In this document: positions 1 to 64,000 of the stretch, in pieces | Layout of the letters: every line of letters begins with the position of its first letter | Position numbering within the stretch: the first letter of the stretch is position 1 | From: Antedon mediterranea | Lineage: Eukaryota; Animalia; Echinodermata | Direction: 5' to 3' | Length of the DNA stretch: 64,000 bases | NCBI RefSeq assembly: GCF_964355755.1 | Contig: NC_092676.1 | Span: 16,696,871 to 16,760,870 of the forward strand | Notes under the pieces: generated by a model | Told to the model about the DNA's origin: nothing | Database searches by the model: none | The model's input: only the letters and a program-made list of their open reading frames with translations | Made by a program: the position numbers and the translations under genes

Positions 1-1298
1 ATACAGTGTACTCATTACAAGATCTTTTAAATAAACTAAGCATATTATTGTAATAGGTGGGGATTGGTAGTTAACATTGACAAAAGTAAAATAATAGTAT
101 TTTAAAAAAATGGAAAACTTAAGAACTACGAAAAGTGGAATTATCTTGGTAAAGAAATTGAAATAGTAAAATCTCTTAAATATCTAGGAGTCACTTTCGA
201 TTGTTCAGGAAATTGGGAAAAGGCCAGAGAACAAAATAATACACAGGCTAATAAAGCACTTTTCTCACTCAAAAATATAAAATCTACCAGTGAATATTTG
301 GAACTACTTATTTGATGTTAAAATAAACCCAATTATACTGTATGGTAGTGAAATATGAGGAAAACTAAACAACAAAAAAATTGATGATATTCAAAATAAT
401 TTCTGTAGATATGTTTTAGGGGTCGGGAAATCAGCCACAAATGTTTCAATTAGAGGAGAATGTGGACGATTCTCTTTATCAATCGAAAGTGTACTCAATG
501 TTATCCGTTATTGGGTAAGACTAATAAATATGAACGAGGACAAATATGCGAAGAAATGTTATAAATCTCAACTTCATAAAGCGCAAAATAATAGTAATTG
601 TTGGGTAAGCGATGTAAAACATATGTTATGCTCTATTGGTCATGGAAACATATGGTTTTCACAAAATAATGTCCTTGATAAATTTTATATAGTTAATAAA
701 ATAAAAGAAAGGCTAACCGATATGGAACGCCAATCCTTTCTTGAAAGCATAAATATTTCTTCAAAATTAAGATACTATAAAATGTTCAAAAACAATTTCG
801 GAGTAGATGGATACTTACTACAGACCCTTGATACTAGATATAGGCGAGCTTTAAGTCAACTAAGACTGGGCACACTTCAACTAGAGGTAGAAAGGGGAAG
901 ATGGAAAAGAATAGAGCGCAGCAATAGGTTATGTAAAATATGTAATATAAATGAAGTTGAAGATGAATATCATTTTGTTACAGTTTGCTCTCGTTACAAG
1001 GAAATCAGAAAAAAATGTATACCTTCTTTATTTTTGGAAAATCCAAATACTTTTAAATTCTGCCGTTTAATGTCATCACAGGATCCAATAATTATTGATA
1101 ATCTATCTAAATATATTTATCATGCTTATAAGTTAAGATATATGTTTTGCTTAGAGAACGAAATTAATTAATTCATTTATCTTGTGACCATAAATTGCTT
1201 TATTTTCAATGTAATTATTATTTTGTTAATTACTAGGGGCCAGAGGCTTAAAGTAAATAAAGTCAGGCGATAAGCCTGAATGAATGAATGAATGAATG
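1..1298 (+). mobile_element. Non-LTR retrotransposon 3' portion, probably RTE-X clade; disrupted ORF, runs off the window start
   Basis: End of an RT domain (YCNRWGLVVNIDKSKIIVF, KYLGVTF) broken by stops and frameshifts. ORF 530-1171 carries LEVERGRW..RLCKICNINEVEDEYHF..C (C-terminal CCHC-type motif). Followed by AATAAA (~1256) and a (TGAA)n tail at 1277-1298. Confidence 0.8.
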
Positions 1299-1539
1299 TT
1301 TCGGCTATAACATTGCCAGTGGAATTCAAATCTGTGTGTCTATTATTAATTCCGTTCTGTTTTTTTGTTTAAAGTGCCCGACATGCGTTTCCACCAGCAT
1401 TTCATTCATTGATTCGTTTCCTCTAGATAATGATTCAGCTGCCTGCAGATTGTTCTTGTAATCGAGCTTTGCATTTTTCAAACGATTCAGTATAAATAAA
1501 TATGATCATTATGTCTATTTGACAAAATATGTATATACA

Positions 1540-2460
1540 CAGGTTAACCTTATATAATTTTATCTGGAATAACAAACGGGAAAAGATAAAAGGAAAAACG
1601 CTAATTGGTGATAATGAGATGGGAGGCATTAAAATGCCTGATTTGATGCGCCGCACTAAATGTGTGGATGGTTAAACAGAATTATGAATGGTGATGGTGG
1701 AAAAGAATTCCAAAAAATATGTGATGTTAATATCTAACATAATAAGGTCATGTTCTAGTATTATTGATATTAATTCAGCTAATATTCCACTGTTTATAAA
1801 AATAGGATAAAAGCTTACATAAATTATAATATATTTTCTAAATAAGAACCTAAAACGTGTAATGATATAATGAATGAGCAACTGTGAAACCACACTTTGT
1901 GGCATCGTATGAAAACAAATTCTTAACATTAAACGCAATACTATTGAAACTAAAATTTAAAACAACATGGTAAAATGAGTATTTGTGTATTATTAAGGCA
2001 ATACCAATTCAGTGGAAATGTTTTGTTAAAGATACAGATATTTTTGGATGATTATAATGAGTTAAACAAATATGAAATTACAATGGGATGAGTATTTCAA
2101 TGACAACAATAAAAATTGGAAAACATCTTGGTTATGAAAAATATGTCAATTGAAATATAAGAAACTAGCGCAATTCAATTTTTAGATGCTATATATAGCA
2201 ACAAACGGCCTTATCAAACAAAAACGTGTGATAAATGTGGAGGAATTGAAAATGAAAATCATTTATTTTTCAGTTGTACATTTATTAAGAATTTTGGAAG
2301 AAAGTGTTCATAAGTTTACACCACAAAAAATAGTATATCATTTAAGCATTTTATACTAGGAACGGGAGACAATCTAGTTAATGTTATAACGATGCTTTTA
2401 AACAAAAATGTTAACGATGCATTAGGCATATCGTCGTTGTGTTAACTTTTGTTTTGCTTT
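1540..2460 (+). mobile_element. Highly degraded L1/Tx1 ORF2 C-terminal remnant
   Basis: FIWNNKREKIKGKTLIGDNEMGGIKMPDL at ~1558-1645 (post-RT GG-x-x-x-P-D motif) and CDKCGGIENENH near 2228-2262; many stops. Confidence 0.6.
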
Positions 2461-2497
2461 TTAAACTTCTTTTGAAGTGTAGTATAGAAACATATAA

Positions 2498-2676
2498 AGC
2501 TTGGTTCCCACTAGAACGTAACGCAAGGACGTAAACGCAACGCAAGCGTTTTAACCAATGACAAGCAAAGTTATAGACAGTTAGCAATCACAAGCGAATA
2601 AGCCATCGCTTGTGATTGGTCAATTCACTTGCGTTGCGTTACGTCCTTGCGTTGCGTCGCTAGTGGGAACCACGCT
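2498..2676. mobile_element. Palindromic MITE, PIF/Harbinger-like
   Basis: TIR AGCTTGGTTCCCACTAG / CTAGTGGGAACCACGCT, TAA target duplication (2495-2497, 2677-2679), long internal palindrome; near-identical copy at 62821-62991. Confidence 0.85.
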
Positions 2677-3332
2677 TAAGAAGATTAATAAAACAAATGA
2701 GACCAAATGGAATATAAAGTGAATTTAAATCATTTAAAAATGTTTTAGACCTACCACTGATGAAGTTTTATAAAATTGTAATTATAAACAATTATATTAA
2801 CAACAATTTAATAATGATGAAAATAATATGAAGATTTTATCTTGATCATAACTATGATGATATTAATGTGAATAAAAGTGGGTTTACGCAACAAAAGAGA
2901 AGAAGAAAAGACAAGCTTGATTGCGTCATGGAGTGGCAAAAGAAAACATCTTCTATCGCACATTACGCATGCCCCTATTTAATTTTTCTTTGAAGGTTTA
3001 TAGCCTTTGTCCATTTTTTAAGGTGAATTCATAATTTGGGACAAGTTAGGTTATCTGCGCAAATGCAACATGTACACACTTTAGAATATAACAACAACAA
3101 ATTGATTATACGACCTGAAGCAAATATGTTAATAGTGTGCTGAATGGTGTTTATTTTGTTTATGTTTGTGTTTTAGATGATTAATAACATTTTAAAGTAT
3201 AGTGTTTATTGTTTAGTAGGGGTAGAGGTGCTTATTCGAGAGATATATGTTAATTTTTTTAGTTTTAATAATATGGTAACATTTATAATCAAATGAAATC
3301 CTCTAATAGATATGAAAAGTGGTAAAAAAGAA

Positions 3333-3620
3333 TAAGATAAGATAAGATAAGATAACTTTTATTGATCCTCAAAAAGGAAATTCATTGCTCGTCATAATAA
3401 CAAAGAAAACACAATAAAAACAAATATAGCATAAAACCATTCATATAAAAACATCTAAAAAAAATTACAAGATAAAATTATCTTCTTGACTTCCTGTGGT
3501 ACTGGATGATACCGGAGGGAATAAAGGATTTAGCAAATCGATTTGTTTTCACACTGAGGAGCCTCAATCTACCACTTGGATTAAGTTGGTCTATGATCAT
3601 TTTGTGGAGAGGCATTCATC
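3333..3620 (-). mobile_element. Rex/Babar-like LINE 3' end fragment with microsatellite tail
   Basis: Minus strand reads PSGRLRLLSVKTNRFAKSFIPSGI (typical C-terminus of Rex1/Babar-like ORFs), then AATAAA and a (TCTTA)n tail at 3333-3355. Confidence 0.6.
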
Positions 3621-5796
3621 CGACTCAATAACAAATGAATAACAAATGCTTGGTAAATTGTAGATAACAGTGCGATGAATTCTACTACAAATAGTATAAT
3701 GATTATTATTCAAAGTGATGTTTTATTGGAGAGGCGTTTATTCAAATAAATACCATCCTAATAATTATTAATACATTATTTAATTTAAACATCTTTTGAA
3801 ACTAACTGCCGTGACAGAGTGGGCCCAAGAAAGAAGACATTGCGGCTTACAACATGGGCAGACATCTCGGTCCTAACGGGACACAGATAGCCTACAGTTA
3901 TTCCTGCCAGCTTACTCAATCAACTATCGGGATTTCACTCGATTTTAAACAAAATGTCTTATCATCAAATCTCCCTATGTAATTTTATAATACTATTTCC
4001 CACAATATATTCCGATTCTTTATGGCGTATATTTAATTTGATCTTTATTTATTTGCAGTATAATTTTTATTTTTTAACTACTGTACCTTCACACACGCGC
4101 GGTCCGTTGTACAGGCATGAATTTTAAATATAATATCTGGTTCATTGTACATAAATCAAATATTTGTACAGAAATCAAGACAAAAAACATGAATTTTTCT
4201 AAATATGGTCAAATACAAATTTTAGCAAAATTCTGCCATTAAAACCAAGAAGACTTTTTTCAGTAGTTAGGTAATTTAACCTAATGTAATAACATGTCTG
4301 GTGACTCCCTGGAAGATGAAAAAATATGGTGGATATACGGTGGATAATTTTTGCTATAGCATGAAAATAAAAATCTGAAGTTGAATAAAAATACCAGAAA
4401 TGTAAAATTCAAGTTATATTACCTATATTTAGTCATCTGATGACATTTTTTACCACACCGTTTATTTTTCATAGCTTTTTAAAATGGCTCTCTATTTACA
4501 AAATTTGTGTACAAACGAATAGAGATTTTACTGTGTAATTTGAACTATCCCCCCCACTGATAAGAAAGTGCATCATATTTTCAACAAACTCGTGTAACAC
4601 AAATAAAATCCCAAAAATTATGAAACATAGGGGAAACTATAGATCGATAATTATTGGAATATATGATCAATAGAAATGTTTTGCTCGTACCTGGCCTTTA
4701 AGCTCCAGTCCTACTATCGGTTTTTTTCTTCTTTCTTCCAAAGGGACACTGTATTGATTAATGGAAATTGCCTGTTTCCAGTCACCTTTAGTGTCAAATC
4801 TATTATTTTAACTGCTCCCTTGTGTATAAAAGAGAGAAAATGGTTGAAACCAGGTTGTTGCAAGGTGAACCCGGAAATTACTTTGAGCACGAAGAATTTA
4901 AATTGAGTTGAAAATCTACTGTTGAAATCATAAATTTTGTTAAAAAACTCTTTATAATATCTTCCTAAGATAGAAATATGGAACAATAGCGTCATGTGAA
5001 AACTAATGTTATCAAATCTACGTTTCGCGGTACATCTGAGATAGATAAGGTAGGTATCCAAGGCCGAGATTTGTACCGAAGTTTTTGCATTGTGCTCGCC
5101 TATGTCAGAATTAACCATAATTTATATATAGATAAACGGCTTCACACTGCCTTTTACAATCCAAAAGCCAACACTTTACAATTCTCCAATCCTTTGCTAT
5201 GGCGGCTCCTTTGTGTGTTTTAGCATTATTATCAAGCCTTTTACGATCCAAAATCTAAATCTTTGCTATAGCTACTTTTTTTTCGGTTTTCCCCAACTTT
5301 ATTTGCTTTTCGTTTAATGGCACTAATGGCTCAGGCCTACCTAATTCTACAACATCTCTCATAAACGATGTGTGTCAAGTTTACTATGTTGATGTAAACA
5401 TTTATATTTTTATAGACCATTTTTAGAAAAATAGTTAAAAACAATCAAAACATTGAAACGGCATAACATCTAATTTAATTTTTAACTTCATTTTAACTTT
5501 GTCAATGACTCCAATGGAAATAAACTTGAGTTATTGGTTTTGTTGAACGATTAAATTTATTTTCTGAATTTTTAACGGGGTTTAAACATTTTTAAAAAAT
5601 AGTTTAATACGATTTTAAATATTTTTAAAAATATATTTAACGTTGGTTTATAATATGGGTTTTTTTTAGGTTTTGTTTTTATTTTTTTATGAACCGTTAT
5701 TGGCCTATGTGGAATGTTATTTTGATCAAATGAATGAACATCTCAACCTTTGAATCTTTTCATAGAATTTTATAGTGTATAGTGTGTAGTGTGTAT

Positions 5797-6295
5797 AGGT
5801 TCGAATCCCGTCAGAGACATTTTTTCATACATTAAAAAAAATACGGAACTTTCGCCAATGAGCTATGCTCGACGCGATTATGAGATCATGTTCCGAATAT
5901 GAGCACTGTTTCTATAATTTACAGTATGATTTATTATAATTTACACAGTGCTACGCAACATCATTGATTTACATATACACAATATTATTTTAAAAACCGT
6001 TGCGAATTAAAGTTGGAATTTATTCTGACTTGTTAAGCCTCCACTGATTGTGAGGGCGTTTGTTGTATGAGAGAATGTATCTGGTGGGTGAAAATCTGTG
6101 ATAATACCATACATGGCTCTGTGGTCTAGTGGTATGATACTCGCCCTGTAAGCGAGAGGTTGCAGGTTCGAATCCCGTCAGAGACATTTTTTCATACAAC
6201 TAAAAAAATACGGAACTTTCGCCAATGAGCTATGCTCGACGCGATTATGAGATCATGTTCCGAATATGAGCACTGTTTCTATAATTTACAGTATG

Positions 6296-6299
<4 letters not shown>
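5797..6299 (+). repeat. Tandem duplication (~367-bp offset) of a tRNA-like-containing unit
   Basis: 5797-5933 is nearly identical to 6164-6299 (AGGTTCGAATCCCGTCAGAGACA...ACAGTATGATTTA). Confidence 0.85.
6115..6186 (+). pseudogene. tRNA-like sequence (tRNA-Pro-like body, TGT in anticodon position); pseudo-tRNA or SINE head
   Basis: 72 nt with A box TGGTCTAGTGG, B box GGTTCGAATCC, anticodon stem CTCGC/GCGAG and a T6 terminator at 6187-6192. One mismatch each in the acceptor and T stems, and C instead of U at position 33. Confidence 0.7.

Positions 6300-6339
<40 letters not shown>
6299..6339. repeat. (TA)n microsatellite
   Basis: About 20 perfect TA units. Confidence 0.95.
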
Positions 6340-6341
<2 letters not shown>

Positions 6342-6879
6342 ATCATATATATATTCTACAAAATTTGGGGTGGCCCGGGTCGGCTTGAGTTCAAGATACT
6401 GGGATTGAACAGATGAATGTTCTCCGGAGTGTGAAGACACACCGATGGTCGATGTGAAAGTATGCGCTGCCTACCAACATCAAACTTAGGAGTTGGTCAA
6501 AAGGTCATCCTCGCACGATAAATTATTGCTTTAGTTTATTTTAAAATACATTAAATGTTTATAAAAAATATACAGGTCTAAAAATTAATAAATACTATAA
6601 AATATTATAGACTTTTGAAAAGAGTGTGCGGTATTTACAATTTTATTTTAAAAACTCGGTTGATGTGTATGGGTTGAAGACCTTTAAAGACATCCTTTTT
6701 TGCATGTGAATGTAAGTACAATTCATAACAATTATTATAATAATATTTTGAAGGACATTTGATTGCCGAGGACTGTATTTTTTTAGAACTCTTCGTTAAG
6801 GCACCTCTAGCTATGTGTCATAGTTTTCGTTTTACTTCAAGAGTCTGCTGTAATAATGTTGATTGTATTTTGTTTTTAT

Positions 6880-7180
6880 ACAGTAAGACCGCAGAAATGA
6901 CTGAATTCTTTTATCAACTTGGATATCCAAATGACATTGTTGATAAATCATTGGATAAGATACACACCGTCACTCATGAAGAAGCTTTCAAACCTAAAGT
7001 TCACGATGTGTCTGATCGTACGTCTTTAGTTTTAACATTCCATCCTACTTCAAAGAAAATCGAAAAAATCCTCATGGATAACTACCGTACCATATCTTGG
7101 AATCTGACCCAGTAAATAAAAACATTTTTAATGTACATCCCATGATATCATATAAACGAGATCGTAATCTTAAAGATCAG
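6880..7180 (+). mobile_element. Penelope-like element, 5' piece (RT thumb/linker)
   Basis: GYPNDIVDK...SLVLTFHP...PMISYKRDRNLKD is the typical Penelope linker; continues at 13617 after a ~6.4-kb nested insertion. Confidence 0.8.
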
Positions 7181-7966
7181 TTCCCGCAATATACCAGTAT
7201 GATGCTGGCGTCGTGCCGGTATCGTTACCGGCATATACCCATTCTCATCGGACTATCGTGCCGTAAATATAACCGGTATATACCGGCTTTCTGTGAGAAA
7301 AGAGTCGGACATAAGGCCTAAAAAAAAAATTGTTTGTTTGCTGTCAAGTATTTTTTTTGGTAGGGGGGGCGGGTGGAAAAAAGTTGTTTTTTTGTTTTTT
7401 TTTTTTAATGTTAAATTCTCTGTTAATTGCTCGCGAATTTGAGAGTAACAAAACACACTGAATAAAACAACGAGCTCAAACATCTATTCATAATTTGTTT
7501 CACACTTTAATTCTGTTTTGGGCGCGTTAGGCCCCGTGTCTAAACTAGCCTAGGCTAGGCCTACTACTACACAGTAGGTCGTTGTTAGCAGGCCTAATTA
7601 AATATTTTAATTTTTAGAAGTTAGTGTACCGTATATTTTGGTGTATAAGTCGCACCTGTGTATAATAAGACGCACCCGACCCCTAACTGAGAGTAAAATA
7701 TCGGTATTTTGTATATCGTCGATGTATAAGACGGCCGCGCCCAGCCTCAACAAGAAGGGAAGTTCCCCATTCCGTCAGTTCTTTCTAACTTGTTATGAAT
7801 GAGTTTCGTACGCCGCAACATCGAGTGCATGACCGCACGTGTGTGTGGGCTAGCCTCGCTCGATCCTTTTATCGAGAGGCGCACGTTTTCACGGACAATC
7901 GTATTCGATTAGTATCTATGTATCCTAGAAGTGTGTACGCTAGGTCTATGCTATAATCAACTGGAG

Positions 7967-9608
7967 GGTTCTAGGACACCTACCCCCTAGACAGTTACCC
8001 CCCGGATGTTTACCACCCGGACAACTACCCCCTTAGGACAACTACCCCCCGGACAACTACCCCCCGGACAACTACCCCCTTAGGACAACTACCCCCTTAG
8101 GATAACAACCCCCCGGACAACTACCCCCCGGACAACCACCCCCTTAGGACAACTACCCCCTTAGGATAACTACCCCCCGGTCAACTACCCCCCCCCCCCC
8201 CCAATCCAAAAGTAGACAAATATATAGGACCGGTTTCTGTAAAAATGAAATCATCTGTTTTTAACGGGTGTTTCGAAACTAGAGACCCGAGACCAGAGAC
8301 CTGACACGAGACCCAATACGAAAAGGGAGACCTATATTTGGGTCTCCCTTTTCGTATATTAGGGTCTCCCTTTTCGTATAGTGTGGTCTCTCTTTTCGTA
8401 TAGTGGGGTCTCCCTTTTCTAATTATAGTGGGTCTCCCTTTTCGTATATTTAGGTCTCCCATTTCGTATATTTGGGTCTCCCTTTTTGTATATTTGGTCT
8501 CCCTTTTCGTATATTTAGGTCTCCCTTTTCGTATATTAGGGTCTCCCTTTTCGTATAGTGGGGTCTCCCTTTTCGTACGTGGGTCTCCCTTTTCGTATAT
8601 TTAGGTCTCCCTTTTCGTATTGGGTCTCGGGTCTCTGGTCTCTGGTCTCGGGTCTCTAGTTTCGAAACACCCGTTTTTAACCGATTATTCTGTTTAACAG
8701 CACGCTAGACCCTAGATGTGCTAGATTTAAAGTATCGTATTTATTGAAAAAACGGCCTGGGCTGTTTATTGTTTAGGTGGTTTTTAGGTGGACATTTATT
8801 GGAAGAAAGTTGTTTATTCAATGGGAGGGGGTATAATCTAATGGAAATAGACGCCGATTATTCCATATGATGTTTCATGGGAGTGACATGGTCACCGTTT
8901 ATTTGAGGGGAATTTATTTAAAGATCGACGTTTATTCGGTGAGTGAACATTGAGGTCAAATATCAAAAGTGATATTATTCTTCAAGTGTACAAAAATACA
9001 TATATGACAAATTTGAGACAAAAATTAATTCTTTTAAGACCAGTGGTTATCGAAGCATTGTCCTGACGCAAAAATTATTATTATTATTAGCGAACCCAGT
9101 CTTTACAGTAAATACATGGAGTACTATATAATACGTTCGACTATCCTATGATCATGTGTGACAATCTTCAGTTTATACCACCAGGCTATATTTATGTTCA
9201 ATCTTTTACTTTTGTTTACAATAATGAATAGTAATTCGTCAAAGTAACGAATTAAAATATAGTTATTAATTAATAGTTGCAGAGTCAGGTTGTTGAATGG
9301 TCTGGGTGGTTAGGGTGTTCTAAAGGGATAGTTTTCTGGGTGGTAATTGTCCGGGGGGTAATTGTCCGGGGGGTAATTGTCCGGGGGGTAATTGTTCCTA
9401 GGGGGTAATTGTCCGGGGGGTAGTTGTCCAGGGGGTAGTTGTCCTAAGGGGGTTGTTGTCCTAAGGGGGTAGTTGTCCGGGGGGTATTTGTCCGGGGGGT
9501 AGTTGTCCTAAAGGGGTAGTTGTCCTAAGGGGGTAGTGGTCCAGGTGGTGGTTGTCCGGGGGTAGTTGTCCGGGGGGTAAATGTCCAGGGGGTGAATATC
9601 CGGATACG
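7967..9608. mobile_element. Foldback/MULE-type element with arms built from ~15-bp tandem repeats
   Basis: (GGACAACTACCCCCC)n at 7975-8200 is inverted against (GGGGGGTAGTTGTCC)n at 9330-9603; direct repeat AACTGGAG at 7959-7966 and 9609-9616. Confidence 0.8.
8266..8672. mobile_element. MULE-type MITE with internal ~20-bp minisatellite
   Basis: Perfect ~36-bp TIR GGGTGTTTCGAAACTAGAGACCCGAGACCAGAGACC; 9-bp TSD GTTTTTAAC (8257-8265, 8673-8681); internal (GGGTCTCCCTTTTCGTATA..)n. Confidence 0.9.
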
Positions 9609-10179
9609 AACTGGAGAATATACTAGTCGAATAGGCTACCAGTCGGGCAGCAAAGTGGTTGACCTCGCGAATTATTACCAAATCAAAATTTGAATTGCCG
9701 CCATCTTGGAATCGCGATAAAGCAAGTAGTGCGGAATTACAAAATGCAGCAAAAAAAAATGTCAATAACATTTAAATAGCATATTCATACAATTAAATTT
9801 ATATTAATAAAATTCAACTAAGGATTTTACGAAAGATAGGCTACTTAAGAAATACTGCCGAGATCGGTTCCCCCACACGGCGTAGGGTACCGCAGTGCTA
9901 AGGGGCCTAGGTAGGAAAAAATCTGATTTTACCTGTTAAACATGCTTGAACCAAGGCCATTTTAATATATATTATCCAGATTATATATCAAAACAAACTG
10001 ATAAAAGGATTTGTTGATTTGCTTCTGATGAGAAAAGTGCCGGATTCATTTCGCTGACGGCGAATGAATACACGAATTTTCGCCATTTTCTAGCACTAGC
10101 CTTGGGTACCCAGACAGCTGATAACGATTATATTCGATTGTCCAGACGTCTCTGCTACTGGTGCTCAATACTACAGTAT

Positions 10180-10213
10180 GTATTACTATGGACCTATAGG
10201 TCCATGGTATTAC
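10180..10213. other. Putative P/Galileo-type excision footprint
   Basis: GTATTAC + TATGGACCTATAGGTCCATG (20-bp palindrome, first base C>T) + GTATTAC. Confidence 0.6.
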
Positions 10214-12594
10214 TGTACATATAGTACTGTATGTTTAGTTTTTGCTTTCTTTATGGCAAAATAAATATTTAATTTTTATTATTGCTTATTTTGCTTTAAC
10301 TTTATCCAAGAAGAAGTAAATATTATTATATATATGCATATTACAGTCAAGTTGCAACTGCCACGAATCCACTCCACTTTGGTTACTAACTAAATAATTA
10401 ATAGTATAACATCATAACTAACAAACAAATTAACAAGTTAATAAATTAACCACCATTAAATAATTTTATTTACAAAAAAGTATTTTACATACAGTATAAC
10501 ATGTAATATCTTATTTACATCGAAGTAAAATATGCCTATCAAACTATCTTGCTCAGGCTAAAATATCAAGTTATATATGTCAATATTTGAGTTAAATCAT
10601 CGCAATAATAAAATTTTTATTTTTTTTTTATTTTTAAAGACGTCTGTTACGTACATCAATTTACAAATATCAAAATAGGATTGTTTTTGCAGCACAAGAT
10701 GAATCACAAGTCGGATAGTTTATTCTTAGAAACCTGAAAGAAAAAAAAAACACCAATAATGAGCTATTCATAGTTAAATAATTTTAATGTCAACTTTAGT
10801 CATCCTAAATTTTGTCGCCATGATCACTACTATACACAATACTGTATATATAAATATCATATGTACGACCATCCAAATTACCTCATCCTACCACAGTCCT
10901 TCCTAGCCTAGGCTACATTATTGTCATATATTTACAAACCTCCAACAGCCACAACGTATTTTCTTTTCTTTGGCAAAGAATTTCCCGTAATATAGTCCTA
11001 AATTAATTAAATAAAAAGGTCTAGGCCTAGGCCTTTCTTTAAATGTCCGACGATATATATCCATAATCCAGTGGATATAGATTCAACATTTTAAACATAA
11101 TAATAATATGGCTTCACATTGATTATAATAAGTCGGCGATATGCCACTAAAAACTAGCCTGCGGCCCTCTCTATCCGCCTACAAATAGCACTGGGTTTCC
11201 GTCAAATGGGCTAGGCCTAGCCTAGGCCTAGATAATACTACAAGTTGGGTACATTTTTTTACAACCAAATAATCTACAATTATATTGCAATATTTACCAA
11301 ACTAGCACCAAATCTAAAATAAAAAAGCTACTAATAACATATTTTGGTATATTAACTGGTTTAAAAACGGATTGCACATAGTGATTTTGAAGGATTGAAA
11401 TTACTCAACCACACGGCCTGTACTAAACATACGAATCCAAGATGGAGTCTGCTTAGAATATATCCCCAGCTTTGAACGGATATTGAATCCGTCCCACAAG
11501 CTGAACCAAGCTTAAACTTTCAGAAAAGATAGATTAATAACCTAATAACCAACCACTAAGTTTTTATAAAGGTTCCGTGCTGATGAGAAAAGTGCCGGAT
11601 TCCCTACGAAACCAAACAAATAAATCATGTAGCCTACCTCAACGAACACCTCCATCTGCACCTTTTTCTTCAATAAGCTCTGTCGTCCTTTCCTGGGCTA
11701 TTTATACCAAAATTTTGTGGCGGGAATAATCTTCCATATTAGGAGTAACAATTTCCAAATATAGAAAGATATAATTTAACCCGGATAGTGGAAATTGCAG
11801 CAGATTTGTAAGGGTATTCCCATGCAAAATGCTTGCCGCGAAGTGAAAAGCGAACCGGAAGTCACTATAACTTGGCGATGCTCAGTGACCTGCGCAGTTA
11901 AAAAACAGCGTTTTAACGGTTAAATGAGCACTTTGCTGCTCGACTGCTACTGTGTACACAATGTGGTTGCCAAGAAGGGCTCGCTCGCGCTGGGGGTACG
12001 ACGGTCGTGCGTATAACTATAATACTATTCCAATCGTAAACGTCGTTTTCAAATGAAATTTTATCGGAGCGCCTAAAACAGCTCCATAATGAACAAATCT
12101 TTTCATCATATTTAGTACAAAATCACGCTAAAATGCCTTGAAAACTAGCAGGTTGCTGTTACGCTAGTATACTGTAGCTAGGCTAGGCCTACTCTTTAGA
12201 CTTTAGTAATACTAATAGGCCTAGGCCTTACCTTAAAAAGCCCAGGCCTAGCCAACGAGGTGGCGATCTGTGTGTTGAGGCATTTATGTTCGGTGTATAA
12301 GACGCACCCTTAATTTAGAGGTTAAATTTGCGTGTCAAAAGTGCGATTATACACCGAAATATACGCTACGTTATTATTTTTATTGTTTCATCCTCGCACA
12401 CTCAATTTTTACACCTTTTCGGCCAAAAAAAATCATAAAAAAAACTTTTTTTAAAGCGCCCTCAACGTAAAAAAAAACTTTTTCTTATTTCCGCCCCAAA
12501 TTTTTGGCGAAATTAGGGGCGGCGGATGACAGCAAACAAACTATTTTTTTTTTTGGCCTAATTATTCCGCCAATAAAAATGTAAAAAATTTTAA

Positions 12595-13101
12595 AGATGT
12601 ATTGTCCTTTTAAACACAAAAAAATGAAGGTCAAAATATTCTAAATTTAAAGTGGCCATATCAAAGTAATATTAAAGTTATTCACTTTAAGTCGAAAATT
12701 TGAGCCAAAAACAACAAGTTTACGTAATTAACAGGTAAATTAGTTTGATTAAATGTCATCTGGAAAATCGTTACGAGCGAAAGTAAACAAAGATTTCAAA
12801 CCATGAGTACGCATTATGCATTTGCTAAATTAGGATTGTTTACAACTCGTCACGGTTAAGAAGGTATTTTCACACAGATCATGAGGAAGTTTTATGATTA
12901 TGCATACAGAGTAGCCAAACAAGCGCGTTTCATTATGGGATATGTTTTAACAAAAAAACGTCTGTATTTCAGTTAATTTTTTTTTTCCGAAAATTTTTTG
13001 GTGATAGTTAATAACTATTATGATACTTCAAAATGACCCACCTTTTTTCGAAATCTATTATTTTTTATTTTTTTGGAATTAGTCAAAGGGACAATATATC
13101 T
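12595..13101. mobile_element. TTAA-targeting MITE, Kolobok-like
   Basis: TIR AGATGTATTGTCC / GGACAATATATCT, TTAA on both sides; second copy at 23995-24539. Confidence 0.8.
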
Positions 13102-14017
13102 TTAAGTTACAGATTATTATCTGTTGTTTTGGTCTATGACATGGTACCTGGCCTTTAACGTTTTCAGCCTGCTTACGACTTGTTTTTTTTGTCTGTTTTA
13201 CGCCAACCACAGCCAGTTTGCAAACAATATAACGTAAACAGCTCCCGACCTTATTGTTCCATCCATTTGTCTACAAATTTCTTCTTGTCTCTTTATTTTA
13301 AGCAGCTCTCTTCTCATTACCCTTCCAGTTCGACATTATTATTATCGTAAATTGAATTGAATTGGCGCCAAAGTGATACACTTGACCACGCAATGTGTCA
13401 AAGCCCTCACGGGGAATTAAATATAACGGCGTTACGTTCTCACAGAATGCCCGTCTCGCATTGTGGGGAATATCTCTATAGTAAATTACTAGGTCTAATG
13501 CAGGTCATGTCGGTATGATGCCAAGACGACCCATTCTCACAGAAAACCATACCGGCATAGTAATGGTATATTCCCGCAACATTCCTGGCACACAGCTCTG
13601 TGTGAGAAAGGGGATTATGTGTAACAGAAATAGATGTAAGACGTGTAAACATATATTATGTAGGCCTACTAGTAGTATCATAGGACCACGTACGAATTTT
13701 GATATTCAAGATAATTTTAATTGCGTTTCTACTACTGTGATATATATGCTATTGTTTGTACGAAATGTAATGTAATCTATGTTGGAGAAACCAAAAGAAG
13801 ACTGGGGGATAGATTTGTAAAACATTTACGTTCCATTCATCTTAATACAACCGGTCTTCCTGTGGCAGAACATTTTCATAATAACCATAATATTAATGAT
13901 ATACGGGTTACTGGCATAAAACAATGCAACTCATCCGATCCTGACCATAGACGACTAGAATAGAAGAACGTATAATTTTTCAACTTGGAACTCTCAAACC
14001 CAATGGACTTGAGTATA

Positions 14018-14054
14018 GTACTATCAGGGAGTTTTTACAACTCCCTGGTACTAT
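14018..14054. other. Putative P/Galileo-type excision footprint
   Basis: GTACTAT + CAGGGAGTT-TTTAC-AACTCCCTG + GTACTAT. Confidence 0.6.
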
Positions 14055-14243
14055 CTTGTCTATTTGATTGACATGAGTTATTATTATGTAATACCTTTTG
14101 TTTGTCAATGCTTTTGCCAATTTGTTATTTGCTTGTTCATTGATGTTACGCTCATATAGCCCATAAATCCCCCATAACAGACTCCTTTGTTTTCTAGTGT
14201 ACTCCTTTTCTATATGTATTCGTCTTTTACTAATATTCTATCA

Positions 14244-14282
14244 GTACCTGATGATGACCTATGGTCGAAAGTAATCAAGTAC
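14244..14282 (+). ncRNA. Degenerate minimal type I hammerhead ribozyme in the Penelope pseudo-LTR
   Basis: GTAC-CTGATGA-T-GACC-TAT-GGTC-GAAA-GTAATCAA-GTAC: core boxes, stem II and stem I present; the stem III and cleavage triplet look degenerate. Confidence 0.6.
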
Positions 14283-14515
14283 AATACATATTTTATTTTG
14301 GGGCAGAAACTATAACTTTGTTTCATTTTTATAACAGGTGGGAAGTTATTTAAAACTTTTAATGCCCTTTTCCCATCATTTACAAATGTTTCTACGAATG
14401 AGCATGAGTTATGAATTTACAAAAATCATCATTCGTACTGAAAACTACGTTGTCGTGTTTCTGTTACGACGGTCGCACGATGGAGATACGATCTTGTTAC
14501 GATAACTTTATGATA

Positions 14516-15752
14516 CTAGATGGTACGCTCGCTTCGCTCGCGTACCATCTAGGTCGTGTCCACAGATGGTTCTCGAATACACAGTAATTTCAGCGTAAAA
14601 AAACTGCCCGATTTCAAATGTACGTACCGCAGGACTATAGTACATTGTCGTTTACAGAAACGAATAAATAGACACGATGATTTATGTAAAATTAGCACCC
14701 TGGGAATTAGGCCTTGTCTAAAAAATGACTCATTTAAACAAACCCAATTTGTGTTTTGTATATAACATTAGAGTTGAGGGATGGGGAAGAGGATGAAAAG
14801 AACAATTTTAAAATATATTCTCTATCCACTTAGTAACGAAATATTGTTTTAAATGTTGTATAGGCCTATTAATAATATACCACTAAACACAGTAAAACAT
14901 TTACGATTTGTAATACTTTTTTAAAACTGTCCCCGTTATAGTCGATTGAAATAGTAAAGTCCATGTAACGACACCACTACGACGTTTATATTTTTTTATA
15001 ATTATTAATTAATACAAACGTTGAGAAGCAACTGTCAGTAATCTACCCACAGTCACAGTAATAAAAATGTTCTTTGTATATTTTGTTTATATATCTAACA
15101 GTAGCCACATTCACAGTAAGACAATTTCTATTCAAATGGTGACCAAAAATGGTTAATACATACGGTATTTACAATATTGTAAAAGTATTGCAATACTATA
15201 TATAAGTTTTATTCTCCAAGGCCCATAAATTTATCGACTTGCGTTAAACCAAGGGCTCATAAATTTACCTAAAAACTGGGAGATTGGAATGTTCCATTCA
15301 TCGCAAATCAATACATTTGCATAAAGGTATATTAAATCTATCAAAATAGTATTTTTTAAAGAAAATCGGCCTGTCTTCAACATTATGATACTGTACTCGA
15401 GCTGTTCAACCGTTTTTCAGCTATTAACAACAATTATCGTAGGAGGAGATAGGAAAATGCGAAGTATCCTCGTATTATTGTGTGCAGGTATTTTTTCATG
15501 AGCACCTCCATTAGACAGTGTATACCACGATCGGAAAACATCCCTATTTGGGGCAAATCGTTGATTGAACCTAAATTCGTTTTAATTGTCAATAACTAAT
15601 TATCTAACTAAATTTAATTAGTAAACAGGGTTACATCAAGTGGTTAAAATCAGTACCCAGATTGTACCCAACTTTATATACCATCGAGTAAACATTTTAG
15701 AAATAACACGCGATTTACAGAATTTTACCCTTACGTAAATTTATAATATAGA
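14516..15752 (-). mobile_element. Non-autonomous Helitron
   Basis: Minus strand starts A|TCTATATTATA (15752) and ends ...GCGAGCGAAGCGAGCGTACCATCTAG|T (14516) with a subterminal hairpin. Colinear related fragments at 18182-18247, 19456-19573 and 21041-21245. Confidence 0.65.
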
Positions 15753-16269
15753 TAATGTATGACTTGCGACAGTGCCACGACACACTACTAACATATTAAG
15801 ACTAAGTCATGGCATCTTCAATAGGATTTGTCAATAAGCTTATACGCTGTCAATGTTTTTCTCATCTGTGACTGTCGACTTCTGTCTGCCTGAATATCTA
15901 TCAGTCAGTAAATTGTATCAATTAATTCTTAGATATTTCATTTTAGCATAATATTCTCCCATTATTTAATCGTAGGAAATAAGTTGTTCGTTTTCTGGAT
16001 GTTGGTTTTGAATATTTAAGATTTGTTTTGGCCAATTTTGATTGATTATAAATACTTTACAGTTGAGATGAGAATTATTCCCAACTAATAGATTATTGAA
16101 AAGATAGATAAGCTATAAAATAGCTTCTTGATTTTTATTATTCAATTATGTATATGTTTGTTGTTCACATAGATATAGGAAAGCTTAATATAATCTATAT
16201 GGTTATTTATTATTATTTTAATGTGCAAGTGACAATGTTGAATCTTACATAAGCACACACAAAATACTA

Positions 16270-17048
16270 TTATATATTACAAACATGGGAAAGAAATAAA
16301 TGTAGCTCTTGATAAATAACTTTCATCGGCATGTGAATTCTATTTGCACATGGGTACGCCAAATTCATATCCCATACGTCAATAATATGAATACCAATAT
16401 CTTTAAATATATCGAGATAAAAACTATGTACATCGTAAATTAATCTATCACCAGTATATAGAAGAGATGTGCCTGTGTCGTGATTTCGAGGTTTTGGAGT
16501 TTTAGCGACAAAGACTGTATTAGGACAACGCTTCCGTAATCTCAATATTGTTTGACGCAAGAGATAAAGTCTGTCAATGAAACTATCTTTTACCCACTGT
16601 GTATAATGGGCCCATGGACTGACAACAATAATGTAATTACATGTGCTAGAGTCTAAGTTATCCATGATCTCATATTCCCATCTACCAATGCGGTAAGGAC
16701 AAGGACTGTGTCCTATTGAATATGGATGAAAATGAAATGTTAGATTGAGTACATCACTCGAATGATACGTTAACTTAGCGTTAGGTCTTTTTGTCATGTT
16801 CGTTTTTCGGAGGCCTAGAAGATCTAGCAAACCTACGGTCCATTGCCTAGTCGTGGAATCCCCAAAGAAGTAGAGTTGTTTTCCTTTCACACACTGCTTT
16901 ATTTCCGCCGTTGTCCACTGCTTCGACTTACATCTTAGTGACGTCCAGGTATCTTTCACCCAGAAACCATCACTAAGTGTAACTGGTAAGTCTGCTTTGC
17001 ATTTTGGTAGGCCTGTAAGCAGCTTATATATCGTGGCTTCATTAGTTT
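16270..17048 (-). CDS. NXPE3-like: NXPE family protein (SGNH/PC-esterase domain), last coding exon
   Basis: Acceptor ACACAG at 17049-17054, phase 1. Encodes GFWVKDTW..C, CVKGKQLYFFGDSTTRQW, WAHY, IIDVWDM..NRIHMP, LFLSHVC, stop at 16270. Confidence 0.9.
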
Positions 17049-17276
17049 CTGTGTAATAACATATTTTGTTTTTAAGCGTATTATTTAGGCTTATTATAAT
17101 GATATGCTGGTTTTAGATTCATTCATCAAAACAAACATCATCAACCTTATTCTAATGGTCATAATCTTTATTGGTTTTAGTGGTTCATATGGGTTTGAAA
17201 CTCAAATAGACAAGTTTGGCTAATCTATATTCTGCAAGGTAACCCTAATAATAGAGAAAACGAATAGATGCATTAC

Positions 17277-17329
17277 CTGTAATGTTTATTTTAAGCGGAC
17301 CATTCAAAATCCTTACGTAAGTCACAGAC
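17277..17329 (-). CDS. NXPE3-like: NXPE family protein, 53-nt internal exon
   Basis: T-rich TAG acceptor, AG|GTAATG donor; phases (2 in, 1 out) join both neighbours in frame; SVTYVRILNGPLKINIT. Confidence 0.85.
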
Positions 17330-17546
17330 CTAAAAAAAAAAATTGTATTCTTCATTAATTTTATGTAAAATTATATACGGTTTCGATCTTAAATATAATT
17401 AATTGATCAAAGTACTAATGGTTTATATTTTGTTTATAAGCAAGCATTTTTTTCGTTCAAGTGATCCTAGTACGTATCAGTATTCCGGGTTTTCAGACCT
17501 ATGGCATTTAATTAATCAATTAAAATAGATTTAAGTATGCACCTAC

Positions 17547-18130
17547 TTGTGAAACAGAGCCGCATGTGCAGCTAATAGTTGGGAAAAAATTCTTTCGATG
17601 AGAGGAATCTTCGACTTAAGTGACGTCAGTGAGTCACAGGAAAGTATTGTTTGTTTTGGTTTATCACATAGAAACACGGTTTTCCCCATCGCCAAAGCAA
17701 AACTATACATGCATTTATTACTGTAGTTAAACTGTACACCTAATGCACATTTAGTAATCTCATAGGTGACGTTGGAGGTGAACTTCCCATCCCAAGACGC
17801 TCTATCTTCCATCGACCAAAGCGTTTTTTCAATAAAATCAGTTGTTTCAGACGGATGTACCAATACAATTTCAACATCATATTCACCTGACTGTGTAGCA
17901 AAAAACTTAGCCTCATAAGTACCGTTATCAAAATCAGTTATCTTGCCTGCTACATTTACAACCTTATTTCTTATAGTTGCATACCAAAAATCTCCTCCTC
18001 TTCGGGAATGAGTGTTGTAGGTATCTCTAGCTTCAATTATCACACTAAAGTAGCTACCGACATTAACAGATTGTCCATAATGCTTAAAATAATACCTTGT
18101 GTTTGTCGAATTTGTAATTCTTGTGTAATT
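17547..18130 (-). CDS. NXPE3-like: NXPE family protein, Ig-like/neurexophilin-domain exon
   Basis: TTTTATAG acceptor, AA|GTAGGT donor; IEARD..RRGGDFWYA..AGKITDFDNGTYEAKF..LVHPSE..CDKP..LSC. Confidence 0.9.
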
Positions 18131-18269
18131 CTATAAAATGAAATACAATGATTATTAATAATGAATAGATAATTATAATTACTAGATTGTTCTCGAATAG
18201 ATTTCGGCGTAACAAACTGGCAATTTTCAAATGTACCGAAATACCTGTCACATGGAGCAAATAAATACA

Positions 18270-18580
18270 GACATGGTGATTGATTTAGTTGCGTTGGGGG
18301 ATTTGGTGTTGGTGGTGATGGATGATGGCGGTGATTGTAGTGGCGGTCGTGGTGGTAGTAACGGTGACGGTGGCGATAGTGGTGGTGGTGATGGTGATGA
18401 CGGAGGCGATTGTGGTTGTGGTGGTGGCATTGGCGGCGTTGGTGTTGGTGATGTTAATAGTGGTGGTGTAGGCAGAAAATGATGATGGTGGTTGTGGTGG
18501 TGATGGCGATGGCGGCGTCGGCGGCAATGACAGTGGTGATTGTGGTAACGGCGGCGTTGAAAGTGATGGTGGATTTTCAT
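18270..18580. repeat. Degenerate (GGT/GGC/GAT)n low-complexity tract in an NXPE intron
   Basis: Triplet-repeat mosaic that gives poly-P, poly-T, poly-H and poly-G ORFs in several frames. Confidence 0.85.
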
Positions 18581-18839
18581 TTAATATAATAATCATATTT
18601 TTCACTTCGTAAAGAAATTTATTTGTTTTTATGTGAAACATTTTTGTCACAGTTGATTGAAATAATACAGTATGTGACGATATAAAAAACAATTATTATT
18701 TTTTGTAATTATAAACACAAACCGTTGAAAAACAATTTTAAAGATGTTGATCATGTTTCGTTGACATTTATTCGTAATTTATGGCCTTGGTCCCTTTACA
18801 CAAACAAAAAATAACATTTAGAGAACAGAAAGTATATCA

Positions 18840-19300
18840 CACCTTCTTGTATGCCAAATAAAAATATTTCGATAAATTATATAAAACATTACAATTTTTT
18901 AGGGACATAAAACTGACGGAGTTGTATAAAATATAGATGAAATTAAGTTTTTTCTAATGTCATTATAACGTAGACATAATAAAGTAAAATGTATTCATCT
19001 TCTATACATTGATATGGACATAAGATGCATATTCCATTTGTTTTTGCTCACATTATTCCATCTGCCTTTCTCTATTTCCAAATCTAGTACACCAATTCAA
19101 ATTTTTGTTAAAATACGTCTATATCTATCTATAATAATAAATGATTTAAAATAATTTAGTCTTTAAACACTACATACCCAAACCCAACATAATTAATTTC
19201 GTTCAGCTCTTCTTAATTGATATACGGTAAATAACATTCATAAGCATAACAAATATGATCTATTTTAATTAAGCTTAACCAATAACGATAAACATTAATT
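18840..19300 (-). mobile_element. RTE-X-like LINE remnant, same group as 1-1298
   Basis: Minus strand LEIEKGRWNNV..ICILCP..IEDEY..YNDIRK, colinear with ORF 530-1171. Confidence 0.65.
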
Positions 19301-19580
19301 AAACATGTGACGGCAAAAGAAACCCTTCCCATTTCTGCAGTGTCAGCTATGTCTGGTGCATTTCTATTTTACTCCCAACACATACTTACAGAATCTATTT
19401 AACATTTTTGATTTTTGATCTATTTTGAAAAGTAATCAAACTTGGAAGAAAAATTTTAATGTTCCATTCATCATCGATCAACTAGTTTGAATAAAGTATT
19501 TTCTACCTACTAAAAAGTTATGTTCAACATCATGATTTTATACTCGAGCTTGTTAACCGAATATCAGCAATTTAGAATAA

Positions 19581-21033
19581 GAGCTGATATGCAAAAGGCT
19601 TAGTTTTTTTTTTTGTGGTGCAAAAAATCTTCTTTCCCACAGGAATTGGCGTATGAAAATTTGAGTTATTCGGCAAAAAGGCTTCTATCCTTTTTCTTTG
19701 TTATGCAAAAAAGCTAATTCTGTCAATGAACAGTGCTCTCTATTTTGATTTTTCAAATAATAGTATCTATAAAAACCAATGGAATTTCCTTTAATTGAAA
19801 TGTTTTGTTTCTAATTATAAACTCTACAGAACAAAATATTGTTGTGCAATGACAACGTGTAAATTATAAAATTTTGAAATGAAACTTTTATTTTTCATTT
19901 TTCACTTTTCATTTAGGTAACAACCCAAGTTTGCAGTAAGACTTTCAATATTGTGTATTGGTGCCAAATGAGTGATTCCTTTTGCATGCTAACCACAAAG
20001 AAATCCCAAATGCAATGATCTTTCGGAAAGATGTAGGCCTAAAACAAGAGTTTGCTTTAGCGATTTTTGCGTTGGTCAAAATAAATAATATGCGGTTTTG
20101 AAAGCACTGCTGCTTAATAATGATATCGGCCAAATTCACTAACAATAAAACACATTTTTTCTGTCCGATGTCACTCCCACATGCCGGAAGAGCATTTGGC
20201 GAGAGCATTTGGCCGAATTGAAATTGACCTGCGAAGTAAAGAAACAATTCTCCTCCCCGACGACTAAAATTCAAGTTCGGCAATGTAATGGTCTATCAAG
20301 ATTGGAAGGTTTACAATTTCAAGGAGATTAGTGACAAAACTAAAAACAAAGACCGACGTTCAAAATAACTGAGGTTAATTAGCTAACAATGTCACCGCCT
20401 CAAGCAAAGTTAAAGATCATGAACAATTACGCTTTTGCTGGATGTGAGCACATGGTGCTTAAACGGGTTAAGCATGGATGAGATTCAATCCACCTACAGA
20501 AATGAATGATACTGACTGTGTAAAGATAGCAAAACAAGGAGGATGTAATGAAAACCCTCCGAGATGGAAGTTAAAGCGGTGCAAACAGTTTTATCCTATT
20601 TGTCCTGACATGGCCTGACAATGAAATGAGAAGTTGTAGTGATGAAGAAAATGAGGCCACAGTTGACCTTTATGAAGATGACTGGTGATAAAGGCAAAAC
20701 ACTTTTTAACTTATATCATGTCTGTTATTAGTGTTTTAATCAAAGGATATACAAATTAAAACTGTTTTACATGATGCAAATTCTAGTTTACTGCTTAGAT
20801 ACAGTGCTTTTTTGGACTTATAATCCGTTTATTAAAAAAATTAACACCATATTTCAAAATTTATGATGACAAATTTTGAATTATCATGTTATTTTTAACA
20901 TTGGCTACCATACATCTTCTACCATTTTATACTAAATTTGATAATATTAAAAGTGTTTAAGCTTGCTAATAATTTTTTTGCTTTTTTCTTAGAATTACTA
21001 AAAGTGGAAATAAGCTATTTTGCATATCCGCTC
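19581..21033 (+). mobile_element. Degraded Sola1-like DNA transposon
   Basis: TIR GAGC(T/G)GATATGCAAAA..GCTTA; internal relics CFSDFCVGQNK* (~20053-20097), IKHIFSVRCHSHMP and RAFGRIE match the SDNCxGQNKN and GHSxMPxDRxFG motifs. No clean TSD. Confidence 0.65.
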
Positions 21034-21632
21034 TTCTATTGGACAGTGTATACCACAAAAAAAAAAAACAACCCTATTCGGGACAAATTGTTGAACCTAA
21101 ATTTGTTTTAATTTGCAATAACTAATTATCTAACTCAACTTTATTTATAAACAGGGTTACATTAGTTGGTTAAAATCAGTACCGAAAGTATGAACCAACT
21201 TTATATTATCATCGAGTAAAAAGTCTAGATGAAACAATCGATTATCGAATTTAATTAACTCACTGTTGCTGTAAATTCTATGAATGACAATTAACAAAAA
21301 CGAATTAGTATAAAAAGGTCACCTTTTCAATGTAGCCCGTATAATTCGGGTTCTTTATTTTATTTATTATTATCTACACTATCAAACTAGTTTGACAAAA
21401 AAAAGTGTGGTGTGTCTAAATGTGGCAGTGATGTGACACAGATAGTGTAGACAAGGGTTTTCGCCTAGATAGCCGGCTTTTAAACTTACTAAGAGAATGC
21501 TTTGTAATTAAATACAATATTCAAAAAGTCACCTTAAAAGTAATACGAGAACAATCTGCAGATCTAATTATTTATTTTTATTAAGGTAAAGTAAATCGTA
21601 AAAATAGGTAACATAATTTTACATAGCCATAC

Positions 21633-21704
21633 CTGAGTATTCATTTTAACAGTTGGAATCAAAGTTGAAGATACTTGTTCCGTAAGTAAAGAACAATGTT
21701 GCGT
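21633..21704 (-). CDS. NXPE3-like: Probable NXPE stem-region exon (72 nt, phase 0-0)
   Basis: TTTCAG acceptor, CAG|GTATGG donor, open frame TQHCSLLTEQVSSTLIPTVKMNTQ, phase-compatible with exon 17547-18130. Confidence 0.55.
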
Positions 21705-21996
21705 CTGAAATGTAAATAACATGCTAATAACTTAAAATGGAATACAAACTTACTAACCAGGGTGTCATCATTGCCAGCATTATTATTTAACAATGCAAAT
21801 ATTATTAGGGTCGGTGAACAGCAGTGAGACACATAAACAGAATTTACGCGAGTCTTTAAAATATTCTAAATAACAAGCAAATTCATCCATCACGTTTCCA
21901 TAATTTGTCTACAAAAACTCTGTTCCAGAATATTATTATTATTATTATTATTATAATGTTTTCAAATAAATTATATTTTGTATTAAATAATGCATA

Positions 21997-22723
21997 TTTT
22001 TAGTCGCGTGGACGCGACTCTATAGTTCACTATGTCGGTCGGTCTGTCGGTCTGTCTGTCGGTCCGGTATCACTATGCGTTTTATCGCTTTCTGACCTTA
22101 TCTTGATATCAGTTTAATCTAGCTAAGTCAATTTTTCACAGTATATTCTTTATGGCCAGGAATCGATGTGGTTATCATTTCACGGTGCGCAATAAAAAAT
22201 TACGCGGTCTACGCACGATTTAACGAAATCACGTTTGTAATCATATCTTCACAACCATGAATCACAATTAAATAAAATTTGGTACTCATAAATTTCAGAG
22301 CATAAATCATCATATGGCAATACAATTACGTGCGTAGCGCATGTAACGCATGCGTACGCGCGCTTAAAATTTTCAAAATTTATTTTCGATGAAATAAGAG
22401 TACGTTTCAGGCAATTTTTTAGGCGTTTACAAAATTGCCATAAGTGCGCAGATTTTTGCGCACGCACTGCGCGTTAAATGTTATCTCACACTCTTTTTTC
22501 CCGATTTCTGTTTTCTTGTCTTACTTTTCAACTCGAAATTACCTTATACGAGCACGTCAAAAGTGACAGGCTACGCACGTGTAAATTAAAAATATATAAA
22601 TGTTTTTAAACATTTCAACATTTTTAAACATGTTCAGTAATTTCGGTCAGTTGGTAGGTTGGTCGGTCGGTCGGTAAACACTAAGGAGCACGCGACTGCA
22701 GCCATCTATATGGCCTTGTTTTT
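21997..22723 (+). mobile_element. HINE/DINE-1-like (Helentron-associated) non-autonomous element
   Basis: T-run, subTIR AGTCGCGTG with adjacent inverted copy, (GTCY/GTCG)n microsatellite, distal CACGCGACT, 3' stem-loop GCCAT..ATGGC, T-run. Confidence 0.75.
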
Positions 22724-23994
22724 ATAAATATCACTAGGCCTAGGCCTATACTTATTTCTTTCTTTTGTAAAACTTGTAGGCATAATCGTTCTCGTATGTG
22801 CATGTCGGCCATGGTTGTCTTGAGTCAAACTCATTAAAAGAATAAATAAATACAATATTGTTTGAATGAAAAAAAAATCATACATTTCTATAAGCAAGAT
22901 ACACAACCAATAAAGATAAAATCACCATGTAGATTCTTTGTCGTTTACTGGTACGAGCAGTCATCTTGGAATTGTCAACCTGTCGGATGCTTTCTGCTCT
23001 TCGATCCTCTAAAAAAATGAATCATATACGAGTGTAGAAGAATACTGAGTAAAAATAGTGACTTTCTCGGCTCGTTTAATAGAACACACATGCTTTTAAC
23101 GAATGGAACATATTCTGGCCATTCCGCGAACAATTATTTAAATTAATTAAATTAATAGGCCAACTCCGCTTATTGAGAGTGAGAAAGCAGGGTTATTTCT
23201 TAATGTCAAATAACAAAATGCTGATCTAAAAACGGACCAGATAACAAATTTTAATCATTAGTAAATTACCAAAATGTGAGATAGTTGACCAGTTTAACTA
23301 ACTCGGTTTTATGAGGATTACAATGAGTTATAAAGACAAATCTATCCGTCTGTACACAAACATTATACCAGGGGCTACCATGAGTTTTGAGTCATAGTGA
23401 GAATAACATTGTGGATGGATGAAGAGGAGAACAAACAAGTAATCTGACATGCTATAAGATAGCACCATTTACACTGGAGGTCCGGTCACTTTAAGAAATA
23501 AAACTATCGAGAAAGGCAAAAAATAGATGAATGCGACAACAGCAAAGACTATGCATAGGCCTAAAACAACTGAGGAAAAAGTTTGGCACATGATCGTAGG
23601 AGGCTAAGTAATGGAGGAATCTCGCTGCACAGCTGCTCAAACACAAGCCACTTATAAAAAAACAGAAGACCACACTTCCACCAGTGAAGCGAACAAGACG
23701 TTACGACGATGCACGCGGCTCTACTAACTACACTTCCGATGTAGCTAATTATATCGCACTTTTCGCACCTTTTTAGATGTATTTATGTTATTTACGTTAT
23801 AAATAATACTATTTATACCAGATAATTACAATCAAGCAATTTTTTTGTATTTAGTCCTCTTATTATTATCTTGTTAACAAATGCTAAACGGTGCAGCTTG
23901 CTCATACAAAACATTACGTTACTGAACCCAAAACAACCTGATTACCGGTTAACATTACATAACCTGATTACCGGTTAACCTGATTACCGGTTAA

Positions 23995-24539
23995 AGATGT
24001 ATTGTCCCTTGAAACAAAAAAAAATGAAGGTCAAAATATTCTAAATTTAAATTGGCCATATCAAAGTAATATTAAAGTTATTCACTTTAAGTTGAAAATT
24101 CGAGCCAAAAACAACAAGTTTACGTAATTAACAGGTAAATTAGTTTGATAACATTTCGTCTGGAAAATCGTCGCGAGCGAAAGTGAACAAAGATTTCAAA
24201 CCACGAGTATGCATTATGCATATGCTAATTAGAATGATTTACAACTCGTCACAGTCGAGAAGGTATTTTCATACAGATTGTGAGGAAGTTTTAAGAAATA
24301 TGCATACAGAGTAGCGAAACAAGCGCGTTTCATTATGAGATATGTTTTGATCGAAAACTCTGACTGGAAGTCAAAGTTATTTTTTAAACAATAAAACGTC
24401 TGTATTTCAGTTAAATGATTTTTTTCCGACAAATTTTTGGTAATAGTTAATAACTTTTATGATACTTAAAAATGACCAATCTTTTTTCGAAATATTTTAT
24501 GTTTTATTTTTTTTGGAATTAGTCAAATGGACATTACAT
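23995..24539. mobile_element. Kolobok-like MITE, second copy, with a rearranged right end
   Basis: Highly similar to 12595-13101; left TTAA intact; right TIR merges into a 43-bp duplication of the left flank. Confidence 0.8.
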
Positions 24540-24856
24540 AACCTGATTACCGGTTAACCTGATTACCGGTTAACATTACACTTAGATAGTTACAATCAAT
24601 AAATATATCAAACTATAAGATATGAATCTGTAGAATATCGCTGGTTTTGATTAATCTATATAAAAAAAAAGGCCTAAGTGCATTCATCTCTACAAACAGA
24701 TATTAAATAAATCGAGATTCATATGCACAAATCGATGGCCCTCCAATCTTCACAGCCCAACCCACACTCGATCAGTATATCATATTATTTCTAAACATTC
24801 TATAGCACTATGTAAATTACATTGGAGCCTGTGATGTACTTGAAGGTCTTACTTAC

Positions 24857-24901
24857 CCTATCGAGCTGTGTATGCAAGTGAAGACTTTCAACGATATTAT
24901 G
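24857..24901 (-). CDS. Possible further upstream NXPE exon (45 nt, phase 0-0)
   Basis: Strong AGG|GTAAGT donor and open frame HNIVESLHLHTQLDR, but the acceptor lacks a pyrimidine tract. Confidence 0.25.
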
Positions 24902-26179
24902 CTGTTTTTAAGTTTGTAGTATTCTTTAATTCAATTTGCTAACCACAACAATTGTTCTTTCCTCTGAATTAAGTACAGTGTTTTGTCTTATGACTACCGA
25001 TGTTGGCTTTTGCTCTTAATAAAAAAACCCCGATATAATCCTTTAAGAATATGCTGGGATTAGACATATGTTTTAAAGGCAAATGCTATTGACAAACAAA
25101 TGTATTTATGATCCTTGGCGTATTATTCCATAAGTTAAACACGTTATAACAGTCTATTTAAGCAAGGAACAATTTCCTTGATATTTTAGTTGGATTCAAT
25201 TGGCACCTAAGGCAATTTTTTAAATTAGCTCTAATAAATCACTAATAAAGATAATAATAATGATGATGACAACATTAGTAAAGTGTAAACTTATGTAAAC
25301 TCTAAATAGTAAAGCTAATTGTCCTACAGTCTAATAAATTCTTCAGACGCCATCAAATATGATTGGTATTTTGTCAAGGTTAAACGATTGAAATATACCA
25401 CTTTACGTTTTATTGTTATTTTCATTTCTGTGTCTTATTTATATGTTTTGTTTGCTTTTGATTGTTTTGTTTGGGCGTCCCTAACACAAGCTTTGCTTTT
25501 TTGGCGACGCCACCATTTTGGAAATAAATGTTGATTTTGATTGATGGATTGATTATCATTGTCCCTAAAACATATGATAAATGAATTCAGACCGTAACAA
25601 AACCAAATAAACGGTTAAATTTAAATCCATTGTCTGACGGACAATTTTACTATCTTTTTTTATTTTTCAGACTATTTTTTTTCCAGTAAATTCAAAAGGT
25701 GAGTTTGTAACTAAACAAATATTAAAAACTGAAGAAAAGTTGAATGTTCAAAGACACCGAATTCGAATTAAGCAAGTTGCTAAAGACGTTTATGATAGCA
25801 ATAAAGATGATTTCATTCTAGGATGTGTTTGTTAAGTACCGTACTGCTTGAATCTCTATTTAAATAACATTGCGGAAACTTGAATGAATATGGTTAACAA
25901 TTTTCCCCAGTGATTTGTCACGACCTACAAAAGGACCTCGATTGGAACGTGAAAATAGATGCTGCAGATTTTGTTCCAATATTGAAAAAAACCCAAATCA
26001 TCTAATAAATATGTGTAACTCTTTGACGAAATTATTAGATAAACAACAATGTACTCACAGTAATTAGGAAAAGTTGCTTTGGGACAACAGCACTGGCCTA
26101 TTTGACAATACTATCAGAATATTTTCATACAATTGAATTATACCAACAAGCTACGCAATCATATCGGTTCTAATTTTGC

Positions 26180-26670
26180 TACCCGATATGCATCAGCCTA
26201 CCCATTTTACGTTTATATCGATATTTGTTGTGATACATAATATTTTATAAAGGATAGCACAGCTTAAGGTGCATACTATGACATTAATGGTTAGCCCATT
26301 TAATATCAGCATTCAGTTGTGCTACCCAATATGTTATAATGGGCAGCACAGCCTAATGTGCATACTATAGCTATCGGCTAGCCATTAAAATAATGGATAG
26401 ACATTGGTTTTTAACTTTTTAGCTGTGCTACCAAATATTTTTAATTGGGTAGCAAGCTTAATGTGCATACTAAAGCATTATAATGGGTAGCCCATTTATA
26501 TCGGTATTTAGTTGTTCCACTCAATATTTTATAATAGGTAGCACATCCTAATGTGCGTACTACATAGCATTAGGCTACCCATTTCAAGAATCTGTATTTA
26601 GCTGTGGTACCAAATATTTAATGATGAGTAGCACAGTTTAATGGGCACACTATAACATCAACCTACTCTT
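26180..26670. repeat. Diverged tandem repeat, about 5 units of ~90-105 bp, each with an internal palindrome
   Basis: Recurrent GCTGTGCTACCCAATAT..ATAATGGGTAGCACAGC-TTAATGTGCATACTA. Confidence 0.75.
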
Positions 26671-28399
26671 TTTACTACTGTAGCACATTGATACACAAAT
26701 GGCAAATTAGGACTTTTTATATATAGGTAAAATTTTGATATCACCTTTTTTATCGTAATAAAAAAAATATTTGTTTTCTCCACAGAGAAAAATTTGGACA
26801 AAAAGAAGAGCGACGCAAAACGATTCTCTATTTTGAGGATGCTCATAATGTGTCTGAAACAATTTATGAGCTTCGGAAATTAGTACCTTGGTTGTTTGCT
26901 TTTCGTTAAAAACAGTTCGAGATCTTAAAGCTAGATGCAAAATACAATTCAAGAAGGTATGGAAGCCAAGAAAAACTGCTGGAAACTTTAAAAATTATAT
27001 ATGACTTTCTAGAAAATGTGGATGCGCTAAAATGTTGACGAATATACGTGGGCGGACGACGGCCAACAACTGTCTTGTCACTATCTAACATCAATGGTGA
27101 TGACCGATTCAATCTTGAAGGCTACATGATTTCAGAAGGAAAATGTATCTTTATTAAGTGGATAAGATATCAGGAAAGAAAAGGAAATTCGGTATTTTTG
27201 TTTTGTGACTAAAAATGCCCATGATGCAATTGTTGAAAGTAAAGTTGATCCTCTAACACAGGACAGATTTAACATTTATATGTCGTGCACACTAAATCAG
27301 AGAATGTAAAGTTTTACCAAACAATTTTTGGTCAACATTTAAGAAAAAGCTTGAACGGTTTCATCCATAAAAGTTATTAGATATCAAACTTAAAAATATG
27401 GAGATTTGTGTAGACCATGCGGTTACACAACTAGAGAAGTTGTCAAGGAACTTCATCAGTAAGACAATTACAGTTTTAACGTTTATTAAAATAGACTTAT
27501 TGTAAAAGTTTTAGTGAAAGGAAATGTATAATAGGACTATTGCAAGCACATTCAATGTTACGTAGGCTGGAAGCAAATGTAAGAGCCCGAATATATAAAA
27601 ATACCACACGAGGATCAGATGAGGTAAATGCAAGGAGGATCCGATACAAAAGATTTTGCAATGGCAGCGGAGGACACAGGTGCATGAAGTTTCTAAATGT
27701 TTTACAATTATACAAGAACATTTTGAAACTTTAGTAGAACAATGTATAGACAATGCACAAAATGATGGCATTGCAGATACATTTGAAGCCAACGTTGAAT
27801 AATGGGTTGGTAAATCTAAACCTATGTGACGGACATTCATCGGAAAAAGCTATACGTAAACAATAATAAGATGCCTCATAGCTGGAAGACTATGGTTCTC
27901 GCGGGGACATTTTACAAGTCCTGAAAAAAAAATCTACTTTAAGGGTTATTGCAAGATTTGATGAGACCCTTTGTTCGATCACATAGTCGGCATTTACTCA
28001 AGAGTATACACCGCAACACAATTTTCTTCTTGTCACGAATCCAAAAAAGTGTGATAGGGAACCAAATATAGTACCATCGTTACTTGCCGAAGCTGCATGC
28101 CGTGACGTAACGATAGTAAGTGACACTTCTAAGGGACCTTCACAACATTGAAAACAGAACTTATATCCTCGACACATCAAATTTACAAGGGAAATGAATG
28201 TGCAAAATGTACCAACAGATACTAAACTCAGTCAGTACAAAAGGTACGGTAACTAAATCCGATAGGTCCACCATGAAGATTTTACAACAACAATCTAAAC
28301 TTATTTATTAGGTCTAAAGTGTGGTTCCTAATAGGAACAATGGAATTGACCAGTGACAAAAACGTCACATTTAAGATAATCAACTGTAGCCTACTTAAA

Positions 28400-28800
28400 T
28401 ATTGTGAAATTCCGCTATCCAATTTGGTTTTTAAATTAGAATTTCTAGAATTTCAAGTAACACATTCGAATTTATAAATTTGTATCTTTTATTTTTTTTA
28501 TACCGGATCTTATTTCCTTATATCCGTTCCTAATCCTAAGAACATAATTGTTATTTTCTCACTTTTCAAACCATTCCATTCTCGATCTTATCTTAGCTCC
28601 ATCTGCTTAAGGTGTAAACTCTTTTATGATTTAATTTTTTCTCTATTTTCCCGTCGTACAGTGGATAAGTTCCTTAGCCTCTTTAATTAATTTGATTTCA
28701 TCTATTTTTCTTTCTTGCACAATATTTACAATCGTTTAGTTTTACTTTTAGATATTCTCATTGCAAATCTAGAGTTAAATTGTGTTGATTTTGTGTATCT
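28400..28800 (-). mobile_element. L1/Tx1 ORF2 remnant
   Basis: Minus strand ADGAKIRSRMEWFEK*ENNN, homologous to EAQGAKIRSRIEWFEKGEKNNK at 30700 (+). Confidence 0.65.
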
Positions 28801-29833
28801 TAAATCATTGAGTATATACGTTAATCATACACATCATCTTTCAAAATATTGATATTTAATTTCCATATTACTGGTCCTCTGTTTAAGTTGGTTGGTGATA
28901 ATTGTATTGCCTGGTGAACGGATAAAATTGATGGTCAGCTCAATTATTCGACAGATGAGGCCGGGTTCAAAAACAGTATAGTGCGGGCTATTATGTCTTC
29001 CAGCTCGATATTTGTGCCAAAATAGATTTTTTTAGCTAACTTTGTTATTCTTGAGATGCTGAATCCAAAAAAGTTAGGTGCCATTTTTTTGACCACTCCT
29101 CCAGCCGCCATTTTGTATTTTAAAATGGCCGACGTTCCACACTAAAGTTGATCATTCATGGTATCATTGGAAAGGGAATGTATTACTGATTATGTCATTC
29201 CATTACACCCATATCAATAAACGCATAGTTACATAGTAATTGCGTAATAAAACAAATCACGTGACCAATAAAGGTCAAAATGCAATTTCATCAAAATACT
29301 GTACTGTTTGGTATCATTGGATAGATTTTTTTATTCTGAATACAGTAGTTTTACTAATATCTATTCTATTTTCCTTTGTTTATTGTCATAATTTTCCAAT
29401 TATGTAAATAAATTGTTTTTAAATGTACAATGAAAATAAATACGTTTTTTTTTATTGGTTTTATAATTTATTCAAATGTTTGTTTGATTTTCTTTCTACT
29501 TTGTCATTGTCCATTTATATGTTTTATATTATATATTATCTTAATACTGAATAAGTACCGTACAGTACTGGATTACACTTAACTTCAATGTCAAGTTTCC
29601 GAGTTATTTAATTTAAAATCATAATAACTAGTCCGTGAACAAAGGTGAAATAAACTATTGTCAAATCACATCTTTGTTTTGTTTCGTTGGATAACTTTTT
29701 AAATTCTAAATCTATTTTATTTTTAGTAGTTTACATTTCTATTTTTCGTTAAAAAAAAATGCCACGGGTCATGGTATCATTTGTGTAGCGTTCAAAATCA
29801 TTTATTAAGCTTTAATTGTTTTAGATGAAATAT

Positions 29834-30120
29834 TTACCTTACCTTGATTTACCTTGACCTTTAGACTATAAACCTGTTAAGGTTTGTGAGTCCCTCTTTG
29901 AACATCTTGGTTATATGGCTCAAACTTTAGGTTGTGGGTTTTCCAGTGTGTTTCAAGATGGGTTTTAAAATTATTTATAGAGGATGCATTTACTATATGA
30001 TATGGCAAACTATTCCAATCATTTACTGCAGATATGGAAAAGAATTTCTGTCTGTGTTTCGATTTACTATGAACTTTTTTAATTTTAAAATTGTGGCCTC
30101 TAGTTACAGTAGATAACATT
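29834..30120 (-). mobile_element. CR1-clade LINE, 5'-truncated 3' end
   Basis: TRGHNFKI..RQKFFS..VNDWNSLPYHIVNASSINNFKTHL, then a (CAAGGT/AAGGT)n-like tail at 29834-29860. Confidence 0.85.
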
Positions 30121-30124
30121 ATCT

Positions 30125-32620
30125 CAGAAACATTATGAACATAACGTAATAGAGACAAAGAACGTCCACAGATTTTGCAGAATTGTAAGATTTTGATTAT
30201 ACGATGTAGTGACAGAGAAAGACCCGTAAAGAAAACCTGTTTAGATAGATACTTACAGAAGGTTAGACTTTTGGAGTATTCCAAGTGCACTATACATGAA
30301 TGATGATATAATTTCAACAGACATTCGGCCATCAATTCTTTCAGACCATCAAGCGATATCACTTAAGCTGTTTGATAATCAACACAGAAAAGTGCCTGGA
30401 ATATGGAAAATAAATAATAGTATATTTTCTGAGGAAGTATATTCCTCGACCATTAAAAACATTATTTAAAAAGAAAAAAAAATGAATATAACCTCAACCC
30501 TATCCAAGTATGAGAATTGTTGAAAGTAAAAATAAAAGAATATACTATTAAATATTCTGTTATAAAGAAAAAAGAAGGAAAAAAAAAAAGAAATTAATTC
30601 AAGAAATCAAAGAACTTTACATTAGACAAGACATATGACATAAAGATAGAAAGCACATTAAAAAGCAAATCAAAGGACTTGGAAAATATGTATCTAATAG
30701 AAGCACAAGGCGCCAAAATTCGATCTAGGATTGAATGGTTTGAGAAAGGAGAAAAAAATAATAAATTTTTCCTAGGATTAGAAAAAAATAACGCAAAAAG
30801 GAAACATGTTACAAAATTATTAAAAAATAATGGAAAATACACATCAAATGAAGATGAAATATTAAAAGAACAAGTAAGCTTTTATGAAAAGTTGTATGCA
30901 TGTAAAACAATTCCACAGGGTAGAAACACTAAAATAAATACATTTTCTTATGACAACTCTGTGAAATGTGAAGGATTAATATCATCAGTAGAAGAACTTA
31001 CAAATGCTATAGAAAAAATGAAACTCAACAAAAGTCCAGGTTCGGATGGTTTGAGTGTTGAATTTTATAGACATGTTTGGGTTGATATTAAAGATATGTT
31101 ATGTGACGCTTTGAATCACTGCTATATTAGCAAAAGATTAGGCGGCTCACAAAGACTAGGTATTATAAATCTATTGTTGAAAGGCGGACAAAGAGAAAAA
31201 CTAGAAACTGGAGGCCTATAACACTACTGAATGTAGATTATAAAGTAATGGCTCATGTTCTCTCCAATAGAATGCAAAGTGTAATTGGATCTATAATTGG
31301 ATATGATCAGAAAATGTCAAAGGGAGATTTGGAGGATAGAATATTAGGTTAGTAGAAGATGTATTGTCATATACAGAAAATAACAATCAGCCAGGTGCAA
31401 TAGTTTTTCTAGACTTTTCCAAGGCGTTTGATTCTATAGATAGAAATTTAATGTTTATATGTCTGAAAAAATATGGTTTTGGACAGTCATTAATTAACTG
31501 GATAAAAACTATATACTGTATACAGATACGCAATGCCTTGTAACCCACAATGGTTGGATATCTGAAAGATTCAATATGAGATGTGGTGTAAGACAGGGCT
31601 TTCCTTTGTCTGCTTATAATAGCAACTAATATAAGAAACTTTAACAGCTTTAAAGTTAAACAATATTGTATATTGTTTAGAGCCGCAAAATTTACAAGAA
31701 ATTAAGTCACAACACTTATGGAAAAACAAATTTATAACATCAATTGAGGGAAAATCTCTATATTTCAACACCTGGTTAAACTCTGGATACAAAAGAGTAA
31801 ATTATATAGTCGTTAATAACAGGTTATTGACTGCAGCAGAAATTATTCCAACTCTGTCGAATAAACAGAATGGATTAATTGAATACTTTGCAACAATAAA
31901 TGCAATACCTGATATATGGAAAGAACAAATAAGGTTGGAAAATGCACGCATAGATATACAATTAAGAGAACATAATATATTTCATAATAGGATAAGATCG
32001 TCTTACGATTATAAGCAGTTTATAAATGGTATATGTATTATTCCAAATCCACAAATGAAATTGGGAAATAGAATTTATAGATGAAATTATTGACCGGAAT
32101 GAAATATGGAATAGAAAAGTATGTAGAATGAAACACATGGTAAAAGTAGCTCAATTTAATTTTAAGTTGTTACATCAAATCCTTATATGTAAAAAAAGAC
32201 TAAAAAGATGGAAATTATCCACAACAGAAAAATGTAATAAGTGTAAGAATCATATAGAAAATGAAAAACACTTATTAATTGCATGTAAAACTATTCAACT
32301 GGTCTGGAAAAAGTTTAAAGATATGCTGGTTCAGTGTCTTCCAAATGAGGTTACAGTACAGCAAGACTTCCCAAAGTGGGTTAGTGTAATTTTGGGAACA
32401 ACAAACAAACTTGTAAACGAATTAATTTCAGTTTTTACTTTTTGTATATATAAATCCTCCATAATATTATAAAGAACTAGAAACGACAGAAAAAAAAAAG
32501 AATCTGCAAATATTTGGGGGCTATTTAAACCTCAATTATAAACCTCATAAATAATGAGTATTGATCAGAAATGGAAAAATAGTAAAGACAGGATATTTGA
32601 CCTATTGAATTATTAAAATA
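30125..32620 (+). mobile_element. L1/Tx1 ORF2 pseudogene with an internal deletion of the RT core
   Basis: PGIWKINN, GAKIRSRIEWFEKGEK, KSPGSDGLSVEFY, WRPITLLNVDYK, FLDFSKAFDSI, GVRQGFPLS, then a jump to the C-terminal region ending FNFKLLHQIL..CNKC..ENEKHLLIAC; many frameshifts. Confidence 0.9.
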
Positions 32621-33504
32621 TATATGTGCTGGAGATCTCTATCCCTACGTTTTACAATTGTATTTTATATTAGTGTGACATATGCTGTATAAGTTTTAAT
32701 ATAAATGTGTAGCCATTTTTTATTTCAAGTGATTTTAAATGTAACCCATGATTATGTTTTTAGACAATTTTAATAACTTATATGAAATCTGTAATTATTG
32801 GTATTTATTTTTTAATATTAGGCCTATATATATTTTTCTATATTTGCAATATTTATATTGTATACATGTCAATGTTATCTGCATGTATTTGTATTTCTCC
32901 AATATATATTTTTCTATATTTGCAATATTTTATATCGTAAATACAAATTGTAAGTAGTAGTTGTACCAAGGTGACATCGGGTATGAAGCGTCTCACATAC
33001 GCACAGATCCAAAATCGCATATTGGACTTGCACAGTGTAAGGACTCTAACCTTATGGTTTTCATTAAATATATCATTGCATGCTATCATTCTAAATATCT
33101 AACTTTCAAACTTTTGCATTTCTCTTTTTTCATTTCATCCTTTTTATCTTGGTGAAAAGGGAGGATACTACATTTTCCTCCCCTGGGGGTATAGCCTCTC
33201 TACTCGAACACAAATAAGATCACAAATAAGATAGTTTAACAAGAAAATTTTAATCATGTATTTTACCGCCATTTTTTATTTTTATATTTTAATTAACATC
33301 GTATCTAAAATTTTAATGAAAACAAATATGGTTAATACTGAATTCAAGCATCTTATTATGTAAATATACATGTATTTTGACTACTTTAAACACTTACATT
33401 TATTTGTCACATATGTACTTATATGTATATAATATATTCACCAATGAGAATTTAAATAAACGTGAGATGAACTCACACAAGACAAAAAAAAAAGAAAACC
33501 TATT

Positions 33505-34045
33505 TATGACGTTTTTAAAACGTTAATATTAAAAGTTATTTAACACAAAAACGTTATAATATCTAAACAAAGACGTTTTTATTATGTTTCTAAAACGTAA
33601 CAATTAATCGTTTTTTAAACGTTTTCAAAACTCCATAAACGCGTTTGTGAAAAGTTATATTAAATCATAATAAATACGTTTTAAATAACGTTTTATTGGA
33701 ACAATATTGCGTTACTTATACGTTTAAAAATCGTTTTTAAAACCTTTCCATAAAACGGTTTTTAACGTTCGCAAACTTGACAAATCCATGTTATTAAAAC
33801 GTATAATTATAACTTTCTCAAAACCAAACAAATACTTTTTGTGACGTTTATTTAACGTTGTATTTTCGTAACAATATAACGTTATTTACGGTATACGTTT
33901 AAAAATCGTTTTTACGCTACGAAAATACGTTATTATAACGCTTGCAAATCTCCACAAATTCACGTTTTTAAACGTATTAAAACATGTTCAAAACCAACCG
34001 GATACCTTTCTATATCGTTTTTTCAACATAAAATTGTTAGCTGGG
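33505..34045. mobile_element. One end of a CACTA/EnSpm-like element with AAAACGTT-type subterminal repeats
   Basis: Dense direct and inverted AAACGT(T) motifs ending in TTGTTAGCTGGG; the other end was not found. Confidence 0.45.
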
Positions 34046-34838
34046 GGTTGTCAAGATCACCTATTACAAATTAAAACCTAAAGAACAAAAGTCATTATGA
34101 TTATTTGTCCCACAAAAACATTAAAATGAAGATTAATAAAATCAGATTTTTAATAATTGTGCAGTTTTAATAAAGTTATTCATTTCTGTAAAAAAAACCC
34201 AAATAAATAATTATTTAACTTATAAAATGACAAACGAAACGGTTAATTTTAACCAGAAACACCAAATTGTCTGTATTTTTGCTTTAAATTACATTTTGTT
34301 TCAGGTAGACCTAAATAAATTTTTTTTTCGATCCAGTTTTTGGACTAAGTGAATAACTATATTACGTGAAATTAAAATGGAATATTCAACAAAATATGTG
34401 GAAAAAATATGGTGAAAATTATATCTTGCAGGTAGGCCTAATTGGTTTTATTCAGTTACGCTAAGCATGGCTCCGGCACCGTATGCAGCAAAATAGTATA
34501 GTAACTATTTCAAGATGACGATTTGATGACATGGAAGTTAAAATTCAGTTTTTGTGAAAACTAAACATTTAAAAATATTATTAATGGTCTTTCCTCCCCC
34601 AGGAGTTTCATTTATTTGACTCAGTCTTTCATGAACCAAACGCTAACACAGAAGTCAACATACGTGCCACACAGCGGCTGTACACATCGATACTACCAGC
34701 TACCTTATTTTTGACCTTCAACAACAATAAAAAGTAAAGTCAACAGAGAGGAGACGGAAAAGGGAAAAAGGGCCATCAAGAGTGACATTAACTAGTGTTT
34801 TTAGACTCAATATAAATCAATCAATATAAAATAAACCA

Positions 34839-34855
34839 ATGATGGACTGGATATG
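34839..34855 (+). CDS. MOB2: MOB kinase activator 2, coding exon 1
   Basis: ATG ATG GAC TGG ATA TG|GTAAGT = MMDWIW, like the vertebrate MOB2 N-terminus MDWLMG; the phase-2 donor matches the exon 2 acceptor. Confidence 0.75.
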
Positions 34856-35192
34856 GTAAGTAATGCCCCAATATACTTTGCTTAACCCACCGTTTGACCA
34901 ACTTCGAGTTATGCCTAGCCCGGCCGCCTACGTACCTCTAGCCTAGTAGGCTAACTAAACTAGGCTAGGCCTAGGCTAGCTAGCCTAGGGTAGAGGCCTA
35001 CGCCTAGTAGGTAGGCCGTAGGCCTAGTAATACTAGGCCTAGGCTAGGCATAGACTGCTAGTCCTACTTCGTACAGCCTGGCTGCCCTGACGTTTGAATA
35101 GGCCTTCTCTTGATGAACCCCGGCATAAACTTTGATTGACTGAGGTGAAGTCTAGGCCGGGCCTAGCTGGCAGTATGGTATGATTCTGCTGA

Positions 35193-35990
35193 GCCATATG
35201 ACCGGTTGGGCCGCCGACAAGTTGAGCCGCCGGTAATTTCTATGAAACGGCCAGTGCGTCTTTTACGACATTTCGCGTAGTGATTAGAGTGTTTGTCCTA
35301 GTACATAAGTTCATGGTCTTTAAGTTTATTTATTGTGTCATGAAAATAAATAATATATAATTACATACTACAATTTTGTTGGCTTGAACCGCAATAACAA
35401 CACAGCAAAGGAAAGTACAGTAGTCATATTTAATAAATTAATTGTTTTAATCTTTCAAGGTAAAAATGTGTAGCGTGTAGGCCTACCACGTAAAACTCGC
35501 GTTGTCTCTCACTCAGGACTAATAGAGTAATGATATTCTTCGAATGAGGTTAAATAATTATTATTTTTTATCTATCGGTACTATCTTTTAATAAAATAAT
35601 ATCATATTTTATTGAATTTTACAATGTTAATACACAAAATATTTAACTAAAAAATGGTGATTTTATGTAATTATTTTACCGAAAAATGGAGTAGGCTAGT
35701 TCATACAACTGCCGCCTGAGGGGGCAACATGTTTACGACATTTTTGGCTAAAAACGATCATTTTCGGTGATGTTTTAGGCCTTATATTTTGGAATCTACA
35801 AGTCAGATTTTCATAATTATTTCTTTAATTGTAATATTTAATAATATATACTAAAAACCGTGATATATAAACTTTTGAATATACATCGTTATCCCTAATA
35901 TTAAATAGAAACGAGCACCGGCGAAAGTTAGCATTTGGCGTTTCATAGAAAATAACGTTTTTTTGGCGGCGGCTCAACTTGTCCTAATCC
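35193..35990. mobile_element. MULE-like non-autonomous TIR element in MOB2 intron 1
   Basis: Inverted GACAAGTTGAGCCGCCG and TTTCTATGAAACG blocks; direct repeat TCTGCTGA at 35185-35192 and 35991-35998. Confidence 0.7.
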
Positions 35991-37856
35991 TCTGCTGATA
36001 CCTCCTACACAATTCATGACAGTTTACATATTTTCTTTAAGGTCATAATGGCAGAATCTTTTTCTGTGTGAGCATTTTTTTACATACATGTTTGTCGCAA
36101 ATTAAAATATAGTTTTACTTTTAAATACTAATTAATTAAAATGGAGTGGCTAGTAGAAGAGCGAGGATAATCATGTCACATGGTTTTGCTTCTGGTTTGA
36201 CTTTTTGTTAGGCCACTTTTCATCTCATTAATGATTGAAATTGTCTTAAGGGAATTACTCAAAATTGTTAATAATTTAATAGTCAACTAGCTTTGACTGT
36301 GTTTACATGTGTTGTATGCAGTGCGCACAGTAACACCGACAGCACATGTTTGGACAAGAAAACAGTATTATTCACGTAATCAAACTGGTTGATAGCAGTT
36401 TGAGCATTGAATAAATAATGAAAAACAATATTAGTACTGGACCTTTATAGACCTACTGAACTAATTTAATTTCAAAAAAACAATTTTATTTTATTGCTTT
36501 TCATAACTTCACTAAGTAATGCTCCCACATCGCACCAGCATGTACCCCACGAGCTACTAAAAGTAAATTTGCATTTAATGTTAAAATTTGGTAAAACAAG
36601 ATTGACTGTAAAAAAATTACATTAAATTTTATATTACTCAAAATAATTCCTTGCCTAATGCTATAAAAAGTTCCAGTATGGAGGAATTTATTAATTGACA
36701 GGGATATCTTTTTTTGTCTATCTCTATCCTAATAGTCTTGGCTGCACAGTCAAAATATTTTAACCAAGATAACATTTCAGACATGTACAGTAGTTCTGCC
36801 TTAAAGGTCGCATGTTTCGCCCTCCACCCAAACCTACAGTAGGAAGAACACTGAACTACTAGTCCTACAGTATTAATTTATTATTTTAAATAAATAAATT
36901 TTTTTTTTATTTTTAAGACACACTTGTATGTTTAAACTACAATGTCTTACATAAATATTAGCATTAAATCCCGCTATGTTTCCAAAATACCAAAAAGTTT
37001 CCACTGAAAAATATTGTCAGCACACTCTTCTCTGCAATACGATCATTAATAATATTTTATTTCGAAATTTAAAAGAAATTATAATTATTAGGAGTTTAAA
37101 TAATATTAATAATAACTAATTAATTAATTCACAATACCAAAAGTCATTAAAAGAATTCTCAGAAAAAATGTGAATTGCTTACTGTACTAAGTCTCCTGGT
37201 AGGAGTTTCTAATTGTGGAAAATCCTGTCTTTATCTTTGTTTCTGTATTTTTGATGTTTTTCAAAATAAGTTCAAATCGAATTTCATGCTGTGGGTGCAA
37301 ATTTCTCTGATTGTTTTTTAATAGAGAGAAATGGCGAACCCCGATGACGTCACTCAAATTTCACCGAGTGGGTATAGATTGTAAACAAACCATTTCGCCA
37401 CATGTTTTTGTATGGGAAATTCCGATGGGTTGAGTTAAAAAAGTAGGTAGAAAAGAACGTTTAAAACACACATAATAGCAGTATCTTTTTTTTTTGCAAC
37501 CCCTTAACAATTTTAATGTTATATGGACAAATCTTAACATATTTTATTTTAATTTGGATTGAATTGAATTAAGACGCGTTTTTGTTATATACAGTACCCA
37601 GCTACTAGGCCCTAGATAGTTGGCCTGTATATGCTGTAGTACCTCGAGTACTCGAGCCTAGCACGGATCAGGGATTATCGGTTATTATAATAATAATAAT
37701 AATCATAATAATAATAATAATATTGGAAATTCGTTATTGCATACTGTACTACTACTACTACTTTAGCTAGGGTGCTGCTAAGCCTCTCCTACAGTAGCTA
37801 GGTAGTAAGACTAAATAGAGCATCTCTAGTAGTAGATGTAGGCCTAGCATTAGTTT

Positions 37857-39916
37857 GGGTAGTAACAAAGTGCGAGGCAGCGAGGCACGCGAGGCAGGGA
37901 AGGCATGCGAGGCAAGTCAGAAATTTTTGCGAGGCATCGTTTTACCATCATCAAAAAATGCGAGGCATCATTTTATCATTTCTCAAAATTGCAAGGCAGG
38001 AAATCACCGAAATTGAAGTAGCCTAGGCCTAGGCCCGCTAGGCTAGTTTCCTTTTGCACCTGCCTTGTATTTTAACCAACTTTATCCTGAATACCACAGC
38101 TTAGAATTAGTAGGCCTACTTTAATGAAGAAAAATCACATAAAAGTAACAATAAATCCATTAAATTGGTGATTTTACAGACGTTGTTTTTCTCGCATTTC
38201 GCACACTCAATGTTCAATATTTTGGTTTCTATGGAACGCCAAAAGAGCAAAATTAATTAGAGGGCTAAAAACTCTGTAGAATCCATTTATATTTAACGCA
38301 TTATTTGGTGAAAATCAAGTACAATTTCAATAGATTTTGTCACTGTCAGTAAGGAAAAATGTTACTGTTGATAATGTACACGGTTTCGTTAACCTTTTAA
38401 AGAATAAAATAGAAAAAATTCATCATAATATCCTTAGTAGGATGCCCTAGGTCTAGACTAGGTAGTTAGTGATGTTGATTTAGGATCGATTATTATTCTT
38501 TGAAAACAGAACAGTATCAGCAGTAACATATTACAGCATTTTTATTGACAAATTAACAAATATATTGAAATAAATTTTCACCAATAAATGCATGAGAAAT
38601 TGACGCATTCCACTGAGTTTTAGTCCTCTATTATCGTTGCTCTTTTGGCGCTCCATAGAAACAAAAATATTGAACATTGAATAAGTGAAATTCGCGAACA
38701 GTGTGCGAGAAACACGCCTGTAAAATCATTAATTTAAGGATTTATTTGTTACTTTTTATGTGATTCTTTCATTAAAGTACTCATGAGGTATACTTCTAAG
38801 GTGTGGTATTCACACGATAAAGTTAGTTATCAAATTTGGAGTAAAAATACAAGCGAAGGAAACTAGCGCCAGGTTTATTAGTACGTACATGGACAACAAT
38901 AAATAAAAATCGTTCGTAATATACCTAGCTTACTAAAACAGGAATAGTGTATCATTATTAAATATTACACCAATTATTATTATATCAAAATTGATTAAAT
39001 TATTTTCTACATAGGCCTCTTATCTAGGTTAGGGCTAAGCATATTAGCTAAAGTTTAATTTTAGGCCTAGTATTACAATTGTCGGACGTAAGTCTTTTTT
39101 CACACGCGCTCCAGAATTCTGTCGCAATTTTTTTCTTTGCGGCATGTTATTGGATCGCCATATCAGTTACCTTTTATTCACCGCCAGTTATTGAACTTGT
39201 CCTGGCAATCGCTGTTCACCTTATTTGCGAGAGAGGTACACGTGTTGTTCCTAGAGAATGGAATGTCAAAAATGTCTTTGGCACGCCGCTCAGAGAGAAG
39301 TCTGTGCGTTGCTGCTGAAACCACGTGCTATAGGAGGGGAATGCCCCACAATCCTCTGAGCTAGCTGAGGGCTGAATCATTCCGCTACCTGCTAAATAGT
39401 AAAGAGGGATTTTCCATCTCTCGGGTCTACCCGATCTAGGCGCAGGGGTGTGACAAAATATTACTTTCACTCTGCTATGTTCGAGAGACATGTGAGTGAA
39501 CACGCTCGAAATGCCAACAAACATTGCAGTCATTTGATGAGTGTGTCGCTATAACAATTATTGTTTATCGAAAGTTGAAGACTGTCGTTCAGATTTTGGA
39601 ACCGTAGTTTGGGCACTTTTGTAAAAGTAAAATTTGACACGATATGACTTGAATAAAAAAACAATCGTTACATAAAAATAAACAACATGATGAGTGTATA
39701 CACGAATCTATTTAGATACGCTTGTATCGATTGATTATTAGGCCTATAATATAGCATAATAGCACGTTAAGATATGCCTCGCACCTTTTTGAAATTGTAA
39801 ACTATATGCCTCGCATGCCTCGCACTTTTGGAAATGATAAAATGATGCCTCGCACAAATATTTGGCATGCCGCGCTTGCCTCGCGTGCCTCGCTGCCTCG
39901 CACTTTGTCAACACTC
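37857..39916. mobile_element. MULE-type element with (GCGAGGCA)n arms
   Basis: TIR ..ACAAAGTGCGAGGCAGCGAGGCACGCGAGGCA; perfect 9-bp TSD CATTAGTTT at 37848-37856 and 39917-39925. Confidence 0.9.
38042..38867. mobile_element. Foldback element with ~280-bp imperfect inverted arms
   Basis: 38042-38315 is the reverse complement of ~38574-38867 (e.g. TCAATGTTCAATATTTT, CGCCAAAAGAGCAA). Confidence 0.8.
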
Positions 39917-40038
39917 CATTAGTTTCAGCTTGACAACTGCCATTTTGTTATGTGGCTAGTGATGCTTCCTTCCTGCAGGGGGCTATCGCCAGTAATGAAT
40001 ACTTGATAACACCATTCTACTATAATACTATAGGCCTA

Positions 40039-40071
40039 GTCTAATCATGGAGGATACCTCCATGGTCTAAT
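40039..40071. other. Putative P/Galileo-type excision footprint
   Basis: GTCTAAT + CATGGAGG-ATA-CCTCCATG + GTCTAAT. Confidence 0.65.
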
Positions 40072-40589
40072 GTAGACCTACAGATATGAGATATTTTTAG
40101 GAATATGATTGTGAATGATGGATGACTTTTATACATAACAAGAATTATGAGCGTTACACTACAGCAACAACATTGGTTAGACGACGCCATGATTCACGTG
40201 TATAAACATAGGAACGGTTTGTTATGATTTTATACCCACTCGGATTTTAGACGCCGGTTCGCCATTTCTCTCTATTGTATATCCTGACAGACAGGACTTG
40301 AATTTACCCTTCTTACAGTAGGTAATACTAGCTACTGCTGATCTTTTGGTTAACTAAAGGCCAAAAATGCATTGTTATGACACTTGCCATCAGCATGTCA
40401 TGCTTGTCATGCTTGAAAAGCGCCTGACATACCAGTTATTTGCTACTAGTACTAGATACTGTATACTGTAGGTTTTAATTTTCCATAGATTTTGATTTAA
40501 TAGCGCCCTCTATGTTTGGATGTATTTTGCAAAAGCTGTAACAGTAACAAAAAAAGGGTGTTACTAAACACCCTTTTTTTCTTACCATT

Positions 40590-40810
40590 TTTAATGAGGG
40601 TGATCCATCCAGCAATTGCTGATCATTAGGGACCCTCAGAGGTTCACAAGACAAACATGTACAGAAGATGCTCTACATAAACAAAGTCTTATTACAAGTC
40701 TTTGGGAGTGGAGTTGTAATTTTGTCCTTAGAAAAAATCCTGACATGTGACAGGACTTCAGCATGGTAGTTAAGCATCATAACCACCAAGCCACAACTCC
40801 ACTCCAACCA
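40590..40810 (-). mobile_element. Old tRNA-derived SINE remnant
   Basis: Minus strand GTGGCTTGGTGGTTATGATGCT (A-box-like head); body degraded. Confidence 0.35.
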
Positions 40811-43800
40811 ACCTTCTTTATTATTTATACTATTATCTATTGATATGCTATTATCTTTGATATTTTCATTTTTTCCAAGTTGGGACCTCTGCATACAGAC
40901 TGTATAATTGCTTAAAAAATATACTGTACAACAATATAAATTATAATTATAATAAAGCACAAAAAAGATAAAATATTCTCAAGAACATCCTAGGACTTTA
41001 CCCATATAATATTACAATGAAAGTCAGGAAATTCATCTCTAAATTTACGTCAGATTTCTACCACTGTAGCATTGTATTTCATGAATTTATTTATCAACTG
41101 TAATCATCCATTTACAAAGATATTCAGAAAATACTGTTATTCAAGATATTAACTAAGTGGCAAAAGGAAGAAAAAAATAACCACCCACTTATTTTTATTG
41201 CACTGCTCTAACTCCTTAATTCAATTTGTAACGCTCTATTTCATAAAGTCAATCTGCCTTTAAGGAAGAGAATTAAAAAAAAAATATGGCTTAAGTTATG
41301 TTATATCACTGTTATCAGTGTGAGTGTTTTAAGGATACAGAGAAGGAAACAAATTGGAAATGCACTATGTCATTAGAATTCATTGGCTGTGCTATATTTA
41401 TTACAAACCAAAGCTTTTAGTTGACTATAAATTGCTTGCTTATTGCAAATTCACTTTGCTATATTGACTAAAGCAATGTGAGATACAGTCAATCTATACA
41501 ATACAGTGACTTGCTTTGAAATATACGGCTGTTTCATTGATTTTTGGTTGTCTGTATAAAATGGCAAGAGCCATGAGATCGGTATATGATTTGTATTCCT
41601 GTTGGCCATTTTCTATTCACCAATTCTACATGAGATATAGGTGAGTCTAGTTTCCTTGGTATTTGGTTTAGTAATAGTATTCAGATAAATAAAAATTCTA
41701 AATTATACAACAAGGAGGTCAATGAATATGAGTATTGCTGAACTGAGTGTGCTTCTTTGAATATGAAAATAGGCATTGCATAAATAATTTGTTTTCCTTC
41801 TGAATAATTTCCACAAACTAGCTTGAATTATAGTTTTTCTATTTTCTTCGCCTGTGCTGTGCCTAATAATTCAGTAGAAACTATTGATTGAAAATTTAAA
41901 ATTAAAAACATAAAGGTGACTTACTGTAGTGTAAAACCTTTTTAAAAATAGCCTTCAAGTTCAAGTATTGACTGTCTATCACACATGTTTGAGTTTAATC
42001 CCAACCCCTAATTTAGGCTAAGTTCAGTTCAAAAAGGAACTTTATGGTAATTATACAATCTAAGAATCCCCACACTAATTATCTCTAATTTTCCAAAATT
42101 GTACCTCTGGGAGTGGGACTACTGTACTACTGTACTAAGCTATCAATGTCTAATTAGCTAATTTACAGTATAATTTAAATTCTTCCAAAATTGGAGTGCA
42201 AACCTTCCTCGCGAATGGTTTAAAATAAAAAAATCAAAATCTTGGTCTAGCCACTTGTTAAAACGAGTAATGAGTATTTTATATTGTGCAAAAATGGAAA
42301 AAATAATTTCATTTTGCGAAAGATTCTATTTCACCTCGTGGAATTATTTTACCATTGCACTTGTAAACATTCATTATTTGTGTATTTAATATAATAATAT
42401 CTTTAATAATTTTATGTTATGGTCTGTCTTACTCTTATGTGCCAAATAAAAAATAATCATTTCAATTTTAACTGCTTTAACTGCTTGTACTGTACATGGT
42501 TTTAAATATTAAAAAATGACTACAATTAGTAATTTTTTATCAGGGTTCATAATTGAGATTTAATATTCAATGACTGATGAGGAAGTCTCAATATGACGGT
42601 AGAAATAATCAAGATTTCTTACAACTCTGAATAAATAATCTTTTTCATATCAAGATTACAGTTTTATTGATTCTGCAAAGTACAGATGTTTCATGTTGTA
42701 TTTTACCCATAAAGTACTGTAGTGTTCAGTAATTGCACGATTCAGTATCTGAATGAACAAGATAATTGAATGGCATATAGTACTGATAGTATATCTTGTG
42801 ATAAATGTTATGATGCAGTATAGTTAGTACACATTCCAGTATTGAACTCTATCATTATTTTGAGGATTGCTATAATACAGTTAAAAATGCTTCGTATTTT
42901 TTGGTAAGTACGCCAAATTTAGGTTTATACAGTACTGTATTCTGGATACAACATAATGCTTGCTATTATGCCATATTGAAATTTGCCCAACATGACTCAT
43001 AACATAGTGACAGTCATGGTATTCATCTGGACATAACATTTGAAAGTCTTGAACTATCTCAAACCCCACCAAATGAAATGTTTATGACGTAGTGTACAGT
43101 ATTTTAAAGTTTGCAATATTCCAATCATAATTCTTAAAATACCATACAGGACAAATTATATTTGTTATTATTTTTCTCCATTAGAAAACGAAAATATAAT
43201 AATTTATAATATTATAATTATTTATTATTAATAATATAATAATACAATATTAAAGATACAGCAACAAAAAGTTGAGAGCAATTTTAAGGGGATAGCTTGA
43301 CAGCTTTTCATGGGGATTTTCAAGGTTAAAATACAATATTAATTATTATGTTTTCTGATTACCTTTTAAACTGTATTTATATTGTGTATTCATTCCAGAT
43401 TTTTATTGTATTAAATTATTATAAAATTTATTTGTTAATGAGAAATTTTAAGCATTGTTTAATACCTTGATATGATAAATTCAAATTTACATTGATTCAG
43501 TTGTTTTTTTGTTTCTCAGCCGTTGGGCTGCCTTCCGTTTGTACTATTTATGTGTTTTTTTATGAATAAAATACCTATATTATATTAAAGTACAGTATAC
43601 TGTATAGTTCTCTGTCATTCTTCACATAGACAGTTGCTTTTGATGTTTGTAAATAAACCACACTCATGTTTTAATTATTAAATTTATTGTTTATCAGAAA
43701 AACTGCAGGCTGGTTACATTCACATGGTATAATTCAGTTGTTTAAATCAGCACCTTTTTGTCGGATAAAAAGAATTTTGTATAAAAGTTTTTCATTATAA

Positions 43801-44217
43801 TTATATAATATTGTACAAAGTCTATTTTCTTTTTATTAATGTTTTCAGGTACAGTAATGGAGAGTTTTATAATATTTTTCTTGTTTTTTAACTGTATTTG
43901 TCTTTTTGCATTATTGAATAATGTTGTTACTGTATGTTTACTTTTTTTAAACAAACAAAAATAAATGGTTTGTTATTGTTGAGACTGAAATAAAGCTATT
44001 TGACTTTGATTGCTTGAAATCAAGCTTTCGTCTATTATCTTATGGGAATATTGTGTTGTGATGTTTGATATTATAGCCTAAAGAAGAAATTGCTTTATCC
44101 TTTGAGATTACAATTAATGAATGGGAAAGATTTCTTGAATAAATGATCAGAGAGATTCTTGTCTACAGTAATGGAGAAATTTGTAAAATTTTGTTCGCAA
44201 TATTCTTTTTTTGATAG

Positions 44218-44372
44218 GCGACCGAGGAAGGAGAAGAAGCCAACTACGGTGGAGGAAAAGAAATTATTCTTAGAGCCACAGTATACGAAATCACAGGTTA
44301 TTGACCTTGATATACGAGAACTTGTCAGGTTGCCCAAAGGGTTAGAACTTAACGAATGGCTTGCATCTAATT
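44218..44372 (+). CDS. MOB2: MOB kinase activator 2, exon 2
   Basis: TTTTTTTGATAG acceptor, T|GTAAGT donor; RPRKEKKPTTVEEKKLFLEPQY..LVRLPKGLELNEWLASN. Confidence 0.95.
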
Positions 44373-45174
44373 GTAAGTATGAAAATCTGTTTGTGATGCA
44401 TGCAGCGCTCAAAATAATATGATAATTATTAAACAAACTTGAAATGACATTATGAGGAAAGATTTCTTCAGTCGCCTGATAATGTTCTGAATTTTACCTA
44501 TTTTCTTCTAAAGGAAATTACTGTACATTTACTGCAAACCATACATTAATAATAAATGTACGCTTATGTTGATGCAGAACGCCACTCAACTGAAAGTTTG
44601 TGCAATTCACTATGTTGAATTGAACTAAAAAGAACTAAATTGAAGGAATGAATGAGCGCTTATGTCGGCACTGGAAATGAATGTAACTAGTCCTGGTTAA
44701 CATAATTTGTGCACGTGTGACGCCATTCAAAGTGAAATGAAAGGAACTTTTTTATCATATTTTTTGCGCCTGTCAGTTGCGTTCAGTTGAGGTCAATTGC
44801 ATGTCGACACAGTTGAGTTAAATTCCATTTCGACATAAGCACACAAACACACACGACAGAAAGATTGTATGAAGTCGACCAACTATTTTACCCCATTGCA
44901 CTGTTGAAAAATAAATACTATCAATTGCTTTAATTTTCCTTTTGTTTTTCCTTCCTCTGTTAAAAACATTTTTGTTGCGCCTGTCAGTTGCGTTCAGTTG
45001 AGGTCAGTTGTTGTCGACACAGTTGAGTTGAGTTCCGTGTCAACAAAGCACACAAACACACACGGCAGAATGATTGTATGAAGTCAACCAACTATTTGTG
45101 ACTCCGTTCCTCTGTTAACAAATAAGAAATACTATTCATTGCTTTTATTTTGCTCTTGTTTTTTTCTTCCTCAG

Positions 45175-45271
45175 GTTTATCATTTTTCAATAACATCAAT
45201 GTATTGTATGGAGTGGTGTCTGAATTCTGTACTAATGAAACATGTCCACTAATGGTCGCTCCTTGCAATAC
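45175..45271 (+). CDS. MOB2: MOB kinase activator 2, exon 3
   Basis: CTTCCTCAG acceptor, AC|GTAAGT donor; CLSFFNNINVLYGVVSEFCTNETCPLMVAPCNT (Zn-binding Cys pair). Not in the ORF track. Confidence 0.95.
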
Positions 45272-45764
45272 GTAAGTTTGAAACATTATCATTACACTTT
45301 TTAGTAAAAAATAATGCAAAAAAATAAAAAAATAGTGGGTCATACAATCAACATGTGCATAATCTAAGATAAATTATGTAAATTGTTTCGTTTTTATTTG
45401 TAATGTTTAAAAAACATTGTCTACAAAAAATATCAGAGACCATCTGAAAATCATGTGAGCGTATCAATTGTGTCATCTTGTCCTCTCTCATTTTATTATT
45501 TCGTTTCTAATAAACCTACTGATTGTTTAGCCTGGATGCTTAAATTGACCCTCGTAAAATATAAAAAAAAGCTATTGTCTTGTTATGTTGTTCAACCAGT
45601 TAGCATTTCGATATATTTGTCTGGACACCTGATTCCAGCCCAAGTATTATACATATGAAAGGCCATGTGTGCCAAAATATTTATCTTTTCATCAGTATTA
45701 CAGTAGTGAGACACAGCACTACATACAAATGTTTTAATATCTTTATTGAAATGTATATTTGCAG

Positions 45765-45889
45765 TCAGTACTTTTGGTATGATGATAAAGGAAAGAAGAT
45801 GAAATGTACAGGGCCACAATACACAGACTATGTCATGAGTTATATACAAATGAACATGAAGGATGAAACAGTGTTTCCTGTTAAATATG
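45765..45889 (+). CDS. MOB2: MOB kinase activator 2, exon 4
   Basis: TTTGCAG acceptor, G|GTGAGT donor; QYFWYDDKGKKMKCTGPQYTDYVM..VFPVKYG. Confidence 0.95.
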
Positions 45890-46669
45890 GTGAGTATGCA
45901 TCTGATGCCTAACTAAATTATACTAAAATGCACAGTTCTTAGAATCTTAGTGCCCAAAAGGTTCTAAAAGCGAGCGATAGATTGACAAGTTTACACTCAT
46001 ATTGTCAGAAATGTGAAGATCTAGTGTAAAGTAACTGGCACTTTAAAAATAAATTTAGTGATCTCATCATAGGTAGCTCATAAGATTTACTCTCACAATG
46101 CCATTTACCACATTGCTAAAAGTATACAAGAATGACACAATATTCAAGTCAAGTAAATTTATTGTCATTTGTAAACGTATAAAAAACATTTAAATTGAAA
46201 TGAATTTGAACGTAAAGTAAAAACACTTTCAACTATTGATTGATAGAATGTACTCATCACTTCTGATCTAATACCAAATTGTCTCAGTCTCTAGTAAGAA
46301 AATAATAATAATAATTTATAACTTCAATAACATCATAATTGTTTGCTAACAAAAATAGAACAAATGTGATGGTTTCATTGCAGATGTAATTCAAATTTAA
46401 TTTCTGAAATAAACCCTAACCCTAAACCCCATAATTTATACAACTATTGAGCAGCTATATACTGTAGACATTTAGCACTTGTAAGCTATGTGGTCTATAG
46501 GTAAATAAATAAGGCACCTAATTTTGTGAAACATATAAGCACTGTATTACAGAGTAAAAAAAAGGTAAACCCAAACCAAACCCAAGAATTCCAGTCTAGT
46601 GAGCTGGAGGTCATTATGGGTCACAGCACAAGTATAGTTGTCACCAACAACATACTGAAACCATAATGA

Positions 46670-46945
46670 ACATAAGTGTGTGGCACACTGCATTGGACTA
46701 CTGATTGTGAGTTTGAATCCAACGCTTGTCACATTGCTTGTATCCTTTAGGCACAAGACACTTTTAAACTTAATTTGCCTCTCGTCACCCAAGTGTACAT
46801 AATGTGTACCTGGTACTGTAGGGTCAAAACATGACTGCGCTGATTTTGGGAGTATGATTCCACATGTGTTTACTGTTTGATTAAAAAATAATCGCGGTGA
46901 TAATGTGAAGCTCTTAGAGGCAAAGTGCTATTTAAGAACTACCTA
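46670..46945 (+). mobile_element. tRNA-derived SINE with conserved central domain and L2-like tail
   Basis: B-box GAGTTTGAATCC, core GTATCCTTTAGGCACAAGACACTT..CACCCAAGTGTACATAATGTGTACC, tail TGTGAAGCTCTTAGAG..GTGCTATTTAAGAA. Confidence 0.6.
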
Positions 46946-46982
46946 TGTTATACCTATATATAATTTTGATTTTATTTTGCAG

Positions 46983-47254
46983 GTCAAGTCTTCCCTAGCA
47001 ATATCGAGAGCATTATGCATAAGATTCTACGATACTTATTTCACGTTTTAGCTCACATCTATCACTCGCACTTTGAACAGCTAGTCTTCTTCCAGCTTCA
47101 CCCCCACCTCAACTGCGTCCTCGTACAACTTGTTCTTTTCTCATATGAGTTTCACCTTTTGGAATCCAAAGATTTCACTGTACTAGAGGATTTAATCGCA
47201 GAATTAGATATATCTGCTCCTTCAGATTCTAACAAAGCCGCAGACAACTCGTAA
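46983..47254 (+). CDS. MOB2: MOB kinase activator 2, exon 5 (last); spliced CDS 666 nt, 221 aa
   Basis: TTTTGCAG acceptor; GQVFPSNIESIMHKILRYLFHVLAHIYHSHF..LHPHLN..EFHLLE..EDL; TAA at 47252-47254. Confidence 0.95.
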
Positions 47255-47919
47255 ACAATAAATGCATATTTTATAATTAATATTTTCTTGAATAACATGT
47301 CTTATTATTATGCTAAAATCATCTGTTTGAATTTACAGTAGTATAAAATATCACGTTTGTATGCTTTTTCTTATTAAGTATTTACTTTTTAGTGAATATT
47401 AGGTTTTAATTTTTCTAATTAATTTATTTAAAAATGTACTAATCATTTTGATATCAACAATACATATACAACAAGTATTTTATGGTAATTTTTAACCTAC
47501 AAAACCCAATGTGAGCTACATAAAAACAGGGTTGGGCATGCGTTCATGTGGGTACTGTATGGTGTTTCTCAACATGAGTTTGTACTCTATTTCAGCTGTG
47601 CCTTTTTATGTGACATGCTGATATCAGCATTGAGATTCTTAAAAGGCTCCACAGTACAGTTCATGTGTTTCTGTGCTCATTGTGGAAGAAATGTAAAACA
47701 TGTTCAACTTAAAAATACCATAAAATAGTTTCATACAGACAAATACAGAACAAAAAAAATAAACATACAAGAACGATGTGGAGAATTAGCAAAGAAAAAC
47801 AATTAGATTGAGAGTGTTGATTAAATGTGGTATTTTTATGTATTACATTGTGCATACAAGGCATTTTGGTAAACTGTATTGGTAACTGTATTGGTAAACA
47901 TTTGTTTGATATGGTCTAA

Positions 47920-48054
47920 AGCTCTGTGTACTGTACACTATCAAACTTTATGTGACAACAAAATGTGATGTGCCCATATTATATAGACATGATGATGTCA
48001 TATCAATACCATATTTGGGCACATCACACATTTTTTGATGGTGTAGACAGAGCT
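47920..48054. mobile_element. Harbinger-like MITE in the presumed MOB2 3' UTR
   Basis: TIR AGCTCTGT(C/G)TACAC(C/T)ATCAAA with TWA flanks; related shorter copy at ~21372-21453. Confidence 0.7.
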
Positions 48055-50823
48055 TTAAAACATGTTAACTCTTCCATTTGTGTACATATTAATTTTCACT
48101 CCTAATTTAAAGAACAATTAATACCATGTTGGCCTCATTGCAAAGTTTAGTACGTCCAAGGTAGAATTGAATAGTAAAAGAAGCTTTGATTGATAACTTG
48201 CCATAAAGTGATCGTGATCATTAACTCTTGTGTGGAACCATGAGTTTTTCCTTGTTGTTTTTTATCATCACACTATAGTCTATTATGTACGCTTAAGCTG
48301 ATCCAAATCATCTTTGAGTTAAGCTGGTTTTCCATTAGGTGAATTTAATCACGCAAATCACCAGAATAATGCTCATACATATTCATAATTCCAACACATT
48401 TTTGTGACTCTAAAAATTGTACAACCAATCAGAACTCTGGAATGTTCGATTTGCGCGAATATTAAGTGGTTGTGTTAGCAATTTATTCTCATATACAGTA
48501 TGTCCTGTATTGTTCACCATGATAAATCTGTTGTGCCTCTGACATAACACAGTATATTGAGTGTTTAATCTGTTAGAGGAAATATATCATTATCAATTAG
48601 ATTAACATCTTTTAAAATATTTTTATCAACTTTGTTAAAAATTTTGATGTGTATAATAAATAATTATATAATTTATACAAGTTATAGTAGGACTGTTTCA
48701 GGTTGTTGTGGAGATTATCATTTATATGATTAAGTTAAACACTAATTTATTATTGCATTATTTATGTTTATTTTGTATTTCAGTTTGGGTTTTCAAAAAA
48801 TAATAATAGAAATACAGGTACAATAAAGAATTTTAAATGTTGTCTTTTCTAAAAGTTGTTTCAGACAAAAGCAATATATTTTGACCCCAAAGACTGTTCT
48901 CAAACATATAAGATGTTACAATGCTCAAAGAGTAAAACAGGGCAAATAAGGTCTCAGATTCAGGTGTCATGGCAATTTTTTTTCTTTTAAATGTCTTCAC
49001 CTTAAACTTGATTTGTATTGAAAAGGTCAACTTGTGTTAAATTTTTATTTGGGATATTAATAGGTTGCCTGTCAGGGTGGACATTTTTTCAAGTTTACTA
49101 ACTAATATCTGATGTTTATAATCAATTCATATTGTTTAATACGTAATGACTTGGTACCTGATATTTCCAAGTTGGGTGGTCAACATAAATAAATTATTAT
49201 CTTTAATGTGGAAGCATTAATATGCATCAGGTATTTTTCTACTGTAGGCATAATGTCATTTGTTTCTGCCCAGCAGCCATACCATCATGATTTTCATGTT
49301 CATCATGATTTTTTAAATGAGAATGGAACATACAGATATTTTATTTTATTTAATAGTTGAGTTTTTTTTTAGCCTAGACTTGGTTGTTATATTGATATTT
49401 TTAAGCTCTGTTTTGTGGACAGTTTTGAGTGCAATAAAATAACCAGTTTATAGTTTAAAATGCATACACTAGTTGGAAAAAAGGCAGATGTACAGTATGA
49501 ACATTTACACTAATGATGTTTTGAGTCTGAGATGTCCTGTATAAATGTATAAATAAGTGTATGAAATATAGAAAAGAAGGAATAATCATATAATTGTAAC
49601 GTCTGTTTTAGGTGACTGTTATATTGTAGGCCTACTTACGGCAATACACCATTGTATAAAAAAAAAACATTCTTCTAATTCCTGTGATTTTTTTATTTGT
49701 TAAAACAGCTAATTTCATTGCATTTAACAAGTTGCAGGTACCAATGTGAGATCGGTATCAAGTAGTAATCTTATTTTATTACATTTATTGGTTTTTAGTT
49801 TTAAATATATTAAATTAAAATGGAAATATAAATTACTAATCATATTTACTTATTATCAATAAATTGTATGATTAAAATATCATAAATAGAAAACACTTTA
49901 CTATTTATTTAAAAATATAATTAACTAATTGTAATATAAATTACTAATCTTATTTACTTTGACAACTTTATACTGATTACCAATACATTTTATTATGATT
50001 GAAATATCATAGAATACTTTACTACTATTAAAACAGGAACACTTTGTCACAAATGATAATTATGACTAAGCTAAGATTCCCTTGTATAGTATTTCTTTTT
50101 TACTATACCTAATAACTATACCTGGGCAGATTTCTTGTATTCTTGATCACCATAAGCAAACATTATTTGCCTCAAACCTCCAGTATTTTTTAATCCCACC
50201 TCAAATCTGTTACATTCTACCATGGAGATGTTATCTCTATGGTTATACACAGGCCTACACAGTGTCAATAATCTAACTGGTGTTTGGTTAAAATCATATG
50301 TAGAATCAGAATCATATATTCATGATGCATTGTTCACGTTTAGTTAATTTAAGTGTATTTTTAGTTTATATAAGATTATATTATTTTTGTTAATAATAAT
50401 AGGATGTTAGTATGTTTGCCTATGCTGATTTTAAATGTGTGAATTTAATTCAGAGCTTACAATTACATTAAATAGTGGTAGTCAGAATATATCTCTCCTT
50501 GTTCTAAACAAAGAGTTGTAAAATAATATAAACTCTCTGATCTAAATGAAGATTACAAATAAATGCAAACACATAAACTACAAAAAGGTGTTTTCCTTGT
50601 TTTTATACACCTACAGAGAGTGTGGTCATCTAAAGTTGGGAACTTGGGAGAGTTAGTGAACTATCTCTATGCTGGGATCATTCAAAAAGTGAATGAAACT
50701 GAATATAAATAGATGAGTTGATATTGATGGGCCATATCAACCCAACTATTTAAAAAAAAGCGGAATACATTCTTTTTTTGCAGTGTTTTTAGTCAATGAT
50801 CGAATACAGTACTGCAGTTCAGC

Positions 50824-51083
50824 AGCACGTCAACATTACCATTACGTCATAAAATGAGCTAAAAATAGCAGATTATTATTCAAGACGTCACTCTAGAACA
50901 TAATTTATACTCTACTAAAAATTACGAAAAATATGATTTTAGTTGTTCAGAAATTCAGTTGTGAATATTAAAAATATTACATGACCCTGTTTGGATTGAA
51001 CCGATAATACTTATTAAATTAATTACATTTTTTTTTTACGTTTCGTCATTATTTACTCGAAAAAAAAGATGATGCAATCAGTT
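50824..51083 (+). promoter_or_regulatory. PPP1R15 promoter region with CRE/ATF and C/EBP-ATF (CARE/AARE) motifs
   Basis: CACGTCA (50826), ATTACGTCAT (50841-50850), GACGTCAC (50884), TGATGCAAT (51070-51078) and an adjacent TCAGTT initiator-like motif. Confidence 0.6.
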
Positions 51084-51204
51084 TCGAAACACCATCGAAC
51101 GTTTGGATAAAGAGCCTAGGCTAGCCTTCCAAAAAACCCATCTTCTCATATTCACCCGACAGCATACACAACAAGTAATAATTCAAGGGAAGTGCGTTAG
51201 GAAA

Positions 51205-51544
51205 ATGGATAATATAATGTTTTCAGAGAAAATTATCAGTTGTAAAGAATGTATATGGGAATGTGAAAAGTACTGCAATTTGACAAATGTTTGTAATATG
51301 CGTATAGTGAACAATTGTTTGTGTTTTTTACCTGCCGATTCACCGCCGGCGGCGGCTAAGTATTGTGACTGTCATTATAATTATCAATTCATCCACTTTG
51401 GTGGTAGTAAGCATTGGAAAGCCAAAATGTGGTAAAGGAATAATATTATTAACGACTATTATTTGATCGCTATGCTTCGCCATAGTATAGACATAGACTG
51501 ATATTGCATTGTAATCTACAATGGGCTTTTATTTTAACCTTTGA
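51205..51544 (+). promoter_or_regulatory. uORF-containing 5' leader of PPP1R15
   Basis: uORFs 51205-51435 (76 aa), 51472-51501 (9 aa) and 51521-51544 (7 aa, ACAATGG context, ends 6 nt before the main ATG). The TSS is not known. Confidence 0.55.
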
Positions 51545-51550
51545 GCAAAA

Positions 51551-53431
51551 ATGGATCGAAACTTGATTCAAAATGAACACGAGCCTTCCGTATGGCAAAC
51601 TTTTTTTAGGCCAACACATTGTGCTAGGCCTAGCGTGACGTTAGTAGCGACCCACCTGGCGGGAAAACCGGAGGTTCCCGACCAACATGTCCACTTACAG
51701 AACCGGCGGATAAAAAGTGGAACTTCGAGGCTTAGAGTAAATTTTTTACGGCTTAATAGCCAGGGAGAGGACAGCAGAAGCCCACCTATCTTTCCTAGTT
51801 TTGAATATTCATTCAATCACTCTGAAGAAAATAAGGAAATGTCAATAATAAAGACAAGAACAGAAATAAATAGGCCTCTCACTCTCACTGCTGCTGTTAA
51901 TTCTACAGCTCTAGGCAGAGACTGCTGGGAAAAATTTAGTCCACCAACTATTAAACAAAATAAAAGTATATTACCAGCAAATATGTATGACTTGATCACT
52001 GAAATGGAAGAAGGTGGACAGCCAGAAAATGTATTTCAAATAAAAAAAAGTTTGGAATTAAATAAAGTGTTTAAACCAGAAGACTGGGTTGTGCCAAATG
52101 AAAATCAAATGCTGCACGTTCAAACTCAAAATAAAAGTATTTTTTCCAATGTTTTACCATTAACTAGAGGTCTGCCATATTTAAGGCCAACAGTTCCATT
52201 TGGCTTGAGTGCCTCAGCTATGTTATTTAGAAGATATAAAAAACAAGAGCCATCTATTGATTCAACGATGAAATCAAAGATAAATTCTCAAGAGAATAAT
52301 GAAAAAGATACTCAAGTTCTCAATAAATCATCAATTTCATTAGCTAAGTCTGAACTTGCGAATTTGATAGTAAAAACTTTAACAATGAATTTACCTCAAG
52401 ATGTAGAGAGTATTTCCAAACATAGAACTGTAGACAATGACAGTAAAAATATTGAAATAGAACAGCGAAAGGAACACATAAAGGAAAATAAAGAACTTCA
52501 GTCTGCAATTGATATGGAAAATGACAATCATAAAAAGGATTTTGAAGCATTTTCAAGGATTGTGCAAGTTCATGATTGTGAAGCAGAAACGAGCTCCTGT
52601 TATTATAGTTCAGAGGTCAGTGATCAAGAGGCTGGTCACCAAGTTGACAGCGAGAAAGATTCTGATGAAGAATATAGTGATGAAGAAGAGGATGGAGGTA
52701 GATATAGCGATACTTCAGGGTCGTTATCAGATTTTGAAAGCGATACTGAGTCATATGACGCATCAAGTGAATATGAAACAGATTCTGAGGTTGAGAGTGA
52801 TAATGAATCATGGGCTAGTGATCTCAAAGATCCTATCCCAGTTTGTAAAAATGACATTGTCTCTTTTATCTTAGGCCAAGGTAGTGATGCTACTGGTGGC
52901 AAGGACAGTGGCTTTGATGAAGGTGATGAGACTTCCATTGATGAAATGTCCAAAAAACAAGATCATTTCAATGACGACCATCTATGGCAGTCTCTTCTAA
53001 AGTCTGGTGATCCATACAACCCAATCAATGGATGGAAATGCTACCCTAGCAGTCAATTCCATAGCAAAGACAATTCAAATCGAAAAGCAACCATCGACAA
53101 TTCTGATAAACAGTTACAAATGCTAGAAACTGAACTTCAAAATAGCTTGATCGATGTTACACGTGAGAATGACTTTCAGCCAAATATCAATTTTGCTACC
53201 TCTTGTGAACCAAATAATGATATAGCACCTAAATCGGTTGCAACATCATGTGCTGTTTTTAAATGCCTTATTAATACTTGTGCTTCAGCTTCTAATGAAC
53301 CCAAGTTAAACAGTGAAGTTAACAAATATAAAAGTGACTATACAAATGCTGCAATTGTTGGAGGCATAATGAACTTTTCGAAAAGCTGTTTTAAGAATTG
53401 CAGAAAACAAAATGTCAAAAACACAAAGAGA
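51551..53431 (+). CDS. PPP1R15: Protein phosphatase 1 regulatory subunit 15 (GADD34/CReP family), large coding exon 1
   Basis: 627 codons from AAAATGG; acidic/Ser-rich region, CKNDIVSFILG, DSGFDE, LWQSLLKSGDPYNP; AGA|GTAAGT phase-0 donor after KNTKR. Confidence 0.85.
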
Positions 53432-53918
53432 GTAAGTACTGTACAGCCTATAGTTTTATTATTAATTATAACTACTAACAAATAACTTAATAACAAATAA
53501 CTTAATAACATTTTTGATCAGTCGGTAAAATTGTTCTATTATTTCTATTTTCATTTCATCATCATGAGTGATTTTGATACAGAACTTTTAACAACACAAC
53601 ACATTCAGCATCATTATCACTCTTTTCATTCATCATCATCATTCATCACCGTCATCATCATCACTGTCATCAATATCATCATCTTTTTGTATCAGAAAAC
53701 CTTTTTTCTTTATAGCCACACACATGGGTCTAATTTAAAATAAACAGATCACTAATTAACTCGGACAGCATCGTATGACAAGGACTGACGAAACGTCTTG
53801 ACTCGTCGGTGCTGTCTGAGTTAAATCCTGATGAGACAAGTCATCTTGAGATACTGTAGCGTCGGGCATAGTTTTTAGGTTTGTCGGGAGAACTTTAAAA
53901 TTTAAATAATAAATTTAA

Positions 53919-54988
53919 AATGGACCTGAAATGGATTTTCGATTTTTTTCATTTTAGAATGATGTTTTTGGGGCTATTAGATGTTGCTAGAATGTATGTT
54001 GTTACAAAATATAAATTGGCCCTTTTGGGGAAAGCCCCATTTGAAAATCAAAAAAATTCGCGGGTGACGTCACTTTGCGAATATATTCCTATCCCTCCAA
54101 TGAACAATTTGCAGTTTTTTGGCTATAACTCTTGAAATCTATGGAGTATTTTCTAAAAAATGCTTGTGCATTTGCAGAAACGTATTTAGAATTTTTTTAG
54201 ATAAAAATATTACCGTATAAACGGTTATTCATCGAGTAAATGACGATTTAAAATCTTCAAATCAACTGTTTTTTTCTGGCAATACCGAAGTTAGCCTGGC
54301 AACGTTGTCCGGGATACAGCGCCGTGGGCAATGATGCGTATCCATATTTTCCGTTCGTGTATTTTGTATATCGTTCGTAATTTATACTGCTAAAATTTCT
54401 TTAGTTTTTAGTTTAGCAGAATTAAATTAGTAATATGAGATGATAATTTATTTGTCACGAATCAGGCAGTTCGAAAACGAATTTTATTCATATTTTACTT
54501 TAACTTGACAATGAGCGCAGCAAGTTGTTTATATCGCTTTGGTCCTTGGGGATGCACCTGAAACGGAGCCTCGCCGCATGATGTGGGTGGTGGGTGGTGG
54601 ATCGACTTAGCGCGCTGGATTGGGGGCCTAGGCCTACTAAAGGTTTGGGAGGTAGGCCTTCCAAATTTGGGATTTAGAACAAACAAAGTAAATTTTAGGG
54701 ACCTATATTTCAACAACATTAGATATTGAATAAATTAGTATTAGTGTCAACGCGTATCTTTCCAGGCCGTCGATCATTCACTGACTATATGGCGGCATAC
54801 ACGCTCTCGATATCGTCGTGTGTGTATATGTGACGTCGTGAATTTTCGCTAATTTATTAAGGTATCTTAAAATTTCGTTTTTTCTCAAAATACTATACAT
54901 TTTGTTTTTATTTGTATGTTAATTTGATACATTTAAATAACATGTGTGAATTTCTTGAAAATCGAAAGTCCATTTCATCAGGTCCATT
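53919..54988. mobile_element. TTAA-targeting non-autonomous element, Kolobok-like, in the PPP1R15 intron
   Basis: TIR AATGGACCTGA(TGA)AATGGA(T/C)TTTCGATTTT; TTAA at 53915-53918 and 54989-54992. Confidence 0.75.
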
Positions 54989-57916
54989 TTAACAAAACAT
55001 AATTTTCTAACTACAGTACAAACTATATTTATGGTAAAAACGTTCAACATACTGCTACTGTACAAAACTAAGAACATTAAACTAAAATTAATAACAATAA
55101 TACTCATTGATAATTACAAAAAATATAAATATCTTTTTTATAGAGAAGGGTAGGGGGAGCATGTACTGTACAGTACATTCAGAATCTCATCAGCTGTAAT
55201 TTTCATAGCTACTGTACAGCCCTGGGTGGCAATAGTGAAATCAGTTAAAATCCTGTTTAAAATCACTATTTTATTACCTGTACACTATACACTCTGGTTT
55301 TATAGTATTACAGTATTAAGTCATGGTAGTAACAAAAACCTTACACATGTTTTATCATTGGACATTGCTCAATGACTATACTGCATTGCACCAGCCATAC
55401 TACAGTGGTGATGACACACTCTGCATGTTGGCCAGTGTTTAGTCACCATTCAACAATGTCTGTTTACCATAGGGATATTAGTGAACACAGTCTGTATTGA
55501 TGACTGTTTTTTCTATTCAATAATGATTACCTTAGTTTGAAGAAAAAGTTCAGGTTACAGTGTGATATTACTGTACCTCATCCACCCTTGTTCTGTATGC
55601 CATAATCTTACTTATATTATAGATTTTCATAAATTCTCTCTTTTTCATTGAATCGGTAAATTCCATGTACTGTATTGAATTTTATCTAATCCACCTCTTG
55701 TAGTGTACAAAGATTGTGACTATTGTATCAGGTAAACCCTACCTATAAAAGATTTGTTGATACTGATCCATTCTCTAAACTGTACAGTAAACATACAGTA
55801 CAAATAATGCATTTCTACAGTATGGTGAGTTTAATGATGATATTATTTTATGAGGTGAATGAATGACTATATTTATTTAATTCTTTTTTCTATCAATACA
55901 AAATATTTATTTATTTTAATATAAGTTATAACCCACAACAGTTCGCTTTTTACATCTTGATTAATTGTGTCGAAGTCGACTGTAGGCAGTTTAATTTTTT
56001 AGTACTGTAGATCACATCACATTAATTTTAACTTGTTTTATTTAAATATAAAATGAAGACTTGGCTACTGTACCTACAGTACAGTATTGTCAGAGCTAGG
56101 CGCTGCTTACAGTATATATACAGTAGTTGGCTATGCAGAAAATTAGCCAGTGCAGAGTCGACAGTAAGCAGTTGTATCCCCCAGTTTCTAGCAATCTGTG
56201 GTGATCAGATACTGTACTGTACAGTAGTAGACATTGAAAATAAAAATGGTTTATTTACCATTTAGCTCCTTCCACCTTCCCCCCCCCCCCCACACTTTTG
56301 TTTCCAGAAATACAACCACAATCATTTTAGCCTTGGTAATAATCATACAATACTCATATTCAAAACAACTGTGTTCCGGGTAGTGTTTTCAGTATACTGT
56401 TCTATTCTATTCACTCTTGAACAATGGTTTATATCAATTTATTGATCAATGATATTAGGGAAAAATCCCTACATGGATTTATGTTTCTAATATAGACAGA
56501 TTTACAGTGGGAGAGCATTGTCATGTACTGTTAGTTTCAGTTTCACTAGGGATTATTTGTTATGACATAATTTTGTTTACCTACTATAGCAGCTTACTGT
56601 ACTGTACACCCACACGGTTGTTACTGGTAGTGTACAGTAGTACTGTACTGTACTTACTTTATACAGGGTATAGTAAGTATTAGTAAAAATATCAAAGACA
56701 AGAACTAGATTTGAACTTTGATGAGTTAGATCCGCACAACAAACACAATGTGCACATGTTCAGTACTTTACGTAAAAATGACAGCTTGCATGAATTATAA
56801 GTTTAAATTTATCATTCGGAGGAACTGTAAAAAGATAAAAATATACTGTATTATACTGTACAGGTAAAATTTAGTGACCCAAATTATTAATTATTATGAC
56901 ATCATTCAAATAAAAATATTTTTAACTCATGTGAATGAAAGATACAATAATTGAATAAAGAAAATATTAAAATCTTGAGAAAATGGAGTACGGATAAGCG
57001 AGATATGTCCTATTAAAAGTGACGGAGCAATATCGAAATGTACAAAAATCCTATATTTTATATCTATATGTGGAAGGCCATTATGACGTCACAACATCCG
57101 AGGGTTAACAATTTTACATGAATTAATTGTACTATACAACTTTTAAACAGGTATTCCACTCTTGGGGGTTCATCGTACAGTCTAGTAGTATCTATCATAT
57201 TTAAAATAGGAATGAGATTGTGTGTGTATGAGCGTAACCCTTCTGTGAAACATGCCATTTTTACTCCACAGAAAGTTGGCCCACGATTATTCAGTGTCAA
57301 TAAAAACTTTCTGGTTTTATCTACTGTTTGAGCAACCATTGAAATTAATAAAATCGTGTGCAAATGAAGTTCCTCTGACGGATTGATTGTATTTGTTTAA
57401 TGTTTTAAATTTGCGCAAAAAAGTTTGTAATGAATACAAAAAAAAAAGAAAAGCCTTTTCAGATCACAGGTATACAGGGTTTACCTGTGGAAGGCACCTT
57501 TTTATGACACTGACTTTCATTGGACAAAATCTCAATGAACAAGATTACAGTAGGGTACAAACCTACAGTACTGGACAATACAAAAATACAATTTTGACTG
57601 CAATCAATCAAATTTACTTTTGTATTATCAATGTTCATCCCAATTTCGACACTTCATTTTGTATTAAGGAAAGGGTTTGTTTAATTGTCATTGAGTCTAA
57701 ATACTTTGCTTTATGTTGACCCTAGAAAGGTCAAAAGGTCATCACAGATTTTGAAAAAGTGCAAACATTTTAGGCAGGCATGCAGTAAAAAACTGTACTT
57801 GCCCTAATGTACTACAGTATAATCATAACATTATCATACAAATAATAATTAACCATTTTTTTGAACATGAACATTAAAAATATTTATTTTAAAATTGTAT
57901 TTTATTTTGTTGTCAG

Positions 57917-58126
57917 GTGTCTTTTAGCTGTAACGATGTAAGCTCTTTTGAGAACCCTGAGTGGTGCGATGATTATCGGGAAACACGTAAACCTTACTGG
58001 GAGTCATTTGCTCGTGATCGATGTCGTTTCCGAAAAAGGATTCAAGAAATTAGTGATTCCATCAGCTATTGCTTTGACCCAGACCACCGAAAAAAGATGA
58101 TGGATAAACTGAAAGTTAACGTTTGA
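57917..58126 (+). CDS. PPP1R15: PPP1R15 last exon: PP1-binding and eIF2-alpha-binding domain; spliced protein 696 aa
   Basis: TTTTGTTGTCAG acceptor; splicing creates KR|VSF (RVxF); RKPYWESFARDRCRFRKRI matches the GADD34/CReP/ICP34.5 signature RxxxWxxxAxDRxRFxxRI. Confidence 0.92.
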   Translation: MSFSCNDVSSFENPEWCDDYRETRKPYWESFARDRCRFRKRIQEISDSISYCFDPDHRKKMMDKLKVNV

Positions 58127-58246
58127 TTTGTAAACTGAATTCAGTGTTCTCTCGAAGCTTGTTTTTGCGAAGGAAATTTATCGAAAATTGGATCCCGGTA
58201 TAAAGATTGTGTAAACAAATATTGACATAAAATAAACACTTGCCTA

Positions 58247-58400
58247 ATACAGTATACATATTCTTTGCTTTGAAAGTTTATGGTAAAACTATTGGTTGAG
58301 GCGCCTGAAATAGTAGGACCTGGTTAGCCCTACTATTTCAGGCCCATACTGTACTTTATAACCATGAGCTTGAAATATGCAAAGAATATACTAACTGTAT
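58247..58400. repeat. Imperfect ~150-bp inverted repeat (MITE-like) in the PPP1R15 3' region
   Basis: Core GCCTGAAATAGTAGG / CCTACTATTTCAGGC with outer arms ATATTCTTTGC / GCAAAGAATAT and ATACAGT / ACTGTAT. Confidence 0.75.
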
Positions 58401-58569
58401 GGCTCAAACATTAACACACATCTACAGTACAGTACAGTACCTACTGTTCTTTTAGTAAAAGTAACATTTTATTAATTTTGTTTCCATCTATTTTCCAATA
58501 AATATTTTCAAAGGAGGCTAGACAATGTTTTTGTACAGGAGTTGTAGGTGGTGCGCTTTTAGAATTCTG

Positions 58570-58745
58570 TACAAATAATGAATGATTATGAGTTAAATAG
58601 TACAAGTAATTTCATGAGATGAAAATTCTATTTTCCAGAGGCGATAGCCCAGTGTAAATTGAATTTTATGTTTCACCGAATGAAATTATGTGTACCATTC
58701 CATGTTGAATACGTATGAAAATATAAACGCATTCATTATTTGTTT
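58570..58745. repeat. Palindromic repeat, possibly Crypton-like MITE
   Basis: ACAAATAATGAATG / CATTCATTATTTGT arms with centre GAGGCGATAGCCCAG; related piece at ~42262-42385. Confidence 0.45.
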
Positions 58746-61127
58746 TATATACTATTTTAGGCCTAGGTAGATTCATTATCATTTCATTCAGATTGAATGA
58801 AAGGTACTGTACATTTTATTCCGATTAAAAGTTAGGACATTGATGGGAAATGTCTGAGCTAATACTGTACTGTAATATTTAATATTATAATCTTTAAGAA
58901 ATATAGTTTTTATATTTTGATTTTTTTTTTTACTATTCTACAGTTAGTATATGAAGTATCGCTTATATTATGTAATATAACAATAGCTCTATAAATTCTA
59001 CTATATATCCTAAAAATTAAAAAGCACAGATTTTAAATTTAAAAATATTGAGCTCAACTTGATTGACCATGTAACTGTTTGAAATTCAGTAACATTTAAG
59101 AAATAAAGAGATTTATAAAGGTACCAAAGGTTAAAATGTTATTTTAAATTGTAAATAGTTTTTAAAAAGAATTCTTTAGTTTACCCAGAAGTTGGCTAAT
59201 TAACTGGTAAAACCTAATCAAGAAGTTACAGTAGAAAAAGAATTACTGTATTTATGATATGCATGATATATGAAACACACTTCTTTCATGATACAATGTA
59301 GATTGCACTATATAATCATACACTAGACTCACTTTGTTAGAACTAATGTAATATGGTAATTGTATTCACTTGCACATGGGAGTATATGCCTAACATGTCT
59401 AACCAAAGCCATGTAGTTACTATATATATTTAGGAAGGAACTAAACTGTTTAATCCTTGCCAACTGTTAAACAAACTAATAATAATTTATATATACAATG
59501 GTTTTGTTTGTTCTTTCCAGTACTAAACATATACAGTATTGTATATAAACGGTTTTATATAAAAATATTAAATTAAATATTATTTTGTTGGTAAATTTTA
59601 ACTGTTGCAGGTAAAACCATCTGTATTTTTTCGTGCAATTTAATAAATATACTTATAATCGAATTATTACTTGTATTTTGTGTAATAGCATCTCCAATAT
59701 TCCCCATCCCCATTTCCTCACAGAAAAGTACAGTAATTAATCCTCGATGGCACTGGACTTAAAATTACTGTAAAACTATACTGCGTGAAAATATGAAAGT
59801 GCGAACGACGATGGTAAAATCTTCTGGTGACATTTGGTAAAGCTACTGGTTAAATTTACCAGTCCAGTGCGAACAGGGTTTTATTGTTTTCAATTTAATT
59901 CGGCCTTGTGGGAAGAAAATTAAATGACGAAAACGAACGGTGTATGAAATAATTTACAGAGAACTAATGTAGGCCTATTAATCTATATGCACATGCTTAG
60001 TAATGTCCAAGTCTATTACCTGATATATATATAAACAAATCAGGCAAAGAACATTAATTCTAAACCGCCTGGTAATATACTGAAATTTAATTTAGGCGGG
60101 ATCTCCAAAGAGATACTTTTATATGTTCATTGCCTAATGCGTTTATATACATAAAAGTATATCTTCGGAGATCCCGCCTCGTGAATAAATACTGAAAGAT
60201 GAGGGCGTATCAATTTGATCTCTGGTGCGCGTGCGTACAACTGAGGACTAGTGCTGTTCCGCCGTACCACGCCGAGAATGTTAAAGAGTCGCTTTTTATT
60301 TTTGTATCTCCATTGAGATCCAGCCACTGATACCCACAGCATTGTCATTTTTTTAAGTAATTTGCCTTTGGATTTATATATATATATATATAAACACATC
60401 AGGCAATGAACATTAATTCTAAACCGCCCGGTGATATACTGAAATTTTAATTAATTAATTTGAAACGATAAAGATGAGGAAATCTGTGAGAATGAGAAAA
60501 AGTCGCCCCAACCGAGACTCGAATATATTCCGTGCCTTACTTATCTGGATAAACCGACAATAGCGCTGGTACAAGATACTCGAATAGTAGAAAATTCATT
60601 GAACACCCCTCTCCATAAATGATAAGTCTTGGAACCGAGTCACTTTTAAGCGTGGCGGTGTGCCGCTAGTATTATTAATTAGTAAATATTTCTTAGCAAA
60701 GAAGTAGTTTAGAAGTCAAACAATGCATGTTTTCGAGATACTCGAACGTCGTTAAAGATTTTCGCTACCTACGGTGTTCAGATCACCACATGAGCACATG
60801 AAGCCTTAATTCCAGGAGCAGAGGAAAGTAGATACTACTATATTTTTAGTTACCTAGATAAACCGCCCCCGTCTTCTCACACAAGAGGTCTTGAGAAATT
60901 ATATTGGTGGTTTGTGGAAATGGTCCCACAAACCACAGGGCGTTGTTTGTGAACTGATCATTATTTTACTGACTAGGGTTTCTTGTTTGTGTGACTTATG
61001 CCCGAATCTCATGCATTTTTTTAAATTTCTGTCCAGTAGGCCTAAAAGCACCTTAAACTCACCGACAATAAACATGCGGAAATAAATTACGAGTATCAAA
61101 CAATGAAAGAATATACCTTTATTGGCA

Positions 61128-61347
61128 AGTACAATCAAGTTTTTATTAATTGAGTACAATCAAGTTTTTATTAATTGAGTACAATCAAGTTTTTATTAAT
61201 TGAGTACAATCAAGTTTTTATTAATTGAGTACAATCAAGTTTTTATTAATTGAGTACAATCAAGTTTTTATTAATTGAGTACAATCAAGTTTTTATTAAT
61301 TGAGTACAATCAAGTTTTTATTAATTGAGTACAATCAAGTTTTTATT
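61128..61347. repeat. Perfect 25-bp minisatellite, 8.8 copies
   Basis: (AGTACAATCAAGTTTTTATTAATTG)n with no variation and no spacers. Confidence 0.95.
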
Positions 61348-62277
61348 GTATTACTAACAAACATAAGTGTACCCTTTCCGTCACGTTTCATTCAATAAAA
61401 GTTGTCTTACAAGGTTAACAAACAAACATTATTTCCTGTTTTTGTTCTCAAACACTTTGACAAACTACAGTAATTGACTACAACCAGGTAGAGCGCCATC
61501 TATGAAAAAAGGATTTGCATAAAATGATCAAAACAAAACAACATGCATTGCGTCAATTTAAATCTATTCAATTCTTATTCTATTTTTCATTAAAATGAGT
61601 TAAAAATCATAAAAACATACTGATTAGTAACATTACAACAACAAATCCTCGGTTCATAGACAAAAATAATCAACCGAAAACGATTGATTATTAATATCTT
61701 AACTCTTAAATTAGTTGAACTGAACAACAATTCAAAACTTTAATTTGCTGCAGTTTAAGCAATGAGTGAGTGGCCATAATTTTTAATGTAATCTAAATAT
61801 CATTAGACCTAGGCCTATATTTTTATTAAAAACAAATATATTGGATTATTAGTTTAAAAAAACTGGCACGTCACTAAGTTTCTACGTGCGTAGAGTTAAA
61901 TCCTCCCCCTGTCCCACCTTCCTCAAAATAATACCAAAGCTACTCGATCAAAGCCCACATGAGGCCAAATAGTTATAGCAGAGAAACCGTATACTGTGGA
62001 CAAATTTTGTATAATCTCTAAATAATTAATGACTTTTATGCATTTTTTGCCCTCAGATTTTTGTAAAGCTGTTAAGTCCTATATTGTTGCCTGATAGAAA
62101 TGCTCATTGCGTATCATCCTGATAAATTGATACGATAACTACTTCTTTTCTTGGCTAACACCTCTTCTGAAACCGGTTAGTTCCTGTTCCACCTCCTGCT
62201 ATTTCGACGTCTATAATAATAAGCGTATGTCCAGTCGTAATGATTGTTTCCCTTTACGGCAAGATACCAGTATTTAC

Positions 62278-62373
62278 GTGGCATACAATCACAACTCTGG
62301 CATCCGTTTGTTTCCACGCGGTATCCATAGTAACAAGGCCATGGACATGATCGTTCCGGACAAAACGTCTTAC
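62278..62373 (-). CDS. Antistasin-domain exon (protease-inhibitor module) of an unresolved gene or pseudogene
   Basis: TTTTGTTTCAAAG acceptor, C|GTAAAT donor, 96 nt, phase 1-1; KTFCPERSCPWPCYYGYRVETNGCQSCDCMP = C-x4-C-x3-C-x2-G-Y-x4-N-G-C-x2-C-x-C. Confidence 0.75.
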
Positions 62374-62734
62374 CTTTGAAACAAAAGTAATAATATATAC
62401 ATATTTAAAAATACGAAACTGTTTTGTCAGGTATTTTGATTCCCTGTGAATTTCTGGAGTGGAGGGGCGTTGTGTGTTGGAAATGTTTGTGTTTTTGGGT
62501 AATGTTTAAACAAGGGAGTAAATTACAATTAATAATTTCATACTTCCCTGGTTTGAAGAAATAATAATCGGGAGTATCCCTAGACAGTTGAGTTGTCACC
62601 AAGCGTACGTGGGCACACTGTAAACTACAGCCATAATATCGGCACATGTTCAAAACACTTCTCGACCATGACTATTCTAGTTCTCAAATAAGGCCTTAAA
62701 ACCCAGTGTACACATCTGGCTCGTGTGTACTTAC

Positions 62735-62991
62735 CTTGGTTCGCACTAGAACGTACCGCAAGGACGTAAACGCAACGCAAGCGTTTTAACCAATGACAAG
62801 CGAAGTTATAGACAGTATAAAGCTTGGTTCCCACTAGAACGTAACGCAAGGACGTAAACGCAACGCAAGCGTTTTAACCAATGACAAGCGAAGTTAGCAA
62901 AATCACAAGCGAATAAGCCATCGCTTGTGATTGGTCAATTCACTTGCGTTGCGTTACGTCCTTGCGTTGCGTCGCTAGTTGGAACCACGCT
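62735..62991. mobile_element. Harbinger-like MITE (full copy 62821-62991) preceded by a partial tandem copy
   Basis: Near-identical to 2498-2676; 62735-62815 repeats its first ~80 bp. Confidence 0.85.
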
Positions 62992-63309
62992 TTAAAGAAC
63001 CCCTGTGCAACTTTCGGAAAGAGTAGTGGTTTGGTTTAATGTTGCGTTTGTATGTGGTCCAAAACTGGATTATTAAGGAAAACACTAATGATCCCATATA
63101 TCACTTACTCAGCAAAGCATAAATGTTGTAAGTGTGTTTCCTTTAATCATAAGTCACGTAGAATGTCTTATCGTCAGTATTGTGAAAATGACAATGCTTT
63201 CCTCTGTGATCGTTTGTGCTATTGTCACGTATATTAAATGATAGAGAAAGTACAAATAAAGTACAGTTTGTAGATTCAAATCATTTTAACATTAAATTTA
63301 CAATGATTT

Positions 63310-63548
63310 CCATCCAGATCCGTACATGCTTATCCCCTAAAAGTCACATCATGCTGCCAATTGGCCCTCTTGTCTGTCCACGACAGTGGCTGTGCGAGCT
63401 AAAACGGGGGTCCCTACTCGTGTCGGAAGGTGCACACGAGAAGACTCGTTCTATCACCAGAACTATGCTGCCAGCAGTTGGTCTCGAATCTAATTGTCGA
63501 TGTTATAGCTACGTATATTACGCCGCTGTCTTAACCACTCGGCCACTA
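63310..63548 (-). mobile_element. tRNA-derived SINE
   Basis: Minus strand A box GTGGCCGAGTGGTTAAG, B box GATTCGAGACC, then a GC-richer body. Confidence 0.6.
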
Positions 63549-64000
63549 CTAAAATGTCAATAATTATTGAATTGAATCCAAATCCATTACTAACCTGGAG
63601 TACACTGTGAACAAGCCCACACTTTGCCGACACACGTACTGTAATTTAAAGTAAAACAAAATAATAATTTTAAAAAAACCATTATATATTTTAGGAAGAT
63701 GTTTTGTTGAATGAAAAATACTAAATTCATTATCCAAAGTGACACAAACTTGGATCTATCAGCAATCGTAATATATTTCCAAGATAGAATAATGATAAGA
63801 AATTGAGTTTATCATATCAATTACCCTTCAGATGTGTGTTTTTATCTAAAGAATAACAGCAAACATAATATATATAGCGTAAAAAGTCTACACAAATTTG
63901 AACCATTGATATTTTGCATTAATTCCGAATATGAATATCGGACGGTGACGGTAATCGAAACAAATGTGTTATATTATTTAAAGCTTGACTCCCACAGATT

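Follow-up and report, generated by a model that had tools for sequence, protein, structure and literature searches.

How did one intron come to hold two seven-letter words at more than 20 times the density expected by chance? Within the window (the whole 64,000-nucleotide stretch of DNA analysed here), a sequence-only reading had counted by hand about 27 exact copies of TACAGTA or TACTGTA in some 1.85 kb, and had proposed that the intron was written by the footprints of transposon excision. Exactly 27 words were found at 55010-56862 (1,853 bp), 12 TACAGTA and 15 TACTGTA (both forms together, TACWGTA), that is, one per 70 bases. Chance levels were obtained from dinucleotide shuffles, 1000 for the stretch and 30 for the window. 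A mean of 1.16 words, with a maximum of 5, was expected in the stretch, so that the earlier estimate of fewer than one was slightly low, which is immaterial to the enrichment. In the whole window, 106 words were present versus 12.2 expected (maximum, 20). Indeed, among all 64 TA-NNN-TA words in this DNA of 33% GC, those enclosing CTG (54) and CAG (52) rivalled the one enclosing TTT (55).

The two forms were equally frequent both in the stretch (12:15, p = 0.70) and in the window (52:54, p = 0.92), and this lack of strand bias is what a mismatch-resolved footprint predicts. The attribution of the words to the Tc1/mariner type of footprint also held as to form, since they are bounded by TA and identical to the canonical footprints of Sleeping Beauty. 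We consider it highly probable that TACAGTA and TACTGTA are excision scars in which TA has become TA-C(A/T)G-TA. Nevertheless, to call the intron written by footprints was an overstatement: exact words make up 7.1% of the bases of the stretch, and 10.6% when the excess of one-mismatch forms is counted.

Gene context and density of the words

The long frame at 51551 is identical to P0001, a protein named in its source as coming from Antedon mediterranea, a feather star, and, because it matches PF10488 (phosphatase-1 binding family), it is predicted to be a PPP1R15/GADD34-like gene. Its intron (Table 1) splits the KNTKR/VSF phosphatase-binding motif, and neither exon contains TACWGTA. Judging from the depth of same-species contigs, positions 55169-56855 are single-copy and the flanking repeats are hundreds of times deeper. 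The boundaries of the word-dense stretch coincide with the edges of high-copy repeats, in which words number 1 in 1,285 bp on one side and 0 in 475 bp on the other. Therefore, the stretch, with a CpG o/e of 0.29, is the old core of the PPP1R15 intron, and its edges are simply young repeats.

Table 1. Positions of the genes, repeats, words and word chains considered in the window
Feature	Position	Strand	Basis or remarks
Mixed chain TA-GCC-TA-GGC-TA-GGCC-TA	7546..7563	.	similar chains near 11207-11230 and 12170-12191
tRNA match	6115-6186		sole Rfam match in window
TACTGTA at +5-nt frameshift, reverse-transcriptase region of dead LINE	31514..31520	+	anchor spacing vs homologs
MOB-family gene locus	39951..50850	+	PF03637; CpG o/e 0.42; 29 TACWGTA, 2 TAGGCCTA
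PPP1R15 (GADD34/CReP-like) exon 1, predicted	51551..53431	+	100% identical to protein P0001; PF10488
PPP1R15 sole intron, GT...AG	53432..57916	+	sequence matched to P0001
TACTGTA in multicopy repeat	53852..53858	.	other copies have plain TA, exactly 5 letters fewer
TTAA-flanked high-copy element with terminal inverted repeats, left edge of stretch	53919..54988	.	0 TACWGTA
Word-dense stretch, single-copy core of PPP1R15 intron	55010..56862	.	counts, shuffles, contig depth
Word starts, first half of stretch	55012, 55056, 55164, 55169, 55210, 55309, 55569, 55668, 55783, 55794, 55816, 56003, 56066, 56075
Word starts, second half of stretch	56080, 56108, 56119, 56210, 56215, 56220, 56595, 56600, 56633, 56641, 56646, 56844, 56854
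Part of stretch with orthologous contigs from a related organism (run X1)	55309..55747	.	alignment
High-copy repeat, right edge of stretch	56863..57337	.	0 TACWGTA
PPP1R15 exon 2, predicted	57917..58126	+	PF10488 match
PPP1R15 3' region	58127..59988	.	13 TACWGTA, incl. triple chain at 58423
Antistasin-family exon	62180-62404	minus

The density of TACWGTA was 14.6/kb in the stretch, 7.0/kb in the PPP1R15 3' region (13 in 1.86 kb), 2.7/kb in the MOB locus (29 in 10.9 kb), 0.5/kb in the exons and intron of NXPE (1 in 1.86 kb) and approximately 0.75/kb in the first 39.9 kb, the sequence-only reading having described the words as common through the MOB2 introns and both 3' regions and as apparently rarer around NXPE. 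With boundaries chosen post hoc, the stretch was denser than the remaining single-copy intron and 3' DNA (p = 0.009). Relative to the MOB locus, its density was fivefold (p = 2e-9), a difference for which CpG depletion alone does not account.

Forms differing from the words by one mismatch were likewise in excess in the stretch (23 versus 9.9 expected, about 13 in excess), in the rest of the intron and the 3' region (19 versus 9.9), and in the MOB locus (68 versus 45.3), with no excess in the first 39.9 kb (135 versus 137.6). The excess in the gene loci implies a mean decay of about 7-11%, and its restriction to these loci is what neutral marks differing in age should show. The chains through a shared TA described earlier at 55164, 56210 and 56633 are present, but chaining in the stretch was only borderline above random (6 links versus 3.1 expected, p = 0.064); neighbouring words at most 15 bp apart numbered 11 versus 6.0 expected (p = 0.01). 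Window-wide, 7 of the 10 chain links join words of the same orientation.

At the base beside the TA, C and G are enriched and A is depleted across the 96 word blocks in all. This differs from the AT-rich target of Sleeping Beauty, and may reflect a target preference or decayed neighbouring scars. Two words touch putative splice sites. The TACWGTA at 53437-53443 overlaps the PPP1R15 donor site, and that at 44164-44170 occupies the position of a would-be TACAG splice acceptor ahead of the MOB start codon, with a similar run of 14 letters at 43850; by their positions, scars could supply or abut splice signals at both places.

Five-nucleotide gains and the search for a donor element

According to the sequence-only reading, each scar adds 5 bp at a TA. 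A +5-nt gain at a plain TA was encountered at two sites, 31514 and, probably, 53852, and not for the word population at large. A dead LINE has, in its reverse-transcriptase region, 86 nt between a W and the G(V/I)RQG motif, a distance that is 81 nt in intact homologs (18 of 18); the comparison included 24 homologs with the second anchor, 6 of which were without the first, leaving 18 informative. On the evidence of this spacing, the word at 31514 is a +5-nt gain at TA with known polarity. The inserted letters are the exact reverse complement of the adjoining five, as is the case at 2.5% of random TA sites, and a foldback repair origin is possible for this site alone.

At 53852, the five-letter gap was seen in 5, 4 and 5 contigs of runs X2, X4 and X5, which represent one sample. 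The gap accounted for only 1,342 of the 12,389 units of summed depth in X2. There is no local template for this gain, which is compatible with neither slippage nor foldback, and comparison of the copies indicates that the word was probably gained as +5 nt. A multicopy repeat at 53760-53900 carries CTGATGA and GAAAC words, which we take to be reminiscent of a hammerhead ribozyme core; at the gathering threshold, Rfam gave no match for this repeat.

When the stretch is divided into 30 bins, contigs of the related organism cover 13 of them. The window and X1 have the word at 55309 in common, and X1 carries extra TACTGTA words near 55327, 55701 and 55740 that are lacking in the window (about 300 aligned bases). 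One of these cases is a +8 difference rather than a clean 5-bp indel, another opposes TA-G-TA to TA-CTG-TA plus one base (+2/+1), and the third can be read equally well as an indel of 5+1 or as a shared word that has decayed, accompanied by a 6-bp indel. The cases come from two low-depth contigs (2.7-2.8), each is found in a single contig, and all are X1-only, which leaves them without polarity. As far as these alignments go, the comparison shows that words have turned over, but it gives no polarity and no clean peak at 5 bp. Among the matches listed, no heterozygous word was seen in one individual, with 0-4 differences over pieces of 1-5 kb; X2, X4 and X5 come from one sample, differ at 0-4 places across the stretch, and thus hold no useful haplotype information.

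Other words lie in retroelement remnants. The TACWGTA at 336, in a dead retroelement, reads as ordinary in-frame coding (I-L-Y-G), and those at 32352, 6879 and 30105, also in dead retroelements, are in frame or without alignable context. In a GIY-YIG retroelement remnant, TAGGCCTA at 13661-13668 is in frame; at this point the sequence is shorter by two residues in 4 of 7 homologs and of equal length in 3 of 7.

A CAG-ended donor was sought within the window. No convincing inverted TA-CAG pair was found at distances of up to 12 kb, the best one (19/26) being an AT-rich chance similarity, and clustering of the 233 TACAG ends in the window returned known duplicates only. Pfam detected no transposase family in 220 of the 271 stop-free fragments (at least 52 aa) and 11 longer ones, a scan from which the NXPE, PPP1R15, tandem-repeat and LINE pieces were left out. 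Nor was any site encountered that is filled by the element in one allele and scarred in another. The non-canonical footprints of Sleeping Beauty were not enriched (TACATA, 66 versus 92.9 expected; TACGTA, 16 versus 14.2; TACTA, 219 versus 201).

An element at 7315-12558, presumably Zator-like, has 32-bp inverted ends starting with GGCC and TAA on both flanks. Within it lie nested tandem repeats and, at about 7629-12366, a pogo-like element whose ends are of the CCG type. A mixed chain, TA-CCG-TA-CAG-TA, occurs at 29556-29567, suggesting that CCG- and CAG-ended elements may have used the same TA.

A second word class, CpG content and other possible origins

The other outstanding word in the window was TAGGCCTA, present 31 times versus 0.84 expected; TAGGCTA/TAGCCTA occurred 25 times versus 6.9 expected. 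TAGGCCTA was absent from the stretch, appeared twice in the 10.9-kb MOB locus, and had 23 of its 31 copies in the first 39.9 kb. The density of TACWGTA fell with rising CpG o/e per kb (Spearman, -0.53), and the 19 low-CpG bins of 1 kb contained 63 of the 106 TACWGTA versus 3 of the 31 TAGGCCTA (Fisher, 5e-7). With motifs masked and clusters merged, the partition gave p = 5e-4 (100 bp), 0.002 (300 bp) and 0.048 (500 bp), and circular shifts gave p = 0.008 for TACWGTA and 0.027 for TAGGCCTA; the low-CpG DNA comes essentially from two gene loci, MOB and PPP1R15, and from the LINE, a small independent sample. TACWGTA was in excess in CpG-rich bins too (43 in 45 kb).

Thus, the partition between TACWGTA in CpG-poor DNA and TAGGCCTA in CpG-rich DNA is real in this window. 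The sequence-only reading had suggested, from the words together with GGCC and P-type scars, a footprint mutagenesis partitioned by chromatin at genome scale; the split stands in this window, and for the whole genome we only slightly favour a chromatin-linked partition. Targeting to transcribed gene bodies is a candidate explanation drawn from two genes, with CpG depletion serving as the proxy. The methylation of a sea star is described as lying mainly in gene bodies and introns (PMC12550476), so that methylation is likely the cause of the CpG loss in the MOB and PPP1R15 loci.

Several sites of the two classes are worth recording. In CpG-rich DNA at 34939-35046, a hot spot of the second class gathers about 9 copies of TAGGCCTA, TAGGCTA or TAGCCTA in 110 bp. 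An exception to the partition is found at 10172-10840, where five TACWGTA cluster within the nested element although the DNA there is not poor in CpG. In the predicted coding exon of PPP1R15, TAGGCCTA at 51625-51632 is in frame (Arg-Pro), where a 6-bp scar would keep the frame. Mixed chains such as that at 7546 are hard to produce by slippage and suggest that one TA may have been used repeatedly.

Scars could have built up without any chromatin targeting if gene-body DNA is simply old and rarely deleted and repeat-rich intergenic DNA turns over. This explanation, which we hold to be unlikely, draws on the young high-copy repeats with 0-1 words at the edges of the stretch, on the excess of decayed forms in gene loci only, and on the fact that CpG loss itself builds up with age. 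Nevertheless, age should enrich both classes together, yet TAGGCCTA is nearly absent from the gene loci, unless the GGC family was active only recently, in which case the absence of targeting could still hold. Age alone explains the scar-poor young repeats, but not the mutual avoidance of the two word classes. Repair or replication processes that need no transposon (slippage, foldback or template switching, polymerase-theta-type templated insertion) are improbable as a general source. An exact 5-bp tandem duplication fits 15 of the 106 words and an inverted duplication 10 of 106, the LINE site included, and both the prevalence of same-orientation links and the failure to find a donor element in the window would be in keeping with them. 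However, 82 of the 106 words fit neither duplication, nearly all the fits are word-word neighbours, the gain at 53852 is without a local template, and processes that copy any local sequence give no reason for one TA-bounded word family. A pure slippage microsatellite, (TACAG)n, was rejected because the word is a tandem copy of its neighbour in those 15 cases only.

It is very improbable, in our judgement, that the words descend from CCG-type scars (TACCGTA/TACGGTA), left by pogo-like elements such as that at 7629-12366 and altered by the loss of methylated CpG. The window does contain a CCG-ended element and the mixed chain at 29556, the words track CpG-poor DNA, and in a strand-biased form of the process the middle methylated C would be deaminated in a single-stranded overhang, yielding CTG/CAG only. 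The symmetric form, by contrast, predicts TACCATA/TATGGTA in equal numbers, but these were not co-enriched with TACWGTA in the stretch (2 versus 27), at 40-60 kb (9 versus 74) or in the window (16 versus 106, with 14.3 expected), and the comparison that had been proposed as a check excludes symmetric CpG decay. Moreover, TACCGTA/TACGGTA is barely above chance (9 versus 5.2 in the window), and the TACWGTA excess persists in the CpG-rich bins. Selection for binding sites, either of a transcription factor or as microRNA seeds (presumably of the miR-101/144 type), would account for the extreme local density in one intron and for the word at 55309 common to the relative, but it is hardly credible given the strand symmetry and intronic position of the words, the gains in a dead LINE and in a repeat copy, the three words that differ from the relative in about 300 bp, and the smooth decay into one-mismatch forms.

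Proposed origin, significance and known systems

Returning to excision, the scars were probably left by a CAG-ended element of the Tc1/mariner type (IS630-Tc1-mariner/pogo) and accumulated in old, CpG-poor and probably methylated gene-body DNA. Elements that belong to the Tc1/mariner superfamily insert at TA and duplicate it. The proposed sequence of events would begin with the entry of the CAG-ended element at a TA, which is duplicated. On its exit with 3-nt staggered ends, the CAG overhangs would be end-joined to give TA-CAG-TA or TA-CTG-TA, with a net gain of 5 nt. If these events took place in the germ line, the small scar could drift to fixation and the full insertion be lost. Each scar would add a TA, from which chains could form, some of the same-orientation ones probably arising through later slippage. 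Insertion or excision was likely favoured in methylated gene-body chromatin, and, since young repeats are scar-poor and decayed forms are in excess in gene loci only, greater DNA age would amplify the concentration of scars. A family bias could also arise if insertion were targeted, or if selection removed full insertions from expressed genes.

A second, GGC-ended family would likely leave TAGGCCTA, TAGGCTA and TAGCCTA in CpG-rich DNA: full annealing of the overhangs would yield TAGGCTA/TAGCCTA, and pairing through GC would yield TAGGCCTA. All three words are enriched and found chained. With somewhat more doubt than confidence, we suggest that the two families sort the genome, with CAG-ended elements acting in methylated, germ-line-expressed gene bodies and GGC-ended ones in unmethylated DNA, and that scars are a main source of small insertions. 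If this sorting were true, scars would make up to a tenth of some introns and would represent a fossil map of germ-line chromatin and of the jumps of vanished elements.

Excision is the hidden half of the life of DNA transposons and is rarely countable in natural genomes. If the words are scars, past jumps have left in the genome a record that can be counted and dated, from which excision rates, target preferences and germ-line repair choice could be tested from sequence alone, and a non-random process of +5 insertion would be added to models of intron evolution. They also hold a warning for motif-finders, since in genomes of this kind the most enriched words may be scars rather than binding sites.

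The footprint itself is already known, and rice has been the subject of work on excision scars (PMC5023962). In the literature searched, from which subscription papers were mostly absent, no account was found of a natural animal genome saturated with such words, or of their division by CpG class. Among the papers listed as containing TACAGTA, TACTGTA, TACATGTA or TAGGCCTA, the subjects were Sleeping Beauty, microRNA/UTR and promoters of fungi or oomycetes, and TAGGCCTA was in none.

For Sleeping Beauty, TACAGTA and TACTGTA are described as the two canonical footprints, which arise when 3-nt overhangs are end-joined (bioRxiv 10.1101/659086). The likeness extends to the same 7-mers in both forms, the TA boundaries and the net +5 nt; nevertheless, that study deals with an engineered element in cultured cells, where the majority of footprints are non-canonical (10.1101/659086). 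The Antedon words, unlike these, occur once per 70 bp as fixed sequence of the germ line, and the non-canonical forms are not enriched. The scars of Mariner and Harbinger elements in rice likewise present excision as a mutagen near genes, as deduced from a comparison of species (Wicker et al., 2016, PMC5023962). Differently from the present case, the 158 rice excisions left varied scars with flanking substitutions, and the accessible part of the article describes no dominant word or split by CpG class (PMC5023962).

End-joining likewise makes the empty site of Tc1 in C. elegans (PMC13148408). In the germ line of this nematode, repair by homologous recombination is reported to hide excision (PMC13148408). 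In contrast, end-joined scars in Antedon would need to be inherited in bulk, which would be notable given this masking. Lastly, methylation is reported to raise excision for the IR/DR Tc1 elements Sleeping Beauty, Frog Prince and Minos, with no such effect for Tc1, Himar1 or Hsmar1, as shown on plasmids in human cells (Jursch et al., 2013, PMC3680223). This suggests a route by which one Tc1-type family could leave more scars in methylated DNA and other families would not.
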